Shown: one piece after another, positions 1-43,389 of the stretch
Position numbering within the stretch: position 1 is the first letter of the stretch
How the letters are laid out: each line of letters begins with the position of its first letter
Virus record (IMG/VR): IMGVR_UViG_3300025730_000002
Location: 1 to 43,389 of that record
DNA: 43,389 nt
Origin: a virus
Direction: 5' to 3' (one strand)
Translations under genes and position numbers: made by a program
Notes under the pieces: model-generated
Seen by the model: only the letters and a program-made list of their open reading frames with translations
Told to the model about the DNA's origin: nothing
Databases searched by the model: none

Positions 1-127
1 GAAAAGCTGCTCAAGCTTATAAACTTATGCTGAATAATTTAAGATTTATACTGATACAAGTTGGCGTTGCTTTTTCTTCTTATGTTGGACAGCCAAAGCG
101 ATTTGATGAATCTAAAAATCAACCGAT
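1..127. repeat. Left copy of 127-bp exact terminal direct repeat (circular-assembly overlap)
   Basis: Bases 1-127 are identical to 43263-43389. A reading frame runs uninterrupted across the join, so the window is one closed genome of 43,262 unique bp. Confidence 0.95.
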
Positions 128-536
128 TGTAATATGCACACCAGCTTCTGCTAAAGGGAATAATAATTTAGGTCGGCGTAATTATGATTATGCAACTGAT
201 GATGGTAATAGTTGGAGGGCTTTATTTGATAATAATGGAAATAACTCCACTGTTTTGCCGTTTGCTTGTGGATATTGTGGTGAATCACTCAATAATCAAA
301 ATTTTGACACGTTTTTTATTGCTACTGGTGATGGGAAATTCATGATTTATGAAACTCCCGTTTGGTTTTGGACAGACACCAGAACTTTTGGTCAATTAGA
401 CGGGGTTATGAATATAGGAAGAAGTGGCTGTCCATTAGCAAATGGAGATATCGTTTATGTTGATACTATTCCCTGGCTTTATCTTGATGGAAGTGGACAG
501 AGTTATTCTGGCAGGTGTTTAGTGAGGTTAACCTAA
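1..536 (+). CDS. 3' part of the same junction-spanning tail-fibre/virion gene
   Basis: The frame is open from base 1 and stops at TAA 534-536. The ORF-track entry 27..536 starts at an internal Met. The upstream residues (..KAAQAYKL) are encoded at 43263 onward. Confidence 0.8.
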   Translation, partial: KAAQAYKLMLNNLRFILIQVGVAFSSYVGQPKRFDESKNQPIVICTPASAKGNNNLGRRNYDYATDDGNSWRALFDNNGNNSTVLPFACGYCGESLNNQNFDTFFIATGDGKFMIYETPVWFWTDTRTFGQLDGVMNIGRSGCPLANGDIVYVDTIPWLYLDGSGQSYSGRCLVRLT

Positions 537-537
537 A

Positions 538-978
538 ATGACTGAATATAACACAGGATTTTGCCCAGAGGATTTAGCTACATTGAAATTCACTCCCAGA
601 ATGCATCAGGGATTTACTTTGACAAAATCAATTTTGCCTTCTACGGGAAGTATCGTAGATGAAAAGAAATATGCTGGGTCTTATGCTATTAGATTAGTAG
701 GAACAGCTGTTTGGACGACAATGCTAAATTTAAATTCGGCTAAAGATATAACAGTTCAAGCTAAGGCTTATCTTACAGGACTTCACAATCCGACTTTGAT
801 GATGTTACTTTATGATAGTAATGGCAATCTGCTTGAATCCGCTACACCACTAACAACGACAGGCTCTTGGCAAGATATTCAGCTAACCAAATCGCTTGGA
901 GCTGGAGTTTACTACATTCATTTTTATACAAAAGGATTAGGAACGCTTTGCTATCTTGATAATATTGAGGTATTATAA
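538..978 (+). CDS. Virion/tail-associated protein, possible jelly-roll carbohydrate-binding-like domain
   Basis: GAGGT RBS, starts 1 nt after the upstream stop. Beta-rich sequence ending ..GVYYIHFYTKGLGTLCYLDNIEV resembles CBM-type domains; this fold guess is weak. Confidence 0.6.
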   Translation: MTEYNTGFCPEDLATLKFTPRMHQGFTLTKSILPSTGSIVDEKKYAGSYAIRLVGTAVWTTMLNLNSAKDITVQAKAYLTGLHNPTLMMLLYDSNGNLLESATPLTTTGSWQDIQLTKSLGAGVYYIHFYTKGLGTLCYLDNIEVL

Positions 979-1202
979 TGACTCCAGAGATGTTTAATAT
1001 GATTTATCTGGGCGACACGCAGGGAGACTGCGAAAACAAGATGTGTCTATTTGTAAAATTACCAGAAATTATAGAGCAGATTAAAAGTTGGGTTAAGGTT
1101 TCTGGGCAATGGCTTGAAGCTAACGTTTTTGTTAAAGTAGCAGGTATTTGGAAATCTGCTATTCCTTATGTAAAAATTAATAAAGTTTGGAAATATATTT
1201 AA
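978..1202 (+). CDS. Small tail-associated protein with three VKxxGxWK-like repeats
   Basis: TAATG stop/start overlap with a GAGGT RBS. Internal repeat: WVKVSGQWLEA / VFVKVAGIWKSA / PYVKINKVWKYI. Confidence 0.6.
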   Translation: MTPEMFNMIYLGDTQGDCENKMCLFVKLPEIIEQIKSWVKVSGQWLEANVFVKVAGIWKSAIPYVKINKVWKYI

Positions 1203-1214
1203 GGAGAAATTAAA

Positions 1215-2177
1215 ATGAGTATTCCAACAATATTTCATGTATTTCAAGATGTTCATGCAGACGCAGGTAAAATAACTGCTGAAAGATTAAACACTAACTG
1301 GTCAAGATTATATGATATGTTTGACCCAGCTAAAATAGGTATAAGTGAAGACAATATAAAAACTATAAGCAAAATATTAGTAGCAAATAGAAATTATACT
1401 GGAGTAAATAAAATCACTGGTAGCTTTGAATTTAATGCTTGCCCAATAATTCCTGATGCTTCTTTATCTGAAGCAAAAATAAATATTGTTAATTTAGTAA
1501 AAAAGGTTAGCGGTAAAATTCCTGATATAGATATTGATACAAACATACCAAGAAAAAATATTGATGAAACTATTTCTGGAAGCTGGACATTTAATCAAGC
1601 AATAAAAAATTTTCTTGCTGAACATAAAGAAGCTTTACCAGACACTGTTGTTAATGGACAAATTATAGAGTTTTCTGGAGATTTATATGTAGGAAAAAAT
1701 GATATTTGGGAAAAGATTAAGTATGTAAGTTCACCAGTAAGTGAGTTAGGTTCAATAGTAAGTAATAATACAAGAATAGCTGGTGGTGGTATTTTAGTTA
1801 CCAATACAGTGAGTTATATAAAATTAAAGCAATATACAGCAAACGAGGCAACTGGCCCTATTAGAGTTATTTATGGTGGAGAATCAGGGATAGGCGGGCC
1901 ATATCTTAATTTACAACTAAAGAAAAATGGGGTAGAGGTAAGCACGTTAACTATAGCACCTGATTCAACCGATTCAAAAAGCTATGATTTCACAAGTTTA
2001 GCTCAGAACGACACCATAGAACTCTGGGGTTTCATAAGTCAGGGAACTATTGCCGAGGTTAATGAATTCGATATATGCTATGACCATGCGATTAAAAAGA
2101 TTGACGGCCATACTTTAATAACGCCAATCACGATAGCGTTTGAATCTGGTCTGGCTTATAGCTTTACAACAAGCTAA
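1215..2177 (+). CDS. Tail fibre-like structural protein (320 aa)
   Basis: AAGGAG RBS. Lies in the tail gene run. No enzymatic motif recognised. Confidence 0.65.
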   Translation: MSIPTIFHVFQDVHADAGKITAERLNTNWSRLYDMFDPAKIGISEDNIKTISKILVANRNYTGVNKITGSFEFNACPIIPDASLSEAKINIVNLVKKVSGKIPDIDIDTNIPRKNIDETISGSWTFNQAIKNFLAEHKEALPDTVVNGQIIEFSGDLYVGKNDIWEKIKYVSSPVSELGSIVSNNTRIAGGGILVTNTVSYIKLKQYTANEATGPIRVIYGGESGIGGPYLNLQLKKNGVEVSTLTIAPDSTDSKSYDFTSLAQNDTIELWGFISQGTIAEVNEFDICYDHAIKKIDGHTLITPITIAFESGLAYSFTTS

Positions 2178-2212
2178 TAAATAAATGAAATATATAAAAA
2201 AGGAGAATTAAA

Positions 2213-2551
2213 ATGCCTATTAACCCATTAATTGGTTCAGCTTTGATAGAGACTGGTGGTGGCTTGTTGAGTGGTTTATTAAAAGGTATAGGAAAGGGTA
2301 AAGCTGCTAAAGAATTAAAGAAAGAAACTAAACCAAAAACACCATACTATGAATCTTTTGCAAGTTTACCAATTTTGCAAGGATTATTGCAAAAGTCTAT
2401 TCTTGGAGCTATGGGAACACAGCTTGGGCAAGATACTTTAAGCCAGTGGGGCATAAATCCTGACCAGATAATGAGATTATTTGCAAGTAAACAAACAACT
2501 TCACCAAGCATTTATAGTATGCTAACTGGAAAGTTTAATAAACAACAATAA
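2213..2551 (+). CDS. Small G/L/K-rich virion protein (candidate internal/ejection protein)
   Basis: AAGGAG RBS. N-terminal glycine-rich hydrophobic segment. First of four genes ending in the giant ORF. Confidence 0.6.
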   Translation: MPINPLIGSALIETGGGLLSGLLKGIGKGKAAKELKKETKPKTPYYESFASLPILQGLLQKSILGAMGTQLGQDTLSQWGINPDQIMRLFASKQTTSPSIYSMLTGKFNKQQ

Positions 2552-2562
2552 GGAGAAACAAA

Positions 2563-3162
2563 ATGCCTAACAATAATAACAATAATGATGAAACATTTTA
2601 TTCTCCAGAATTAGAAGAGCTTAAAAAAAGCTTGCTGGCCAGGGACTGGTTTAAAAGTCCATATCAAGATTTATATATGGAACAATATGAACGATTAAAT
2701 CAACCTATGAATGTTCAATCACTAATAAATACTGCAAGAGCTAATATAGCTGGACAAACACAAGCTGGTATTCAAGAAGCTCAAAGAGCTACTGGAGCAA
2801 GAGGTTTTGCTGCTGGTGAATCTGGGATAGCTAATAGAGCAATACAAAATGCTATTAGAGCTGGACAACAAGCATTAGGACAAACTATTGGTCAGATATC
2901 TGGACAAGCACAGCAACAGGAGCTTGGTAAAGCACAAGCAGCTACACAATTACTTAATGCTTTAACTACTACTGGACAAGAAGGAGCTTTAGGTGCATTA
3001 CAATTAGGTGGCGGATTAGAACAATTTCAAAAACAATTTGGTCAGGGACAGATTATGGATTTTCTAAATCTGCTTATGGGTTTGTATGGAACTGAACAGC
3101 AAAGTCAATTAGCTCGTTATTCACCTTATTGGAGTGCTTTATCTACTATTTATAGTGGATAG
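2563..3162 (+). CDS. Q/G/A-rich virion protein (candidate internal/ejection protein)
   Basis: AAGGAG RBS. Poly-Asn N-terminus and a long low-complexity Q/A/G region. Confidence 0.6.
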   Translation: MPNNNNNNDETFYSPELEELKKSLLARDWFKSPYQDLYMEQYERLNQPMNVQSLINTARANIAGQTQAGIQEAQRATGARGFAAGESGIANRAIQNAIRAGQQALGQTIGQISGQAQQQELGKAQAATQLLNALTTTGQEGALGALQLGGGLEQFQKQFGQGQIMDFLNLLMGLYGTEQQSQLARYSPYWSALSTIYSG

Positions 3163-3183
3163 TTTAGATAGGAGATAAATATT

Positions 3184-4347
3184 ATGGCTATTGATTTAAG
3201 AGAAATTGGGAAAAGTATAGAAGACACTTCCAGTAAGGTAGCAGACATATTATTAAGAAAGTATTTAACAGAGCAAGAAATAGAAGCAAGAAGAGCTGAA
3301 TTAGAAAAACAATTAGAACAACAGCGTCTTCTTCATGAAGAAAATTTAGCTTTTGAAAAGCAAAAATTAGATACAGATTTAGCAAGAAGAAAAGAGGAGT
3401 TAGATAAAACCCTTGCTCAAGAAAGAGATTTAAGTTTAAGAAGCGACAGAAGACAATACAAAGCTACTCTTATGAGTGGTGGTTTGTCACCAGAAGCAAG
3501 CGAATGGATGACAAGAATAGAGTTTGCTGCTAATCCAATGGAAAAACAAGTAGGCACTGCTATTATGCTAAAATACAATGAATTAATATCTAAAGCATTG
3601 CAGGGAAAAACACCTACTCAAGAAGAATTAAATCAATTACCCCCAGATTTAAGAACAGCATTCTGGAAGGATTATCAAAAGCATCGGCTTGCTGAAAGCC
3701 AGATACAGGAAAACTTATTGTCTGGATATGGAAGAATAGCTAATGTGCTTGGTAAAGATATAGAATCAGACCAAGAACTTTTTGAAGATATTAGAAAAAG
3801 AGAACTTGAGCAAAGAAAGAAACAACGAAAAGAAGTTGCTACTTCGATAGAAAAAATAAATAATGAAATAGAGAAATTAGATACAGCAATTGCAAATAAA
3901 GAACTTCAGTTAGCTAATAAATTATCACCTGCTGGACTCACAAGAAAAACTTTAGCAGAACTTACCAGTGGTATAGGAGAAGAAAGTGGTGATGTAGAAA
4001 AGGCAGTAAAAAAATTTACCCCAATTTTTGAAAAATATCCAGAAATACCAGCTTTACTAAATGAAATAAATAGGCTAAAAGCACAAAAAACTTCTTTAGA
4101 AAAAGATTATATGCGGGCACATAGTAAATTGCTTGAAACTACTGGAGTGCCAGAAGAGAATGTTGGCAGTGTAAATATAATGCAACCAGCACAACAGACA
4201 CAAGCAAGAAAAATTATAACTTCATCTCAAATAGATAGCTTAGTTAATGCCTGGATAAAAGAACATCCAGAGGCTGCTAAAGTAAGAGAAGATGTAAGAC
4301 AAACAATAATAAATGACTATAAAGAAAAAGGCTATATAATACAATGA
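3184..4347 (+). CDS. Coiled-coil virion protein (387 aa)
   Basis: AGGAG RBS. Heptad-like E/K/L/Q-rich sequence. ATGA overlap with the giant ORF downstream. Confidence 0.65.
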   Translation: MAIDLREIGKSIEDTSSKVADILLRKYLTEQEIEARRAELEKQLEQQRLLHEENLAFEKQKLDTDLARRKEELDKTLAQERDLSLRSDRRQYKATLMSGGLSPEASEWMTRIEFAANPMEKQVGTAIMLKYNELISKALQGKTPTQEELNQLPPDLRTAFWKDYQKHRLAESQIQENLLSGYGRIANVLGKDIESDQELFEDIRKRELEQRKKQRKEVATSIEKINNEIEKLDTAIANKELQLANKLSPAGLTRKTLAELTSGIGEESGDVEKAVKKFTPIFEKYPEIPALLNEINRLKAQKTSLEKDYMRAHSKLLETTGVPEENVGSVNIMQPAQQTQARKIITSSQIDSLVNAWIKEHPEAAKVREDVRQTIINDYKEKGYIIQ

Positions 4348-7300
4348 GTAATGGTTTAGTTGCTCCTGATTTAGAAGAGAAACTTAAAAAACTTACTGAC
4401 ACTTCTATTCAAACACCAGAAACTCAGATAGATTCAGACCTTGAATCTAAATTGCTGGCAATAACTGAACAAGCAAAATATGGGGAAGAACAGCAGCCAA
4501 CTCCTGCTGAAAGTTTAGAAAACAAGTTAATGAGAATAACCTATCCTGAAGGCCAGCCAGCTGCAACAATTTCTGCTGCACCTAAAGAAAGCTTATGGCA
4601 AAAAATTAAATATGCTATTGGATTAGAGGAAGAAGACAAGTTTACTTATGAAGATGTAGAAAGGGCTGCTGCTTTACAAGGAAAAGAAATAACCCCAACA
4701 ACAGAATATGAAAAAGCTAAAGTTATGGGTGTTTCTCTTCCAACAGGAAAAGTAATTTTACCAAGTGGAGAAGTTAAACATGATGTTGGAACAGGATTAA
4801 CAACAGCTGTCGTATCTGGTCTGGCCAGAGGAATTACCTTAGGCATACCAGAAAATTTAATGAGACTTGTTGGAAAAAAAGAATGGGCAAGTTATTACCC
4901 AGAAACAAAAGCTGACCAGATAAGTTATGCTGTCGGTAATCTGGTTGGCTTTGTTGGTTCTCCTATTGTTAAAACTTTTCATAAGGCATTTAGTAATCTA
5001 ACCAGCAAAGTAATTAGTAGTGAAACCATTGGAAAAGCTGGACAAAAGTTTGGGGCAAAGGGAGCGAGTGGAATAAAATTTTTAAAAGAATTTGTTGATA
5101 ATGCTACAACTATGGCCACTGCCTTTGCTGTTCAAACACCAATCACAGATAAGAAAGATGAATATTTAAAAGAAGTTTTAAACAATGCTATAAATGGTGC
5201 AACAGTAGCCTCAGTATTTCAAACTGTTAGCTTGATAAATCCAAAACTTATTGAGTTTGTTTCACCAGAAGGAAGTAAATTAATAACAGCTATAAATAAG
5301 AAATCGTCTCCTTTTTTGTTTTCTGTATTTAGAGCTGGAACAGCGGCTGCTGCTGATTCTTTACTTTTCTCTGAACAAGCTCAACAACCTGATTTAGTAG
5401 ATAGAATTTTTAATATTGGTATAGCCGCTTATTTTGGAGCTAAATCACAATTCTTACCAGCAGAAGCAATTGCTGCTCAAGTTCATCAGGAGATAGCAAG
5501 AGATACAAAAAAGATACTAAAAGAAATGCCTGAAGTTGCTAAAGCAGCAAAAGAGCTTGAAATAAAATCTCGTGATTCTGCTAACACATACTTATCAGCT
5601 GATGCTGAAGACCAACCATTTCCTAAAAAAATAAAGATACTTGTTAAGAAAACACCTAAAACACCAACAGAAGAACCGCAATATGAAGTAAAGGAAGTAG
5701 ATAAATATTATGGTTATCAAACGAACTATAACAGAAAGTCAGAAGAATTAGGGACACTTGAAAAAAGAAACTTTCTTGATATGGATATAGAGAAAGAAAG
5801 CTATTGGGACAATCATAGAAAAGAAGCAGAAAAACTAACTCCAGATAGAAATAAAATAGTAATACTTAATGCTCTTAAAAAAAGAATTAAAGTTGCTAAA
5901 GATGCTGTGGCAAGAAGCCATAATATTGAAGAAGAAAAAATTGGTTCTGTCTATAATTTATTCTCCTATAATTTAAAAGGAGATGATAGTTATGCAGTTA
6001 ATCTTTTTCCAGAAAGAACATTAGCTATTAAAGGAGATAAGCTAACTCCTCAACAGGTTGAAGATTTTATTTGCAGAAATATAGATATCTTATCTAACCC
6101 ATTATTTTCTATAAGAACACAAAAAGGAAAAGATGGACACATAATTCTTGATATTGTTAGAACTTTTAAAAATAAAGATGTAGCTATAAATACGGCTAAA
6201 GAATATCAACAAGAAAGCATTTATTATCTTGGAAAAAAGACTAAAGATAAAACAGGAAAATTTATTGTATCTAATGCTGAAAAAATTGATGTCAATTTAG
6301 AAGCAATAAATAGCTCTTCAGAAAATCTGCCAACAACTCCAATTCAGCAAAGACATTTATCAAAAACAGAAGGAAAACAGGTTGTAGAAGTATTTCATTT
6401 TAGTTCGTTTATAGATGATAACATTGGTTGGTTTACTCCACAAGCAATGGGCTTATCAAAAACAAACAGAGAAATTAGTAGAGTGTTTTATCATAAAGAT
6501 AGAAATGCTGGTTTATTGCCTGGTCAATTGCCTTTCCTTACTTTTTATACAAGAACTTCACCAACAATAGAACCTCATTTAAATATAGGTAAGTCTTTAT
6601 ATAGAACAGAAATAGCTTTAGATGATTTGTTTATTGCAGAAAGTGGTAAAGCACTACCTTCTCCACAAAAGCTGGTAAAACAAGGAAAGCTTGGTGTTTA
6701 TTTTCCAGGAACTGGAGAAGTTTGGCTATACACTCCAATTAATGCTGTTAAAGTTGTTGATAAGTTTACAGACATAAATTGGCAATCTAAACAAACTTAT
6801 TCTGGTGAAACACTTGTTGATTATCTTAATACTGAAGTTTTAAAACCAACAGGTAAGATTGTAGATGATTTTAATTTAAGAAACATTTCAGAATTAGAGA
6901 ATGCTTCTAATGTTTCGTCTGTTATTCAGCAAGTAAAAAATGGAGAGCTTGATAGCGATACAGCTTATGAAGAATTCTTGAAAAAATCTAAATCAGTTGA
7001 TGATTTAAAAAATAGGTTATTACAAGTATTTAAATGTCCTGTTTGTAAAAAACTTACTGCTCCTGGAGATACTTGCCCACATTGTGGGGCTGATATCAAA
7101 ACATTCAGCGATAACTGGAAGTTTTATATTGATAAATTAAATAAAGCTAATCCAAAAGAAACCAATAAAATTATTGAAGATTTAACAAATACGGATGACC
7201 CAGCATATCAAGAACAATTTTTATTTGATGCTGGTTTTATAAAAGATAAGCAATTAAAAATTCCAGCTGGTGAAATTGAGGGTGGTAAAATTAAATTATT

Positions 7301-9431
7301 CTTAATAAAACCAAGACGGGGCGGTGTAATGCGTATCGGTATAGAAGGAGAGATATTTGATAAATTACCAGCTGATGCAAGTTTAGATGATGCTTTAAAA
7401 TTACTCCCACCAGACACACCTGTAATGATTTCTGGTGCTGGAGAAAGAGCAGTTAGATATACAGCTAAAGAATTACAAGATTTAATGGCACAAAAAGATG
7501 GCGGTATGGGAGTATTTGTTCCAGCTGTTCACTATTTTACTAAGAAAGGAATAGCTTTTAGAGATATCTATCTCACTGCTCTTGATGGAGTTGATGCTTA
7601 TAACAAACTTGTTAGAAGAGCTGATAAAGTTATTATTCCTGAAATGAAAAAGCTAACACCAAAAGAACAAGAAGATTTATTAATTTATTATTATTGGCAA
7701 CAAGCAGATATAAGACCAACTTTACAAAAAGCTTATGGTATTAATGAAGCACCTAAATTAAATGAAAAACAATTAAACATTGATAAACTTTTAAGAAGTG
7801 AGTTTGATGGCTGGCTAAAATCTATTAATACAGCAAGAGAAATACAGGGACTTGCTCCGATAACTGGAGTAGAAAACTATTTTCCAATAATGAGAGATAT
7901 TTCCAGCGATGGTTTATTATTAAATGCTTTATTTAATGAACCAAACCCAGTAAGAATACGCATAGCTTTTCAGAATATTAGAGACCCATTCTTAATAGAA
8001 AGAACACCAAACATAGAACCAATCAAATTTAATTTAGTGGAGATATATAGTAAGTATGTTCAGAAAACTGGAAGGTATGTTGCTAATGCTGAATTTCTTG
8101 CTAAAACAAAACTATTGTTAAGACCTATTTCTTTAATTGTTAATGGGTCATTAAAAACCTATAACTTACAAACAGAAAAGCCAAACATGTTTACTGAGCT
8201 ACAACGATATCAGCAAAGAGTAGCTTTTAGAGTAGTTCCTGATTTCATTGGCTATATGCAATCAGACCCTAAAAACCCATTTGTAAGAACTGCTGCGTTA
8301 ATAATCAATAAAAATTTAGCTGCCGCTACGCTTGCTTATAATCTAAGAAGTGCCTTAATCCAGCCAACAGCCATTGTAAACCTCACTCTTTTGTTTCCTT
8401 CCACAGACATTGCTTGGGCAATGAAAGCTGTGTTAAATCCGAAAAATAGACAATTAATAAATGATTTAAGTAAGCATTTACTTAATAGAAAATTTGATGT
8501 TGTTCAAGATTCTTTACAGAAAGAAGTTCCAGATTTATTTGGAGATGGAAATGCTCTAAGAAGAATTTGTAATAAAGGACTTAAAGGCTGGTTAGAAGTT
8601 AGTGAGAAAGTGTCAGAAATTGGTTTATATCCATTAAAAGAATTAGATTTTATTACTGCTCAAATTGGTGCTTTGACTGCTTATAGAAATGGAATAAAGA
8701 GGGGGTTAGGTGGAAAGGAACTACAAAGATTTATAGATGAAAGTTTAATTAAAACCCAAATATCTGGCAGCTTTATGGATGTCCCAAAAGCACAGCTTGG
8801 AGAACTACCAAAGCTGTTTAGTTTGTTTCAAACTTTTACTATTGGACAAATAAATTTAGCATACAATGAATTGATTAAGCCTACCCTTCATCCAAAGACA
8901 GGATGGAATAAAGAATATTTTAGAAAAGTTATGAGGTTTGGTTTATGGTCTATTTTGCTTAATATTTTATATGAAGATGTTTTAAAACTTCGTTCTCCAT
9001 TACCTACACCAGAAAGAGAAATAGCCAAACTTTTTAAAGGAGAACAAAATTTTGTAAAAACAACTTTTAATACCGCCAAAGAATTGGCTGAACAAATACC
9101 TTACATTGGGGCATCAGCAAGATGGTCAACGCCTTATAGAGCAGTAGAACCAACACCAGTTCTTCAAATATGGACAGATACCTGGAGAACTATGTCTAAA
9201 CTGACTGCTACGCAAAGCTTTAAAAATTTTAAAATTGAAGATTACACATTACTTCCAAGATGGCTTGGAGTTCCAGGAATAAGTCAGTTTGAAAAGAGTT
9301 ATAGAAGATATCTGAATGGAGCAAGCTGGGAAGAAATAGTTCTTGGAGTAAAGCCTGAAGAAGTTAGTGGTATAAAAGCTAAACAAAGAGCTACAGCAAG
9401 AGAATGGAAAAGAAAGAGGATAGCCAAATGA
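4344..9431 (+). CDS. Giant virion-internal/ejection-type protein (1695 aa)
   Basis: Longest ORF, with ATGA overlap to the upstream gene. Its position after the tail genes and three small internal-type proteins resembles a podovirus core/ejection module. CPVC-x9-CPHC zinc ribbon at about 7035-7085. No catalytic motif recognised. Confidence 0.7.
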   Translation: MSNGLVAPDLEEKLKKLTDTSIQTPETQIDSDLESKLLAITEQAKYGEEQQPTPAESLENKLMRITYPEGQPAATISAAPKESLWQKIKYAIGLEEEDKFTYEDVERAAALQGKEITPTTEYEKAKVMGVSLPTGKVILPSGEVKHDVGTGLTTAVVSGLARGITLGIPENLMRLVGKKEWASYYPETKADQISYAVGNLVGFVGSPIVKTFHKAFSNLTSKVISSETIGKAGQKFGAKGASGIKFLKEFVDNATTMATAFAVQTPITDKKDEYLKEVLNNAINGATVASVFQTVSLINPKLIEFVSPEGSKLITAINKKSSPFLFSVFRAGTAAAADSLLFSEQAQQPDLVDRIFNIGIAAYFGAKSQFLPAEAIAAQVHQEIARDTKKILKEMPEVAKAAKELEIKSRDSANTYLSADAEDQPFPKKIKILVKKTPKTPTEEPQYEVKEVDKYYGYQTNYNRKSEELGTLEKRNFLDMDIEKESYWDNHRKEAEKLTPDRNKIVILNALKKRIKVAKDAVARSHNIEEEKIGSVYNLFSYNLKGDDSYAVNLFPERTLAIKGDKLTPQQVEDFICRNIDILSNPLFSIRTQKGKDGHIILDIVRTFKNKDVAINTAKEYQQESIYYLGKKTKDKTGKFIVSNAEKIDVNLEAINSSSENLPTTPIQQRHLSKTEGKQVVEVFHFSSFIDDNIGWFTPQAMGLSKTNREISRVFYHKDRNAGLLPGQLPFLTFYTRTSPTIEPHLNIGKSLYRTEIALDDLFIAESGKALPSPQKLVKQGKLGVYFPGTGEVWLYTPINAVKVVDKFTDINWQSKQTYSGETLVDYLNTEVLKPTGKIVDDFNLRNISELENASNVSSVIQQVKNGELDSDTAYEEFLKKSKSVDDLKNRLLQVFKCPVCKKLTAPGDTCPHCGADIKTFSDNWKFYIDKLNKANPKETNKIIEDLTNTDDPAYQEQFLFDAGFIKDKQLKIPAGEIEGGKIKLFLIKPRRGGVMRIGIEGEIFDKLPADASLDDALKLLPPDTPVMISGAGERAVRYTAKELQDLMAQKDGGMGVFVPAVHYFTKKGIAFRDIYLTALDGVDAYNKLVRRADKVIIPEMKKLTPKEQEDLLIYYYWQQADIRPTLQKAYGINEAPKLNEKQLNIDKLLRSEFDGWLKSINTAREIQGLAPITGVENYFPIMRDISSDGLLLNALFNEPNPVRIRIAFQNIRDPFLIERTPNIEPIKFNLVEIYSKYVQKTGRYVANAEFLAKTKLLLRPISLIVNGSLKTYNLQTEKPNMFTELQRYQQRVAFRVVPDFIGYMQSDPKNPFVRTAALIINKNLAAATLAYNLRSALIQPTAIVNLTLLFPSTDIAWAMKAVLNPKNRQLINDLSKHLLNRKFDVVQDSLQKEVPDLFGDGNALRRICNKGLKGWLEVSEKVSEIGLYPLKELDFITAQIGALTAYRNGIKRGLGGKELQRFIDESLIKTQISGSFMDVPKAQLGELPKLFSLFQTFTIGQINLAYNELIKPTLHPKTGWNKEYFRKVMRFGLWSILLNILYEDVLKLRSPLPTPEREIAKLFKGEQNFVKTTFNTAKELAEQIPYIGASARWSTPYRAVEPTPVLQIWTDTWRTMSKLTATQSFKNFKIEDYTLLPRWLGVPGISQFEKSYRRYLNGASWEEIVLGVKPEEVSGIKAKQRATAREWKRKRIAK

Positions 9432-9640
9432 AAAAAAGGAGTGAAAAGATTATTGAAAAAGTTATTTGTCAGCAAATTAAGACTGAACGAACAGTAGAGG
9501 AGCGGCTTACCATAATTGAAGAACTACTAAAACATACCCTAGACAATGAGCTTGCTCACATCTGGGCTTTTATAAAAGCAATTCTTGGTGGGGTGATTAC
9601 AATATTAGGAGCATTATTAATTTCTTTTTTAACGAGGTAA
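9428..9640 (+). CDS. Small C-terminally membrane-anchored protein (70 aa)
   Basis: ATG 9428 forms an ATGA overlap with the giant ORF stop, and AAGAGGA lies upstream. The ORF track starts earlier at 9404. C-terminal segment ILGGVITILGALLISFL is a predicted TM helix. Confidence 0.55.
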   Translation: MKKRSEKIIEKVICQQIKTERTVEERLTIIEELLKHTLDNELAHIWAFIKAILGGVITILGALLISFLTR

Positions 9641-9643
9641 AAA

Positions 9644-9814
9644 ATGCCATATACAGAAAAAGAGAAAAAATTGCATGCTGCTTTAGTTAAAAAATATGGG
9701 CCAAAAAAAGCAGAACAAGTTTATCATGCAATGCTAAATTCAATGAAGCATGAAGCTATTTTTGGTGCTAAATCAAAAAGAAGAAGACAAGCAAAAAAGA
9801 CAAATAAAAGCTAA
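9644..9814 (+). CDS. Small basic protein (56 aa), below the ORF-track cutoff
   Basis: GAGGT RBS 6 nt upstream of ATG 9644. Translation by hand: MPYTEKEKKLHAALVKKYGPKKAEQVYHAMLNSMKHEAIFGAKSKRRRQAKKTNKS. Stop TAA at 9812-9814. Confidence 0.45.
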   Translation: MPYTEKEKKLHAALVKKYGPKKAEQVYHAMLNSMKHEAIFGAKSKRRRQAKKTNKS

Positions 9815-11614
9815 CTACTCTATCCACCTATTTTTTATGCTAATAGATACAGCCAAAATGTCTGTTAGTTTTTTTGGAATGTCCCATAAATAAAAATCTG
9901 TCATAGATTTTTCTATTATATCCCTCATCTTTTTTACTTCACTTTCTTTAACTTCAACGATAAGTTCATCATGAACTTGTATCAAAATTTTGGCATCTAA
10001 TTTATTTTTCTCTATTTCTTTTTGTAGTTGAACCATAGCTATTTTAATTATATCTGCTGCTAATCCCTGGACAGGTGTATTGATAGCTATCCTCTCAGCA
10101 TGCTTTCTTTTTTCTTTATCATTTGAATTAATGTCTTTTATATATCTTATGCGTCCAGTTATTGTTTTTATATACCCAAATGTTTCAGCTTCCAATGCTG
10201 TTTGTTCAGCATAAAGTTTAAGCATAGGATATGTTTTAAAATAATCATCAAGAACTTTCTTGGCAGTTCTTGGATGGCAATTTAATACTTTGCTTAATCC
10301 ACCAGCTCCCATTCCATATAAAACACCAAAATTTACTTTCTTAGCATTCAGCCTTGCTACAACCTTATCTTTTTCATTAGCAAACAAGCTATTCGCAGTC
10401 ATCTGATGAACATCTTCACCATTCTTAAAAGCATTATATAATTTATTCTCTCCTGAAAGAAAGGCTGCAACCATTAATTCTATTTGATTATAATCAGAGA
10501 TAATAAACTTATACCCATCTCTGGCTACAAAGGCTTGCCTTATTTTTCTTCCTTCTTCATCTTTCTTTGGTATGTTTTGCAGATTAGGATTACTGGAAGC
10601 TAATCTTCCAGTGGCTGTAATCATTTGAGAAAAAGTAGTGTGAAGTCTTCCATCCTTTTTGCTTAACTTTTCAGTAAGAGCAGTAGTATAAGTTGAATCA
10701 AGTTTTTTAATTTTTCTATATGTTAATAGCTTTGAAATAATGGGATGATGCCTTTCCAATAATTGTAAGGTTTCATTGTCGGTAGATAACTGCCCCTTAT
10801 TTGTCATTTTTACCTTTGGTAAACCTAAAACTCTGTATAAAATTCTTTGTAATTGTTTTGAAGAATTAATATTAAATTCTTCTTTTGCAAGCAGATAAAT
10901 ATCTTTTTCTAATTGCTTTAATTGTTTTTCAAAATCAGAGTGAAGGTTATTAAGAAAGATAGCATCTAAACCAATACCGTTCCAGGTCATTTCAGCTAAA
11001 ACTTTTTCTAATGGTAATTCAATACACTGATACCAATCATATAAAACACTATTCTTTTTAAGCTCAAAATTTACAAAAGAAAATAGTTCAAGAGTTGCTC
11101 TGGCATCTTTACTTGAATATTCATCTGCCTCATCTATATCTACATTATCAAAAGTTGTTAATCTGTTTTTAATTTTTATTAGCTTCTTTAATTCGTCTTT
11201 TTCTTTTTGATTGATTAGCCCATATTTTTTAGACTGAGCAGCCAAAGAAGTGTCCTGCTCTGGGTCTAAAAGATAAGCTATTAACTTGGTATCTTCATAC
11301 CATTCGTTTACTTCTAAGCCTAACTTCTTAAGCTGTAAATAGTCAAAATAGAAATTGTGAAAAACTTTAATAACATTTTCGCTTATTAAAGGATTACTCA
11401 ATAATGCTTTAATATCTTCAAGAGAATAATTATTTCCTACTTTATGCTTTATAGGTAAATAAACACTTTCTTCTTTTTTAATTCCCCAAGCAAGTGAAAT
11501 ACCTACTACTTCATCATCAAAGTTTAAGCCAGTAGTTTCAGTATCAATAGCAATTATTTTTTGCTTGGAAAGAATTGTTTTTAATGTTTTTAAATTCATT
11601 ATTTTTAATCGCAC
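9815..11614 (-). CDS. Family A (Pol I-type) DNA polymerase with 3'-5' exonuclease domain
   Basis: Exo motifs DTETTGL, HNFYFDY, YSSKDA. Pol motifs A DYNQIELMVAA, B RLNAKKVNFGVLYGMG, C QVHDELIVEV. The track start at 11614 is GTG. ATG at 11599, just after the upstream small ORF stop, is the more likely start. Confidence 0.95.
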   Translation of the reverse strand: MRLKIMNLKTLKTILSKQKIIAIDTETTGLNFDDEVVGISLAWGIKKEESVYLPIKHKVGNNYSLEDIKALLSNPLISENVIKVFHNFYFDYLQLKKLGLEVNEWYEDTKLIAYLLDPEQDTSLAAQSKKYGLINQKEKDELKKLIKIKNRLTTFDNVDIDEADEYSSKDARATLELFSFVNFELKKNSVLYDWYQCIELPLEKVLAEMTWNGIGLDAIFLNNLHSDFEKQLKQLEKDIYLLAKEEFNINSSKQLQRILYRVLGLPKVKMTNKGQLSTDNETLQLLERHHPIISKLLTYRKIKKLDSTYTTALTEKLSKKDGRLHTTFSQMITATGRLASSNPNLQNIPKKDEEGRKIRQAFVARDGYKFIISDYNQIELMVAAFLSGENKLYNAFKNGEDVHQMTANSLFANEKDKVVARLNAKKVNFGVLYGMGAGGLSKVLNCHPRTAKKVLDDYFKTYPMLKLYAEQTALEAETFGYIKTITGRIRYIKDINSNDKEKRKHAERIAINTPVQGLAADIIKIAMVQLQKEIEKNKLDAKILIQVHDELIVEVKESEVKKMRDIIEKSMTDFYLWDIPKKLTDILAVSISIKNRWIE

Positions 11615-11766
11615 CAGTATTCTTTTTTGCCAATTATATTTTCTGCTATATCCGCATAGTTGTTTCTAAGAAACCATTTCCACTCAGACTTTTCAATAAT
11701 TCGTCCAATAAAGAAGCCTATTATCAGACCAGCCAGAACAGAAAGTATAATAATAATAACAATCAT
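11605..11766 (-). CDS. Small membrane protein (53 aa), below the ORF-track cutoff
   Basis: ATGA overlap with the upstream gene (11763-11766). Hand translation: MIVIIIILSVLAGLIIGFFIGRIIEKSEWKWFLRNNYADIAENIIGKKEYWCD, with an N-terminal TM helix. Confidence 0.5.
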   Translation of the reverse strand: MIVIIIILSVLAGLIIGFFIGRIIEKSEWKWFLRNNYADIAENIIGKKEYWCD

Positions 11767-12227
11767 CTCGACCCCCTCTTTAAGTTTTCTACTGCTTTTT
11801 CAAGCGTTGCTACTTGATTAATAGAATATCTATCGCATACAATATCAATATTTCCTTTTTTCCAAAATCCATCAGGGCAGACTACAATCAGCTTCTCTGG
11901 ACTTTGGCCTACAATTAAGCCAAACTCCAACAGAGTAATCGGCGATTTCGTGCCTGGCGAAAAATACATTATTATTTTTTTAGCCGCTTCCAGAGCTTTG
12001 AGTTCCCAAATCACCTGATTACAAAACTCTGGATTAGTGATTTTTTGCTCCCAACTTGAGTCCCAATCATCTCTACGTGGATTGAAAACAACCCAATCTG
12101 TGTCTTGAAGAAGCTTTTCTACTTTTGATTGCCAATTTTCTGCCATACCCATTTCAATGCTACCAGACAGAAAAACAGATTTAACCCCATTAGGAGGTAT
12201 CCAATCTAAGGGTTTAATAATTCTCAT
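11763..12227 (-). CDS. Nucleoside 2'-deoxyribosyltransferase-superfamily protein
   Basis: N-terminal VFLSGSIEMG, VVFNPRRDDW and a later ITLLEFG segment resemble the Ndt/DNPH1-like Rossmann family. Recognised by eye only. Confidence 0.55.
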   Translation of the reverse strand: MRIIKPLDWIPPNGVKSVFLSGSIEMGMAENWQSKVEKLLQDTDWVVFNPRRDDWDSSWEQKITNPEFCNQVIWELKALEAAKKIIMYFSPGTKSPITLLEFGLIVGQSPEKLIVVCPDGFWKKGNIDIVCDRYSINQVATLEKAVENLKRGSR

Positions 12228-12239
12228 TATTTTTATCCT

Positions 12240-12536
12240 TTATTTTTTATCAAAATCAAAACACTCAAAACTAATAATGGTATTAATATAATCTTTGCCA
12301 ACAAATATCTTACAATCCTTCTTACATTCTTTACATTTATCAAGCATTGTATCTTTAGGCACAGTTCCAACTTCTTCTGTCCACATGTGTATCTTTTCCA
12401 AAGCTTTGTCTATATCTTCTAAAGAAGTGTAGTCTTCTTCAAATCTTTTCATACACTCATCACTACAAAAAAACATGTGGTCTTTGTCTAATACTTTCTT
12501 ACAAAACCTGCAATACCTAACCTTGTTATTTTTCAT
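12240..12536 (-). CDS. Cys-rich zinc-ribbon protein (98 aa)
   Basis: CRFC..FCSDEC near the N-terminus and CKECKKDC near the C-terminus. Function unknown. Confidence 0.6.
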   Translation of the reverse strand: MKNNKVRYCRFCKKVLDKDHMFFCSDECMKRFEEDYTSLEDIDKALEKIHMWTEEVGTVPKDTMLDKCKECKKDCKIFVGKDYINTIISFECFDFDKK

Positions 12537-12900
12537 TTGGAATCTCCATTGTAAGTTTATACATATCTGTATAAATAGGTATGCCAGCTTCTGTAGCTAC
12601 CTTCAACTCTTTCTTTGAGCCTTTTGAATTTTCCCAACCAGGCAGCAGAAACACTGCATCACAAACAGTTAAAAATGATAAGCTCATTTCATAAAAAACT
12701 TCAATATCAAATTCTCCTGCACCATATACAGACAGTGGAAAATCAAAGATAGGAACAAACGGGGCATACCCATACCTTGCTAACCTTTTGGCTGCATCTA
12801 AAAATTTCATAAAATTTTTTCCGTATTCAAGAACTGGATTCTCTTCTTTGTTAGTTGGAGTAATGCTTCCAACAATGTAAATTCTTGTTCTCATTTTCAT
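12526..12900 (-). CDS. DUF4406-like protein (2'-deoxyribosyltransferase superfamily)
   Basis: IYIVGSITP.. and the motif DAVFLLPGWENSKGSKKELKVATEAGIPIY match the LPGWexSxG..E signature remembered for DUF4406. Confidence 0.6.
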   Translation of the reverse strand: MKMRTRIYIVGSITPTNKEENPVLEYGKNFMKFLDAAKRLARYGYAPFVPIFDFPLSVYGAGEFDIEVFYEMSLSFLTVCDAVFLLPGWENSKGSKKELKVATEAGIPIYTDMYKLTMEIPNEK

Positions 12901-13892
12901 TTTTTATCCTTTACTATATTATTTTTAAAATGCTGAATTCTTTTTTCAGCTATTTTAATGTATTCAGGTTCTTTCTCAATACCTATATAAGACATTCCTT
13001 CTAATAAAGCAGCAATTCCTGTTGTTCCAGAACCAATGAAGGGGTCAAGAACTACCCCACCTTTAGATGTAATAAGTCTAATTAAATATCTAATTAAAGC
13101 AATAGGTTTGACAGTAGGATGATTATTTTGTATTTTTCCATTACAGGTTCTTTCGTTGCTGCTTACTTTAGCACAATAAAAAAACTTGCTTACTTTTGCC
13201 CCTCTTTGTTTATCTAACTCTTCTGCTGCTTCTTCATCTAAAATAAAATTAGCTGGAAATCTCGATTGAGGATTACTGTCGGCAGTTCTTAGTTCGCTTC
13301 TAATTTTTCCCACAGGAGTATCTATATTATATTTTCCTTCAGGAAATGCTGATTTATCTTTTTGATTACAAGGTATTCTACAAGCACCAATGTTTAACCC
13401 ACCTACTCCCCACTTTAAAACATTATCAACTATACTTTTTTCTGATAATGGCTTTCTGGCCAAGCAGATTGGTTCGTGTGCTGGCTTTAAAGCTGTCCCC
13501 CAACCTTCAAAATCTTTTTCTTTATTTTTTCCATTTTTATCTAATTGCTTATTAATGTCCAAACTTTTAGGAAATCCAGAACCATATACCCACTCAATCA
13601 TATCCCTGATTTCAAATCCTGCATCCTCAATAGCACAGGCAAGTCTGTGATAAGTTCTTGTCCCACTAAAGGCAAGGAGAAATCCACCTGGTTTTAAAAC
13701 TCTTAAGCATTCTCTTGCCCATTTAAGTGTAAAATCATAATAACTATTTCTTTCTTGTTCAAACCTATCCCAATCTTTTCCCATAAATCTTAAACCATAG
13801 GGCGGGTCGGTTACTATACTATCAATAGAGTTGTTTGGAAATGTTTTAAGAACTTGTAAACAATCACCAGAATAAATTATATTAGTTTTCAT
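12897..13892 (-). CDS. DNA methyltransferase, beta class (N6-adenine or N4-cytosine)
   Basis: Motif IV IVTDPPYG is N-terminal and motif I VLDPFIGSGTTGIAA is C-terminal. The IV-before-I order indicates beta class. Confidence 0.9.
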   Translation of the reverse strand: MKTNIIYSGDCLQVLKTFPNNSIDSIVTDPPYGLRFMGKDWDRFEQERNSYYDFTLKWARECLRVLKPGGFLLAFSGTRTYHRLACAIEDAGFEIRDMIEWVYGSGFPKSLDINKQLDKNGKNKEKDFEGWGTALKPAHEPICLARKPLSEKSIVDNVLKWGVGGLNIGACRIPCNQKDKSAFPEGKYNIDTPVGKIRSELRTADSNPQSRFPANFILDEEAAEELDKQRGAKVSKFFYCAKVSSNERTCNGKIQNNHPTVKPIALIRYLIRLITSKGGVVLDPFIGSGTTGIAALLEGMSYIGIEKEPEYIKIAEKRIQHFKNNIVKDKK

Positions 13893-14206
13893 TATTTTAT
13901 ATCCTTCTCCAAAAAAATGCCAAGCAATAATAGCAAATAATTTATAGCATCATAAATTCTTGATTCAATTGTTTCAGTATCATCTACATACTCACCTCGA
14001 ACATAAGAACAAATAGCATCAAGATGTTTTCTGAGGTATATCCACAGAACTTTTTCTGGTGGTATGCCTAATTCTTCACCAATGCTTTTAAAATTTCTAA
14101 GATAATCCTCTTTACCAGAATAATTGATGCCTTTACTCATTCTAATCTTTTTTATTTCTGGTAAAACTATCTCGTCCACATATTTTTCAAATGTTTCTCT
14201 ATTCAT
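13892..14206 (-). CDS. DUF1599/MazG-like all-alpha nucleotide-associated protein
   Basis: ATG 14206 follows GAGGAG and lies 1 nt after the upstream stop; the track start at 14239 is less likely. The pattern KGINYSGKEDYLRNF...ESRIYDAINYLLLL resembles DUF1599/MazG-type helices. Confidence 0.5.
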   Translation of the reverse strand: MNRETFEKYVDEIVLPEIKKIRMSKGINYSGKEDYLRNFKSIGEELGIPPEKVLWIYLRKHLDAICSYVRGEYVDDTETIESRIYDAINYLLLLLGIFLEKDIK

Positions 14207-14207
14207 T

Positions 14208-14456
14208 TTATTTCTCCTCAAAATGTGAGAATCCAGCATCTTTAAGATATTGCGTTAGTTTTTTGATTTCAAACCTATCGCAATATTTTTTGCTACTAAT
14301 CTTATATTGATTTTTCTCCAATGGTTGTATCGTAAAAACTGTAAATCCACAACCAATTAGTGGAAGTATTCCTATACCAATCTCTGATTCCATACAAGAT
14401 ATTTCAGCTAAAATATCAAACGAACTGTTTGTTCTGTCTGTATATTGTTTTTTCAT
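14208..14456 (-). CDS. Hypothetical protein (82 aa)
   Basis: Tightly packed within the operon with a 4-nt overlap to the upstream gene. No motif recognised. Confidence 0.55.
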   Translation of the reverse strand: MKKQYTDRTNSSFDILAEISCMESEIGIGILPLIGCGFTVFTIQPLEKNQYKISSKKYCDRFEIKKLTQYLKDAGFSHFEEK

Positions 14457-15139
14457 ATTGACCTCTTTCCATGCAAAACATATTTGTTTAACCTGTTATA
14501 AAGTTCTTTCAAAGAAACAACATCCTCAATGTTATGGGCAAGAACATACTCTAACTCTTTTGTATCTCCAGCAGAAGCTCTCATCCAGATATTAGGGTCT
14601 CCAGGCAAGGTTTTGGCTGGTATCTCAAGCAAACCACAAGCATTCCCTAACTTCTTTCTTGATAATCTTAACTTTTGTTTAACCATAATATAAGCATCTT
14701 CTACAAGGATTTCTTTATATCCTGGAAAATCTATGCCCCACCTTAACGCTCTCGTTCTTGCAAATGGAATATCAAAACGATAGTCAACTCCATTATATAC
14801 AACAACCCTGTCATACCCTTTTAATGCTTTTGAAAGTGATGCCACAATTCTTTTATCGAAAGTATATGTCTTTCTGATTTCATCTGGTTGAATTAAATCT
14901 TTTTCTACTTCATCTGTATCATTATTGAGAATACACCAGGATAGCATGAAATCATAGTCTGCATAGAATCCTGATGTTTCAATATCAAGAAATCCTATCT
15001 TCTCTATGAATGGTGAATCCTTTGGAGCTTCTTCAAAGAAACAGTTTTGATGCTCCAGGTAACTCATTGAGTGTTTACAATAATGAGTTGCAAGCCAATC
15101 AATTTCTGATTTTTTTAATTTCTTAATGTTTAACTTCAT
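14453..15139 (-). CDS. RNase H-like (DnaQ/PolB-exo type) 3'-5' exonuclease
   Basis: Acidic motifs GFLDIETSG, YNGVDYRFDIPF and HNIEDV, in the order typical of DEDD-type exonucleases. Confidence 0.7.
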   Translation of the reverse strand: MKLNIKKLKKSEIDWLATHYCKHSMSYLEHQNCFFEEAPKDSPFIEKIGFLDIETSGFYADYDFMLSWCILNNDTDEVEKDLIQPDEIRKTYTFDKRIVASLSKALKGYDRVVVYNGVDYRFDIPFARTRALRWGIDFPGYKEILVEDAYIMVKQKLRLSRKKLGNACGLLEIPAKTLPGDPNIWMRASAGDTKELEYVLAHNIEDVVSLKELYNRLNKYVLHGKRSI

Positions 15140-15152
15140 ACTTTTCTCTACA

Positions 15153-15365
15153 TTAAATACTTGCTTTTAATTTTGCCCATTCTTTTCTATCCTTTCTTAA
15201 ACTTGCTAACTCTTTAATAACTTCAAACAATTTAAGTTGCTGTTCAAATAATGCGTCTGTCATATTCATACAGGAAATTGTGTTAAAAAGAATACGAGAA
15301 ACATCATACAATTTTTCAAGCAAAATGTCATCAAATGTTTCTAAATTTTTTTCTAACTCACTCAT
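15153..15365 (-). CDS. Hypothetical helical protein (70 aa)
   Basis: In-operon ORF with a 4-nt overlap to the upstream gene. Confidence 0.55.
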   Translation of the reverse strand: MSELEKNLETFDDILLEKLYDVSRILFNTISCMNMTDALFEQQLKLFEVIKELASLRKDRKEWAKLKASI

Positions 15366-15700
15366 TTTTTTACTCCTTTTCTTTTTTCAAAATCACAACA
15401 CCAAAAATTTTCTGGTGTTATTGCTTCTGGTTCATAATAATCATCATCACAAGTTGCTGGGTCAAATGGTATTGATGCACACCTACCAAATACCTCATCT
15501 TGCCTATTCCAATAACAACAATTCTTACATATCTTTTTATTCTCTACGTCAAACATTACCAAACCTAAACTTTCTAATGCTTCCTTTTCGCTATCCCCAC
15601 AGCCCCGATATACCGCTTCACCCAGCTCTGGTATCCTGGCTTCATAGCCATCGTTGTCAGGTAATTCGACTATTTCAATTGTTAGCTTTTTCATGCTCAT
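15362..15700 (-). CDS. HicB-like (UPF0150) domain fused to a Cys-rich CxxC...FWCC domain
   Basis: N-terminal LTIEIVELPDNDGYEARIPELGEAVYRGCGDSEKEALESL fits the HicB antitoxin fold pattern. C-terminal CKNCCYW..GRC..FWCCDFEKR is paralogous to 21643..21939. Confidence 0.6.
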   Translation of the reverse strand: MSMKKLTIEIVELPDNDGYEARIPELGEAVYRGCGDSEKEALESLGLVMFDVENKKICKNCCYWNRQDEVFGRCASIPFDPATCDDDYYEPEAITPENFWCCDFEKRKGVKK

Positions 15701-16031
15701 TTTGCTCCTCTTCGGTATTATTTGGTTGTTTTTCTATTTCTTGAATACCAACCATCCCAACAAATTCTACTGATACTACAACTGCTTCAAATTTTTTCCA
15801 AGACGCTGGGTCTTTGCCGACCACTGTTTTAAGAGCAACTTCTGCCGCATTTTGAATCATTTCAGCCCCAAATTCTCCCCAAACTGCTGCATATACTTCT
15901 TTTCTTATCTGTGGTGGATAAGGGACTTTAGACCAACCAATATTGTGTCTGGCATCCTCTTCTATTTTTTGTTTCCACTCTCTTAATGCTTCCAGGTCAT
16001 CATATTCAATCACCACTTTAAATAGTTGCAT
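15675..16031 (-). CDS. Hypothetical protein (118 aa)
   Basis: In-operon ORF with an AGGAG RBS. No motif recognised. Confidence 0.6.
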   Translation of the reverse strand: MQLFKVVIEYDDLEALREWKQKIEEDARHNIGWSKVPYPPQIRKEVYAAVWGEFGAEMIQNAAEVALKTVVGKDPASWKKFEAVVVSVEFVGMVGIQEIEKQPNNTEEEQNEHEKANN

Positions 16032-16049
16032 TTTATTTCTCCTTTTATT

Positions 16050-17624
16050 CTAATATCTATTATACTCTTTTTTATTTAATTTGTCAATAGGTGGAATATA
16101 ATCATACCATTCACCTATAGTCTCAATATTTACCCCCTTTATTTTGTAGTCAATACATTTAAAATTAGGGTTATCTTTAGTTGCCCAATTTTTTGCTTTA
16201 ACAATAGTTAATCTGTCTCTATCCATTGACAAATAAACTCTGGGTTTTTCTAAACCAAAGCTTGCCCCTCTACCCAATAGCTTTGAGCTATCCTTTTGAA
16301 TACCAACTAAACAAATACCTTTATCTAATTTTTCATGTATCTTATTTATCTGCTGTCCTATTTTCCAAAACTCATCTTCTATCTCAAGATAATCTATCAC
16401 ATTTATATCGTTTGGCTTAATAACATCAGCAAAATTATTAGACCTGCAGTAAAAATTTGCTTTCCATTTCGTTTTAAACTGGCTTAATCTAATAGCTAAT
16501 TCTTCTTCAGACATTTCTGAATTGAAATAATGTATCTGATACTTATCCTGATTCATCTTTACAAAATTTAACATGAATAGAGTCTTTCCAACATTTTGAA
16601 CTCCAGCAATAATAATAATATTTTTAGGATAAACAGCAAACTTCTTTTCTAATCCAAATGGAAAAATTAAATCTAATGGTTTTCCAGGCTTTAAAGTATT
16701 AAGATTTATTGGCTCAAGCTCGCTTTCTTTTTTTCGATATGTGGCATTCCACTTTCCATATTTCTCTAAAATACCTTCATCTACCATATCACTTAGAATT
16801 TTAGAAATATTCTTTTTATCAGCAGTAGAAAATACATTTAAATCTTGACAAACATTTCTAAAAGAAAATACACCAGACACATTTTCTACATATTCTCTAA
16901 CCTCTTCAACAAGAGTGCTACCTTTCTCTCCAACTCTCTTTAATGCTGAAGTAATCTTAATTCTCAATGCATCATCTGGGAATGGTGGCTGGCACATATC
17001 AGCATAAGGTTTCAATGCATCATATATTTCATCGTATCTCATCCCACCCTTAGCAAGAACCAATGCTAAATGAAATAGACCAGAATCTCTACCACCAAGC
17101 TTAAGATTGTCTTTTGTGAATCGATACTTATTGCTGTCTTTACTGTTTAAGAACTCAACTAACTTATCTGGAACTTTACTTAGTTTTTCTGGCAATGAAA
17201 TCCAGGCATATTCTTTCCCATTAATTTTAGAAGGTGGTAATAATACATAAGCTCCGTCATTTCTAATGTCTATCTTTAGATTTCTATTAGTGGTTGTTCT
17301 AAGTTCTGGTGTGTAAGAAAAATAAAAATGCTGTCCACCTCTTGGCGTTACAACCAGCCCACACTCATCATCATCAGATAGCATAGAAGTTATCTTATCA
17401 ACAGCCTCTTTACTATCTACATCTATAACCGTTATCCCAGATACTTCACCAGTTATGACACCAACATTACCGTCTTCACCATTATTCTTAATCCACTCAA
17501 GCATTTCTTTTTTTCTTGGCTTTTCGTCCTGATACTGCTTCCATTTTATTGTGCAAACTTTACTGTTTGTGCTAATGGGTATCACTACCCATCCTCTATC
17601 AATATACTTTTTTATCTCTTTCAT
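16050..17624 (-). CDS. Bifunctional primase-polymerase (prim-pol) / P-loop replicative helicase
   Basis: Prim-pol motifs GWVVIPIS, ITVIDVDS, TPRGGQHFYF. A central winged-helix-like segment NISKILSDMVDEGILEKYGKWNATYRK. Walker A AGVQNVGKT in the C-terminal domain. Confidence 0.9.
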   Translation of the reverse strand: MKEIKKYIDRGWVVIPISTNSKVCTIKWKQYQDEKPRKKEMLEWIKNNGEDGNVGVITGEVSGITVIDVDSKEAVDKITSMLSDDDECGLVVTPRGGQHFYFSYTPELRTTTNRNLKIDIRNDGAYVLLPPSKINGKEYAWISLPEKLSKVPDKLVEFLNSKDSNKYRFTKDNLKLGGRDSGLFHLALVLAKGGMRYDEIYDALKPYADMCQPPFPDDALRIKITSALKRVGEKGSTLVEEVREYVENVSGVFSFRNVCQDLNVFSTADKKNISKILSDMVDEGILEKYGKWNATYRKKESELEPINLNTLKPGKPLDLIFPFGLEKKFAVYPKNIIIIAGVQNVGKTLFMLNFVKMNQDKYQIHYFNSEMSEEELAIRLSQFKTKWKANFYCRSNNFADVIKPNDINVIDYLEIEDEFWKIGQQINKIHEKLDKGICLVGIQKDSSKLLGRGASFGLEKPRVYLSMDRDRLTIVKAKNWATKDNPNFKCIDYKIKGVNIETIGEWYDYIPPIDKLNKKEYNRY

Positions 17625-17626
17625 TT

Positions 17627-17824
17627 TTATTTTTCTCTTCTCAAAGTCAATTTACTTGCCTCTCTGATTGTTAAATTTTTGCTTGACGCTAAATATACAG
17701 CTTGACTAAATAGCTTAAGAGGACACTCCATTGAATAGCAACAAGGAGCATTAGTTTCTTTTCTACAAATCTGGCAAAACTTATGCATTTCATTCGTATC
17801 AATCCATGATTTTATTGTATTCAT
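17627..17824 (-). CDS. Small Cys-rich protein (65 aa)
   Basis: AGGGAG RBS. Cys-rich segment CQIC..APCCYSMEC. Confidence 0.55.
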   Translation of the reverse strand: MNTIKSWIDTNEMHKFCQICRKETNAPCCYSMECPLKLFSQAVYLASSKNLTIREASKLTLRREK

Positions 17825-17914
17825 GACAATCTCCCTAAGGGTTTATACGCACCTACCTTACTTTTAAAAGTTTCAATCAATAAAAGTAGCGATTTTACAA
17901 GAAAAACACCTATT

Positions 17915-18100
17915 CTACACATCATTCTTGCTCGTTTTTCGTGGTCTTTTTCCAAATCTATATGGCCAGAGAGGGCAGTCAGTAATTTCACACAGTTTAA
18001 CTTCTTGCTTTGCCCCACCACAGCAATCAAGACATTTAGCTCTCATTGCCTTTAGTGGTCTTAATAATGATTTTAGATTTTTTATTTCTTTTATTTTCAT
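17915..18100 (-). CDS. Small zinc-binding protein, CLDCCGG...C..DCPLWPYRFG type
   Basis: The motif KCLDCCGGAKQEVKLCEITDCPLWPYRFGKRP is a recurrent small phage/plasmid protein pattern. Preferred over the overlapping frame 17821..18030. Confidence 0.6.
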   Translation of the reverse strand: MKIKEIKNLKSLLRPLKAMRAKCLDCCGGAKQEVKLCEITDCPLWPYRFGKRPRKTSKNDV

Positions 18101-18926
18101 TTTCTTTTTCTTTCTTATTGTTTGATTTTATATAGCCACACTGGCTGGCCACATCACAGTAATTTAAGCATCTTTTCTCTCCCCAGGTTTCTTTATCAGT
18201 GCATTTAGGGCATGGAACTCTCTCGTTAATAACATCATCCAGCAATTTTATCCTGTTCTCTACAAACCTTTTAACACTTTCAGTTGGAAGAATAGGAATA
18301 GGAAGCTTAAAAATAGGTGTTTGAATAGATGATGTATAAACACTATTAGCAGTAAAATCTTTTACTACTGGTATAAGAATCAGTTTCTTTGCTTCTGGAA
18401 ATTTATATGTTTTGTAAATGTTAAGCTGGTGAATATAATCATCAAGACCTTGCCCTTTCAACATCCTTTCTGCTTCATACAACTTTATTATCTTGTAATC
18501 ATAGATTGTTTTGTTTTCTACATCATACAAATCTGGAGTTCCTGTCAGCTTCAAACCACCAATGCTTACCTCAAAGCTTGTGTCTGGTTCAAATATAAAT
18601 TTTCCTTTATATTTATCTCTTCTTGAAAGTAAGAAGTTATGATAAGCAGTTCCGATTGTGGTATTTATTACTCCGTTTATGGTAGTGTAATAGTCATGCT
18701 TTCTTTGGAGATAAATAATCCTTACAGGCTTTGTCAGTTCAGTGACATGATAAACACCTGGTTCTAAATTTCGTTCGCTGAATAAAGCATCAATAACAGT
18801 TATTGGTAAGCACTGGCTTTTACAATTTAAACATTTCTTAAAGTCTGGGAATTCTGAAGGTTCTTTGTCCTGGGGACAATAAAATCCTTTCAGCATTTTA
18901 GTTAGTCCTTTCTTTTTCTTTATCAA
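18036..18926 (-). CDS. PD-(D/E)XK nuclease, Cas4/RecB-like with Cys cluster
   Basis: Motif GTPDLYD...IYDYKIIK (D..D/ExK). C-terminal CPKC..C..YC..C cluster plus N-terminal CLNCKSQC. The start may be ATG 18896, just after the upstream stop. Confidence 0.75.
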   Translation of the reverse strand: MIKKKKGLTKMLKGFYCPQDKEPSEFPDFKKCLNCKSQCLPITVIDALFSERNLEPGVYHVTELTKPVRIIYLQRKHDYYTTINGVINTTIGTAYHNFLLSRRDKYKGKFIFEPDTSFEVSIGGLKLTGTPDLYDVENKTIYDYKIIKLYEAERMLKGQGLDDYIHQLNIYKTYKFPEAKKLILIPVVKDFTANSVYTSSIQTPIFKLPIPILPTESVKRFVENRIKLLDDVINERVPCPKCTDKETWGEKRCLNYCDVASQCGYIKSNNKKEKENENKRNKKSKIIIKTTKGNES

Positions 18927-19185
18927 AAATATTTTTCAATTTTTGTGATGTATGATATTCTTTAAACATCTCAAAATCTTCTTGTGTCATTTCAAATACT
19001 GTTTTTACATAGTGTAAATTCACCCAGCCATTCTTTCTAATCTCAGTCTCAGAATCAATAACAGACACAGGAATTATAGTGCTATTGCTTAATTCTGTAT
19101 AGACCCAGGCAGGAGAGTTCTCAATGATAATAAAGGTTTTGTCAGTAAGTTCAAGAAACAAATATTTTGCATCATTTTTTTCCAT
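18898..19185 (-). CDS. Hypothetical protein (95 aa)
   Basis: AGGAG RBS, in-operon ORF. Confidence 0.6.
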   Translation of the reverse strand: MEKNDAKYLFLELTDKTFIIIENSPAWVYTELSNSTIIPVSVIDSETEIRKNGWVNLHYVKTVFEMTQEDFEMFKEYHTSQKLKNIFDKEKERTN

Positions 19186-19205
19186 TTTTATTCTCCTTTT
19201 CTAAA

Positions 19206-19790
19206 TTATTTCCATTCACCAGTTTTAACATACTCAGCAAACAGATTAGTTAATTTTTGCAGTTCTTTTAAATTGCTACTTTTTTTACCAGCTAAAAATT
19301 CAACAGCAGTTCGCAGAACACTCATTCTCAAAATTTCAGTATCATTCTTTTTAGGTGGTGCATATTGACTACCTTTTTCCTGATAGTTTTTTCTTATAGG
19401 TTTTTGAATAAGCTGTCCAGATTTAGCATCTTGAATCGTTTTAGACCCATTAGCTTCTTTAATCTTAAGTAGCATGGTTTGAGGAAACTCAAATTTAATC
19501 ATCTTGTCTTCAAGTGATAAGCTCAACTTCTTCAAAACATCAGGATTAAAACATGCCATCCTATCGTTGTTATCGGTTACGAACACCCAGTAGTTCTTCT
19601 TAGTTTTCTGTGAAAAATTCTTCCAGATAATAGATATTGACATCTTTTTAAATTTGTTATTGTCACCATCATCATCTTCTTCTTCCTCTTCATACTCATC
19701 AGTTTCTAATTCTTCATCTTCTTCTAACTCTTCTTCCAATTCTTTTTCCTTTTCTTTCTTTGCCTTTGAATTGACTTTCTTTTTTTCCAT
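19206..19790 (-). CDS. Hypothetical protein with a poly-acidic N-terminal tract (194 aa)
   Basis: AGGAG RBS. Residues about 17-45 are almost all E/D. Its position next to the nuclease suggests a recombination or ssDNA-binding role, but no motif supports this. Confidence 0.6.
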   Translation of the reverse strand: MEKKKVNSKAKKEKEKELEEELEEDEELETDEYEEEEEDDDGDNNKFKKMSISIIWKNFSQKTKKNYWVFVTDNNDRMACFNPDVLKKLSLSLEDKMIKFEFPQTMLLKIKEANGSKTIQDAKSGQLIQKPIRKNYQEKGSQYAPPKKNDTEILRMSVLRTAVEFLAGKKSSNLKELQKLTNLFAEYVKTGEWK

Positions 19791-19808
19791 TTTACTTTTC
19801 TCCTTTAT

Positions 19809-20372
19809 TTAAATTTGTTCGTTAGGTTCAGGAATTTCTATTCCTGAAGCCAAACATTCTTTAAACCATTCTTCTTTAGCTTTTTTTAAATCTGCTAATG
19901 CTTCTTCTACTGTTCTACCATGCCCACAAACATTTTTAAACCCAAACTCACTTGTCCCTAATTCTGGCAACCAAGCAGTAAAATATTGACCATCATTATG
20001 AAATTCGATATTTATTTTGTATGGTAAATGCATATAATAATCTAATGCATCAGCCTCAACAGCTTCAGTCATCTTATTTGCTATTTCATTCTTTTCTTTG
20101 GTGCTATATATAGCACCATTTTCTATAATTTTTGTATCCTCATAGGGAGCAACTCTTTTCCTATATAATTCAAGTTTAACAGATTCAAGCACTCCTATAA
20201 CAGAATTATATACTGAAAAGTGTCCTTCATAATCATTGAGGTATCCTAAACAAATTCTATAAAGAATATAAGCTAAATCTCCAATTAGAAAACTTTTTGT
20301 TTCAAGCTCCTCAATTAAATCGTCAATGAATAAATCAATGTTTTCTCTTTTTTGCTGACTAATATAAGGCAT
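19809..20372 (-). CDS. Two-domain protein with C-terminal HicB-like domain
   Basis: C-terminal INIEFHNDGQYFTAWLPELG...GHGRTVEEALADLKKAKEEWFKECLASGIEIPEP fits the HicB/UPF0150 pattern. The N-terminal domain is unknown. Confidence 0.6.
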   Translation of the reverse strand: MPYISQQKRENIDLFIDDLIEELETKSFLIGDLAYILYRICLGYLNDYEGHFSVYNSVIGVLESVKLELYRKRVAPYEDTKIIENGAIYSTKEKNEIANKMTEAVEADALDYYMHLPYKINIEFHNDGQYFTAWLPELGTSEFGFKNVCGHGRTVEEALADLKKAKEEWFKECLASGIEIPEPNEQI

Positions 20373-20375
20373 TTT

Positions 20376-20732
20376 TTACTCCTTTTCTAAAATTTTATTT
20401 TCTTTTTCATATAATAAAGAAACCAACTTCATATCTCTTTTTAGTTTTTCTAATTCAGCAAATTTTTCTTTAAACTTTTTATTTATTTCGTTTCGTTCTA
20501 TAACATATTCTTTAGCTATTTCTCCAATAGAAGTATTGAATGGATAACTCCTTCTTACTTTTTTAACAATACCTTTTTCCAAAGAGCCTAACCCAATACC
20601 TTTATTTTTCAAGTCAAGGTCTTTTAATAACTCTTCTACTAAACAATCATGCTCTAATGTAAGATAAATTGGTATCTCATAATACACATCTATGCTTTTA
20701 TCATCTCCTAAATAACAAGTTATCAAGTGCAT
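20376..20732 (-). CDS. Hypothetical protein (118 aa)
   Basis: First gene downstream of the consensus promoter at 20762-20790. AGGAG RBS. Confidence 0.6.
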   Translation of the reverse strand: MHLITCYLGDDKSIDVYYEIPIYLTLEHDCLVEELLKDLDLKNKGIGLGSLEKGIVKKVRRSYPFNTSIGEIAKEYVIERNEINKKFKEKFAELEKLKRDMKLVSLLYEKENKILEKE

Positions 20733-20761
20733 TTATTTCTCCTTTTTAACCTATATAACTA

Positions 20762-20790
20762 TATTATATCATTTTTTATAGGCTTTGTCA
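20762..20790 (-). promoter_or_regulatory. Consensus sigma70 promoter internal to the leftward block
   Basis: The minus strand reads gacTTGACAaagcctataaaaaatgaTATAAT with a 17-nt spacer. It precedes ATG 20732 and sits at the edge of the GC-rich island. Confidence 0.7.
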
Positions 20791-21009
20791 AGTCTCTTTA
20801 TCATCATCCAGATGAGCATCTACCCACGCATCATACTTCTCATCGGCTCGACTCATCTTCTCATCATACTGATAGTCAAAATAATCACAATCCAGACAGG
20901 CTTCACCACTCTCCAGGCACTCTTCAATACGGGGACAATCCTCTGGACAGAGGAAATCATCTGGAACATTTCCGTAAGTTAAAGAATTGTCTGGTTTTCT
21001 TGTTAGCAT
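20788..21009 (-). CDS. Small acidic Cys-rich protein (73 aa) in a GC-rich island
   Basis: Cys-rich segment CPEDCPRIEECLESGEACLDC followed by an acidic tail. AGGAGAG RBS. Confidence 0.55.
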   Translation of the reverse strand: MLTRKPDNSLTYGNVPDDFLCPEDCPRIEECLESGEACLDCDYFDYQYDEKMSRADEKYDAWVDAHLDDDKET

Positions 21010-21041
21010 TTTTTCTCTCCTCTTATAGAGCCTCTTCCCAC

Positions 21042-21257
21042 CTATTGAACCACATTGTAATCATGGTTTTCAACAAATGCGGCGCTACCATCCACATGTC
21101 CAGCCCCGTGGCAGACAGGGCAGAAGTCTTGATATATTTTAGGAAAATCGTTTTCATCGGGTAGTGCCTTCGAAGGCCCGACTAAGGCCTTAGTAAAATC
21201 AGGCGGCTTAATTTTATTGATAACTCCTCGCCCATGACAAAGCTCGCAAACCTTCAT
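21042..21257 (-). CDS. DnaJ-type zinc-finger (2x CxxCxGxG) small protein
   Basis: CELCHGRG and CPVCHGAG motifs. GGAGAAAG RBS. Lies in the GC-rich island. Confidence 0.6.
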   Translation of the reverse strand: MKVCELCHGRGVINKIKPPDFTKALVGPSKALPDENDFPKIYQDFCPVCHGAGHVDGSAAFVENHDYNVVQ

Positions 21258-21329
21258 TTTTCTTTCTCCATCTCAATAATGTTGACGACGGCCAGCTCTG
21301 TCTGACTCGGAACTTTTAGTTCTTGTAGC

Positions 21330-21707
21330 TCACTCATTTTTGCCCTCCTGGTTCAGCTTGATGAACCGCTCAAGAATAACCGCCGTATCCATCAGCTGGC
21401 TGAAACGGGTTTGGTATTCTTCTTCTTTTTTTTTGAACTCAGCAAATACCTCAGCAATCGTTGCTTCTGGACTGAAATATTTTGTTTCAACCTTTCTGAG
21501 ATATATTGAGCCGCTCGACTGCTCAATCTCGGACCAGTCAGTGAAGCCACACTTAGCAAGCTTTGACCCGACCTCTTGATTGTAACAGCCACTTGAGGTG
21601 CGAGGGTAAATCCTGAGCTCGGCGGCAACCTCAAATTTTTCCTCATCGTTTGGATTGCCCAAAGCCCTGCCGTGCCTGTTGAATGACCTGACGATAATAG
21701 ATTCCAT
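21330..21707 (-). CDS. Hypothetical protein (125 aa) in the GC-rich island
   Basis: GGAGG RBS 5 nt upstream of ATG 21707. No motif recognised. Confidence 0.6.
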   Translation of the reverse strand: MESIIVRSFNRHGRALGNPNDEEKFEVAAELRIYPRTSSGCYNQEVGSKLAKCGFTDWSEIEQSSGSIYLRKVETKYFSPEATIAEVFAEFKKKEEEYQTRFSQLMDTAVILERFIKLNQEGKNE

Positions 21708-21939
21708 GATAAACCTCCGTTCCGTTTATTTTTTCTCTCCTTTTATTTTTCTCTTCAAACATACAACACCAGAAATCATTTTTTGTCATTAGCCATGCGT
21801 GATATGATTCAGCATCTGAAGCATAAAATTTAGATTCTTTAATCATCTTCTCCCCATCCTTACTCTCACCCATTTTGCAATATCCCCACCCATTTTCTTC
21901 TTCCTTCCAGAACTTACATTCTTTGCATACATTATTCAT
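21643..21939 (-). CDS. Cys-rich CxxC...FWCC domain protein (98 aa)
   Basis: CKECKFW..WGYC...FWCCMFEEK is paralogous to the C-terminus of 15362..15700. First gene after the promoter at 21968-21996. The 3' 65 nt overlap the next gene. Confidence 0.6.
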   Translation of the reverse strand: MNNVCKECKFWKEEENGWGYCKMGESKDGEKMIKESKFYASDAESYHAWLMTKNDFWCCMFEEKNKRREKINGTEVYHGIYYRQVIQQARQGFGQSKR

Positions 21940-21963
21940 TTTCTTCCTCTTTTTTCATCATAC

Positions 21964-22362
21964 CTAAATTATATCACTTTTTGTCTTGCTTGTCAAGCCT
22001 TTATCAAAAATTATCTTTTGTTTTGCTTTGCTGTATATCCCTTTTTTAAAAATCCAGTTACCTTTTATTTTCTTGGCAAGCCAAACCTCAGCTTTACAAG
22101 CCTCGTTTTCTGGAAAGCAATATTTATTAAACTCTCTTACTCTTTTTTGTAAATCTTTATTAGTTGTTATCTGAATAAACCTAACATCATTTTTGCTAAC
22201 AGCAATTATATCAGCTCCAAAAATATCCTCTCCTTTACTTCTCCAGCCTCGCTTTGTTTTTATGGCATAAGACTTAACACAATAAACAGAATACCCAGCC
22301 TTTTCAAGCAGTGGTTTAGCAACTTGAAAAACTAAATAGTTATGTCTCTTTTTATAATTCAT
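21964..22362 (-). CDS. Restriction-endonuclease-fold (Hjc/YraN-like) protein, possibly a resolvase
   Basis: GEDIFGADIIAVSKNDVRFIQITT resembles the D..(D/E)xK core, but QIT stands where ExK is expected. The call is weak. Confidence 0.4.
   Translation of the reverse strand: MNYKKRHNYLVFQVAKPLLEKAGYSVYCVKSYAIKTKRGWRSKGEDIFGADIIAVSKNDVRFIQITTNKDLQKRVREFNKYCFPENEACKAEVWLAKKIKGNWIFKKGIYSKAKQKIIFDKGLTSKTKSDII
21968..21996 (-). promoter_or_regulatory. Consensus sigma70 promoter internal to the leftward block
   Basis: The minus strand reads ggcTTGACAagcaagacaaaaagtgaTATAAT with a 17-nt spacer. It overlaps the 3' end of ORF 21964..22362 and precedes ATG 21939. Confidence 0.7.
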
Positions 22363-22373
22363 TCTTTATTCTG

Positions 22374-22760
22374 TTATCTTATTCCTATCTTTTGTAGTCT
22401 ATTATATAAATTTATTCTTTTTATACACTTTTCTTTACTCCACATTTTCCACATAAAAGGCGGGCAAATATAAGTTCCAAGACATTCAATAGCAAACTCT
22501 TCAGAAAAATACTCTTCAGGACACAATCGCTTAGCTATTCTCCAGGCTAACAGTTCATCAGCAAGTAGTTTGTTAGTGTTTTTATTTTCATCTGTTTCTT
22601 TAGCCTTTAGCTTCTGTCGAGTTATTAAATGTCCGATTTCGTGAAAGAAAGATGAAATCAGTTTTTCTTTTGACATTCCATAGTCAATCCAGATTTCTTT
22701 ATATCTGGTATCAACAAAAGATGTTTCTGGTCTCTCTATGTTTTGTATTACTACAATCAT
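22374..22760 (-). CDS. Minimal HExxH metallopeptidase-like protein (ImmA/IrrE, M78-like), paralog 1
   Basis: FFHEIGHL, then E-LLAW-RIAKRLCP about 25 residues downstream (compare the M78 pattern HExxH...ExxAxxFAxxLLxP). Same length (128 aa) as 24878..25264 and clearly alignable to it. Confidence 0.6.
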   Translation of the reverse strand: MIVVIQNIERPETSFVDTRYKEIWIDYGMSKEKLISSFFHEIGHLITRQKLKAKETDENKNTNKLLADELLAWRIAKRLCPEEYFSEEFAIECLGTYICPPFMWKMWSKEKCIKRINLYNRLQKIGIR

Positions 22761-22796
22761 TTTTTTATTTTTTTCATTTAGACTTTAACAAGTAGT

Positions 22797-23057
22797 TTAC
22801 TTTTCTAATGGAAAGTTTTTTGTATCATAAGCATCAAAACCAAGTTTTTTTAATGCTTCAAACTCTGTTTTATCCCAGAATGTTTTTTCTGCTATAATTT
22901 GAGAAGGCTTAATTTTATAATCATAAAAATATAACTCTACTAATTTTTTAATTATTCTACCTGGAAATTTATCACGATATCCTATACCAGCCATTAAATA
23001 TTTTTTTTCGTTCCTTCTTTCTATCCAGAATTGTTTTCCTAATTTTGCTCGTTTCAT
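22797..23057 (-). CDS. Hypothetical basic protein (86 aa)
   Basis: AGGAG RBS, early operon. Confidence 0.55.
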   Translation of the reverse strand: MKRAKLGKQFWIERRNEKKYLMAGIGYRDKFPGRIIKKLVELYFYDYKIKPSQIIAEKTFWDKTEFEALKKLGFDAYDTKNFPLEK

Positions 23058-23083
23058 TTTATGTCTCCTTTTTAATTAAAATT

Positions 23084-23269
23084 TTAGACTTTTTTGTTTT
23101 TATTTTTTCTTTCTTCTTCTTTAATTAATTGCTTTACTCTTTTATACATTTTTTTATCATCAGCAACTAATCCACCTAAAGTTTGTAGTAAAGATAGCAT
23201 TGTCGAAAAATTTAATCTCTTTCCGTCCTGGTCAATAATAGCTAATTCATCAAAATAGACCTTAAACAT
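23084..23269 (-). CDS. Hypothetical protein (61 aa)
   Basis: AGGAG RBS, early operon. Confidence 0.5.
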   Translation of the reverse strand: MFKVYFDELAIIDQDGKRLNFSTMLSLLQTLGGLVADDKKMYKRVKQLIKEEERKNKNKKV

Positions 23270-23293
23270 AGTTTGTCTCCTTTATATTAAAAT

Positions 23294-23668
23294 TTATTCG
23301 TTATCAAAGTTTATTTCCAGTTCGTCTAACATATCGTCCAGCTCCTCTAACTGCTCGTCAATATAACTACTACTAAAGTTAGTAAGTTCTACGTCGTAAG
23401 CTATAGGGTCAACTGCTTTTAAGACTTCAGAAGGCAGATAACTTAATTCTCCGATTTGACAAAGAAGATTAGAATCATCTAAAAATTCGTCAAAAAGCCT
23501 TTCTATTTCCTTGTCTGCTCCATTTTCTACTAATTCAAGCTTGTTAATTTTTTCTTGTATTTCGTCTATCAGCTCGTCCTGCTCTTTAATGTCTTTTCCT
23601 TCTTTTTCAGCCCTTGTTAAAAGCTCTGTTAATCTCTCTTTTCCTTCATTGATTGTTTTAATTTTCAT
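23294..23668 (-). CDS. Strongly acidic promoter-proximal early protein (124 aa)
   Basis: First gene after the consensus promoter at 23703-23731. AGGAG RBS. E/D-rich throughout, with coiled-coil-like character. Confidence 0.65.
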   Translation of the reverse strand: MKIKTINEGKERLTELLTRAEKEGKDIKEQDELIDEIQEKINKLELVENGADKEIERLFDEFLDDSNLLCQIGELSYLPSEVLKAVDPIAYDVELTNFSSSYIDEQLEELDDMLDELEINFDNE

Positions 23669-23702
23669 TTTAAATCTCCTTTATTTTTCATTTTATAAGT
23701 CC

Positions 23703-23731
23703 ATTATAGCATATTTTTTATGACTTGTCAA
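23703..23731 (-). promoter_or_regulatory. Consensus sigma70 promoter, leftward early operon
   Basis: The minus strand reads TTGACA-17 nt-TATAAT with TGn extended -10 (ggcTTGACAagtcataaaaaatatgcTATAAT). It lies about 35 nt upstream of ATG 23668. Confidence 0.8.
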
Positions 23732-23766
23732 GCCTTTTTTGGCTTTACAAGCCTTGTTTTGGCTTT
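23729..23766. repeat. Two tandem AAGCC-N6/7-GGCTT mini-hairpin units abutting the -35 of the leftward early promoter
   Basis: CAAGCCTTTTTTGGCTTT (23729-23746) and CAAGCCTTGTTTTGGCTTT (23748-23766). The first overlaps the -35 TTGACA on the opposite strand. Confidence 0.7.
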
Positions 23767-23887
23767 TTATTAATTTTTCTTTTATAATGTTTATCATAGT
23801 TTTTAATCTGCTCACATTGCCTTACTGATTTATTCTGTTTTTCATTATACTAATTATATCATATTTTTATATTTTTGTCTATACTTA

Positions 23888-23910
23888 AATCCTATTAATT
23901 CTATAGGATT
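23888..23910. promoter_or_regulatory. 23-bp palindrome AATCCTAT-N7-ATAGGATT (copy L1)
   Basis: AATCCTATtaattctATAGGATT has perfect 8-bp arms. Confidence 0.8.
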
Positions 23911-23946
23911 AATAATATTTATTAGCATTGTTTTTTATATAGATAA

Positions 23947-23996
23947 ATAAATTATTGTTTCTTTCTTTTATATATAGGAAAGAAACAATAATTTAT
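23947..23996. repeat. Perfect 19-bp inverted repeat (hairpin/cruciform), 12-nt loop
   Basis: ATAAATTATTGTTTCTTTC (23947-23965) is the exact reverse complement of 23978-23996. No flanking T-run is present, so it is not a canonical terminator. Confidence 0.9.
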
Positions 23997-24344
23997 ACTT
24001 TTATACTTATATACCTATATATAGCTATATAGCTATATAAATCAATTCATGCTAACTATATAGCCATATGGCGAACGTTCCAAATACCAGGCGGACATAA
24101 ATTTTTTACTTTTTCTTGAAAAAAAACGTTCTACAATCGCTGTAGAGCCACTAATTCTGTCCGTCCATAGTTAGACTACGTGGAAAAAATCTTTTTTGCT
24201 CTACGAGCTTTTAAACGCTAAAAATGGCAATATGCACAAAAAGTAGTCAGTAAAAAATAGCTAAAAATAGATAGAATGGATAGAAAAAATAGAAAGAGTG
24301 GAAAAAATTAAATCTTTTTTGTTAACGTTAACATTAATTATATT

Positions 24345-24397
24345 AATCCGATAAAATTAGTAAGATTAAAAATAAATCCTATTAAATTAGTCGGATT
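24345..24397. promoter_or_regulatory. Two further copies of the 23-bp palindrome (L2, L3), 30 bp apart, upstream of the rightward early promoter
   Basis: AATCCGATaaaattagTAAGATT (24345-24367, degenerate) and AATCCTATtaaattagTCGGATT (24375-24397). Confidence 0.65.
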
Positions 24398-24448
24398 AAA
24401 TTTTTTGTAAGTTATTGATAATAAATAAGATAAAATTATAAAAAAAGC

Positions 24449-24477
24449 TTGACAAGGATTTTAAAATATGATTAGAT
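24449..24477 (+). promoter_or_regulatory. Sigma70-type promoter, rightward early cassette
   Basis: gcTTGACAaggattttaaaatatgaTTAGAT: perfect -35, 17-nt spacer, TGn plus a 4/6 -10. It lies 22 nt upstream of ATG 24499. Confidence 0.6.
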
Positions 24478-24498
24478 GGTATCATAGGATGGCGGAAA

Positions 24499-24873
24499 AT
24501 GATTCTAACAGTAATACCAAGTAAAGCAGGAATAAGTTACGCTGAAGAAAAAAATAATACTATTTATATTTTTTGTAAGCAAGAAAAATCCGATATGATT
24601 TTAACTTTAAGCCATGAAATAAGCCATTTATTTTTAAAGAAAAGATTTTTTAAAAATGAAGTAATTAATACCTTAGCAATAGAAACTATGGCATGGGTAA
24701 CAGCTAAAAAAATCTGTTTAGATAAATACTGGAATGAAAAAATAGCCATTGAAAAATTAAAAACTTACTTTGATTTTTATAGCTATCAAAAAAATATTTT
24801 TCTAAAGTTGTTTTTAAGATTTTTGTTTTTAGTAAGCAAATTTAAAATATGGTTAGATAATATTATAGGATAA
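24499..24873 (+). CDS. HExxH metallopeptidase-like protein, divergent paralog 2
   Basis: SHEISHLF followed by ETMAWVTAKKIC. First gene after the promoter at 24449-24477. The C-terminal third is hydrophobic and divergent. Confidence 0.5.
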   Translation: MILTVIPSKAGISYAEEKNNTIYIFCKQEKSDMILTLSHEISHLFLKKRFFKNEVINTLAIETMAWVTAKKICLDKYWNEKIAIEKLKTYFDFYSYQKNIFLKLFLRFLFLVSKFKIWLDNIIG

Positions 24874-24877
24874 TAAA

Positions 24878-25264
24878 ATGATTGTTGTTGTTAAATACTC
24901 TTACCAAAAAAATATAGCTTACTCAGACAGACAAACTAACACAATTTATATCGATTACTCAATGTCTAAAAACAATTTTATTAATTGTTTTTATCATGAA
25001 CTAAGCCATTTAATTCTGAAAGAAAAGTTTGATTGCAAATGGTATGATACTATAAAAAATACTAATAGATTAATTGAATCTGAACTGATGGCAAGTCGAA
25101 TTGCTAAAAGGTTATGTCCAGAAAAATATTTTTCAGAAAAATATTTAATAAGCTGTTTACACAGTTATATCTGCCCGCCTGGCATGTGGAAAGCATGGAC
25201 AAAAAGTTTTTGTAAAGAGAGAGTAAGTATTTTTAGAAAAATTAAAAAGATAGGCATAAAATAA
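24878..25264 (+). CDS. Minimal HExxH metallopeptidase-like protein (M78-like), paralog 3
   Basis: YHELSHL, then ELMASRIAKRLCPEKYFSE...YICPPGMWK. Shares MIVV.., IDYxMSK, KNTN, RIAKRLCPE, YICPP, KIGI with 22374..22760. Confidence 0.6.
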   Translation: MIVVVKYSYQKNIAYSDRQTNTIYIDYSMSKNNFINCFYHELSHLILKEKFDCKWYDTIKNTNRLIESELMASRIAKRLCPEKYFSEKYLISCLHSYICPPGMWKAWTKSFCKERVSIFRKIKKIGIK

Positions 25265-25386
25265 TGAAAGAAAAAATTTTAAAGAAAGGAGATAAGAAAA
25301 AAGAAAAAACTAAAACAAAAAGTTTACTGGCTGGCACTAAAAATTTTAGTGCTATGGCAAGGGAAAAATTTTTAATAGGAGTTTAA
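25264..25386 (+). CDS. Possible 40-aa lysine-rich peptide, below the ORF-track cutoff
   Basis: TAATG stop/start overlap at 25262-25266. It fills the gap to the next gene. The sequence is low-complexity K-rich, so this is uncertain. Confidence 0.3.
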   Translation: MKEKILKKGDKKKEKTKTKSLLAGTKNFSAMAREKFLIGV

Positions 25387-25388
25387 AA

Positions 25389-25748
25389 ATGAAAAAAGAA
25401 AAGGTTGAAAAAAAAGTAAGTTATGAATTAAACGGATTTATGGTTGTTACTAACTGGTATAATCAAGTTGGCTGGACTGGTTTAGTTATTAATACGGATG
25501 ATAAAGGATTAGAAGAGATTAAGAAAGAACCGTTGCAGGATTATATTAGCTTTGGTGTGCAATCTGTTGACTATGTTTACCTGGACGTTTACAAAACAGA
25601 AAGTATCTTAAAAAATGGTAAAAGATATATTATAGAAACTATCGAACCGATTGAAACTATCGAATCAGGGAATGTGCCAGAAAAAGTTAATTTTAATGAA
25701 GTAATAGAACAAGTTTATTCAAGCAACCCCACTATTGTTACTTATTAA
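25389..25748 (+). CDS. Hypothetical early protein (119 aa)
   Basis: AGGAG RBS. No motif recognised. Confidence 0.6.
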   Translation: MKKEKVEKKVSYELNGFMVVTNWYNQVGWTGLVINTDDKGLEEIKKEPLQDYISFGVQSVDYVYLDVYKTESILKNGKRYIIETIEPIETIESGNVPEKVNFNEVIEQVYSSNPTIVTY

Positions 25749-25761
25749 AAGGAGAAAAAAA

Positions 25762-25941
25762 ATGAGTAATAAAAAACAAGAAAGCTTTGACATTGATTAT
25801 TACAACGATGATAGCTTTAGCATTAATGAAGAAGAAGGAATTGAAGAAAAGGTTTTGTCCTTAGATGCATTATTAGAGCAGGACATAAGGGACGGGGTGG
25901 ATGATATGATTAGCAATTTAATTGAGGAAATCTTTGGATAA
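25762..25941 (+). CDS. Small strongly acidic protein (59 aa)
   Basis: ATG 25762 follows AAGGAG; the track start at 25735 is upstream of the RBS. Hand count: 18 D/E versus 4 K/R. Confidence 0.6.
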   Translation: MSNKKQESFDIDYYNDDSFSINEEEGIEEKVLSLDALLEQDIRDGVDDMISNLIEEIFG

Positions 25942-25952
25942 GGAGTATAAAA

Positions 25953-26216
25953 ATGAAAGACATTAAAGAATTTACACACATTAACCCGCCAAACAATAGC
26001 TGGGAAGAATTAAAGGATAGGCTGGAAATTATAGTTGATAGTTCTGGACTATCTCTGGGTGCTATCACAGTTGCAGAACTGATGAGTGAAATTTGTTATG
26101 AAAAAGCTGACCATTTAAGGGCAAACTGGCAAGATGAGGTCGGAGCTGAAATCTGGGAAAAAGCAGCTGTTATTTTTGAAAAGACAGCTTATAGTTTAAG
26201 GAATTTAATCAGATAG
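25953..26216 (+). CDS. Hypothetical early protein (87 aa)
   Basis: AAGGAG RBS. Confidence 0.6.
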   Translation: MKDIKEFTHINPPNNSWEELKDRLEIIVDSSGLSLGAITVAELMSEICYEKADHLRANWQDEVGAEIWEKAAVIFEKTAYSLRNLIR

Positions 26217-26226
26217 GAGATTAAAA

Positions 26227-26430
26227 ATGAAAGCTTATATTTTATCATCTGAATTTGGAACTGTCCAGATAGGCAGTATAGTTTTTCAACCGCGCAATCA
26301 TGCCAGGTTTAAGGCAATGGATAGAAAAAATTTAAAAGGTTGTCCAGTTGTTAATGTGCCAGATAAGTCAATGACTTCTGCCAGGTTAGCATTATTGTTT
26401 TATGGACTTCAGAAAGCTAATAAATTATAA
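26227..26430 (+). CDS. Hypothetical early protein (67 aa), last gene of the cassette
   Basis: AGGAG RBS. Followed by the strong terminator at 26441-26482. Confidence 0.55.
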   Translation: MKAYILSSEFGTVQIGSIVFQPRNHARFKAMDRKNLKGCPVVNVPDKSMTSARLALLFYGLQKANKL

Positions 26431-26440
26431 GCTAACAGAA

Positions 26441-26482
26441 AAAAGAAAAATAGCCAGGTCTAAAAAACCTGGCTATTTTTTT
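26441..26482. terminator. Bidirectional Rho-independent terminator
   Basis: A 10-bp stem ATAGCCAGGT/ACCTGGCTAT with a 7-nt loop. It is flanked by an A-run (26441-26450) and a T7 run (26476-26482). It lies directly after the last early-cassette gene. Confidence 0.85.
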
Positions 26483-26565
26483 ATATGTCCGTTATTTTTT
26501 AGTATGAAAAAATACAATGTTATTATATCTATATAGCTATATAGATATATAGATATAAAGATATA

Positions 26566-26630
26566 TATATAGCATAGTAATAGATAACATAGTATAGATA
26601 GCATAGTATCTATATAGATAGCATAGTATC
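26566..26630. repeat. Four tandem iterons TAGATA(G/A)CATAGTA (14-20 bp period) in an AT-rich tract
   Basis: tatatAGCATAGTAa / TAGATAACATAGTA / TAGATAGCATAGTATCtata / TAGATAGCATAGTATC. Followed by a 70-bp C/T-only-rich tract (26628-26698). Confidence 0.8.
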
Positions 26631-26695
26631 TTTTTCTTTTTATCTTTCTTTTCTTTCTATTATTAATATCTTTCTTATCTTTCTTTTTTCTTTTT

Positions 26696-26724
26696 ACCAT
26701 TGCTTATTCCTATTTACTTGTCAA
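26696..26724 (-). promoter_or_regulatory. Possible leftward promoter reading into the iteron region
   Basis: The minus strand reads caTTGACAagtaaataggaataagcAATGGT: perfect -35, 17-nt spacer, weak -10. The spacer contains an ATAGGAAT half-site. Confidence 0.35.
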
Positions 26725-26744
26725 TGCTAATAGTTAGCTATGCT

Positions 26745-26960
26745 AACTAATTTTATGCAAGCTCGAATTAATCCTATAGAAATACTAGGATTTAAATCAT
26801 AGTAAAGTATAATATATTAATCCTATAGCTTTACTCGGATTTATTTAAGAGCCAGCTATAATATACATTAATCCTATCGATTTAATAGGAATTAAAAATA
26901 GAGCCAAGCATAATCCAAAGGATATTATATTATTCCTATCAGAATAGTAGGAATTGAAAG
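26745..26960. repeat. Tandem array of four ~50-bp units, each containing the 23-bp palindrome (R1-R4)
   Basis: Palindromes at 26770-26792, 26819-26841, 26870-26893 and 26932-26954, spaced 49, 51 and 62 bp. The inter-palindrome segments are also related (aagAGCCAGCTATAATATAcATT versus tagAGCCAAGCATAAT..). Confidence 0.85.
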
Positions 26961-27097
26961 GGGGCATCACCCGTTGAGGTAAATTTTTTAAAAGCCAGGC
27001 TGAATCATCATCTACACACCTACACTATATTTCTATTGAGAAATTTCAGACTTTAAATGAAATTTCGGTTAAGAAAATCTGGGGGCTGAAGATTAAA

Positions 27098-27285
27098 AGA
27101 CTACTCTTAAGTAGACTACTCATGATAAGTATTCTATACTCGACACTTTTCAAATTTTGCAGTATATGTCGAACATAATTCGACTTTCCTGTTGTAGTCA
27201 ATGTTGTAATTTTCGTGTTGTAGTCTAAATCATCTTCGTGATTTAACGATTTGTTTTGCAAATCGTGATTAGCGGATGTAGTCTA
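27098..27285. repeat. Cluster of TAGACTAC (x2, direct) and GTAGTC(TA) (x3, inverted) motifs with embedded hairpins
   Basis: AGACTAC 27098-27104, TAGACTAC 27112-27119, GTAGTC 27194-27199, GTAGTCTA 27220-27227 and 27278-27285. Hairpins: CTACT-ctta-AGTAG (27101-27114), GTCGAA-cataa-TTCGAC (27168-27184), ACGATTTG-ttttg-CAAATCGT (27246-27266). Confidence 0.8.
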
Positions 27286-27335
27286 ATTCATTTTAGCATG
27301 AATAAATTTTATTCACACTATGAATAAATTGCTAA

Positions 27336-27353
27336 TTAGGAATTAATTCCTAA
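27336..27353. promoter_or_regulatory. 18-bp perfect palindrome TTAGGAATT/AATTCCTAA (same half-sites, arms inverted, no spacer)
   Basis: It lies about 28 bp upstream of the TTGACA at 27381 and about 62 bp upstream of the consensus promoter at 27415. Confidence 0.8.
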
Positions 27354-27414
27354 ATGGTTTAACTAATTTGGGATTTATTCTTGACATAACCTGTAAAAAT
27401 TTGTAAGACACCAC

Positions 27415-27443
27415 TTGACAAAACAAGAAAAATGTGTTATAAT
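27415..27443 (+). promoter_or_regulatory. Consensus sigma70 promoter, lysis block
   Basis: cTTGACAaaacaagaaaaatgtgtTATAAT: perfect -35 and -10, 17-nt spacer, TGn. The downstream ATAGTTATAGTGGGAGA resembles the downstream region of the promoter at 29918. Confidence 0.8.
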
Positions 27444-27662
27444 ATAGTTATAGTGGGAGAAGAGAGTATAAATAAGCATAAGATTAGCTTATGGGAAGTA
27501 ATTCTATTCCTGCTCTTTGCTCTCTGGGCTGGTGGTATGTATTACTTTGCTGTTATTGGTAAGTATTACTCTGATGTTGCTTTAAATATTACTGCTATAA
27601 TTATGGTTTTAACTCTTCTTAGTCTGTATATTCATAACTATAATAAGAGACATAAAAAATAA
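27432..27662 (+). CDS. Small two-TM membrane protein (holin-class candidate); start uncertain
   Basis: Two hydrophobic helices (VILFLLFALWAGGMYYFAVIG and ITAIIMVLTLLSLYI). The track ATG 27432 lies inside the promoter spacer/-10, so the true start must be downstream, for example in-frame GTG 27453. No RBS is visible. Confidence 0.45.
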   Translation: MCYNIVIVGEESINKHKISLWEVILFLLFALWAGGMYYFAVIGKYYSDVALNITAIIMVLTLLSLYIHNYNKRHKK

Positions 27663-27734
27663 AGTTTAAGAGATAGAGAATATCTGTGGTTATTAACTAC
27701 AGAGATTATATGAAACTATGTGGCGAGGTGTAAC

Positions 27735-27908
27735 ATGCTATCTTATTTTATCATGATTCTTTTCTTAGGCTATATGTTTGAAAACCTTACACTCCTAATT
27801 TTGGAGATGAATTCCAGAAGTATTAAATGGTGGGAAGGGGCTGCATTCTTTCTCTTTGGGGTTTTCATTGATGCTATTAAAAACCTTAAATCAGTGTGGA
27901 AGAAATAA
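27735..27908 (+). CDS. Small two-TM membrane protein (57 aa)
   Basis: ATG 27735 follows GAGGTG; the track start 27720 is GTG. Hydrophobic segments YFIMILFLGYMF and AAFFLFGVFIDAI. Confidence 0.55.
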   Translation: MLSYFIMILFLGYMFENLTLLILEMNSRSIKWWEGAAFFLFGVFIDAIKNLKSVWKK

Positions 27909-28198
27909 TGTTCAAGCCAGAAATATTTGAAATGCTTCTTGTCTGGGTAGGCGGGGCCGCTGGCGTCCAGGCCTTGACGGAACTGCTGAAGACTCTCTGG
28001 AAATCGGCAGATACCAGGCTGAAAAAAATTCTGAATTTTCTGGCTGCGATTATTGTCGCTGTCGTTCTGGTAGCGGCCTTTCTCTGGGCCAATGATATCT
28101 TCTCACTGAAAGCTCTGGTTCTTTATGGCTTTCCTATGTGGCTAATTGCTTCCAAAATCTATGATATTTATCATCCTTCTTCGAAGGCTAACCAATGA
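27908..28198 (+). CDS. Holin-like three-TM membrane protein (96 aa), GC-rich
   Basis: TAATG overlap at 27906-27910. Three hydrophobic segments. Located two genes upstream of the endolysin. Hand count of 27941-28000 gives 40/60 G+C. Confidence 0.6.
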   Translation: MFKPEIFEMLLVWVGGAAGVQALTELLKTLWKSADTRLKKILNFLAAIIVAVVLVAAFLWANDIFSLKALVLYGFPMWLIASKIYDIYHPSSKANQ

Positions 28199-28899
28199 AA
28201 AATACACTAATTATAATTTTGGTCATTGTTTCTATTGTCTTATTAGTTTTTGCTATCTATACAAAAAGGCAAGATATAAAGCTTCAGCAGAAAGTTAAAG
28301 AAGCTAAAGACACAATAGCCTCACTTGAACTTGAGGCTTACCAGCTAACAACACAGTTTCAATTGCTTGATAAAATTAATGCTGATTACAGAAAAAGGTT
28401 TGCTGAACTTGAAAAACAGAAAGAGCTTGTAGATGCTGCTCTTAAGGAGAGCAATGCTAAATTAAAAGACATTGAATTGCAAGTTGCCGTAATGCCACCC
28501 AATGAATTAGTTACAAACATTCAAAATGTTATTGAGGATAGTGGAGTAACTCAAACAGAGTCTGGGTTCGTGTTTAGTCTGGTAGCTGCTCAAAAGACTG
28601 CTTCTAAACTCCTTCAATGGAGAGAGTTTAGTTTAGTTACTATTCCAAAGCTTGAAGAGAAAATAAGAATTCAAGAAAATCAGATTGCTAACTTAACTTT
28701 TCAGATATCTACTTGGGAAGGCAAAGAAAAAATATGGAAGAAAGAAAACACTCTTTGGATTCAAGAAAAGAATGTAATGAACTCTCTTATTCTTGATTAT
28801 GAGAAGAAGCTATCTTCTCAGAAGAAAAAAAGTAAGTGGTCTTCTGCTCTTCTATTTTTGGCTGGAATAGGCGGCGGAATGCTTATAGGAGGGCTATAA
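28195..28899 (+). CDS. Bitopic coiled-coil membrane protein (N- and C-terminal TM helices), lysis-cassette associated
   Basis: ATGA overlap. N-terminal LIIILVIVSIVLLVFAIY, a long E/K/Q/L coiled coil, and C-terminal ALLFLAGIGGGMLIGGL. Confidence 0.6.
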   Translation: MKNTLIIILVIVSIVLLVFAIYTKRQDIKLQQKVKEAKDTIASLELEAYQLTTQFQLLDKINADYRKRFAELEKQKELVDAALKESNAKLKDIELQVAVMPPNELVTNIQNVIEDSGVTQTESGFVFSLVAAQKTASKLLQWREFSLVTIPKLEEKIRIQENQIANLTFQISTWEGKEKIWKKENTLWIQEKNVMNSLILDYEKKLSSQKKKSKWSSALLFLAGIGGGMLIGGL

Positions 28900-28901
28900 C
28901 A

Positions 28902-29180
28902 ATGAAAGGTTTATTTATTGTTTTTCTTATTTTGGGCAGCATTTATTTTTTATTAAAACTTATTAATGAAATTGCTCTTTATTGCTCAGTCAAGAAGAAA
29001 GATAAGCAGCTTGATAATGCTTTGAAAACATTAATTGAATATCAACGGCCAGAAAGTAGGGTGGTGTCTGGTGTTTGCACTGTCTGTTGTGGGTCTGGCT
29101 ATATTGTTTCTCAGGATGGCAATTTAATAGATTGCCCTTCCTGCCAAAAATATGTTGATAAAAATGACAAAAAAACCTGA
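28902..29180 (+). CDS. Membrane-anchored zinc-finger protein (CxxCxGxG + CxxC)
   Basis: ATG 28902 follows GGAGGG; the track start 28836 overlaps the upstream gene. N-terminal TM LFIVFLILGSIYFLL, then CTVCCGSG...CPSC. Confidence 0.55.
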   Translation: MKGLFIVFLILGSIYFLLKLINEIALYCSVKKKDKQLDNALKTLIEYQRPESRVVSGVCTVCCGSGYIVSQDGNLIDCPSCQKYVDKNDKKT

Positions 29181-29685
29181 CATATCCAAAAAAGAGGAAA
29201 TGGCTTTCCTGATGGCTCTGGAAGTTATTATGGAATTTGAAGGATTTAGAGACCACATCTATTATTGTCCTGGTGGCTATAAAACAATTGGGTATGGTCA
29301 TCGTGTTAAGGAAGGAGAATCTTTCTCAGTTCCTTTAAGCAAGCAAGAAGGACTTAAGTTATTGAAGAATGATTTAAGAGAGGTTGTAAATCAAATTAAA
29401 AATGCGATAACTAACAAGAGTGTTTATAATAGGCTAACCGATTACCAATTAACTGCTCTATATGATTTCGTTTATAATGTTGGCATCGACAATTTTAAAA
29501 AATCTACTCTTCTTAAAAAATTAAATGCTGAAGAGCCAAGCGTTGTAGTAGCTGATGAATTTATGAAATGGGTCTGGTCTAATGGAAAAAAGCTTAATGG
29601 TCTTATAATGAGAAGAGCTGGTGAAAAAGAATTGTTTTTAATGAATACAAAAAGTAGTCGATTGAACACAAAAAAGGAACAATAA
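29152..29685 (+). CDS. Endolysin, GH24 (T4-lysozyme-like) muramidase
   Basis: EFEGFRDHIYYCPGGYKTIGYGH matches the E..D..TIGYGH catalytic signature. An alternative start is ATG 29164. Confidence 0.85.
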   Translation: MLIKMTKKPDISKKEEMAFLMALEVIMEFEGFRDHIYYCPGGYKTIGYGHRVKEGESFSVPLSKQEGLKLLKNDLREVVNQIKNAITNKSVYNRLTDYQLTALYDFVYNVGIDNFKKSTLLKKLNAEEPSVVVADEFMKWVWSNGKKLNGLIMRRAGEKELFLMNTKSSRLNTKKEQ

Positions 29686-29686
29686 G

Positions 29687-29911
29687 ATGAGCAAAAAAAG
29701 TGATTTATTTAATGCTGGTTTTGATATAGGTTATAATACAACTAAAAAATATTTTACTAATGAGATGGCTATTGAATTAAGAAAGCATATCTATAATGAA
29801 GTTTTATCAACCGTCAATCTTTTATCTGACGATGAAAAAAAAGAGTTTTATCAAGGTATAGATGTTGGAATAATAAATGCAATTCTTAATAAACTTTATT
29901 TTAATTCCTAA
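29687..29911 (+). CDS. Hypothetical protein (74 aa)
   Basis: AAGGAA RBS, starts 1 nt after the endolysin stop. Confidence 0.55.
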   Translation: MSKKSDLFNAGFDIGYNTTKKYFTNEMAIELRKHIYNEVLSTVNLLSDDEKKEFYQGIDVGIINAILNKLYFNS

Positions 29912-29917
29912 AAAGAC

Positions 29918-29946
29918 TTGACAAAAGTGAAAAAATATGTTATAAT
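29918..29946 (+). promoter_or_regulatory. Consensus sigma70 promoter, packaging/structural block
   Basis: cTTGACAaaagtgaaaaaatatgtTATAAT: perfect -35 and -10, 17-nt spacer, TGn. Followed by ATATATAATGGGAGA. Confidence 0.8.
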
Positions 29947-29955
29947 ATATATAAT

Positions 29956-30043
29956 GGGAGAGCAGGGGTAAGTGCCTGTGCGTATAGACGCATAGTTTGT
30001 AAGACAGGCGGGATAGCCACTTGCAGGTGGGGGCAGTGGTGCT
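29956..30043 (+). other. GC-rich structured 5' leader between the late promoter and terS (candidate cis-regulatory RNA or pac-associated element)
   Basis: Hand count gives 51/88 G+C in a genome where typical windows are about 25-30%. Nested helices GCCTGT/ACAGGC (29974-79 with 30004-09) enclosing GCGT-atag-ACGC, plus CCAC-ttgcag-GTGG (30017-30030). Confidence 0.5.
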
Positions 30044-30058
30044 AATTAGAAAAATTAT

Positions 30059-30607
30059 ATGACAGAAGAACCTAAGACTAAAAAAAGAAAATACATTAAA
30101 TCAAAACCAAAGAATCTCCTTACAGCCAGAGAAAAGAGATTTGTAAAGAAAGTAGTTCAAACAGGAAATATTACTCAATCAGCTCTTTCTGCTGGATTTG
30201 CTGACAGATGCTATGGCTCTGTCTTAATGAGAAAAGAAGCTGTAAGAGAAGCAATCTTAAAATGCCTTGAAAAAGAAGGAATAACTACTGAACTTATTGC
30301 TAAAAAATTAAGAGAAGGATTAGATGCTACCCATCCTAAAAGATTTTCTGCTAAAGGAACTTTAATCCAAGATTCTGACCCAGATTATTTTAATCGGGGC
30401 ATATATTTAGATAGATGCTTAAAGCTGGCTGGTTTTGAAGGTGGTGGTAATGAGTTTGGGGATAACATGAAACCTAATCAGATTACAATTGTTATCACCC
30501 CAGAACTTACTAAAGCATTAGTTGATGCAGAGGTAATTGATGTTGAAGAAGTAAAACAATTACCTGTTCTGCAAAAAGAAGAAATGGAAGGAGAAAAACA
30601 TGCCTGA
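30059..30607 (+). CDS. terS: Terminase small subunit
   Basis: Basic N-terminus, then LTAREKRFVKKVVQTGNITQSALSAGF, an HTH typical of TerS. Lies immediately upstream of terL. Unusually, no AGGAG-type RBS is present. Confidence 0.75.
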   Translation: MTEEPKTKKRKYIKSKPKNLLTAREKRFVKKVVQTGNITQSALSAGFADRCYGSVLMRKEAVREAILKCLEKEGITTELIAKKLREGLDATHPKRFSAKGTLIQDSDPDYFNRGIYLDRCLKLAGFEGGGNEFGDNMKPNQITIVITPELTKALVDAEVIDVEEVKQLPVLQKEEMEGEKHA

Positions 30608-30914
30608 AGATAGGTATGGGAGAGATATTTTTGGTAAAGCAGGGGAAGTTGTAAAAGAAGCTATAAAGAAGAAAAAAGAAGAGCATGGAAAATTGCATTA
30701 TCCTTATGATGAAGAAGAGCTTAAAGATAGAAAAAAATGGAAAGACAATAAATTAAAAGCAGAGCTAATTAAACTTAGAAAGGAAATAAACAAGGTAGAT
30801 ATTGAATCTGATTTATATGATACCTTAACCACTGAATTAGCTAAACTCCAGAAAGAAGCCAATGAGAGAGGCTTGTTTCTATCAGCAGAAGAAAAGAAAA
30901 AGAGACAAGGATAG
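30600..30914 (+). CDS. Hypothetical K/E-rich helical protein (104 aa)
   Basis: GGAAGGAG RBS. Lies between terS and terL. Confidence 0.55.
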   Translation: MPEDRYGRDIFGKAGEVVKEAIKKKKEEHGKLHYPYDEEELKDRKKWKDNKLKAELIKLRKEINKVDIESDLYDTLTTELAKLQKEANERGLFLSAEEKKKRQG

Positions 30915-30916
30915 TA

Positions 30917-32530
30917 ATGGCTGTTAGTGATTTAAAAAATATAGATTGGTGGCGGGAGAAATGCTTAACTGATTTATATTTTTTATGTAGAGTTGTCTTA
31001 CAGACAGTTGAATCTCCAACTCCTGGTTATAAAGATTTATATAAACCAACACACAAACACATAACTGATTTTGTTCAAAAAAACACTAAACCAGAACAAA
31101 GGCTTTTAATTCTATGCCCAAGAGCTTGGATTAAAAGCTATATCATTACAGTAGGATATACTATACAAAGAATATTGAATAATTTAGTTAATAAAACTGG
31201 AGACACTATTCTGATTTCCAATGCTACTTTAACCAATGCTCAAATGTTTTTGAATAAAATAAAATATAATTTTGAATTCAATGAGCTTTTGCGTTCATTG
31301 TTTTTAGAAATACCAAGAGAACCATCAAAAGAAGCAGAGAGATGGACAATTAATGAGATACAATTAGGAAAAACATTAGTTGAAACTGGTTCTGTTGAGG
31401 GAAACCTTGTCTCAAAACATTATACTTTAATGATAAATGATGACTTGGTAAATAGAGAAAATTCAGGAACAAAAGAACAGATAACTAAAGTAATTGATTG
31501 GTGGAAGCTTGCTCGTTCATTGCTTGAATCTTGGGGAACAGAAATCGATTTAGGGACTCGTTGGTTTACTGATGATTTATATGGATATATTCTTAAAGAA
31601 TTTTTTGATTTAGATGAGGCTGCTTTTAAAGAACATAGAAAATATCCATTTACCGAACTCCATAAAGACGAATACCATTATCTACGATATGGTTGCTGGC
31701 AAGACCCAGTAAATGAGAAGGGGTCAACATTTCCTATATTATTTCCAGAAGAAAAATTAAAAAAGATTCAAAAAGAGCAGGCTGAATTTTTTGATGGTCA
31801 GATGCTTAATGACCCATTTTCTATGCAGCAAAATTTTATCAAACAGAGTTGGATACAGCATTGGAGAAGAGGGGAATTACCAGAATCTCGTTTAACATAT
31901 CTACTCCTTGACCCTGCTGGTAAAGAAACAGCTGGGAGCGATAATTCTGGGTTGGTTGTAGTTGATGCTGGATGTGATAAAAAACTTTATGTTATATTTG
32001 CTCAAAGAAAAAAAATATCTGATATGAAAGTTGTTGAATGGTTAATTGAAATAGCATCTTATTATCAACCAATTATGATAGGTATTGAAGAAGGAAAGTT
32101 TGAAATTTATAGAGATTTGGTAAATTTTTTAGCTCCACAAATGATTAGAATGAATAGAGTAGCTACTGGAAGTCATCAGTATTGTTCATCTATTGCTAAT
32201 ATTTTGTTTCCATTGAAGCATAAAAATAGACCAAAAGAATTACGAGTAAGAAATTTACAAGGCTGGGTTGAGTCTGGAAATCTTTTATTTGCTCCAACTG
32301 GAATGGATGCCTTACTTGATGAGTTACTGCGTTTTGGAAAAACTATTCATGATGACCTTGCTGATGCTTTAGCTTATATTCTTGATGTTGCTGTTTTTCC
32401 AGAAAAGATACCACAAGCAAAGGTATTAGATGATAGGCACAAAACTTCAGAAGAATTGGAAAAAGAATTTTGGGAGCAAACATTGCAAGGAACTTATGAC
32501 CAATCTAATTTATTAGGAGAAATAGATTAA
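30917..32530 (+). CDS. terL: Terminase large subunit
   Basis: ATPase region LLILCPRAWIKS and LMINDDLV. RNase H-like nuclease acidic residues LLLDPAG, VVVDAG and HDDLADALAY. Size and position fit terL. Confidence 0.85.
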   Translation: MAVSDLKNIDWWREKCLTDLYFLCRVVLQTVESPTPGYKDLYKPTHKHITDFVQKNTKPEQRLLILCPRAWIKSYIITVGYTIQRILNNLVNKTGDTILISNATLTNAQMFLNKIKYNFEFNELLRSLFLEIPREPSKEAERWTINEIQLGKTLVETGSVEGNLVSKHYTLMINDDLVNRENSGTKEQITKVIDWWKLARSLLESWGTEIDLGTRWFTDDLYGYILKEFFDLDEAAFKEHRKYPFTELHKDEYHYLRYGCWQDPVNEKGSTFPILFPEEKLKKIQKEQAEFFDGQMLNDPFSMQQNFIKQSWIQHWRRGELPESRLTYLLLDPAGKETAGSDNSGLVVVDAGCDKKLYVIFAQRKKISDMKVVEWLIEIASYYQPIMIGIEEGKFEIYRDLVNFLAPQMIRMNRVATGSHQYCSSIANILFPLKHKNRPKELRVRNLQGWVESGNLLFAPTGMDALLDELLRFGKTIHDDLADALAYILDVAVFPEKIPQAKVLDDRHKTSEELEKEFWEQTLQGTYDQSNLLGEID

Positions 32531-32531
32531 A

Positions 32532-32768
32532 ATGATATATCTAATTTTCTTTCTTTTAATTATTATAGTTGTCTTACAAATAATAAACTATAAAGAGAAA
32601 AAACTTCTAATAGAAAAAATTATGTTATTTACTAATAAATCAGACATAAGTGAAATAAAGCCTGAACTTCATTCTACAAAAATAGATAGTTCTATGGAAA
32701 AAATGCTAAAACAATTTGAGGAAGATTGGACACCAGAACTATTGACAGAAGAAAAGATAGAAGGATAA
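32532..32768 (+). CDS. Small N-terminally anchored membrane protein (78 aa)
   Basis: AGGAG RBS. N-terminal segment IYLIFFLLIIIVVLQII. Confidence 0.5.
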   Translation: MIYLIFFLLIIIVVLQIINYKEKKLLIEKIMLFTNKSDISEIKPELHSTKIDSSMEKMLKQFEEDWTPELLTEEKIEG

Positions 32769-32772
32769 TAAA

Positions 32773-34836
32773 ATGGCTGAAAATTTTGTTGAAATAGAAA
32801 ATAAAATTGTTTCTGGAAAAGAATTATCAGATGATGATAAAGCTTTTGTAATCAATAGAGTTGAAGAATATTGGACAAATCATCCAGATGTAGTTTACAA
32901 TTTTCCTAAATGGAAAAAGATTTTAACTTGGATAGCTGGATATCAATATATTGATTATAACACTGTTAAAAAAGAACTTCAACCTGTTCCTTATATCAAA
33001 AGAAAAATAACTGTGAATAGATTAAAACCTATTTTGCGTCAAATGTTGGCTAAAATAAAAACCACTGTTCCAGAGCTTGGTGTTATTCCTAACACAAGAG
33101 AGTATGAAGATATAAATGCTGCTAAACTTGGAGACCAATTACTGGAAGCATTAAGTAATACAATTAGATTTCATAGAATAAGAAAAGATTTCTTTTCATG
33201 GTTATTAACTTTAGGAAGAGCTTGTATAAGAGTATTTTGGGATGAGACTAAAGAAGGAATTGTTTCTTATGAAAGAGTTGTTGATGAAGAAACTGATGAA
33301 GAACGAATTAATATTATAAAAGCTATTGGTGATGTTGGAATGGAAGTTGTTTCTCCATTCAATTATAGACATGACCCACTATTTTCTTCTCCTGAAAAAT
33401 GGAGATGGTTTCTTTTTGGAGAAATTGTAGATAGAAACAATTTAGCAGAAGCTTATGGTATTGATGCAGAGACATTAGCTATTGAAGAAGATACTTCACT
33501 TGATATTTTATATTCTCAACCATTCGATATAACCAGAGATGAAACAGATACACTTGGTGTCGGCGGAATTGGTTCTACACAAAAAGAAGATAGCTGTTTT
33601 AGATATGAGTTATGGACAAGAAAAATTTTTATAATAGTTGGTGGTAAGCAAGTATTAGAGTATGGAATAAATGAAGATGGTTCTATTCCATTTTTTGCTT
33701 ATGAAGATAAATTAATTCCTTTTGAACTTCATGAAAAAGGGATTGCATTAAATACAAGTATCTTTAAAGATTTATTACCAATTCAAAAAGAATATAATAG
33801 GTTTGTTAGCAATTTAAGTTCTACAATTGAACGGGCATCTAAAATAAAAGTAATGACACCTGTCGGTTCTTTGCTTAATAAAAAGCAAATATTCGATGAT
33901 GGTTCTGTTGTAGCAATTGATTATAATCCTCAATATGGTAATCCTACTCAGCTAAAACTCGATGCTTCTTCTCCAATTGCTATGGCATTTAAACAAGAAT
34001 TGGAAAGGGAAATGGAAAATGTTTCTGGAGTGCATGAGGTTAGCTTTGGTAGATTACCAGAAAGAGCTTCTCATGCTTCTGGAGTTCTTGTTAATTTACT
34101 TCTTGAACAAGATGATAGTTTGCTTGACCCATTAATTAAAGAAGTAGATGAAAGTGTGTTTTCTCCTGCCTGGAGTTATTTACTTCGATTAGTTCAAGAA
34201 AATTATAATGAACCTCGTATTTTAAAAATGGTTGGAAGAGATAAAGAGAATTCTGTTATTCAGTTTAGAAATGCTGATTTGAGAGATAATACAGATGTCT
34301 TTGTTTCTACAAATGTTAGTTTACCAAAAAGTAGGGCATTAAGAACAGAATGGATTATAAGAATAGCTGAAATGGGATTAATACAAGACCCAAAAACAAT
34401 TCTTGAATTGTTAGAGTTTGGTGAAGCAAAAAGAATTTATGAAGATGAACTTATTCATGAAAAGAAAGCTATTGAAGAAAATCAAAAAATTGAAGCTGGG
34501 CTTGTTTTGACTGAACAAGATGCTATAAAAATGCTTTACATACTTGATGATGATGTAACCCATTTAAAAATACATTTGAGAGATAGATTATCAAATAAAT
34601 TTGAAAAATATAATTCTTTGCAGAAAGGTGTTCTTGAATTACATATTCAAGCTCATCTGCAAAAATTACAGGCTGCACAACAGCAGCAGGCCATGCCCTC
34701 AATGCCAAATAAACAGCAAGGGCAGTCTGCTCCTACGCAACAGCCAACTTCTGAAGAAATAACAGGTCAGCCCCCAGCTGCTGGGCAAGCTGTTCCTGGT
34801 ATTGAAGGAAGCACTGAATATGGTGAGGAGTATTAA
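32773..34836 (+). CDS. Portal protein
   Basis: A 687-aa ORF directly after terL and before the scaffold and capsid genes. Q-rich C-terminal tail. Called by position and size. Confidence 0.8.
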   Translation: MAENFVEIENKIVSGKELSDDDKAFVINRVEEYWTNHPDVVYNFPKWKKILTWIAGYQYIDYNTVKKELQPVPYIKRKITVNRLKPILRQMLAKIKTTVPELGVIPNTREYEDINAAKLGDQLLEALSNTIRFHRIRKDFFSWLLTLGRACIRVFWDETKEGIVSYERVVDEETDEERINIIKAIGDVGMEVVSPFNYRHDPLFSSPEKWRWFLFGEIVDRNNLAEAYGIDAETLAIEEDTSLDILYSQPFDITRDETDTLGVGGIGSTQKEDSCFRYELWTRKIFIIVGGKQVLEYGINEDGSIPFFAYEDKLIPFELHEKGIALNTSIFKDLLPIQKEYNRFVSNLSSTIERASKIKVMTPVGSLLNKKQIFDDGSVVAIDYNPQYGNPTQLKLDASSPIAMAFKQELEREMENVSGVHEVSFGRLPERASHASGVLVNLLLEQDDSLLDPLIKEVDESVFSPAWSYLLRLVQENYNEPRILKMVGRDKENSVIQFRNADLRDNTDVFVSTNVSLPKSRALRTEWIIRIAEMGLIQDPKTILELLEFGEAKRIYEDELIHEKKAIEENQKIEAGLVLTEQDAIKMLYILDDDVTHLKIHLRDRLSNKFEKYNSLQKGVLELHIQAHLQKLQAAQQQQAMPSMPNKQQGQSAPTQQPTSEEITGQPPAAGQAVPGIEGSTEYGEEY

Positions 34837-34838
34837 TT

Positions 34839-35897
34839 ATGAGTAAAGAAGACATTGAAGAAAAGGATTTTGATTCTTTAACTGAAGATGATTTTCCTGA
34901 TATCGATTTTTCTGGACTTGGTGAAGAATTAGTAAAAGAAGAAGAAGAAAATCCATTAGAAGATATTGATGAATCTGAACTTAATAATATTGTAGATAAT
35001 ATTGAAAAAGAAGACAAAAAAGAAATAGTTGAAAAAAAAGAAGAAGAAAATGGAAAAGAAGAAAAAGAAACAGAAAAGAAGAAAGAAATAAAAGAAGAAC
35101 TTAAAGGAATTCTTAATGCTATCAATAAAGATGAAACCCTTAAATCAAAAGGATTAGAAGTAAAAATTGAAGATTTTTCTGAAAATGAATTAAAATCTTT
35201 ACTCCAAAAAGGATTAAGATTTTATCAGGCAATGGACGAACTTGCCAAAGAAAGGGAAGCTGTTTCTTCTCGTATGCAAGCTTTAGAGCAAGCCGTAGAG
35301 TATTTACAGAGGAATCAACAGGAAGGTGGCAAACAGAAAGAGAAAACTGCAGATATTTCTGCACAATTTTCTGATGATATGTTTGAAGTTTCTGAATTTG
35401 ATGACCCTCAAGTAGCTGCTCTAAAAACTACTCTGAAGCAGTTGAGTGAAAAGGTAAATTCATTAACTTCTGAATACCAATCCACTCAAACACAGAAGGA
35501 ACAGGAGGCTTTGCTTAAGGAAATTGAGAGTTTGAAAGAAGACTATCCATTAGCAAATGTTGAAGAAGTATTAGCTGTTCATTTTTTATCTGGGGGAAAA
35601 ATTCCAGTTCAAAAAGTTATGGAAGCATCTCAAAAGTATTATGGGTCTCCAGACTTTGTTAAGAAAATCTTTCAGGCTCACCCAGAAATTAGAAAAAATA
35701 TGGAAGAAGAAATTGTAAAAAATTACCTGGCAAAGCAATCTGGAAAAAAATCCACTCCTAAAGTTAAAGTTTCTGGCACGGCGTCCAAGCCTATTGTGTC
35801 TAAACCTTCATCGGAAGATATAACTTTTGAAAATGTCTCCGAAAAGGCTCTGGACTATTTAAAAGAATTACAAAGATTAAATAAAGAAGAGGAATAA
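34839..35897 (+). CDS. Scaffolding protein
   Basis: Highly acidic, E/K-rich helical protein located between the portal and major capsid genes. Confidence 0.7.
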   Translation: MSKEDIEEKDFDSLTEDDFPDIDFSGLGEELVKEEEENPLEDIDESELNNIVDNIEKEDKKEIVEKKEEENGKEEKETEKKKEIKEELKGILNAINKDETLKSKGLEVKIEDFSENELKSLLQKGLRFYQAMDELAKEREAVSSRMQALEQAVEYLQRNQQEGGKQKEKTADISAQFSDDMFEVSEFDDPQVAALKTTLKQLSEKVNSLTSEYQSTQTQKEQEALLKEIESLKEDYPLANVEEVLAVHFLSGGKIPVQKVMEASQKYYGSPDFVKKIFQAHPEIRKNMEEEIVKNYLAKQSGKKSTPKVKVSGTASKPIVSKPSSEDITFENVSEKALDYLKELQRLNKEEE

Positions 35898-35898
35898 A

Positions 35899-37140
35899 AT
35901 GCCTAATTATGGACAAGAATTTCAATATGTTAGCGATGCATTAAAAGATGTTTATGCACCGGTTATGAAAAAGCAAATCCCCAAGATTTCGCCGTTATAT
36001 AATTTATTTCAGAAGAAACCGAAACAGGCTTTTGCTGGTAAGCAGTTTATTATCCCGTTGCAGTTAACTTTCTCTGAAGCTGTTGGTGGAAAAGCGGGTG
36101 ATGTTTATACTTTACCTACTCCTCGTAGAATTTCTTATGACCAGGCTTCTATTACTGTAAAAAAGATTTATGGTAGAGTTGGTATTGATGGCTTGGCTCT
36201 CAAATCATCGCAGGGTAAAGGTGGCTGGGTTGACCTTTTAACTAATGAAATTGAAGGCAATACCGCTGCTTTTGCTATTGATTTAGATAGACAGCTTTTG
36301 TGTGGTGGAAAAGGTGTGCTTGGTTTAGTTCATACTACAATTTCTTCATCACAAGATTTTATTTTAATTAAAGACCCTGGCGGAATCACTGGTGATACTC
36401 CTATACCTAAATTTTTTAGAAAAGGAATGGTAATTACTGTTGGAACTGGTTCTACTGAATATACTATTACTGGTATTACTCCAGGTGCTGCCGGAACTGC
36501 CGCAATAAGTGTTTCTCCAAATATTGCAGCTGCTACTGCTGGTGATGCTATTTATCGTTCTGGTGTTTATAGTGCTACTGCTGACAAACTTGGTGAAGTG
36601 ATGGGAATTGATGGTATTGTTGATGCTGGAAATACTCCTGGTTCAACTTTTCAGGGGATTGATGCTTCCGCTGTTTCTGAATGGCAATCTTATGTAAAAA
36701 CCAGTGCTGGTGCTTTTACTGAATTACTCTTACAGCAGAATTTAGATGAAATTGAGCAGGTAAGTGCTGGTGAACCTGTTGATATTGCTATTACTGGTTA
36801 TGCTGTTAGAAATAAACTAATTACCCTTATGCAAACTCTACGGCAAATTGATACCCTTGATTTGAAAGCTGGTTGGAAAGCTGTTAAATATATTGGCGGT
36901 GCTTTGGAATTACCCTTCCTGGTTCATCCTAAATGCCCTACTGGATACATCTATCTATTATCTACTCCACACCTTAAAATCTACGAATTGCTGCCTTTGA
37001 CTTGGGATAATAGTGGTGGTGGAATTATTAAACCTGTTGCTGGAAGCGATGCCTATGAAGCTTGGTTCAAGACCTACATCAATTTTGGAACTGATTGCCG
37101 TAATGCTCATGGTAAAATGACTGGTGTTACTACTGCATAA
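35899..37140 (+). CDS. Major capsid protein
   Basis: A 413-aa G/A/T-rich ORF after the scaffold gene, followed by a strong stem-loop. The position is typical of HK97-fold capsid genes. Confidence 0.8.
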   Translation: MPNYGQEFQYVSDALKDVYAPVMKKQIPKISPLYNLFQKKPKQAFAGKQFIIPLQLTFSEAVGGKAGDVYTLPTPRRISYDQASITVKKIYGRVGIDGLALKSSQGKGGWVDLLTNEIEGNTAAFAIDLDRQLLCGGKGVLGLVHTTISSSQDFILIKDPGGITGDTPIPKFFRKGMVITVGTGSTEYTITGITPGAAGTAAISVSPNIAAATAGDAIYRSGVYSATADKLGEVMGIDGIVDAGNTPGSTFQGIDASAVSEWQSYVKTSAGAFTELLLQQNLDEIEQVSAGEPVDIAITGYAVRNKLITLMQTLRQIDTLDLKAGWKAVKYIGGALELPFLVHPKCPTGYIYLLSTPHLKIYELLPLTWDNSGGGIIKPVAGSDAYEAWFKTYINFGTDCRNAHGKMTGVTTA

Positions 37141-37170
37141 AAGTTAATAATAAACATTGTTTTTTAATTA

Positions 37171-37222
37171 AGCGAGATGCCTCTGCTTTAGAAATAAGGC
37201 AGAGGCTGCTCTCGCTATTTAT
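37171..37222 (+). terminator. Strong stem-loop after the major capsid gene (terminator/attenuator)
   Basis: AGCGAGAtGCCTCTGC-12 nt-GCAGAGGCtgcTCTCGCT, about 15 bp with a small bulge, followed by ATTTAT. The T-tract is weak, so partial termination or RNA stabilisation is likely. Confidence 0.6.
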
Positions 37223-37233
37223 AGGAGAAAAGT

Positions 37234-37644
37234 ATGATAGCTCCTGGTTGGTTTGTTAGAGAACTTAAACTTATTGATAAAGATTATTTTTGTGTATGGG
37301 ACGGAAGATTGCATAGATGGATGATACGCTGGTGGAATACTCCACATATTGAAAAGAGAGATATAAAAAATTCTGAAGATTTTAGAAAGAAAAGTATTTT
37401 AGTAATGAAGGTAGCTAAAGAAGATGGTAATGGAAAAGATATTGGATATAGAGACCTTGACCAACGGGCTTTAACTACACTTCGTAGAAGGAAATGGTTA
37501 AGTAATTTATCCGCTGAAAAATTGATAAGAATGTTAGATAATGCTAATGAAGAAAATCAGAATAAGACAGATGAAGAAATAAGAGATATGATAAGAGATG
37601 CTGCCACTATTAGCTATAATGCTATGAAAAGGATTTGGTGGTAA
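37234..37644 (+). CDS. Hypothetical head-associated protein (136 aa)
   Basis: AGGAG RBS. Lies between the capsid and adaptor-like genes. Confidence 0.55.
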   Translation: MIAPGWFVRELKLIDKDYFCVWDGRLHRWMIRWWNTPHIEKRDIKNSEDFRKKSILVMKVAKEDGNGKDIGYRDLDQRALTTLRRRKWLSNLSAEKLIRMLDNANEENQNKTDEEIRDMIRDAATISYNAMKRIWW

Positions 37645-37646
37645 AA

Positions 37647-38234
37647 ATGACAAGAGAAGATTTTAGGGCTTATGTTAGAAGTTTAATTGCAGAACCTTAT
37701 GCATCTTATTGGACAGACCCTGAAATAGATGCTTATACTGATGTAGCATTAATTTTATTGCTTAATGAATTCTGGTATCTTTTAAAAAAGACTTATAAAA
37801 AAACCGCTTATTTATCTATTACTTCTGGAAATGATACAATTGATTTACCTGCTGATTGTTTAAAAGTTCTTTCTATTAAGATAAAAGATAATCCAATGCA
37901 GGGGTTTGATTATATTCCTGAAGATGCTGAAGATTATTATGAAAAAAATGAATTGCCTGGCTGGACATTTGAAGAAGGAAAAATAAAAATTAATCCTGTT
38001 CCTATGGAAAGTAAAGCAGATTATCTTAAAATAAAATATTTACCTAAAATTACTTTTGAAAATTTACCTGATTGTCTCTTTCCATTATTAGCTGTAAGAA
38101 CAATAATTCAAGCAAAGATAAAAGATGAGAATGTTCCTGTTTATATTATGAGGCTTGAAGAACAATACAAACAAGCTGCTATGATTTTTTTAAATAATGT
38201 TCAAACGCAAAATGAGGAGATGCTTACAGAATAA
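37647..38234 (+). CDS. Head-tail adaptor/connector candidate (195 aa)
   Basis: ATG 37647 lies 2 nt after the upstream stop; the track start 37635 is TTG. Called by its position between the capsid and tail genes only. Confidence 0.5.
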   Translation: MTREDFRAYVRSLIAEPYASYWTDPEIDAYTDVALILLLNEFWYLLKKTYKKTAYLSITSGNDTIDLPADCLKVLSIKIKDNPMQGFDYIPEDAEDYYEKNELPGWTFEEGKIKINPVPMESKADYLKIKYLPKITFENLPDCLFPLLAVRTIIQAKIKDENVPVYIMRLEEQYKQAAMIFLNNVQTQNEEMLTE

Positions 38235-40957
38235 TGCCTATGAATATTGGTGGTTTTTTACCCTTTACCGATTTCAGTCTTGGACTGGATTTAACCAGTT
38301 CTCCGACTGGATTAGATAATCGTTCTTTAGCTTCGGCTCTAAATGTAGAATTAACACCACAGAAAGGATTAACAAAAAGAAACGGCTTAAAGATATTAGA
38401 AGAAGGAATACAACCAGTTTGTTTTGTTGGCACAAGTGGAGGTTCAACCAGCTCTTATGATAGTTGTGTTGTAAATGGAAAAATATATGTTTGTTCAAAT
38501 GCCAGAATATCAATTTTTGACGCTGAAACTTTAGAATATCTTTCATATTTTGGTTCTTCTGGCACTGGAGATGGGCAATTTAGTTCTCAAACATCTATTT
38601 GTTCAGATGGAGAATATTTATATGTTGCTGATACATATAATCATAGAATTCAAAAATTTAATTTAGCTGGAGAATTCATCTTAAAAATAGGTTCTACACC
38701 TGGTAGCGGTGATGACCAATTTAATGTTCCACATGGTATCAGATATTATAATGGCAAATTATATATTTGCGATTATGTTAATATGCGATTAAAAGTTCAT
38801 TCTGCTTCAGATTTATCTTTTATTGAAAATCATTATCCTGGAGTTGCCCCTATTGCTTGTTGGATAGATTCAGAAAATAATTATATATTACTTGAAATGA
38901 GCGACGCTATTTATGTTTATCAACTTTCCGATTTTGGGTTTATTAAAATTAGAACAGAACTTCCAACTTTAAGAGGAATTTTCCAAGTTGACAATTATGT
39001 TTATGTTAGTGAATATAATAATCATAAAATTAGAAGATTAAATTATTCTGATTTAAGTGATGCTGGCTATTATGAACCTGGACAGGGAAGTTTGCCAGGT
39101 CAGTTAAATAACCCATTTCATTTAAGTTTCTGGCAAGAAAAAAACTTAATTCTTATATGCAATGAAGCCTCTCCTTATTATGTTGTTGGCATTACTCCAG
39201 AACTTGAGTTTGCTTCTATAAATATATTTCAAGATAAAAAAGTCATGGATTTATATAATTACTATTCTTCTTATGGTAATTATATTATTGTTAACTTGAG
39301 TAATACAAATAATAAATTATGGCTACATGATGGGGCAGATTGGGTTAATTTAGAATTTACTCTTTCTAAAAAAAGAATGTCTTTTATTACTTATAAGAAT
39401 AATTGCTATTGTTCTAATGGGACTGATGATAATATAAAAATAGTTGATAAGACTCCTTATTCAGTTGGAATTGAGCCACCCACAAATGCTCCTACATTAG
39501 CTGAAGATGCGGCTGGAGCTATTACTGGAAAATATGCTTATATCTATATTTATAAATCATCTTCATTTAATTTATATAGTAATCCTTCACCTATTTCCGA
39601 TACAATAGAAGTATCTGATAAAAAAATAAAAGTAAGTTATGCTGCTTCTACTGACCCACAAGTAGATAAAATAGAGATTTATAGAACTTTTGCTTTAGCT
39701 ACTGGAGAAGAACCAGTAGATTTCTTTTTTGTAACAGAAGTAAATAATGAGACCAATTATTATGTTGACAATGCTTTAGATAGTGATTTAGGTATTATGG
39801 CAGATTGGGATAACTTTGTTCCGCCAGCAGCTAAATATTTAACTATTTATAAAGACAGAGTTTTTTATGCTAATTGTCCTGCCGAAACTGATGGAGAATC
39901 TTTAGTTGTTTATTCAAAGATTGGGAATGCTGAAGCTATACCAGCAGAAAATTATGAATACTTTGATAGAGGTGATGGTGAAGAGATAACAGGAATTGCT
40001 GCCTTGCAAGATGTGTTAGTAGTTTTTAAAGAAAGTAAATTCTTTACTATTTATGGTGATTTCGAGTTAAAAAGATTAACCAGCTCAAAGTATGATGTTG
40101 GCAATATTGCTGCTGGGCAAATTATTGCATTAGAAGATAAAGTAATTTTCTTATCACAGAATGGTTGGTATAGTTTTAATGGAAATGAGTTAACACCAAT
40201 TTCAAAAACTATTGCTCAAAAATTAATTGAAATGGGGTATGTGAAAGATGGAAATAAAGAATACTGGTCTGCTGCTTATCTACCGAATAAAAACCAAATA
40301 AGGTTTTTAGCTACCCCACCTGGTTTAACCCCAAAGTTTATGGTTGGAACTTTACTCATTCCTTTTTTAAATCTAACAGAACCAATCTCTATTTTTAATT
40401 TTCCTGCTTATGTTGGCTGGACTGAATTTTCTTATCCTAATCATAACTTATATTGTTTAGCTCAATATCATAAAGACGATGGAACTATTGGAATTATGAG
40501 TGGTAGTGATGATGGAAATATTTATTTATTGGATAGTGAATCTACTGATGATGGGTATGCTATACCTATTGAAATTCAAAGTGGTTGGTTTTCTTTTATG
40601 ACTGACAGGAAAGTTAAAACAACTATTGCTAACATAATTTATTTACTTCGCTATGCAGAGCTGAACTATTTTACTGATGGAGAAGATGATTTACAGATAG
40701 CTTTTGAAATAAATTATTCTACTGAAAAGTATATGTATCCTTTAACAGGTGTTATTCCTGTTTATTGTGGAGATGATATTTATTGCGGAGAAGTTTATTG
40801 TGGGGCAGCCGCTAATATATTATTGAGAAAAGCATTAAGTGCTGGATTGACAGGTGGGTTATTTAGATTTACTATTTCTGGAGATAGTGTATCTAATTTT
40901 ATTTTGAATGGATTAACTTTATTTTATAGAAGAAAAGGTGTTAGATTATATCAATAA
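38234..40957 (+). CDS. Large tail protein with NHL-type beta-propeller repeats (907 aa)
   Basis: TAATG overlap. NHL-like blades LYVADTYNHRIQKFN, LYICDYVNMRLKVH and VYVSEYNNHKIRRLN at about 38450-39200. Confidence 0.7.
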   Translation: MPMNIGGFLPFTDFSLGLDLTSSPTGLDNRSLASALNVELTPQKGLTKRNGLKILEEGIQPVCFVGTSGGSTSSYDSCVVNGKIYVCSNARISIFDAETLEYLSYFGSSGTGDGQFSSQTSICSDGEYLYVADTYNHRIQKFNLAGEFILKIGSTPGSGDDQFNVPHGIRYYNGKLYICDYVNMRLKVHSASDLSFIENHYPGVAPIACWIDSENNYILLEMSDAIYVYQLSDFGFIKIRTELPTLRGIFQVDNYVYVSEYNNHKIRRLNYSDLSDAGYYEPGQGSLPGQLNNPFHLSFWQEKNLILICNEASPYYVVGITPELEFASINIFQDKKVMDLYNYYSSYGNYIIVNLSNTNNKLWLHDGADWVNLEFTLSKKRMSFITYKNNCYCSNGTDDNIKIVDKTPYSVGIEPPTNAPTLAEDAAGAITGKYAYIYIYKSSSFNLYSNPSPISDTIEVSDKKIKVSYAASTDPQVDKIEIYRTFALATGEEPVDFFFVTEVNNETNYYVDNALDSDLGIMADWDNFVPPAAKYLTIYKDRVFYANCPAETDGESLVVYSKIGNAEAIPAENYEYFDRGDGEEITGIAALQDVLVVFKESKFFTIYGDFELKRLTSSKYDVGNIAAGQIIALEDKVIFLSQNGWYSFNGNELTPISKTIAQKLIEMGYVKDGNKEYWSAAYLPNKNQIRFLATPPGLTPKFMVGTLLIPFLNLTEPISIFNFPAYVGWTEFSYPNHNLYCLAQYHKDDGTIGIMSGSDDGNIYLLDSESTDDGYAIPIEIQSGWFSFMTDRKVKTTIANIIYLLRYAELNYFTDGEDDLQIAFEINYSTEKYMYPLTGVIPVYCGDDIYCGEVYCGAAANILLRKALSAGLTGGLFRFTISGDSVSNFILNGLTLFYRRKGVRLYQ

Positions 40958-40974
40958 CATACAAGGAGAAATAA

Positions 40975-42738
40975 ATGAAAGAAATTAGAGAAAAATTATT
41001 TAATGATTATGTAACTATGAATGGTGGTGATATTATTCCTACTGAAGGAGGTGGTGAACCTGAGCAAGAACCAGAACAAGGAGAGGTTTTATATGCAAAT
41101 AGTTGTTCATTAGGGGATGTGCGGGCAGCGATAGCGATAGCTAATCCTGGTGATACAGTAATAGTCCCAGACGGGGAAGCTACTTGGTCTCAAGCTTTGA
41201 TTATAACCAAGGGAATAATATTGAAAGCAGCTACGGTTGGAGGAACTACAATAAAATCGGGTGCTGCTTCTGGTGTTGATTATTTTGACCCTCCTAGTTT
41301 TCTAGTTGCTTATGTGCCTTCATCTGACCAAGTAGATAAACCTTTTAGATTATCGGGTTTTATACTTGATGGTAATAGCAATCGTTTTACATTTATGGCA
41401 AAAAATGATTCTTTAACTCCAGTAACCCAATTTAGGCTTGACCATTGTGAAATTAAGAATTCTAAAGGTGCTGTGATGATTTTTCAAGGTGAAATATATG
41501 GGGTTATTGATAATAATGTGTTAAGGTCAAGTGTGGGTAGTTTTCTTATTCTTGATTTTGCTTACAATGCAACAACTTGGAATAATTTTACTTTTAATTA
41601 TGGGACTTCCAATAACAGATACTATGAAGACAATGATATATATTTAGGCGATGGTAGTTCGAGTAATGAAGGTGGTTTAGGTGGACGTTATTGTAGTAGG
41701 TATAATATATATCATTATTTAGGAACATCAGAGGCTATTTGGCCTTGGTTTGATATACATGGTAATATGGGGACAGGCGGAAATTTATCCACCATGGGGG
41801 CAGAAATATACGAGAATACCATTAACTGTAATAATAAAACAATGGAGGTGTTTGACCATAGAGGTGGAAAGGCAATAATTTTTAATAATAGTGCTTTAAA
41901 CGCATCTTCTGGATTCCCTGGACAAGCCAGAGAAGAATATGATGATACCTTGAATCCACCAGCAACAAATACTGCTGGGCAGCCCCAACATGTGTCTGAC
42001 TCTTATTACTGGAATCAGAGTATAAATGGTTCGGTAAGATATAATTATGATATACCACAGACATGGGATTATGGAGAACCAAAGGGAGTTGTTCCGAGAT
42101 GGGATGTGCATTGCTTTAAGCAGGTTGAGAATTTTGATGGTTCATCTGGAATAGGGGTAGGATTAATAGAAGATAGACCAGCTTCATGCACGACTGAAGG
42201 TGTTGGTTGGTGGGCGACAGACGAAAATAAGTTGTATAGGTGGCATGACGATGCTTGGGAACTTTACTATACTCCCTACACTTATCCGCACCCATTGACT
42301 GTTGAGTCTGGTGGTGAAACACCGCCTCCTCCGCCCCCACCAGCAGTTGTTCCAGACAGTAAGTTTTTTGATTTATCTGATTCAATAGGTGCATCTATTA
42401 TAATACATGCTAAAGGAGAAAATGAATTAGCCGATGGAGATATTACATTTATCTTTTCATTTTACAAACCAGATTTAGGTGGCGTATGGAGTTTTGTTGA
42501 TTCTGACCCGTATGTTATTTCTCTAAATGGAATTAACGATGTATGTGCTACTTTTGTTATTCCTTATAATGTAAAGAAAATTCAGCTTAAATCTATTGAA
42601 TATGATGATGATGAAACTAACAGTGCCTTGGTTAATGTTAGCCTAAATAAACTTTGCTTTGATAATTTTGAACAAGCGGATTCATTAGTTTCTTCTCTAA
42701 AAGCTGTGATAAATGAACAAAAAAGACCTAAAGTTTGA
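40975..42738 (+). CDS. Tailspike, right-handed beta-helix (polysaccharide lyase/depolymerase-like) with poly-Pro linker and C-terminal domain
   Basis: N-terminal SLGDVRAAIAIANPGDTVIVPDGEATW..IITKGIILKA is typical of beta-helix glycanases. A P7 linker lies at about 42320-42345. Confidence 0.65.
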   Translation: MKEIREKLFNDYVTMNGGDIIPTEGGGEPEQEPEQGEVLYANSCSLGDVRAAIAIANPGDTVIVPDGEATWSQALIITKGIILKAATVGGTTIKSGAASGVDYFDPPSFLVAYVPSSDQVDKPFRLSGFILDGNSNRFTFMAKNDSLTPVTQFRLDHCEIKNSKGAVMIFQGEIYGVIDNNVLRSSVGSFLILDFAYNATTWNNFTFNYGTSNNRYYEDNDIYLGDGSSSNEGGLGGRYCSRYNIYHYLGTSEAIWPWFDIHGNMGTGGNLSTMGAEIYENTINCNNKTMEVFDHRGGKAIIFNNSALNASSGFPGQAREEYDDTLNPPATNTAGQPQHVSDSYYWNQSINGSVRYNYDIPQTWDYGEPKGVVPRWDVHCFKQVENFDGSSGIGVGLIEDRPASCTTEGVGWWATDENKLYRWHDDAWELYYTPYTYPHPLTVESGGETPPPPPPPAVVPDSKFFDLSDSIGASIIIHAKGENELADGDITFIFSFYKPDLGGVWSFVDSDPYVISLNGINDVCATFVIPYNVKKIQLKSIEYDDDETNSALVNVSLNKLCFDNFEQADSLVSSLKAVINEQKRPKV

Positions 42739-42955
42739 TATTGAAGATTTAAAAAATAATTTATTGGTGTATGATAGACCTCCAAAAGAAAATGAAGGAT
42801 TAAATAATGCTTTATGGATAGATAAGAAAAATAATAAAATATTTGTAAAAGACAAAAAAGAAGGTTGGATAGAAATTGGTAGAACAATTTTCATATCCGA
42901 TGTCAGCCCGACCCCCGCTGATGGTCAAGATGGAGATTTGTGGTTTGAATATTAG
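42713..42955 (+). CDS. Small tail-fibre-associated protein (80 aa)
   Basis: Overlaps the tailspike stop by 26 nt. Ends in the motif DGQDGDLWFEY, which recurs in phage fibre proteins. Confidence 0.5.
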   Translation: MNKKDLKFDIEDLKNNLLVYDRPPKENEGLNNALWIDKKNNKIFVKDKKEGWIEIGRTIFISDVSPTPADGQDGDLWFEY

Positions 42956-42967
42956 GAGTGAATAGCA

Positions 42968-43389
42968 ATGGCTGTATATGAAGGAACATTAAATAACAGT
43001 ATCGGCGGGCTAATTGCTATGCTTGATACCCAGCTTGTCAAGAACGACAAGTGGTCTATTTACGATGATGCCGCTGGAACTAATTGTCATGTCTATAAAA
43101 ATGATAGCCCAACTGAAAATTCATTGTTCTATCTGAAAGTAGATGACAATTATGTTGGCTATGCAATCATAGAATTATGGGAAGGATGGGATGCTGTAAA
43201 CCATGTTGGAGTAGGCAAGTCGTTAACTAAAGGTTCTGGCGGGACAAATTTGCTATATATCAGAAAAGCTGCTCAAGCTTATAAACTTATGCTGAATAAT
43301 TTAAGATTTATACTGATACAAGTTGGCGTTGCTTTTTCTTCTTATGTTGGACAGCCAAAGCGATTTGATGAATCTAAAAATCAACCGAT
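42968..43389 (+). CDS. Tail-fibre/virion protein, 5' part of a junction-spanning gene (continues at base 128 after collapsing the overlap)
   Basis: ATG at 42968 follows AGGAG (42954-42958). The ORF is open to the window end and in frame with 1..536. The joined gene is 295+536 nt, giving 276 aa. Confidence 0.8.
   Translation, partial: MAVYEGTLNNSIGGLIAMLDTQLVKNDKWSIYDDAAGTNCHVYKNDSPTENSLFYLKVDDNYVGYAIIELWEGWDAVNHVGVGKSLTKGSGGTNLLYIRKAAQAYKLMLNNLRFILIQVGVAFSSYVGQPKRFDESKNQP
43263..43389. repeat. Right copy of 127-bp exact terminal direct repeat
   Basis: Identical to bases 1-127. Confidence 0.95.

Follow-up and report, generated by a model that had tools for sequence, protein, structure and literature searches.

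Three divergent M78-like peptidase paralogs flank divergent promoters in a virulent-looking phage genome

The window (the whole stretch of viral DNA analysed here, 43,389 nucleotides) encodes three small paralogous proteins, c1, c2 and c3. Their sequences support placing them in a divergent subfamily of M78 (ImmA/IrrE, COG2856) that consists of the catalytic domain alone (~125 aa). M78 peptidases control whether a prophage or ICE is induced, how the cell responds to DNA damage or whether defence operons are expressed, and to our knowledge each one characterised works with its own XRE repressor. We propose, with an even chance of being right as a whole, that c1-c3 are bare M78 zinc peptidases, made early, that would cut XRE-type regulators of the host or of mobile elements. 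If this is true, phages use a switch-cutting enzyme offensively against regulators that they do not themselves encode, with rival-prophage induction, the disarming of TA or defence modules and rewiring of the host stress response as possible consequences.

All three ORFs lie exactly where the first-pass annotation had put them, on the same strands and with the same lengths (Table 1), and a family HMM found exactly three copies in the window. The paralogy claimed for them was borne out: c1 and c2 can be aligned over their full length with no gap (48% identity, E = 2e-48, BLASTP), and c3 shares 37% identity with c2 across residues 1-97 (E = 6e-14). The two motifs claimed earlier are also present in all three proteins. 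HExxH occupies residues 40-44, in the form HE[IL][GS]H (HEIGH in c1), and is followed 25 residues later by E69-x2-A72-x-R/V-x-A76-K77-R/K-L/I-C80. The active-site residues of c3 are intact, and its C-terminus is shorter than in its 146-151-aa orthologs.

Table 1. Coordinates of the peptidase genes and nearby sequence features in the window.
Feature	Position	Strand	Description
Consensus promoter	21968..21996	minus	next perfect consensus promoter; downstream limit of the first leftward unit, which holds c1
c1	22374..22760	minus	128 aa; mini-M78 peptidase paralog (putative); gene 4 of the first leftward unit
P_L1 promoter	23703..23731	minus	TTGACA-17-TATAAT with TG; extended consensus 12/12
Second leftward promoter-like site	23853..23881	minus	11/12 match with TG
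Operator-like palindrome	23885..23913		AATCCTAT..ATAGGATT; left of the divergent region; repeats I2, I5, D1
Operator-like inverted repeat	24343..24399		TTAATCCGA..TCGGATTAA; upstream of P_R; repeats I7, D1, D3
P_R promoter-like site	24449..24477	plus	TTGACA-N14-TG-A-TTAGAT; TTGACA perfect, -10 hexamer weak (3/6)
c3	24499..24873	plus	124-aa paralog; gene 1 of the rightward unit
Second promoter-leader copy	24841..24877	plus	TTTAAAATATGGTTAGAT..ATAGGAT; inside the 3' end of c3; aligns with 24460-24498
c2	24878..25264	plus	128-aa paralog; gene 2 of the rightward unit
Orphan 40-aa ORF	25264..25386	plus	KTKTKSLLAGTKNFSAMAREKFLIGV equals the C-terminus of P0006/P0007
Hairpin	26446..26480		16-bp stem, A and T runs either side; likely terminator of the c3/c2 rightward unit

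An exhaustive HMMER search of 1.84 billion representatives recovered 74 small relatives (84-209 aa). The virulent jumbo phage PA5oct encodes a homolog (EST35_0391), whose neighbours are annotated as 'hypothetical protein'. One relative, P0033, is encoded on a bacterial chromosome in unremarkable surroundings, which counts against our proposal. All 67 aligned homologs keep H40, E41, H44 and E69 although their mean column identity is 15%, so the motif is not a chance occurrence; the loss of HExxH in relatives, against which the protease idea was to be checked, was seen in none of them.

Profile comparison connects the family to M78. Using hhalign, the close-family profile (A2) matched a bona fide M78 profile built from 21 PF06114-positive proteins (A5) with a probability of 95.3% (E = 2.1e-8, 98 columns), and profile A3 matched A5 with a probability of 67% (E = 5e-5). 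The third-ligand Glu, E69, falls in register with the M78 Glu in hhalign; the H-to-E spacing is 25 residues in c1-c3 and 27 in A5, the latter being also the spacing of the zinc ligands H101 and E128 of CapP (PMC13228613). After the motif Ala, the window proteins have W-R where M78 has N-x. Against PF06114, c1 and c2 scored 17.2 and 18.5 bits, below the gathering threshold of 22, and c3 gave no match. P0010 (25.9 bits) was the only one of seven relatives with listed scores to pass the 22-bit cut-off, and 10 of the 67 relatives matched PF06114 at E <= 0.01. c1 matched the phrog_87 metallo-protease (E = 1.6e-4), and the best PADLOC matches of c2 and c1 were to RmrA (E = 8e-5 and 9e-4), in the peptidase domain only. 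Across 185,579 species' genomes, family patterns recovered a single bona fide M78 protein, at L014 in a Cloacimonadota MAG. It is a full-length HTH+M78 RmrA-like protein (PDLC03948, 70 bits), which the A2 HMM matched at E = 1e-6. No significant PDB sequence match was found for the window proteins; all the weak matches in the Pfam, PHROGs and PDB sequence searches were to zincin peptidases. Thus, the earlier label 'M78-like' is supported by the hhalign probability, by the passing score of P0010 and by the register of the Glu. Some 70 clusters of 'hypothetical' proteins, mostly missed by Pfam, would be placed in M78 along with c1-c3, even if their targets prove trivial.

In the AF2 model of c2 (pLDDT 83.4), three strands are followed by a helix carrying HExxH (31-46) and a helix carrying E69 (62-79). 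The predicted zinc ligands are H40 and H44, which share a helix, and E69, on the long helix that follows; E41 would be the catalytic base. The proposed fold check gave a mixed answer: the top-ranked Foldseek matches were all zincins (selecase, abylysin, IrrE/PprI and ArdC), but the values were weak (E 0.02-0.5, TM about 0.35-0.5) and weaker still with a better model. IrrE/PprI matched at E = 0.03-0.9 (TM 0.34-0.49, weak). Abylysin and selecase ranked top in the PDB, also weakly (E 0.02-0.3, TM 0.35-0.46), and no sequence-profile match to minigluzincins was found there. BFVD contains many small stand-alone phage IrrE-like proteins; fold matches to IrrE-like phage proteins had E = 2e-3 to 2e-2, and the named matches among the first dozen were small phage IrrE-like or peptidase-annotated proteins.

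The divergent promoters claimed in the first-pass annotation were confirmed in sequence terms, with two consensus-type sites pointing leftward and a TTGACA-bearing leader pointing rightward. The P_R and P_L1 segments are paralogous in inverted orientation, with 24440-24491 and 23689-23740 forming the 52-nt inverted repeat I1 (71% complementary), and the operator-like inverted repeat upstream of P_R is related to the palindrome on the left. Five perfect 20-base consensus promoters are each co-oriented with genes, a count reached in 0 of 100 shuffles. The description of c1-c3 as belonging to promoter-proximal early operons holds as far as gene order goes, with c3 and c2 at the head of their unit and c1 fourth in its own, while 'early' is read from position. 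As the genes lie in the first units flanking divergent sigma-70-type promoters, c1-c3 would be made by host RNA polymerase at the start of infection.

The 43-kb genome is complete and circular (127-nt end overlap) and looks virulent. In line with the earlier claim, Pfam and PHROGs scans at profile-HMM sensitivity found no HTH protein, integrase, recombinase or lysogeny module in it, a result that for HTH proteins is limited by that sensitivity, as the many small ORFs with no assigned function could hide an HTH too divergent for Pfam. The scans covered nearly all substantial ORFs of the window except a 1695-aa ORF and a few small ones (the ORFs of at least 180 aa outside the scan are 4344-9431 and 37635-38234). 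The scanned ORFs of at least 180 aa either matched families for replication, lysis, packaging or structure or had no match, and none was an integrase or recombinase that would mark a temperate element. Neither beside c1-c3 nor elsewhere in the genome did Pfam or PHROGs detect an XRE/cI-like HTH repressor. A cognate HTH partner was likewise sought beside the relatives in L001-L013, where precomputed Pfam annotation gave none. An ImmA/ImmR-type immunity module was rejected, since these scans found no adjoining HTH repressor and no integrase or excision functions. Because the genome shows no repressor, integrase or HTH protein, the substrates would most likely be host or co-resident-element proteins reached in trans; and because the proteins have neither an HTH nor a GAF nor any other sensor domain, how active they are would depend simply on how strongly they are expressed.

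Comparison with related contigs identifies the slot on the plus arm as a cassette site. Some carry c3 alone there, some c2 alone and some a fourth paralog together with c3; in L009 and L010, a 98%-identical c2 ortholog is the first gene after the promoter that precedes c3 in the window. The leader segment at 24460-24498 stands upstream of c3, and its second copy, further downstream, identifies the joint of the recombination by which the c2 cassette came in. The crossover, from comparison with L011 and L009, lies at the TTTAAAATA microhomology. The c3 orthologs P0005-7 continue into the equivalent of the orphan ORF that follows c2, and the alignment of the window with L011, L012 and L004 resumes at 25274; this ORF is the remnant of a c3-type C-terminal tail displaced by the c2 cassette. 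On the minus arm, c1 is under strong purifying selection, with a dN/dS of 0.06-0.13 against orthologs of 88-99% amino-acid identity (0.06-0.10 at dS 0.74-0.91). Arms-race genes often change rapidly, a pattern that c1 does not show, and this counts against our proposal. c1 is always accompanied by a 132-aa downstream gene, and the block shares the same high dS.

By analogy with known M78 peptidases, the targets of c1-c3 may be XRE-type HTH regulators, or TA and defence modules built on them, although target identity is the most conditional part of our reading. An anti-defence or host-takeover role is plausible on the same analogy. Three diverged paralogs, together with cassette swapping in the first-gene slot, suggest different specificities matched to different hosts. 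A bolder version, which we hold to be unlikely, would make the paralogs a diversifying early counter-defence protease arsenal, or RmrA-type peptidase-domain mimics, each for a different XRE-linked module, with the first-gene slot swapping specificities by short-homology recombination. Were it true, they would form a new anti-defence gene class with a cultured test system (PA5oct EST35_0391). Against an anti-defence role, cutting CapH-type XRE repressors would raise defence expression, the opposite of the phage's interest (PMC13228613); against catalysis, no cleavage could be detected for Rir, the relative closest to c1-c3 among those of similar size (PMC12828697). With small, easily expressed proteins, an unambiguous catalytic mutant (E41A) and a member in a cultured phage, the idea is directly testable.

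Rir also provides the model for an alternative that we consider unlikely, in which c1-c3 keep the M78 fold and metal site and act as stoichiometric anti-repressors, sequestering monomers of a dimeric host or prophage regulator with no cutting. Rir matches c1-c3 in size and architecture (122 aa, peptidase domain only), has an intact motif and blocks Crh dimerisation, with cleavage not demonstrated (PMC12828697). However, the catalytic base E41, besides the metal ligands, is invariant in all 67 homologs, as catalysis predicts (Rir keeps the motif too), and no cognate repressor gene stands beside any family member in L001-L013 (precomputed Pfam). A phage-internal role is of comparably low probability. 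Here the peptidases would act on proteins of the phage itself, by processing or degradation, such as the removal of early proteins at an early-to-middle switch, or would cleave a non-canonical palindrome-binding regulator. The operator-like palindromes on either side of the two promoters make it probable that a DNA-binding regulator works in this region, and the purifying selection on c1 and its constant pairing with the 132-aa gene would suit such a function; but Pfam and PHROGs detected no DNA-binding protein in the genome, c1-c3 lie outside the head-morphogenesis module, and the content of the slot varies among close relatives (c3, c2, both or a fourth type), which is more in keeping with accessory genes than with a core function in development.

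Could the proteins instead be free-standing RmrA-type (RosmerTA) peptidase domains, which mimic an antitoxin domain and neutralise the cognate toxin or defence effector when infection leads to loss of the host's own copy? The single bona fide M78 protein retrieved is RmrA-like, the 95% hhalign match is to the RmrA-like subfamily, and RmrA heads the PADLOC matches. These PADLOC matches are, however, weak, involve a generic peptidase domain and are biased, as most PADLOC M78 models are RmrA; no RmrT-like gene was seen, and c1-c3 have no HTH or toxin-like (RmrT) neighbour. We regard antitoxin mimicry as quite unlikely. That c1-c3 are not peptidases, the HExxH being incidental or the domain hydrolysing a non-protein substrate, is very improbable. 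The sub-threshold Pfam scores and the weak Foldseek E and TM values (TM < 0.5) weigh against the M78 reading and, with the want of a significant PDB sequence match, would suit a non-peptidase. Against this stand the motif invariance, an hhalign match that extends beyond the motif, and weak sequence matches and top-ranked fold matches that are all to zincins.

Set beside known systems, c1-c3 resemble the peptidases of ImmA/ImmR (ICEBs1) and IrrE/DdrO in their HExxH, in a Glu ~25-27 residues on in the next helix and in profile-profile homology; ImmA, like c1-c3, has no GAF domain (PMC12828697). They differ in the lack of an XRE repressor, both next to them and elsewhere in the genome, in the lack of a lysogeny or ICE setting, in size (124-128 aa, compared to 169 for ImmA and about 280 for IrrE), in the Glu-helix motif (E-x2-A-W-R-x-A-K-x2-C, compared to E-x2-(A/C)-N-x-(F/L)-A in canonical M78) and in falling below the Pfam M78 cut-off. 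Rir and ImmA are themselves peptidase-domain-only M78 proteins (PMC12828697). Thus, both halves of the earlier description, 'minimal' and 'no partner', are less unusual than implied, given Rir, ImmA and the BFVD stand-alone proteins. Rir, from Streptococcus thermophilus phage TP-J34, is phage-encoded and of near-equal size (PMC12828697), but it belongs to a temperate-phage genetic switch, has the partner repressor Crh and may be non-catalytic, whereas here there are three copies, no partner was found and the genome looks virulent.

MpaR (DUF955/M78, Listeria monocin locus) cleaves in trans the repressors of other resident elements (PMC6872733), which is the mode proposed for c1-c3. It differs in adjoining its own cI-like repressor, in being SOS-stimulated and in belonging to a chromosomal element rather than a lytic phage. 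Among bona fide M78 proteins, the nearest relative recovered (L014) resembles RmrA of RosmerTA, and CapP of CapP/CapH has the zinc-ligand arrangement (PMC13228613) predicted for c1-c3. RmrA and CapP are larger (240-400 aa), have an HTH domain, a GAF domain or both, and belong to defence loci of the host, whereas the phage proteins are a bare peptidase domain; no conserved Cys-switch loop was seen in them between HExxH and the Glu. As only the peptidase domain aligns, c1-c3 were not assigned to RosmerTA RmrA (~360-400 aa, N-terminal HTH, M78 and C-terminal region).

The minigluzincins abylysin, jannalysin and selecase are soluble minimal gluzincins of ~105-110 aa and give the top Foldseek PDB matches, but they are archaeal, have weak fold scores (TM about 0.4) and show no sequence-profile match. 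Jumbo-phage SprT-like and ArdC-like zincins occur patchily in one to three copies, with copy number differing between close relatives, which has been read as host-protein targeting (Iyer et al. 2021, PMC7824862). c1-c3 are like them in being present in multiple copies, and ArdC is among the weak fold matches. Those proteins belong to the SprT and ArdC families, whereas here an M78 family occurs in a small 43-kb phage, although the jumbo phage PA5oct carries a member of the c1-c3 family itself. Peptidase-domain-only M78 proteins (Rir, ImmA) and variable phage zincin copy number are already known, and we rate c1-c3 as a divergent orphan variant.

The three small HExxH proteins of the window, c1, c2 and c3, are paralogues whose ORFs lie exactly where the first-pass annotation had placed them. 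The alignment of c1 with c2 is gap-free over all 128 residues (48% identity, BLASTP E = 2e-48), and that of c3 with c2 covers residues 1-97 (37% identity, E = 6e-14), beyond which c3 is diverged and shorter, with a hydrophobic tail. HE[IL][GS]H is found at residues 40-44 in each protein, and E69-x2-A72-x3-A76-K77-x2-C80 is common to them; when the window was searched with a family HMM, these three and no other copy were detected. At residues ~95-120, c3-type proteins have a hydrophobic basic stretch, NIFLKLFLRFLFLVSKFKI, in place of the ICPPxMWKxW of c1 and c2. It is conserved in the homologues P0005-P0007, and the c3 tail may be amphipathic or membrane-associating.

The family is small and highly diverged. 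A word-indexed search of 5.8 billion proteins returned only 7 related clusters, and exhaustive HMMER searching of 1.84 billion representatives returned 74 proteins at E <= 1e-3 (84-209 aa, mostly 110-170 aa). When 67 of these 74 were aligned (mean column identity 15%), H40, E41, H44 and E69 were invariant and A72 and K77 near-invariant, giving the consensus HELGH-(24)-E-x2-A-W-R-x-A-K-S-x-C-K-x2-Y-W-x-E. Such invariance at this level of identity rules out a chance HExxH. The invariant residues match what a working gluzincin would need, namely two His and a distal Glu as putative metal ligands and a catalytic Glu. No relative was found in IMG/VR with patterns made from the close family, the broad alignment being too diverse for pattern-making.

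Direct searches gave the window proteins sub-threshold M78 (ImmA/IrrE) peptidase matches at best. PF06114 scored 17.2 and 18.5 bits against c1 and c2, below its cut-off of 22, and did not match c3; PHROGs gave phrog_87 'metallo-protease' at E about 1e-4, and sequence-profile searches of the PDB gave nothing significant, or only zincin matches at E >= 0.12. Among the 67 relatives, 10 matched PF06114 at E <= 0.01, and P0010, a clear family member (E = 1e-15 to the close-family profile), scored 25.9 bits, above the cut-off. A genome scan recovered a 322-aa protein from a Cloacimonadota MAG (contig L014, 3987-4955) with a textbook M78 domain (65.8 bits) and an N-terminal XRE-type HTH (HTH_3 sub-threshold, 18.2 versus 23 bits). 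It was the only genome match confirmed with the family patterns, and the contig ends directly after the gene.

The close-family HMM matched this L014 protein directly (E = 1e-6). For comparison we built an M78 profile from 21 PF06114-positive homologues of its peptidase domain. The close-family profile aligned with it in hhalign at a probability of 95.3% (E = 2.1e-8, 98 columns), in an alignment that takes in the strand preceding the active-site helix, HExxH and the Glu helix and runs past them; the broad-family profile gave 67% (E = 5e-5). The His-to-Glu spacing is 25 residues in the c1-c3 family versus 27 in the M78 profile, and is also 27 in CapP (H101, E128; PMC13228613). The M78-like homology claimed at first pass is thus backed by the hhalign result, by P0010 and by the L014 match. 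From these profiles we conclude that c1-c3 form a divergent M78 subfamily missed by current Pfam thresholds, which agrees with the precomputed Pfam column, '-' for every relative.

An AlphaFold2 model of c2, made from a 20-sequence alignment (pLDDT 83.4, pTM 0.75), showed three short strands, a helix with HExxH (31-46), a helix with E69 (62-79) and two or three further helices, a predicted layout of zincin type. The first-pass annotation had called for a structural comparison that might expose a non-peptidase fold; instead, zincins headed the Foldseek list against the PDB, with weak scores (E = 0.02-0.5, TM 0.35-0.49). These comprised minigluzincins (selecase, abylysin, jannalysin), M78 proteins (IrrE/PprI and a Mycobacterium XRE-COG2856 regulator), ArdC, SPRTN and anthrax lethal factor. 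The best BFVD matches were small phage proteins (E = 2e-3 to 2e-2), several annotated 'IrrE N-terminal-like domain', for example in Bacillus phage PBS1. This was the second model, and because the rise in pLDDT from 71.7 left the Foldseek scores no better, we claim no specific structural subfamily; the modelled structure would not by itself suffice to place the family.

The last 127 bases of the window (43263-43389) repeat the first 127, so it is a circularly closed assembly of a complete genome of ~43,262 bp. Its minus arm (9.8-23.7 kb) encodes DNA polymerase A, a DNA methyltransferase, exonucleases, a primase-helicase and two nucleoside 2-deoxyribosyltransferase-like genes, and its plus arm encodes spanin, endolysin, TerS, TerL, a P22-like portal, an SU10-like capsid protein and tail genes, the last wrapping round to window 1-9.4 kb. 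A nucleotide search of 50,697 phage records gave no match, and no TerL of a deposited phage exceeds 35% identity to the one encoded here. Pfam and PHROGs scans of nearly all substantial ORFs (a 1695-aa ORF and a few small ones apart) detected no integrase, recombinase or HTH. At this profile-HMM sensitivity, the earlier description of the phage as apparently virulent, with no lysogeny module, therefore holds. The tRNA scan of the window found no tRNA genes.

Several other genes of the minus arm were noted. The two deoxyribosyltransferase-like genes (PF15891, E = 8e-30; phrog_355, E = 1e-16) adjoin the DNA methyltransferase gene (11763-12227, 12526-12900 and 12897-13892, all minus), and this cluster may be a nucleotide-salvage or DNA-modification module. 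A 187-aa protein (19809-20372, minus) has both a DUF6899 match (E = 3e-23) and a C-terminus of HicB/UPF0150-like type, and a 71-aa protein (21042-21257, minus) has two CxxC pairs and weak matches to DnaJ-type zinc-finger and Q-like antiterminator families.

No HTH or informative domain was found among the neighbours of c1, c2 and c3, and the 86-aa and 132-aa neighbours of c1 had no Pfam, PHROGs or PDB sequence match. The contigs of close relatives are short and carry the same small genes. Distant relatives occur in three kinds of setting: P0024 is the first gene past a 780-bp divergent gap on a phage-like contig (L007), a strand-switch lies close to P0083 on a 90-kb phage contig (L006), and P0033 adjoins RsgA on an ordinary bacterial chromosome (L005), with no adjacent HTH but a Crp-type regulator two genes upstream. 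A member is also encoded by PA5oct, a cultured virulent jumbo phage of Pseudomonas, and by about ten relatives of that phage; in PA5oct this is EST35_0391, a 161-aa 'hypothetical protein' (L020 2393-2878; MK797984.1 266570-267055) set among hypothetical genes beside a tRNA cluster, which matched the family in hhalign with 93% probability (E = 3e-7) and offers a cultured system for function tests. As no HTH was found beside c1-c3 or the relatives examined, the family is consistently partner-less, and the first-pass remark that a partner repressor is missing holds for the scanned ORFs of the whole window. The L014 protein could be a clue to the lineage of the host or to where the domain came from; Cloacimonadota as host, a single domain-level match, is a lead only.

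The promoter sequence TTGACA-N14-TG-N-TATAAT occurs five times without mismatch in the window, always co-oriented with genes, including upstream of lysis and packaging genes, and several of these sites share an A-rich spacer. Allowing up to two mismatches gave nine matches versus 1.2 expected, a count reached in 0 of 100 shuffles. Together they would supply the whole phage with very strong promoters of host type and, judging from them, the phage evidently uses a host sigma-70-type RNA polymerase. One perfect site (P_L) and the 11/12 site are predicted to direct transcription leftward from a 680-bp AT-rich spacer. The leader on the rightward side (24440-24491) repeats the leftward one in inverted form, with the same AAAAAAGCTTGACAAG and a -10 that is TG-extended but weaker (P_R at 24449). 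The first leftward unit contains, in order, genes of 124, 61 and 86 aa, c1 and the 132-aa gene, and runs to the next perfect promoter; the rightward unit opens with c3 and c2 and closes at a 16-bp-stem hairpin (26446-26480). The copies are thus promoter-proximal, as first described; their description as early reflects position only. The stretch of ~1 kb (26430-27432) that separates the first rightward unit from the lysis genes contains no plus-strand ORF, and has this bidirectional-looking terminator at its start and a perfect promoter at its end.

The divergent spacer (23816-24498, GC about 26%) contains palindromes, repeats and a GC-richer island, and its Rfam scan was empty. From its sequence, it could be an origin and/or operator region.

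Coordinates of the peptidase-like genes, promoters and spacer elements in the window
Feature	Position	Strand	Remark
c1	22374-22760	minus	128 aa
c3	24499-24873	plus	124 aa
c2	24878-25264	plus	128 aa
Stranded old c3-type C-terminus	25264-25386	plus	40-aa ORF
Perfect promoter	20763-20791	minus	TTGACA-N14-TG-N-TATAAT
Perfect promoter	21968-21996	minus	TTGACA-N14-TG-N-TATAAT; limit of first leftward unit
Perfect promoter (P_L)	23703-23731	minus	TTGACA-N14-TG-N-TATAAT
Perfect promoter	27415-27443	plus	TTGACA-N14-TG-N-TATAAT
Perfect promoter	29918-29946	plus	TTGACA-N14-TG-N-TATAAT
11/12 promoter site	23853-23881	minus	leftward from spacer
Operator-like palindromes AATCCTAT..ATAGGATT	23885-23913 and 24343-24399		spacer
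Hairpin palindrome, 20 pairs (G-T allowed)	23948-23995		spacer
TATAGCTATATAGCTATA repeats	24004-24069		spacer
GC-richer ORF-free island	about 24060-24250		spacer

BLAST comparison with related contigs identified the place of the first gene in the rightward unit as a cassette site. In L011 and L012 the promoter region and c3 (96% nucleotide identity) are joined straight to window 25274, with no c2; in L009 and L010 the same promoter is joined straight to c2 (98.6%), with no c3. L009 also has an unrelated 115-aa gene after c2 (1225-1572). L004 has an extra first gene (427-1032) followed by c3; its 201-aa product is a fourth, divergent family member with an N-terminal extension (family HMM E = 6e-6; FLHELGH..E-F-Q-A-W-M-V-A) and a weak match to a 'putative metallopeptidase' DUF. 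In the window, c2 came with a second copy of the leader's final 37 nt (24841-24877, resembling 24460-24498), and a TTTAAAATA microhomology within the 3' end of the c3-type gene marks the joint. This arrangement cuts c3 to 124 aa (146-151 aa in orthologues) and strands the old C-terminus downstream. We considered whether the c3/c2 tandem was an assembly chimera of two strain variants, and rejected this because the sequence shared at the joint, a 9-nt microhomology and the diverged 37-nt copy of the leader, falls far short of the 127 nt by which the assembly overlaps.

We also looked for the elevated dN/dS of an arms race and found the opposite for c1, which is under strong purifying selection (dN/dS 0.06-0.10 at dS 0.74-0.91). 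The values for c3 were higher (0.33-0.44, resting on about 20 substitutions). Against L018, L002 and L003, dS was 0.74-0.98 for c1 and the downstream 132-aa gene (21964-22760) and only 0.07-0.08 for the 86-aa gene just upstream of c1. The boundary left by recombination is thus sharp: c1 and the 132-aa gene form a block with two old allelic lineages in near-identical flanks and, since dS is high within the block and low beside it, the block has been exchanged between lineages as a unit. What marks the locus is the gain, loss and swapping of cassettes rather than rapid amino-acid change.

What would such proteins act on? In the best-supported reading, c1, c2 and c3 would be M78 zinc endopeptidases that lack a sensor and are constitutively active; they would come from the first host-transcribed units and act in trans on proteins that the phage does not encode. 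Known M78 substrates are ImmR, DdrO, CapH and the cI-like repressors that MpaR cuts, those encoded by other elements among them (PMC12828697, PMC13228613, PMC6872733). By substrate class, candidate targets would be XRE-type regulators belonging to the host, to resident prophages or ICEs, or to XRE-based TA and defence modules. Since the three paralogues have diverged and the cassettes turn over, different specificities are suggested. The anti-defence reading is offered as a hypothesis, and we consider its strong form rather improbable.

RosmerTA offers a narrower lead. The proteins could be free-standing mimics of the peptidase domain of RmrA, of the RosmerTA system: the L014 protein matches RmrA over its full length (70 bits, PADLOC), and RmrA is the best PADLOC match of c1 and c2 (E = 9e-4 and 8e-5), but this evidence is weak, as most PADLOC M78 models are RmrA, which biases matches towards it. 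Other roles have to be set against the endopeptidase reading. A non-catalytic anti-repressor action like that of Rir is a rival with a precedent of similar size, as Rir has 122 aa and no cleavage by it could be demonstrated (PMC12828697); a role internal to the phage is another. A function other than that of a peptidase is unlikely. Judged by their sequences, c1-c3 are homologous to M78 peptidases and would work like them.

In its variable copy number and proposed targeting of host proteins, the c1-c3 locus resembles the zincins of jumbo phages, for which Iyer and colleagues applied the same logic to one to three SprT-/ArdC-like copies (PMC7824862). It is unlike the ImmA/ImmR immunity module, since searches for the partner that defines such a module and for a temperate context found neither. 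Rir and ImmA are, like c1-c3, bare peptidase-domain M78 proteins and, as stand-alone IrrE-like annotations in phages also exist already, 'minimal' and 'orphan' are not new in themselves. What is new in comparison with these systems is a coherent subfamily that is invisible to Pfam and marked by a Glu-helix signature of its own, present in three copies in one small virulent-looking genome, with a documented cassette slot and a link to a cultured phage.

Follow-up and report, generated by a model that had tools for sequence, protein, structure and literature searches.

The question raised by this locus is whether a row of four short inverted repeats in a phage genome acts at the DNA level, as sites for a protein, or at the RNA level, as a set of small hairpin transcripts. 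The window analysed here is the whole 43,389-nucleotide stretch of viral DNA, from a phage lineage without a cultured relative in which nearly all early genes are orphans and for which the closest TerL match in a sequenced phage has 26% identity. The array was originally described as head-to-tail units, each made of a -10-like box, a hairpin and a T-rich tail, and an operator or initiator-binding array, decoy RNAs and an origin were all offered as readings. That interpretation is partly supported, in that the operator or initiator array is consistent with the findings below whereas the decoy RNAs gained no support from them.

The repeat array and its dyads

Four units were found where the original prediction placed them, at 26764-26959, with starts 49, 51 and 62 bp apart. 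A repeat search groups them into one family (D1) of four 34-nt copies at 26764, 26813, 26864 and 26926, which are 74-76% identical to the reference copy, and TRF reports a period of 49 with 2.9 copies over 26767-26914. A dyad common to all four units, TCC(T/G)A-N9-T(A/C)GGA, is arranged with the intervening -10-like hexamers as follows.

26770-26792, dyad R1: AATCCTA-N9-TAGGATT, perfect 7+7
26808-26813, + strand, -10-like hexamer TATAAT: 17 nt past the right core of R1, with R2 beginning 5 nt on
26819-26841, dyad R2: AATCCTA-N9-TCGGATT, with a T.C stem mismatch
26858-26863, + strand, -10-like hexamer TATAAT: 18 nt past the right core of R2, with AGAGCCAGC before the hexamer
26870-26893, dyad R3: AATCCTAT-N7-ATAGGAATT, with one additional A in the right arm
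26909-26914, + strand, -10-like hexamer CATAAT: 18 nt past the right core of R3, with AGAGCCAAG before the hexamer
26932-26954, dyad R4: ATTCCTA-N9-TAGGAAT, perfect

The units are less uniform than had been proposed. The palindromic stems are perfect in R1 and R4, but R2 has the T.C mismatch and R3 a bulged A; a -10-like box, assigned to every unit, precedes R2, R3 and R4, whereas R1 is without an upstream hexamer. GAGCCA, likewise assigned to each unit, is present in two spacers (26849 and 26901) and not in the other units, and the T-rich tail does not hold after R3 and R4, where the sequence is A-rich. The segments between the dyads are homologous to one another, with the form AGAGCC(A)AGC-(C/T)ATAAT.

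The strict motif TCC[TG]A-N9-T[AC]GGA has six copies in the genome, exclusively with a spacing of 9, compared with an expectation of 0.08 from whole-genome shuffles and 0.005 from shuffles of the non-coding gaps. All six are inside two large non-coding gaps, in a genome of which 4% is non-coding, and the dyad array is far beyond chance. The dyad is present in both orientations, and the TCCTA and TCCGA half-sites are seen in every combination (T/T, T/G and G/G).

The original assignment of the region as non-coding was upheld, with 26431-27431 containing no ORF that is conserved in relatives, and there are no ORFs between the units. A 41-aa minus-strand micro-ORF at 26845-26970 was considered and rejected; it is truncated in the related contig L065 (read by eye) and has no ribosome-binding site.

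The surrounding control region

The array is part of a non-coding control region of about 1 kb that is better conserved than the neighbouring proteins, and the following features surround it.

26446-26480, bidirectional intrinsic terminator: 16-bp stem flanked by an A-run and a T-run
26520-26631, AT-rich block of TATATAGA (8-bp) and ATAGCATAGTAT repeats, of differing length between relatives
26632-26700, + strand, polypyrimidine (TTTC)n tract
26963-27023, + strand, conserved bipartite motif GGCATCACCCG-N38-CTACACACCTAC, adjoining the end of the array
27337-27352, perfect 16-bp palindrome TAGGAATTAATTCCTA, ~100 bp upstream of the late promoter
27415-27443, + strand, late promoter TTGACA-17-(TGt)TATAAT: sigma-70-type consensus, 12/12 plus TG, conserved in relatives

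The terminator closes the small-gene (early) operon and forms the left border of the region, and in Rfam at E<=10 the region matches only the terminator portions of leader and sRNA models, at 26446-26480. The late promoter forms the right border and drives the lysis, packaging and structural operon; the ORFs following the array encode small membrane, holin-like and spanin-like proteins. The palindrome TAGGAATTAATTCCTA is conserved in all relatives and has the same half-site as the dyads, with the arms swapped and no spacer. At the nucleotide level the region matched none of 50,697 phage records, and a search for tRNA and tmRNA found none.

Promoter-like geometry of the units

In 8/8 distinct unit types having a downstream hexamer (drawn from the window, L019/L029, L003 and L065), that hexamer is (C/T)ATAnT and follows the right half-site by 17-18 nt, and this core-to-hexamer distance is constant despite differing spacer sequences. 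The gap between right arm and TATAAT had been given as exactly 17 nt; measured from the right-arm core it is 17, 18 and 18 nt. The right half-site occupies the -35 position of the -10-like box, and the following dyad overlies the predicted start site, the hexamers being 5-17 nt upstream of R2-R4. Fit to the sigma-70 -10 element is seen in the window (TATAAT, TATAAT, CATAAT) and for the most part in relatives (CATATT, CATAGT, CATAAA/TAAACT). At the -35 position, CTAGGA and CTCGGA score 2/6; neither a -35 box nor, as recognised originally, a TGn is present in the units, and a promoter scan of the region called none of their -10-like boxes. A candidate leftward promoter on the left arm of R1 (TAGGA-16 nt-TAAAAT, 26752-26747) is present in the window clade and absent from L003 and L065.

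Inverted half-sites at fixed spacing are thus found in regulatory DNA, on promoter elements, as is expected of dyad operators. The reading tentatively preferred here, at slightly below an even chance, is that the array works at the DNA level, with the dyads as operators of tandem -35-less promoters and a putative dimeric protein as their ligand. Each dyad would be a 23-bp site with TCCTA-N9-TAGGA as its core; the protein, either phage- or host-encoded, would bind it sequence-specifically as a dimer, and occupancy of the dyads may switch some three tandem rightward promoters facing the late (lysis-packaging-structural) operon. The sign of the switch could be either repression, via occlusion of the -35 and +1 positions, or class-II-type activation from about -40. 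Counting against an operator array are the distance of ~500 bp to the strong late promoter and the lack of -35 and TGn elements in the array's own promoters.

Dyad copies at the early promoters and the origin question

Three further dyads, outside the 26745-26960 interval, are located in the divergent early-promoter region.

23888-23910, site A: perfect dyad AATCCTAT-N7-ATAGGATT, an inverted R1 copy, 27/29 identical
24345-24367, site B: degenerate dyad
24375-24397, site C: dyad with one mismatch

Site A is immediately upstream of the leftward promoter TAGACA-17-TATAAT (23881-23853), abutting its -35, and its right arm is destroyed in L065. Sites B and C are ~60-100 bp upstream of a rightward TTGACA at 24449, and site C in L065 is a perfect AATCCGA/TCGGATT. 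If the same protein acted on these early-region dyads, early and late expression would be coupled.

A block similar to the AT-rich one beside the array is also present at 23994-24039, and the two non-coding gaps have in common the dyad, TATAGCTATATAG repeats and a TAGACTAC motif. These shared elements would also suit an origin of replication, in which the dyads act as initiator iterons, the AT-rich TATA/ATAG repeats and (TTTC)n form the unwinding or priming region, and the 23.9-24.4 kb copies are a second origin or an auto-regulatory operator. An origin is a special case of the DNA-level interpretation and a serious rival to operators, although an unlikely one. Since the phage has its own primase-helicase and DNA polymerase A, a cis-acting start site is needed, and the elements of an iteron-type origin are at hand: four to five phased dyads beside a 110-bp AT-rich repeat block and a 70-nt polypyrimidine tract, both 70-250 bp upstream of the dyads, and, at the corresponding position in a distant relative, 19-bp direct repeats that resemble iterons. 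The origin of phage lambda has four dyad-symmetric O-binding iterons beside an AT-rich region, and the array is alike in having four sites, dyad symmetry within each site and an adjacent AT-rich block; it differs in not being inside an initiator gene, in its spacing (50 bp rather than ~24 bp), in that no O-like initiator was found, and in the GC-skew minimum, which lies elsewhere. Cumulative GC skew reaches that minimum at 24166 and stays level across 26500-27250, a signal confounded by the reversal of transcription at 24 kb. No initiator-like gene was recognised by Pfam and PHROGs in the window and relatives, and DnaA boxes are not enriched. An origin alone also leaves the constant 17-18-nt link to the -10-like hexamer unexplained; a T7-type transcription-primed origin would reconcile the two.

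Conservation and turnover among relatives

Relatives carry 3-5 array units, and copy number varies among near-identical relatives (4; 4 with one lost and one gained; 5). The right arm of R1 is TAAGATT in three close relatives (G to A), the T.C mismatch of R2 is retained in all relatives, including the L065 ortholog V1 (TerL 85% between window and L065), and the R4 ortholog in L065 is ATTCCGA/TCGGAAT, with both arms altered. One L003 unit has 18 nt rather than 9 between the cores and an extended stem, and R3 and V1 are hybrid units of recombinant-like appearance. Arm substitutions are as frequent as loop substitutions among close relatives, and individual sites are thus weakly constrained, a point against operators.

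In L067-L069 (TerL 63%), the corresponding slot, bounded by the last early-operon gene and by conserved GGCATCACCCG...CTACACAYCTAC, is filled with repeats unrelated to the dyad, namely 19-bp direct repeats and CCGGTT sites. The position of an array, and not the hairpin, is what is conserved there, and this also favors an operator or initiator-binding array. IMG/VR scans for the flanking conserved motif returned L003 and one chance match only, and a single metagenome scan returned one near-identical contig, L009. Scanning IMG/VR for TCCTA-N9-TAGGA twice in tandem yielded mostly coding repeats (apparently leucine-rich and collagen-like) and a few unrelated phage palindromes. L072 and L073 (TerL 49-55%) proved too divergent or too short to inform the comparison, and in the P0017 contigs the upstream region is absent.

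Turnover of this kind would also be expected of tandem promoter-plus-stem-loop cassettes that have no dedicated binding protein and arise from unequal recombination in a hyper-plastic region, with the palindrome serving at most for weak attenuation, for stabilising an RNA 5'/3' end or as a recombination hot spot. Shuffling of this kind is documented for T4-like phages, where it is mediated by PeSLs, cassettes of a promoter and a stem-loop (PMC2839356, PMC4122927), and the array resembles PeSLs in its repeated units of promoter element and stem-loop, its plastic early region and its polymorphism in copy number and content. In addition to the variable copy number and the hybrids R3 and V1, gene content ahead of the terminator is not the same in relatives that are otherwise near-identical, and small perfect palindromes appear and vanish as indels across the 1-kb region. 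However, the stem-loops of PeSLs are G/C-rich and terminator-grade, with a consensus early promoter, and each precedes an ORF (PMC2839356). The array does not match this description: its stems are weak and AT-rich, its promoters consist of a -10 only, and its units are not separated by ORFs. Moreover, the core TCCTA...TAGGA and the N9 spacing are retained although the loops have wholly diverged, which points to sequence-specific selection, and cassettes of the PeSL type appear rather improbable.

The motif that adjoins the array brings packaging into consideration. GGCATCACCCG...CTACACACCTAC is retained (as N39) in the relatives with 63% TerL identity and a wholly different array, so that a strongly conserved motif directly adjoins a lineage-variable repeat array, a pairing that resembles cosN-cosB, where a conserved cosN sits beside the specificity-determining cosB. 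The dyads would then be cosB- or pacL-like sites for the small terminase beside a conserved cleavage or terminus motif, and the region is indeed upstream of the lysis-terS-terL block. However, terS is 3.1 kb from the array, the dyad is present at early promoters as well, and family matches identify TerL as T4-type Terminase_6C and TerS as Terminase_2; phages with terminases of these types usually have pac in or next to terS. The circular assembly, with its 127-bp overlap elsewhere, carries no information on termini. Of the functions considered for this DNA, a packaging site is barely credible.

Hairpin RNA or DNA site

The units could alternatively be mini-genes, with each -10 box driving a short hairpin RNA that starts at the dyad and serves as an RNA anti-CRISPR or as a pseudo-antitoxin of a type III TA system. 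This is very unlikely, and slightly more doubtful still is its specific form, an arrayed and diversified RNA anti-CRISPR with hairpins that mimic a type I-B/III-like host repeat and titrate Cas6 or effector subunits. Predicted starts do coincide with the left dyad edges, the dyad symmetry at two columns is upheld by changes in both arms, and the L003 unit with a bigger loop nevertheless has a longer stem. The tail of R4 (...TAGGAATTGAAAG) terminates in ATTGAAAG, which we take to be the processed tag (crRNA handle) itself. CRISPR repeats ending ...AGGAATTGAAAG/C, with the 8-nt processed tag given, are tabulated in the literature (PMC3737339, PMC8954581), and a promoter typically lies a short way upstream of viral solitary repeats (PMC10651486). 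In a literature string search, genuine I-B/III repeats were found to end ...AGGAATTGAAAC/G.

The proposal that the stem is kept by paired changes between copies is true but thin, since only two columns covary and a DNA dyad alone predicts the same symmetry. The suggested alignment of related phages did reveal the array in relatives and the two covarying columns, but also a mismatch in R2 that is kept in every relative, and the G to A change in R1 of three of them likewise goes against a selected stem. For DNA sites, the half-sites are degenerate without regard to pairing. Against them, the T-A to G-C double change in the R4 ortholog would also suit selection on pairing, and the 18-nt unit of L003 departs from a fixed dimer geometry while keeping its hairpin potential.

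Features of an RNA gene were absent from the array. In addition to the missing -35 and TGn elements and the uncalled -10-like boxes, no Rho-independent terminator was found by a scan inside 26760-26960, either after any unit or after R4, and post-R4 sequence folds no better than shuffles. The stems are AT-rich, with two G-C pairs and energies of -2.3 to -6.7 kcal/mol, and the predicted folds are weak (-2.3 to -7.6 kcal/mol, z-scores -0.2 to -2.4). The ATTGAAAG tail is unconserved, with relatives reading GATAG, GAGAG and AAGGGG. The Rfam library includes CRISPR-DR families, and Rfam release 15 was empty for the array both at the gathering score and at E<=10. The dyad is present in both orientations, and one copy is upstream, not downstream, of a promoter.

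Comparison of the units with CRISPR repeats in genomes had been suggested as a check, and an exact scan for ATTCCTA-N9-TAGGAATTGAAAG through 185,579 species (one genome each; diverged repeats would be missed) gave five single matches and no CRISPR array. The matches are only chance hits: four of the five are coding, in a repeated N-terminal coding stretch and MATE-type transporter genes (our own reading), and the other is an intergenic dyad next to, and upstream of, an Rrf2-type gene (also our own reading). In favor of operators, the dyad ATTCCTA-N9-TAGGAAT in L035, an independent case of the 7-N9-7 form, immediately precedes a gene that we interpret, from its translation by eye, as encoding an Rrf2-type regulator; if it is the operator of that gene, proteins can use a 7-N9-7 architecture.

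Two further candidates fit the units poorly. For a CRISPR array or mini-array, the repeats are only 74-76% identical, their periods are 49, 51 and 62 bp, and the inter-dyad segments, being mutually homologous, are not spacers. For a type III antitoxin (ToxI-like), unit lengths differ and identity is only ~75%, no terminator follows R4, and a toxin gene is missing downstream of the array. RNA anti-CRISPRs and viral solitary repeat units are similar to the array in being short hairpin-capable repeats in phage non-coding DNA near a promoter-like box (PMC10651486); here, by contrast, the repeats are multi-copy, mutually divergent and mismatch-tolerant, with an unconserved handle-like tail. No similarity of the units to any CRISPR repeat was shown by Rfam or the exact genome scan. 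The interpretation of the hairpins as decoy RNAs thus found no support in promoter, terminator, fold, Rfam, genome-scan or toxin-gene analysis.

Comparison with known regulatory systems

With the fixed N9 spacing, both orientations and the copies at early promoters, the best fit among the readings originally offered is an operator or initiator-binding array. Known phage systems provide partial parallels for operators. The lambdoid OR1-3/OL1-3 sites and other multi-operator phage switches are alike in having copies of the same dyad in a row that overlap promoter elements, and in having that dyad again in another control region, a few kb off. The units here are 49-62 bp apart rather than ~24 bp, have a 7-N9-7 dyad rather than a compact 17-bp operator, each have their own -10-like box, and have no adjacent repressor gene. 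Indeed, no integrase or repressor family was recognised in this phage, which suggests that it is virulent.

The Mor/C-dependent middle and late promoters of phage Mu are activator-dependent and -35-less, with class II geometry. In these promoters, as in the array, the -35 gives way to a dyad centred ~40 bp ahead of the start and 17-18 bp from the -10; unlike in Mu, the units are head-to-tail, each dyad also overlies the +1 of the previous unit, and a homologue of the activator was not found. In phi29, p4 similarly has some four sites, inverted repeats whose halves are widely separated by a central spacer, in the non-coding early/late boundary of a phage likewise without recognised lysogeny genes. 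Site sequence and spacer differ, no p4-like protein was detected, and the phi29 sites flank divergent promoters within ~220 bp, whereas the array is ~500 bp from the late promoter.

The putative regulator was sought among the phage's own proteins. Pfam and PHROGs searches with 58 ORFs of the window and relatives gave no DNA-binding family, and no HTH, RHH or wHTH was recognised in early ORFs of the window, L019, L065 and L067; most early ORFs are orphans, so that a missing match does not equal a missing protein. Five homologues were found for p67, the product of the conserved gene that immediately precedes the region; its AF2 model, with pLDDT 77, gave no informative fold match to the PDB.

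For other phage arrays of the form "TATAAT plus hairpin plus tail", a DNA-level explanation should be excluded before RNA decoys are called. The binding-site interpretation, if right, is useful but unsurprising. The dyads would be direct bait for recovering a regulator by DNA-affinity methods and, if the interpretation is true, dyads and -35-less promoters would together provide a first handle on late-gene timing or the start of replication in this lineage.

Genome and control regions

The phage genome is a circular assembly, with bases 1-127 identical to 43263-43389, and has a GC content of 32%. The replication genes, with a methyltransferase gene among them, are on the minus strand, and proteins encoded on the plus strand are holin-, spanin- and endolysin-like or are TerS, TerL, portal, capsid and internal virion proteins; SU10-type adaptor and P22-type portal domains occur in relatives. 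A nucleotide search gave no match and no close cultured phage, the best TerL match was 26% identical, and the ORFs of the window and its relatives gave no Pfam or PHROGs match to an integrase, repressor, RNA polymerase or sigma factor. Promoters of consensus form (TTGACA-17-TGnTATAAT) and GGAG-type ribosome-binding sites, the latter read by eye, point to a bacterial host with sigma-70/sigma-A machinery. The repeat array is placed in a 1-kb gap, the parts of which follow a fixed order, and a second gap contains the divergent early promoters; three motif classes are common to both gaps, namely the dyad, TATAGCTATATAG repeats and TAGACTAC.

Features of the genome and its control regions
9815-11614, minus strand: DNA polymerase A, replication gene
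16050-17624, minus strand: primase-polymerase/helicase, replication gene
23888-23910: site A, perfect dyad, an inverted copy of array dyad R1 (27/29 bases identical)
24345-24367: site B, degenerate dyad
24375-24397: site C, dyad with one mismatch
26446-26480: part 1, bidirectional terminator
26520-26631: part 2, AT-rich TATATAGA/ATAGCATAGTAT repeats
26632-26700: part 3, (TTTC)n tract
26731-26749: part 4, short hairpin
Following part 4: part 5, dyad array
26963-27023: part 6, motif GGCATCACCCG-N38-CTACACACCTAC
Following part 6: part 7, about 400 bp dense in other small palindromes and repeats
27337-27352: spacer-less palindrome TAGGAATTAATTCCTA, same half-site as the dyad
27415-27443: part 8, perfect consensus promoter preceding the late operon

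Several gene differences border these regions. The genes just 5' of the early-operon terminator (25950-26430) differ between otherwise near-identical phages, with a 67-aa gene in the window and L029 and an unrelated 184-aa gene in L009, L019 and L021; the non-coding region begins unchanged at the terminator, so the early region looks plastic. The first late gene has ATA at 27467-27469, where L009, L018 and L029 have ATG at the same codon, and a GGGAGAAGAGAG ribosome-binding site precedes the codon in all four. In several close relatives an additional Dam-like methyltransferase gene (MethyltransfD12) separates the spanin-region genes from the endolysin (L020-L024, about 1500-2500 in each); it is missing from the window (compare 29180). 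Three small paralogues with weak M78/ImmA-IrrE-like metallopeptidase matches (22374-22760, 24499-24873 and 24878-25264) flank the divergent promoters on both sides; a partner HTH repressor was not detected.

Within the gaps, the bipartite motif GGCATCACCCG-N38/39-CTACACAYCTAC directly 3' of the array persists together with its spacing in relatives as distant as 63% TerL identity (window 26963-27023; L003 229-290; L065 about 5795-5860; L067 5757-5818), while the sequence inside and around it is unrelated between relatives. The motif folds no better than shuffles, and its possible roles include those of protein site, terminus and priming site. A block at 27140-27190, kept in all relatives, contains three TCGAC-type elements, CTCGACA, TGTCGAA and TTCGACT, with GTCGAACATAATTCGAC at 27168-27184. 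TGTCGAA equals the Spo0A-box consensus; if it is such a box, a spore-forming host would be possible, as would a sensing of host state by this region like that known from phi29. Copy number of TGTTGTAGTC(A/T)A repeats differs between relatives (window 27190-27290; L029 1065-1180), and TAGACTAC/GTAGTCTA copies occur in both gaps, at 24172, 27112, 27220 and 27278. Reverse-complemented, GTAGTCTAAATC equals the 5' end of the Cas13a repeat of Leptotrichia wadei, a likeness that is probably chance. In the divergent promoter region, an inverted repeat at 23948-23995 with a 20-bp stem (TAAATTATTGTTTCTTTC...GAAAGAAACAATAATTTA) adjoins TATA repeats near the cumulative GC-skew minimum (24166), and is a candidate origin or bidirectional terminator; L065 has a similar repeat with a changed stem.

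Structure and conservation of the array

The array is real and non-random. Four 34-nt copies begin at 26764, 26813, 26864 and 26926, in steps of 49, 51 and 62 bp (TRF period 49), and share 74-76% identity with the reference copy; within each is an inverted repeat of 23-24 bp whose core is TCCTA-N9-TAGGA (R1-R4). The strict motif TCC[TG]A-N9-T[AC]GGA occurs six times genome-wide against 0.08 expected from dinucleotide-preserving shuffles, always in the two large non-coding gaps (23669-24498 and 26431-27431), and its halves are found only with the 9-nt spacer, never at 3-8 or 10-15 nt. The four tandem units of the original prediction were thereby borne out, although sites A, B and C and the TAGGAATTAATTCCTA palindrome lie outside the stretch it described, the three dyads having been overlooked. 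Its details fared less well: a TATAAT-like box precedes R2-R4 but not R1, GAGCCA is present in two spacers rather than in every unit, R3 and R4 lack T-rich tails, and the stems are interrupted in R2 (a T.C mismatch) and R3 (a bulge).

The homologous region was obtained from seven contigs of related uncultured phages, by comparison with which the array is conserved in a small clade and polymorphic in copy number. Near-identical relatives have four units (L009, L018, L019) or five (L029), with R1 gone from L019 and a new unit, Rx, between its R3 and R4; the L021 scaffold has a run of N across the position, and L003 and L065 (TerL 85% identity) have three units each. In L067-L069 (TerL 63% identity) the gene order, a 0.85-kb gap and the motif GGCATCACCCG-N39-CTACACATCTAC are preserved, but the TCCTA dyad is absent from the region and its slot is filled by three direct repeats of 19 bp and by additional CCGGTT/AACCGGTT sites, so that what is conserved there is an array of short repeated sites and not this hairpin-forming ability. 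A separate repeat family, AATCCAAAAAWTTG, occupies the early-promoter gap of L067 (2808-2921) and takes in the palindrome ATCCAAAAATTTGGAT, which shares the outer ATCC...GGAT with the window dyad and differs in its inner part and spacing. Control-region differences from L003, L018, L019, L029 and L065 (27352/27353 and 27060-27300) are mostly small perfect-palindrome indels, such as GTGATTCGATATTCGAATCAC and GTGGTCTATACTTAGACCAC; it seems that modules the size of a hairpin come and go whole.

DNA site or RNA hairpin

Twenty distinct units were aligned in a single register and their base pairs counted. Paired cells made up 81%, and two columns covary, 3-23 (A-U 9, U-A 9, other 2) and 7-19 (U-A 13, G-C 2, other 5); the covariation score of 0.175, against 0.113 in shuffles, was attained by 3 of 500 shuffles, and relatedness alone can yield such a score. 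The clearest double change is ATTCCGA/TCGGAAT in the L065 ortholog of R4, for ATTCCTA/TAGGAAT in the window, and one L003 unit has 18 nt between the cores instead of 9, with a stem longer by TTAA/TTAA. Covariation and the L003 unit speak for dyad symmetry being selected, or else produced by a mutational bias, for example template switching.

Preservation of the stem by paired changes thus holds for two columns but not throughout, and many observations count against an RNA stem. The R2 mismatch is retained in every relative, the L065 ortholog included; a pair-breaking G to A change is present in R1 of three close relatives; TCCTA and TCCGA half-sites are found in all combinations; wobble-compatible changes have no strand preference in the alignment read by eye; and in close relatives arm substitutions are as frequent as loop substitutions. 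Folds are weak (-2.3 to -7.6 kcal/mol, z-scores -0.2 to -2.4), no terminator-like sites were found inside the array or after R4, and dyads occur in both orientations, with site A upstream and not downstream of its promoter.

These findings bear on the proposal that the units are small genes for decoy RNAs mimicking a CRISPR repeat or a type III antitoxin. It was weighed seriously because R4 ends in TAGGAATTGAAAG, and repeats ending in ...AGGAATTGAAAC/G are known in type I-B and III systems of Clostridium thermocellum, Weizmannia coagulans and Sulfolobus; viral solitary repeats usually lie just 3' of a promoter (PMC10651486). However, the R4-type tail varies in relatives (GATAG, GAGAG or AAGGGG), Rfam gave no match in the array even at E<=10, and an exact scan for ATTCCTA-N9-TAGGAATTGAAAG in one genome per species (185,579 species) returned five single matches and no array, leaving the suggested similarity to host CRISPR repeats unsupported. 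The inter-dyad segments are homologous to one another, so this is not a CRISPR array, and an antitoxin mimic is contradicted by unequal unit lengths, about 75% identity and the absence of a toxin gene. Decoy RNAs are therefore very improbable, the small residual likelihood reflecting a scan that covered exact matches.

Promoter geometry and the favoured reading

In all eight distinct unit types with a downstream hexamer (from the window, L019/L029, L003 and L065), the right core TAGGA/TCGGA is followed 17 or 18 nt downstream by a -10-like (C/T)ATAnT box: TATAAT, CATAAT, CATATT, CATAGT or CATAAA (alternatively TAAACT, two bases further). The gap is constant despite changing spacer sequence, for example AGAGCCAGC versus AGAGAGAAAG or AGAGCAGAC; in the window it measures 17, 18 and 18 nt, and not exactly 17 as predicted. 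Since 17-18 nt is the -35 to -10 spacing of a sigma-70 promoter, the dyad would be centred near -40, and the next dyad, starting 5-17 nt past the hexamer, would cover +1. As had been noted, the hexamers have no usable -35 (2/6 matches) and no preceding TGn; the promoter scan calls none of them. On these sequence features the units resemble three tandem promoters, each under a dyad, that would be weak alone, which is how promoters controlled by a factor are built. The right arms (A/C)TAGGA(A/T)TT (26786-26794, 26886-26894 and others) also match RWAGGAXXT, the Bacillus sigma-H -35 consensus; the GAAT of the sigma-H -10 is missing from the array hexamers, whose spacing exceeds that of sigma-H promoters by 1-2 nt, and the likeness is a lead only.

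The main rival, a serious one although rather improbable, is a replication origin. An AT-rich block and a pyrimidine tract lie nearby, the dyad sites are numerous and symmetrical, a second region also bears copies, and L067 has iteron-like repeats; against this, DnaA boxes are not enriched, no initiator was recognised, and the GC-skew curve is flat over the array with its minimum at 24166, a measure confounded by the switch in transcription direction at 24 kb. Promoter geometry and origin function would be compatible if the origin were primed by transcription, and the two readings cannot be separated by computation. A passive promoter/stem-loop cassette ranks after the origin, at slightly longer odds, and a packaging site is less likely, with terS 3.1 kb away; in phages with this terminase type pac sites are usually in or beside terS.

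The best-supported explanation, held tentatively, is that the array, which lies before the late operon in its control region, acts at the DNA level as a set of dyad sites for a protein, merged with tandem promoters that lack a -35. The predicted operator or initiator-binding array fits best in its N9 spacing and gap-only copies, and proteins may be able to use a 7-N9-7 dyad: ATTCCTA-N9-TAGGAAT stands immediately before a gene read by eye as an Rrf2-type regulator in one species genome from the scan (L035). The main weakness of this explanation is the lack of a recognised binder: among the early ORFs of the window, L019, L065 and L067, none was assigned to a DNA-binding family by Pfam or PHROGs. 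Immediately before the terminator lies the 67-aa gene, which shows 81% conservation in L065 and is absent at that position in L019; its product has five homologues only and a model with no fold match. Of moderate to low interest unless a binding protein or transcript is demonstrated, the array is a variation on a familiar type of phage cis-element.
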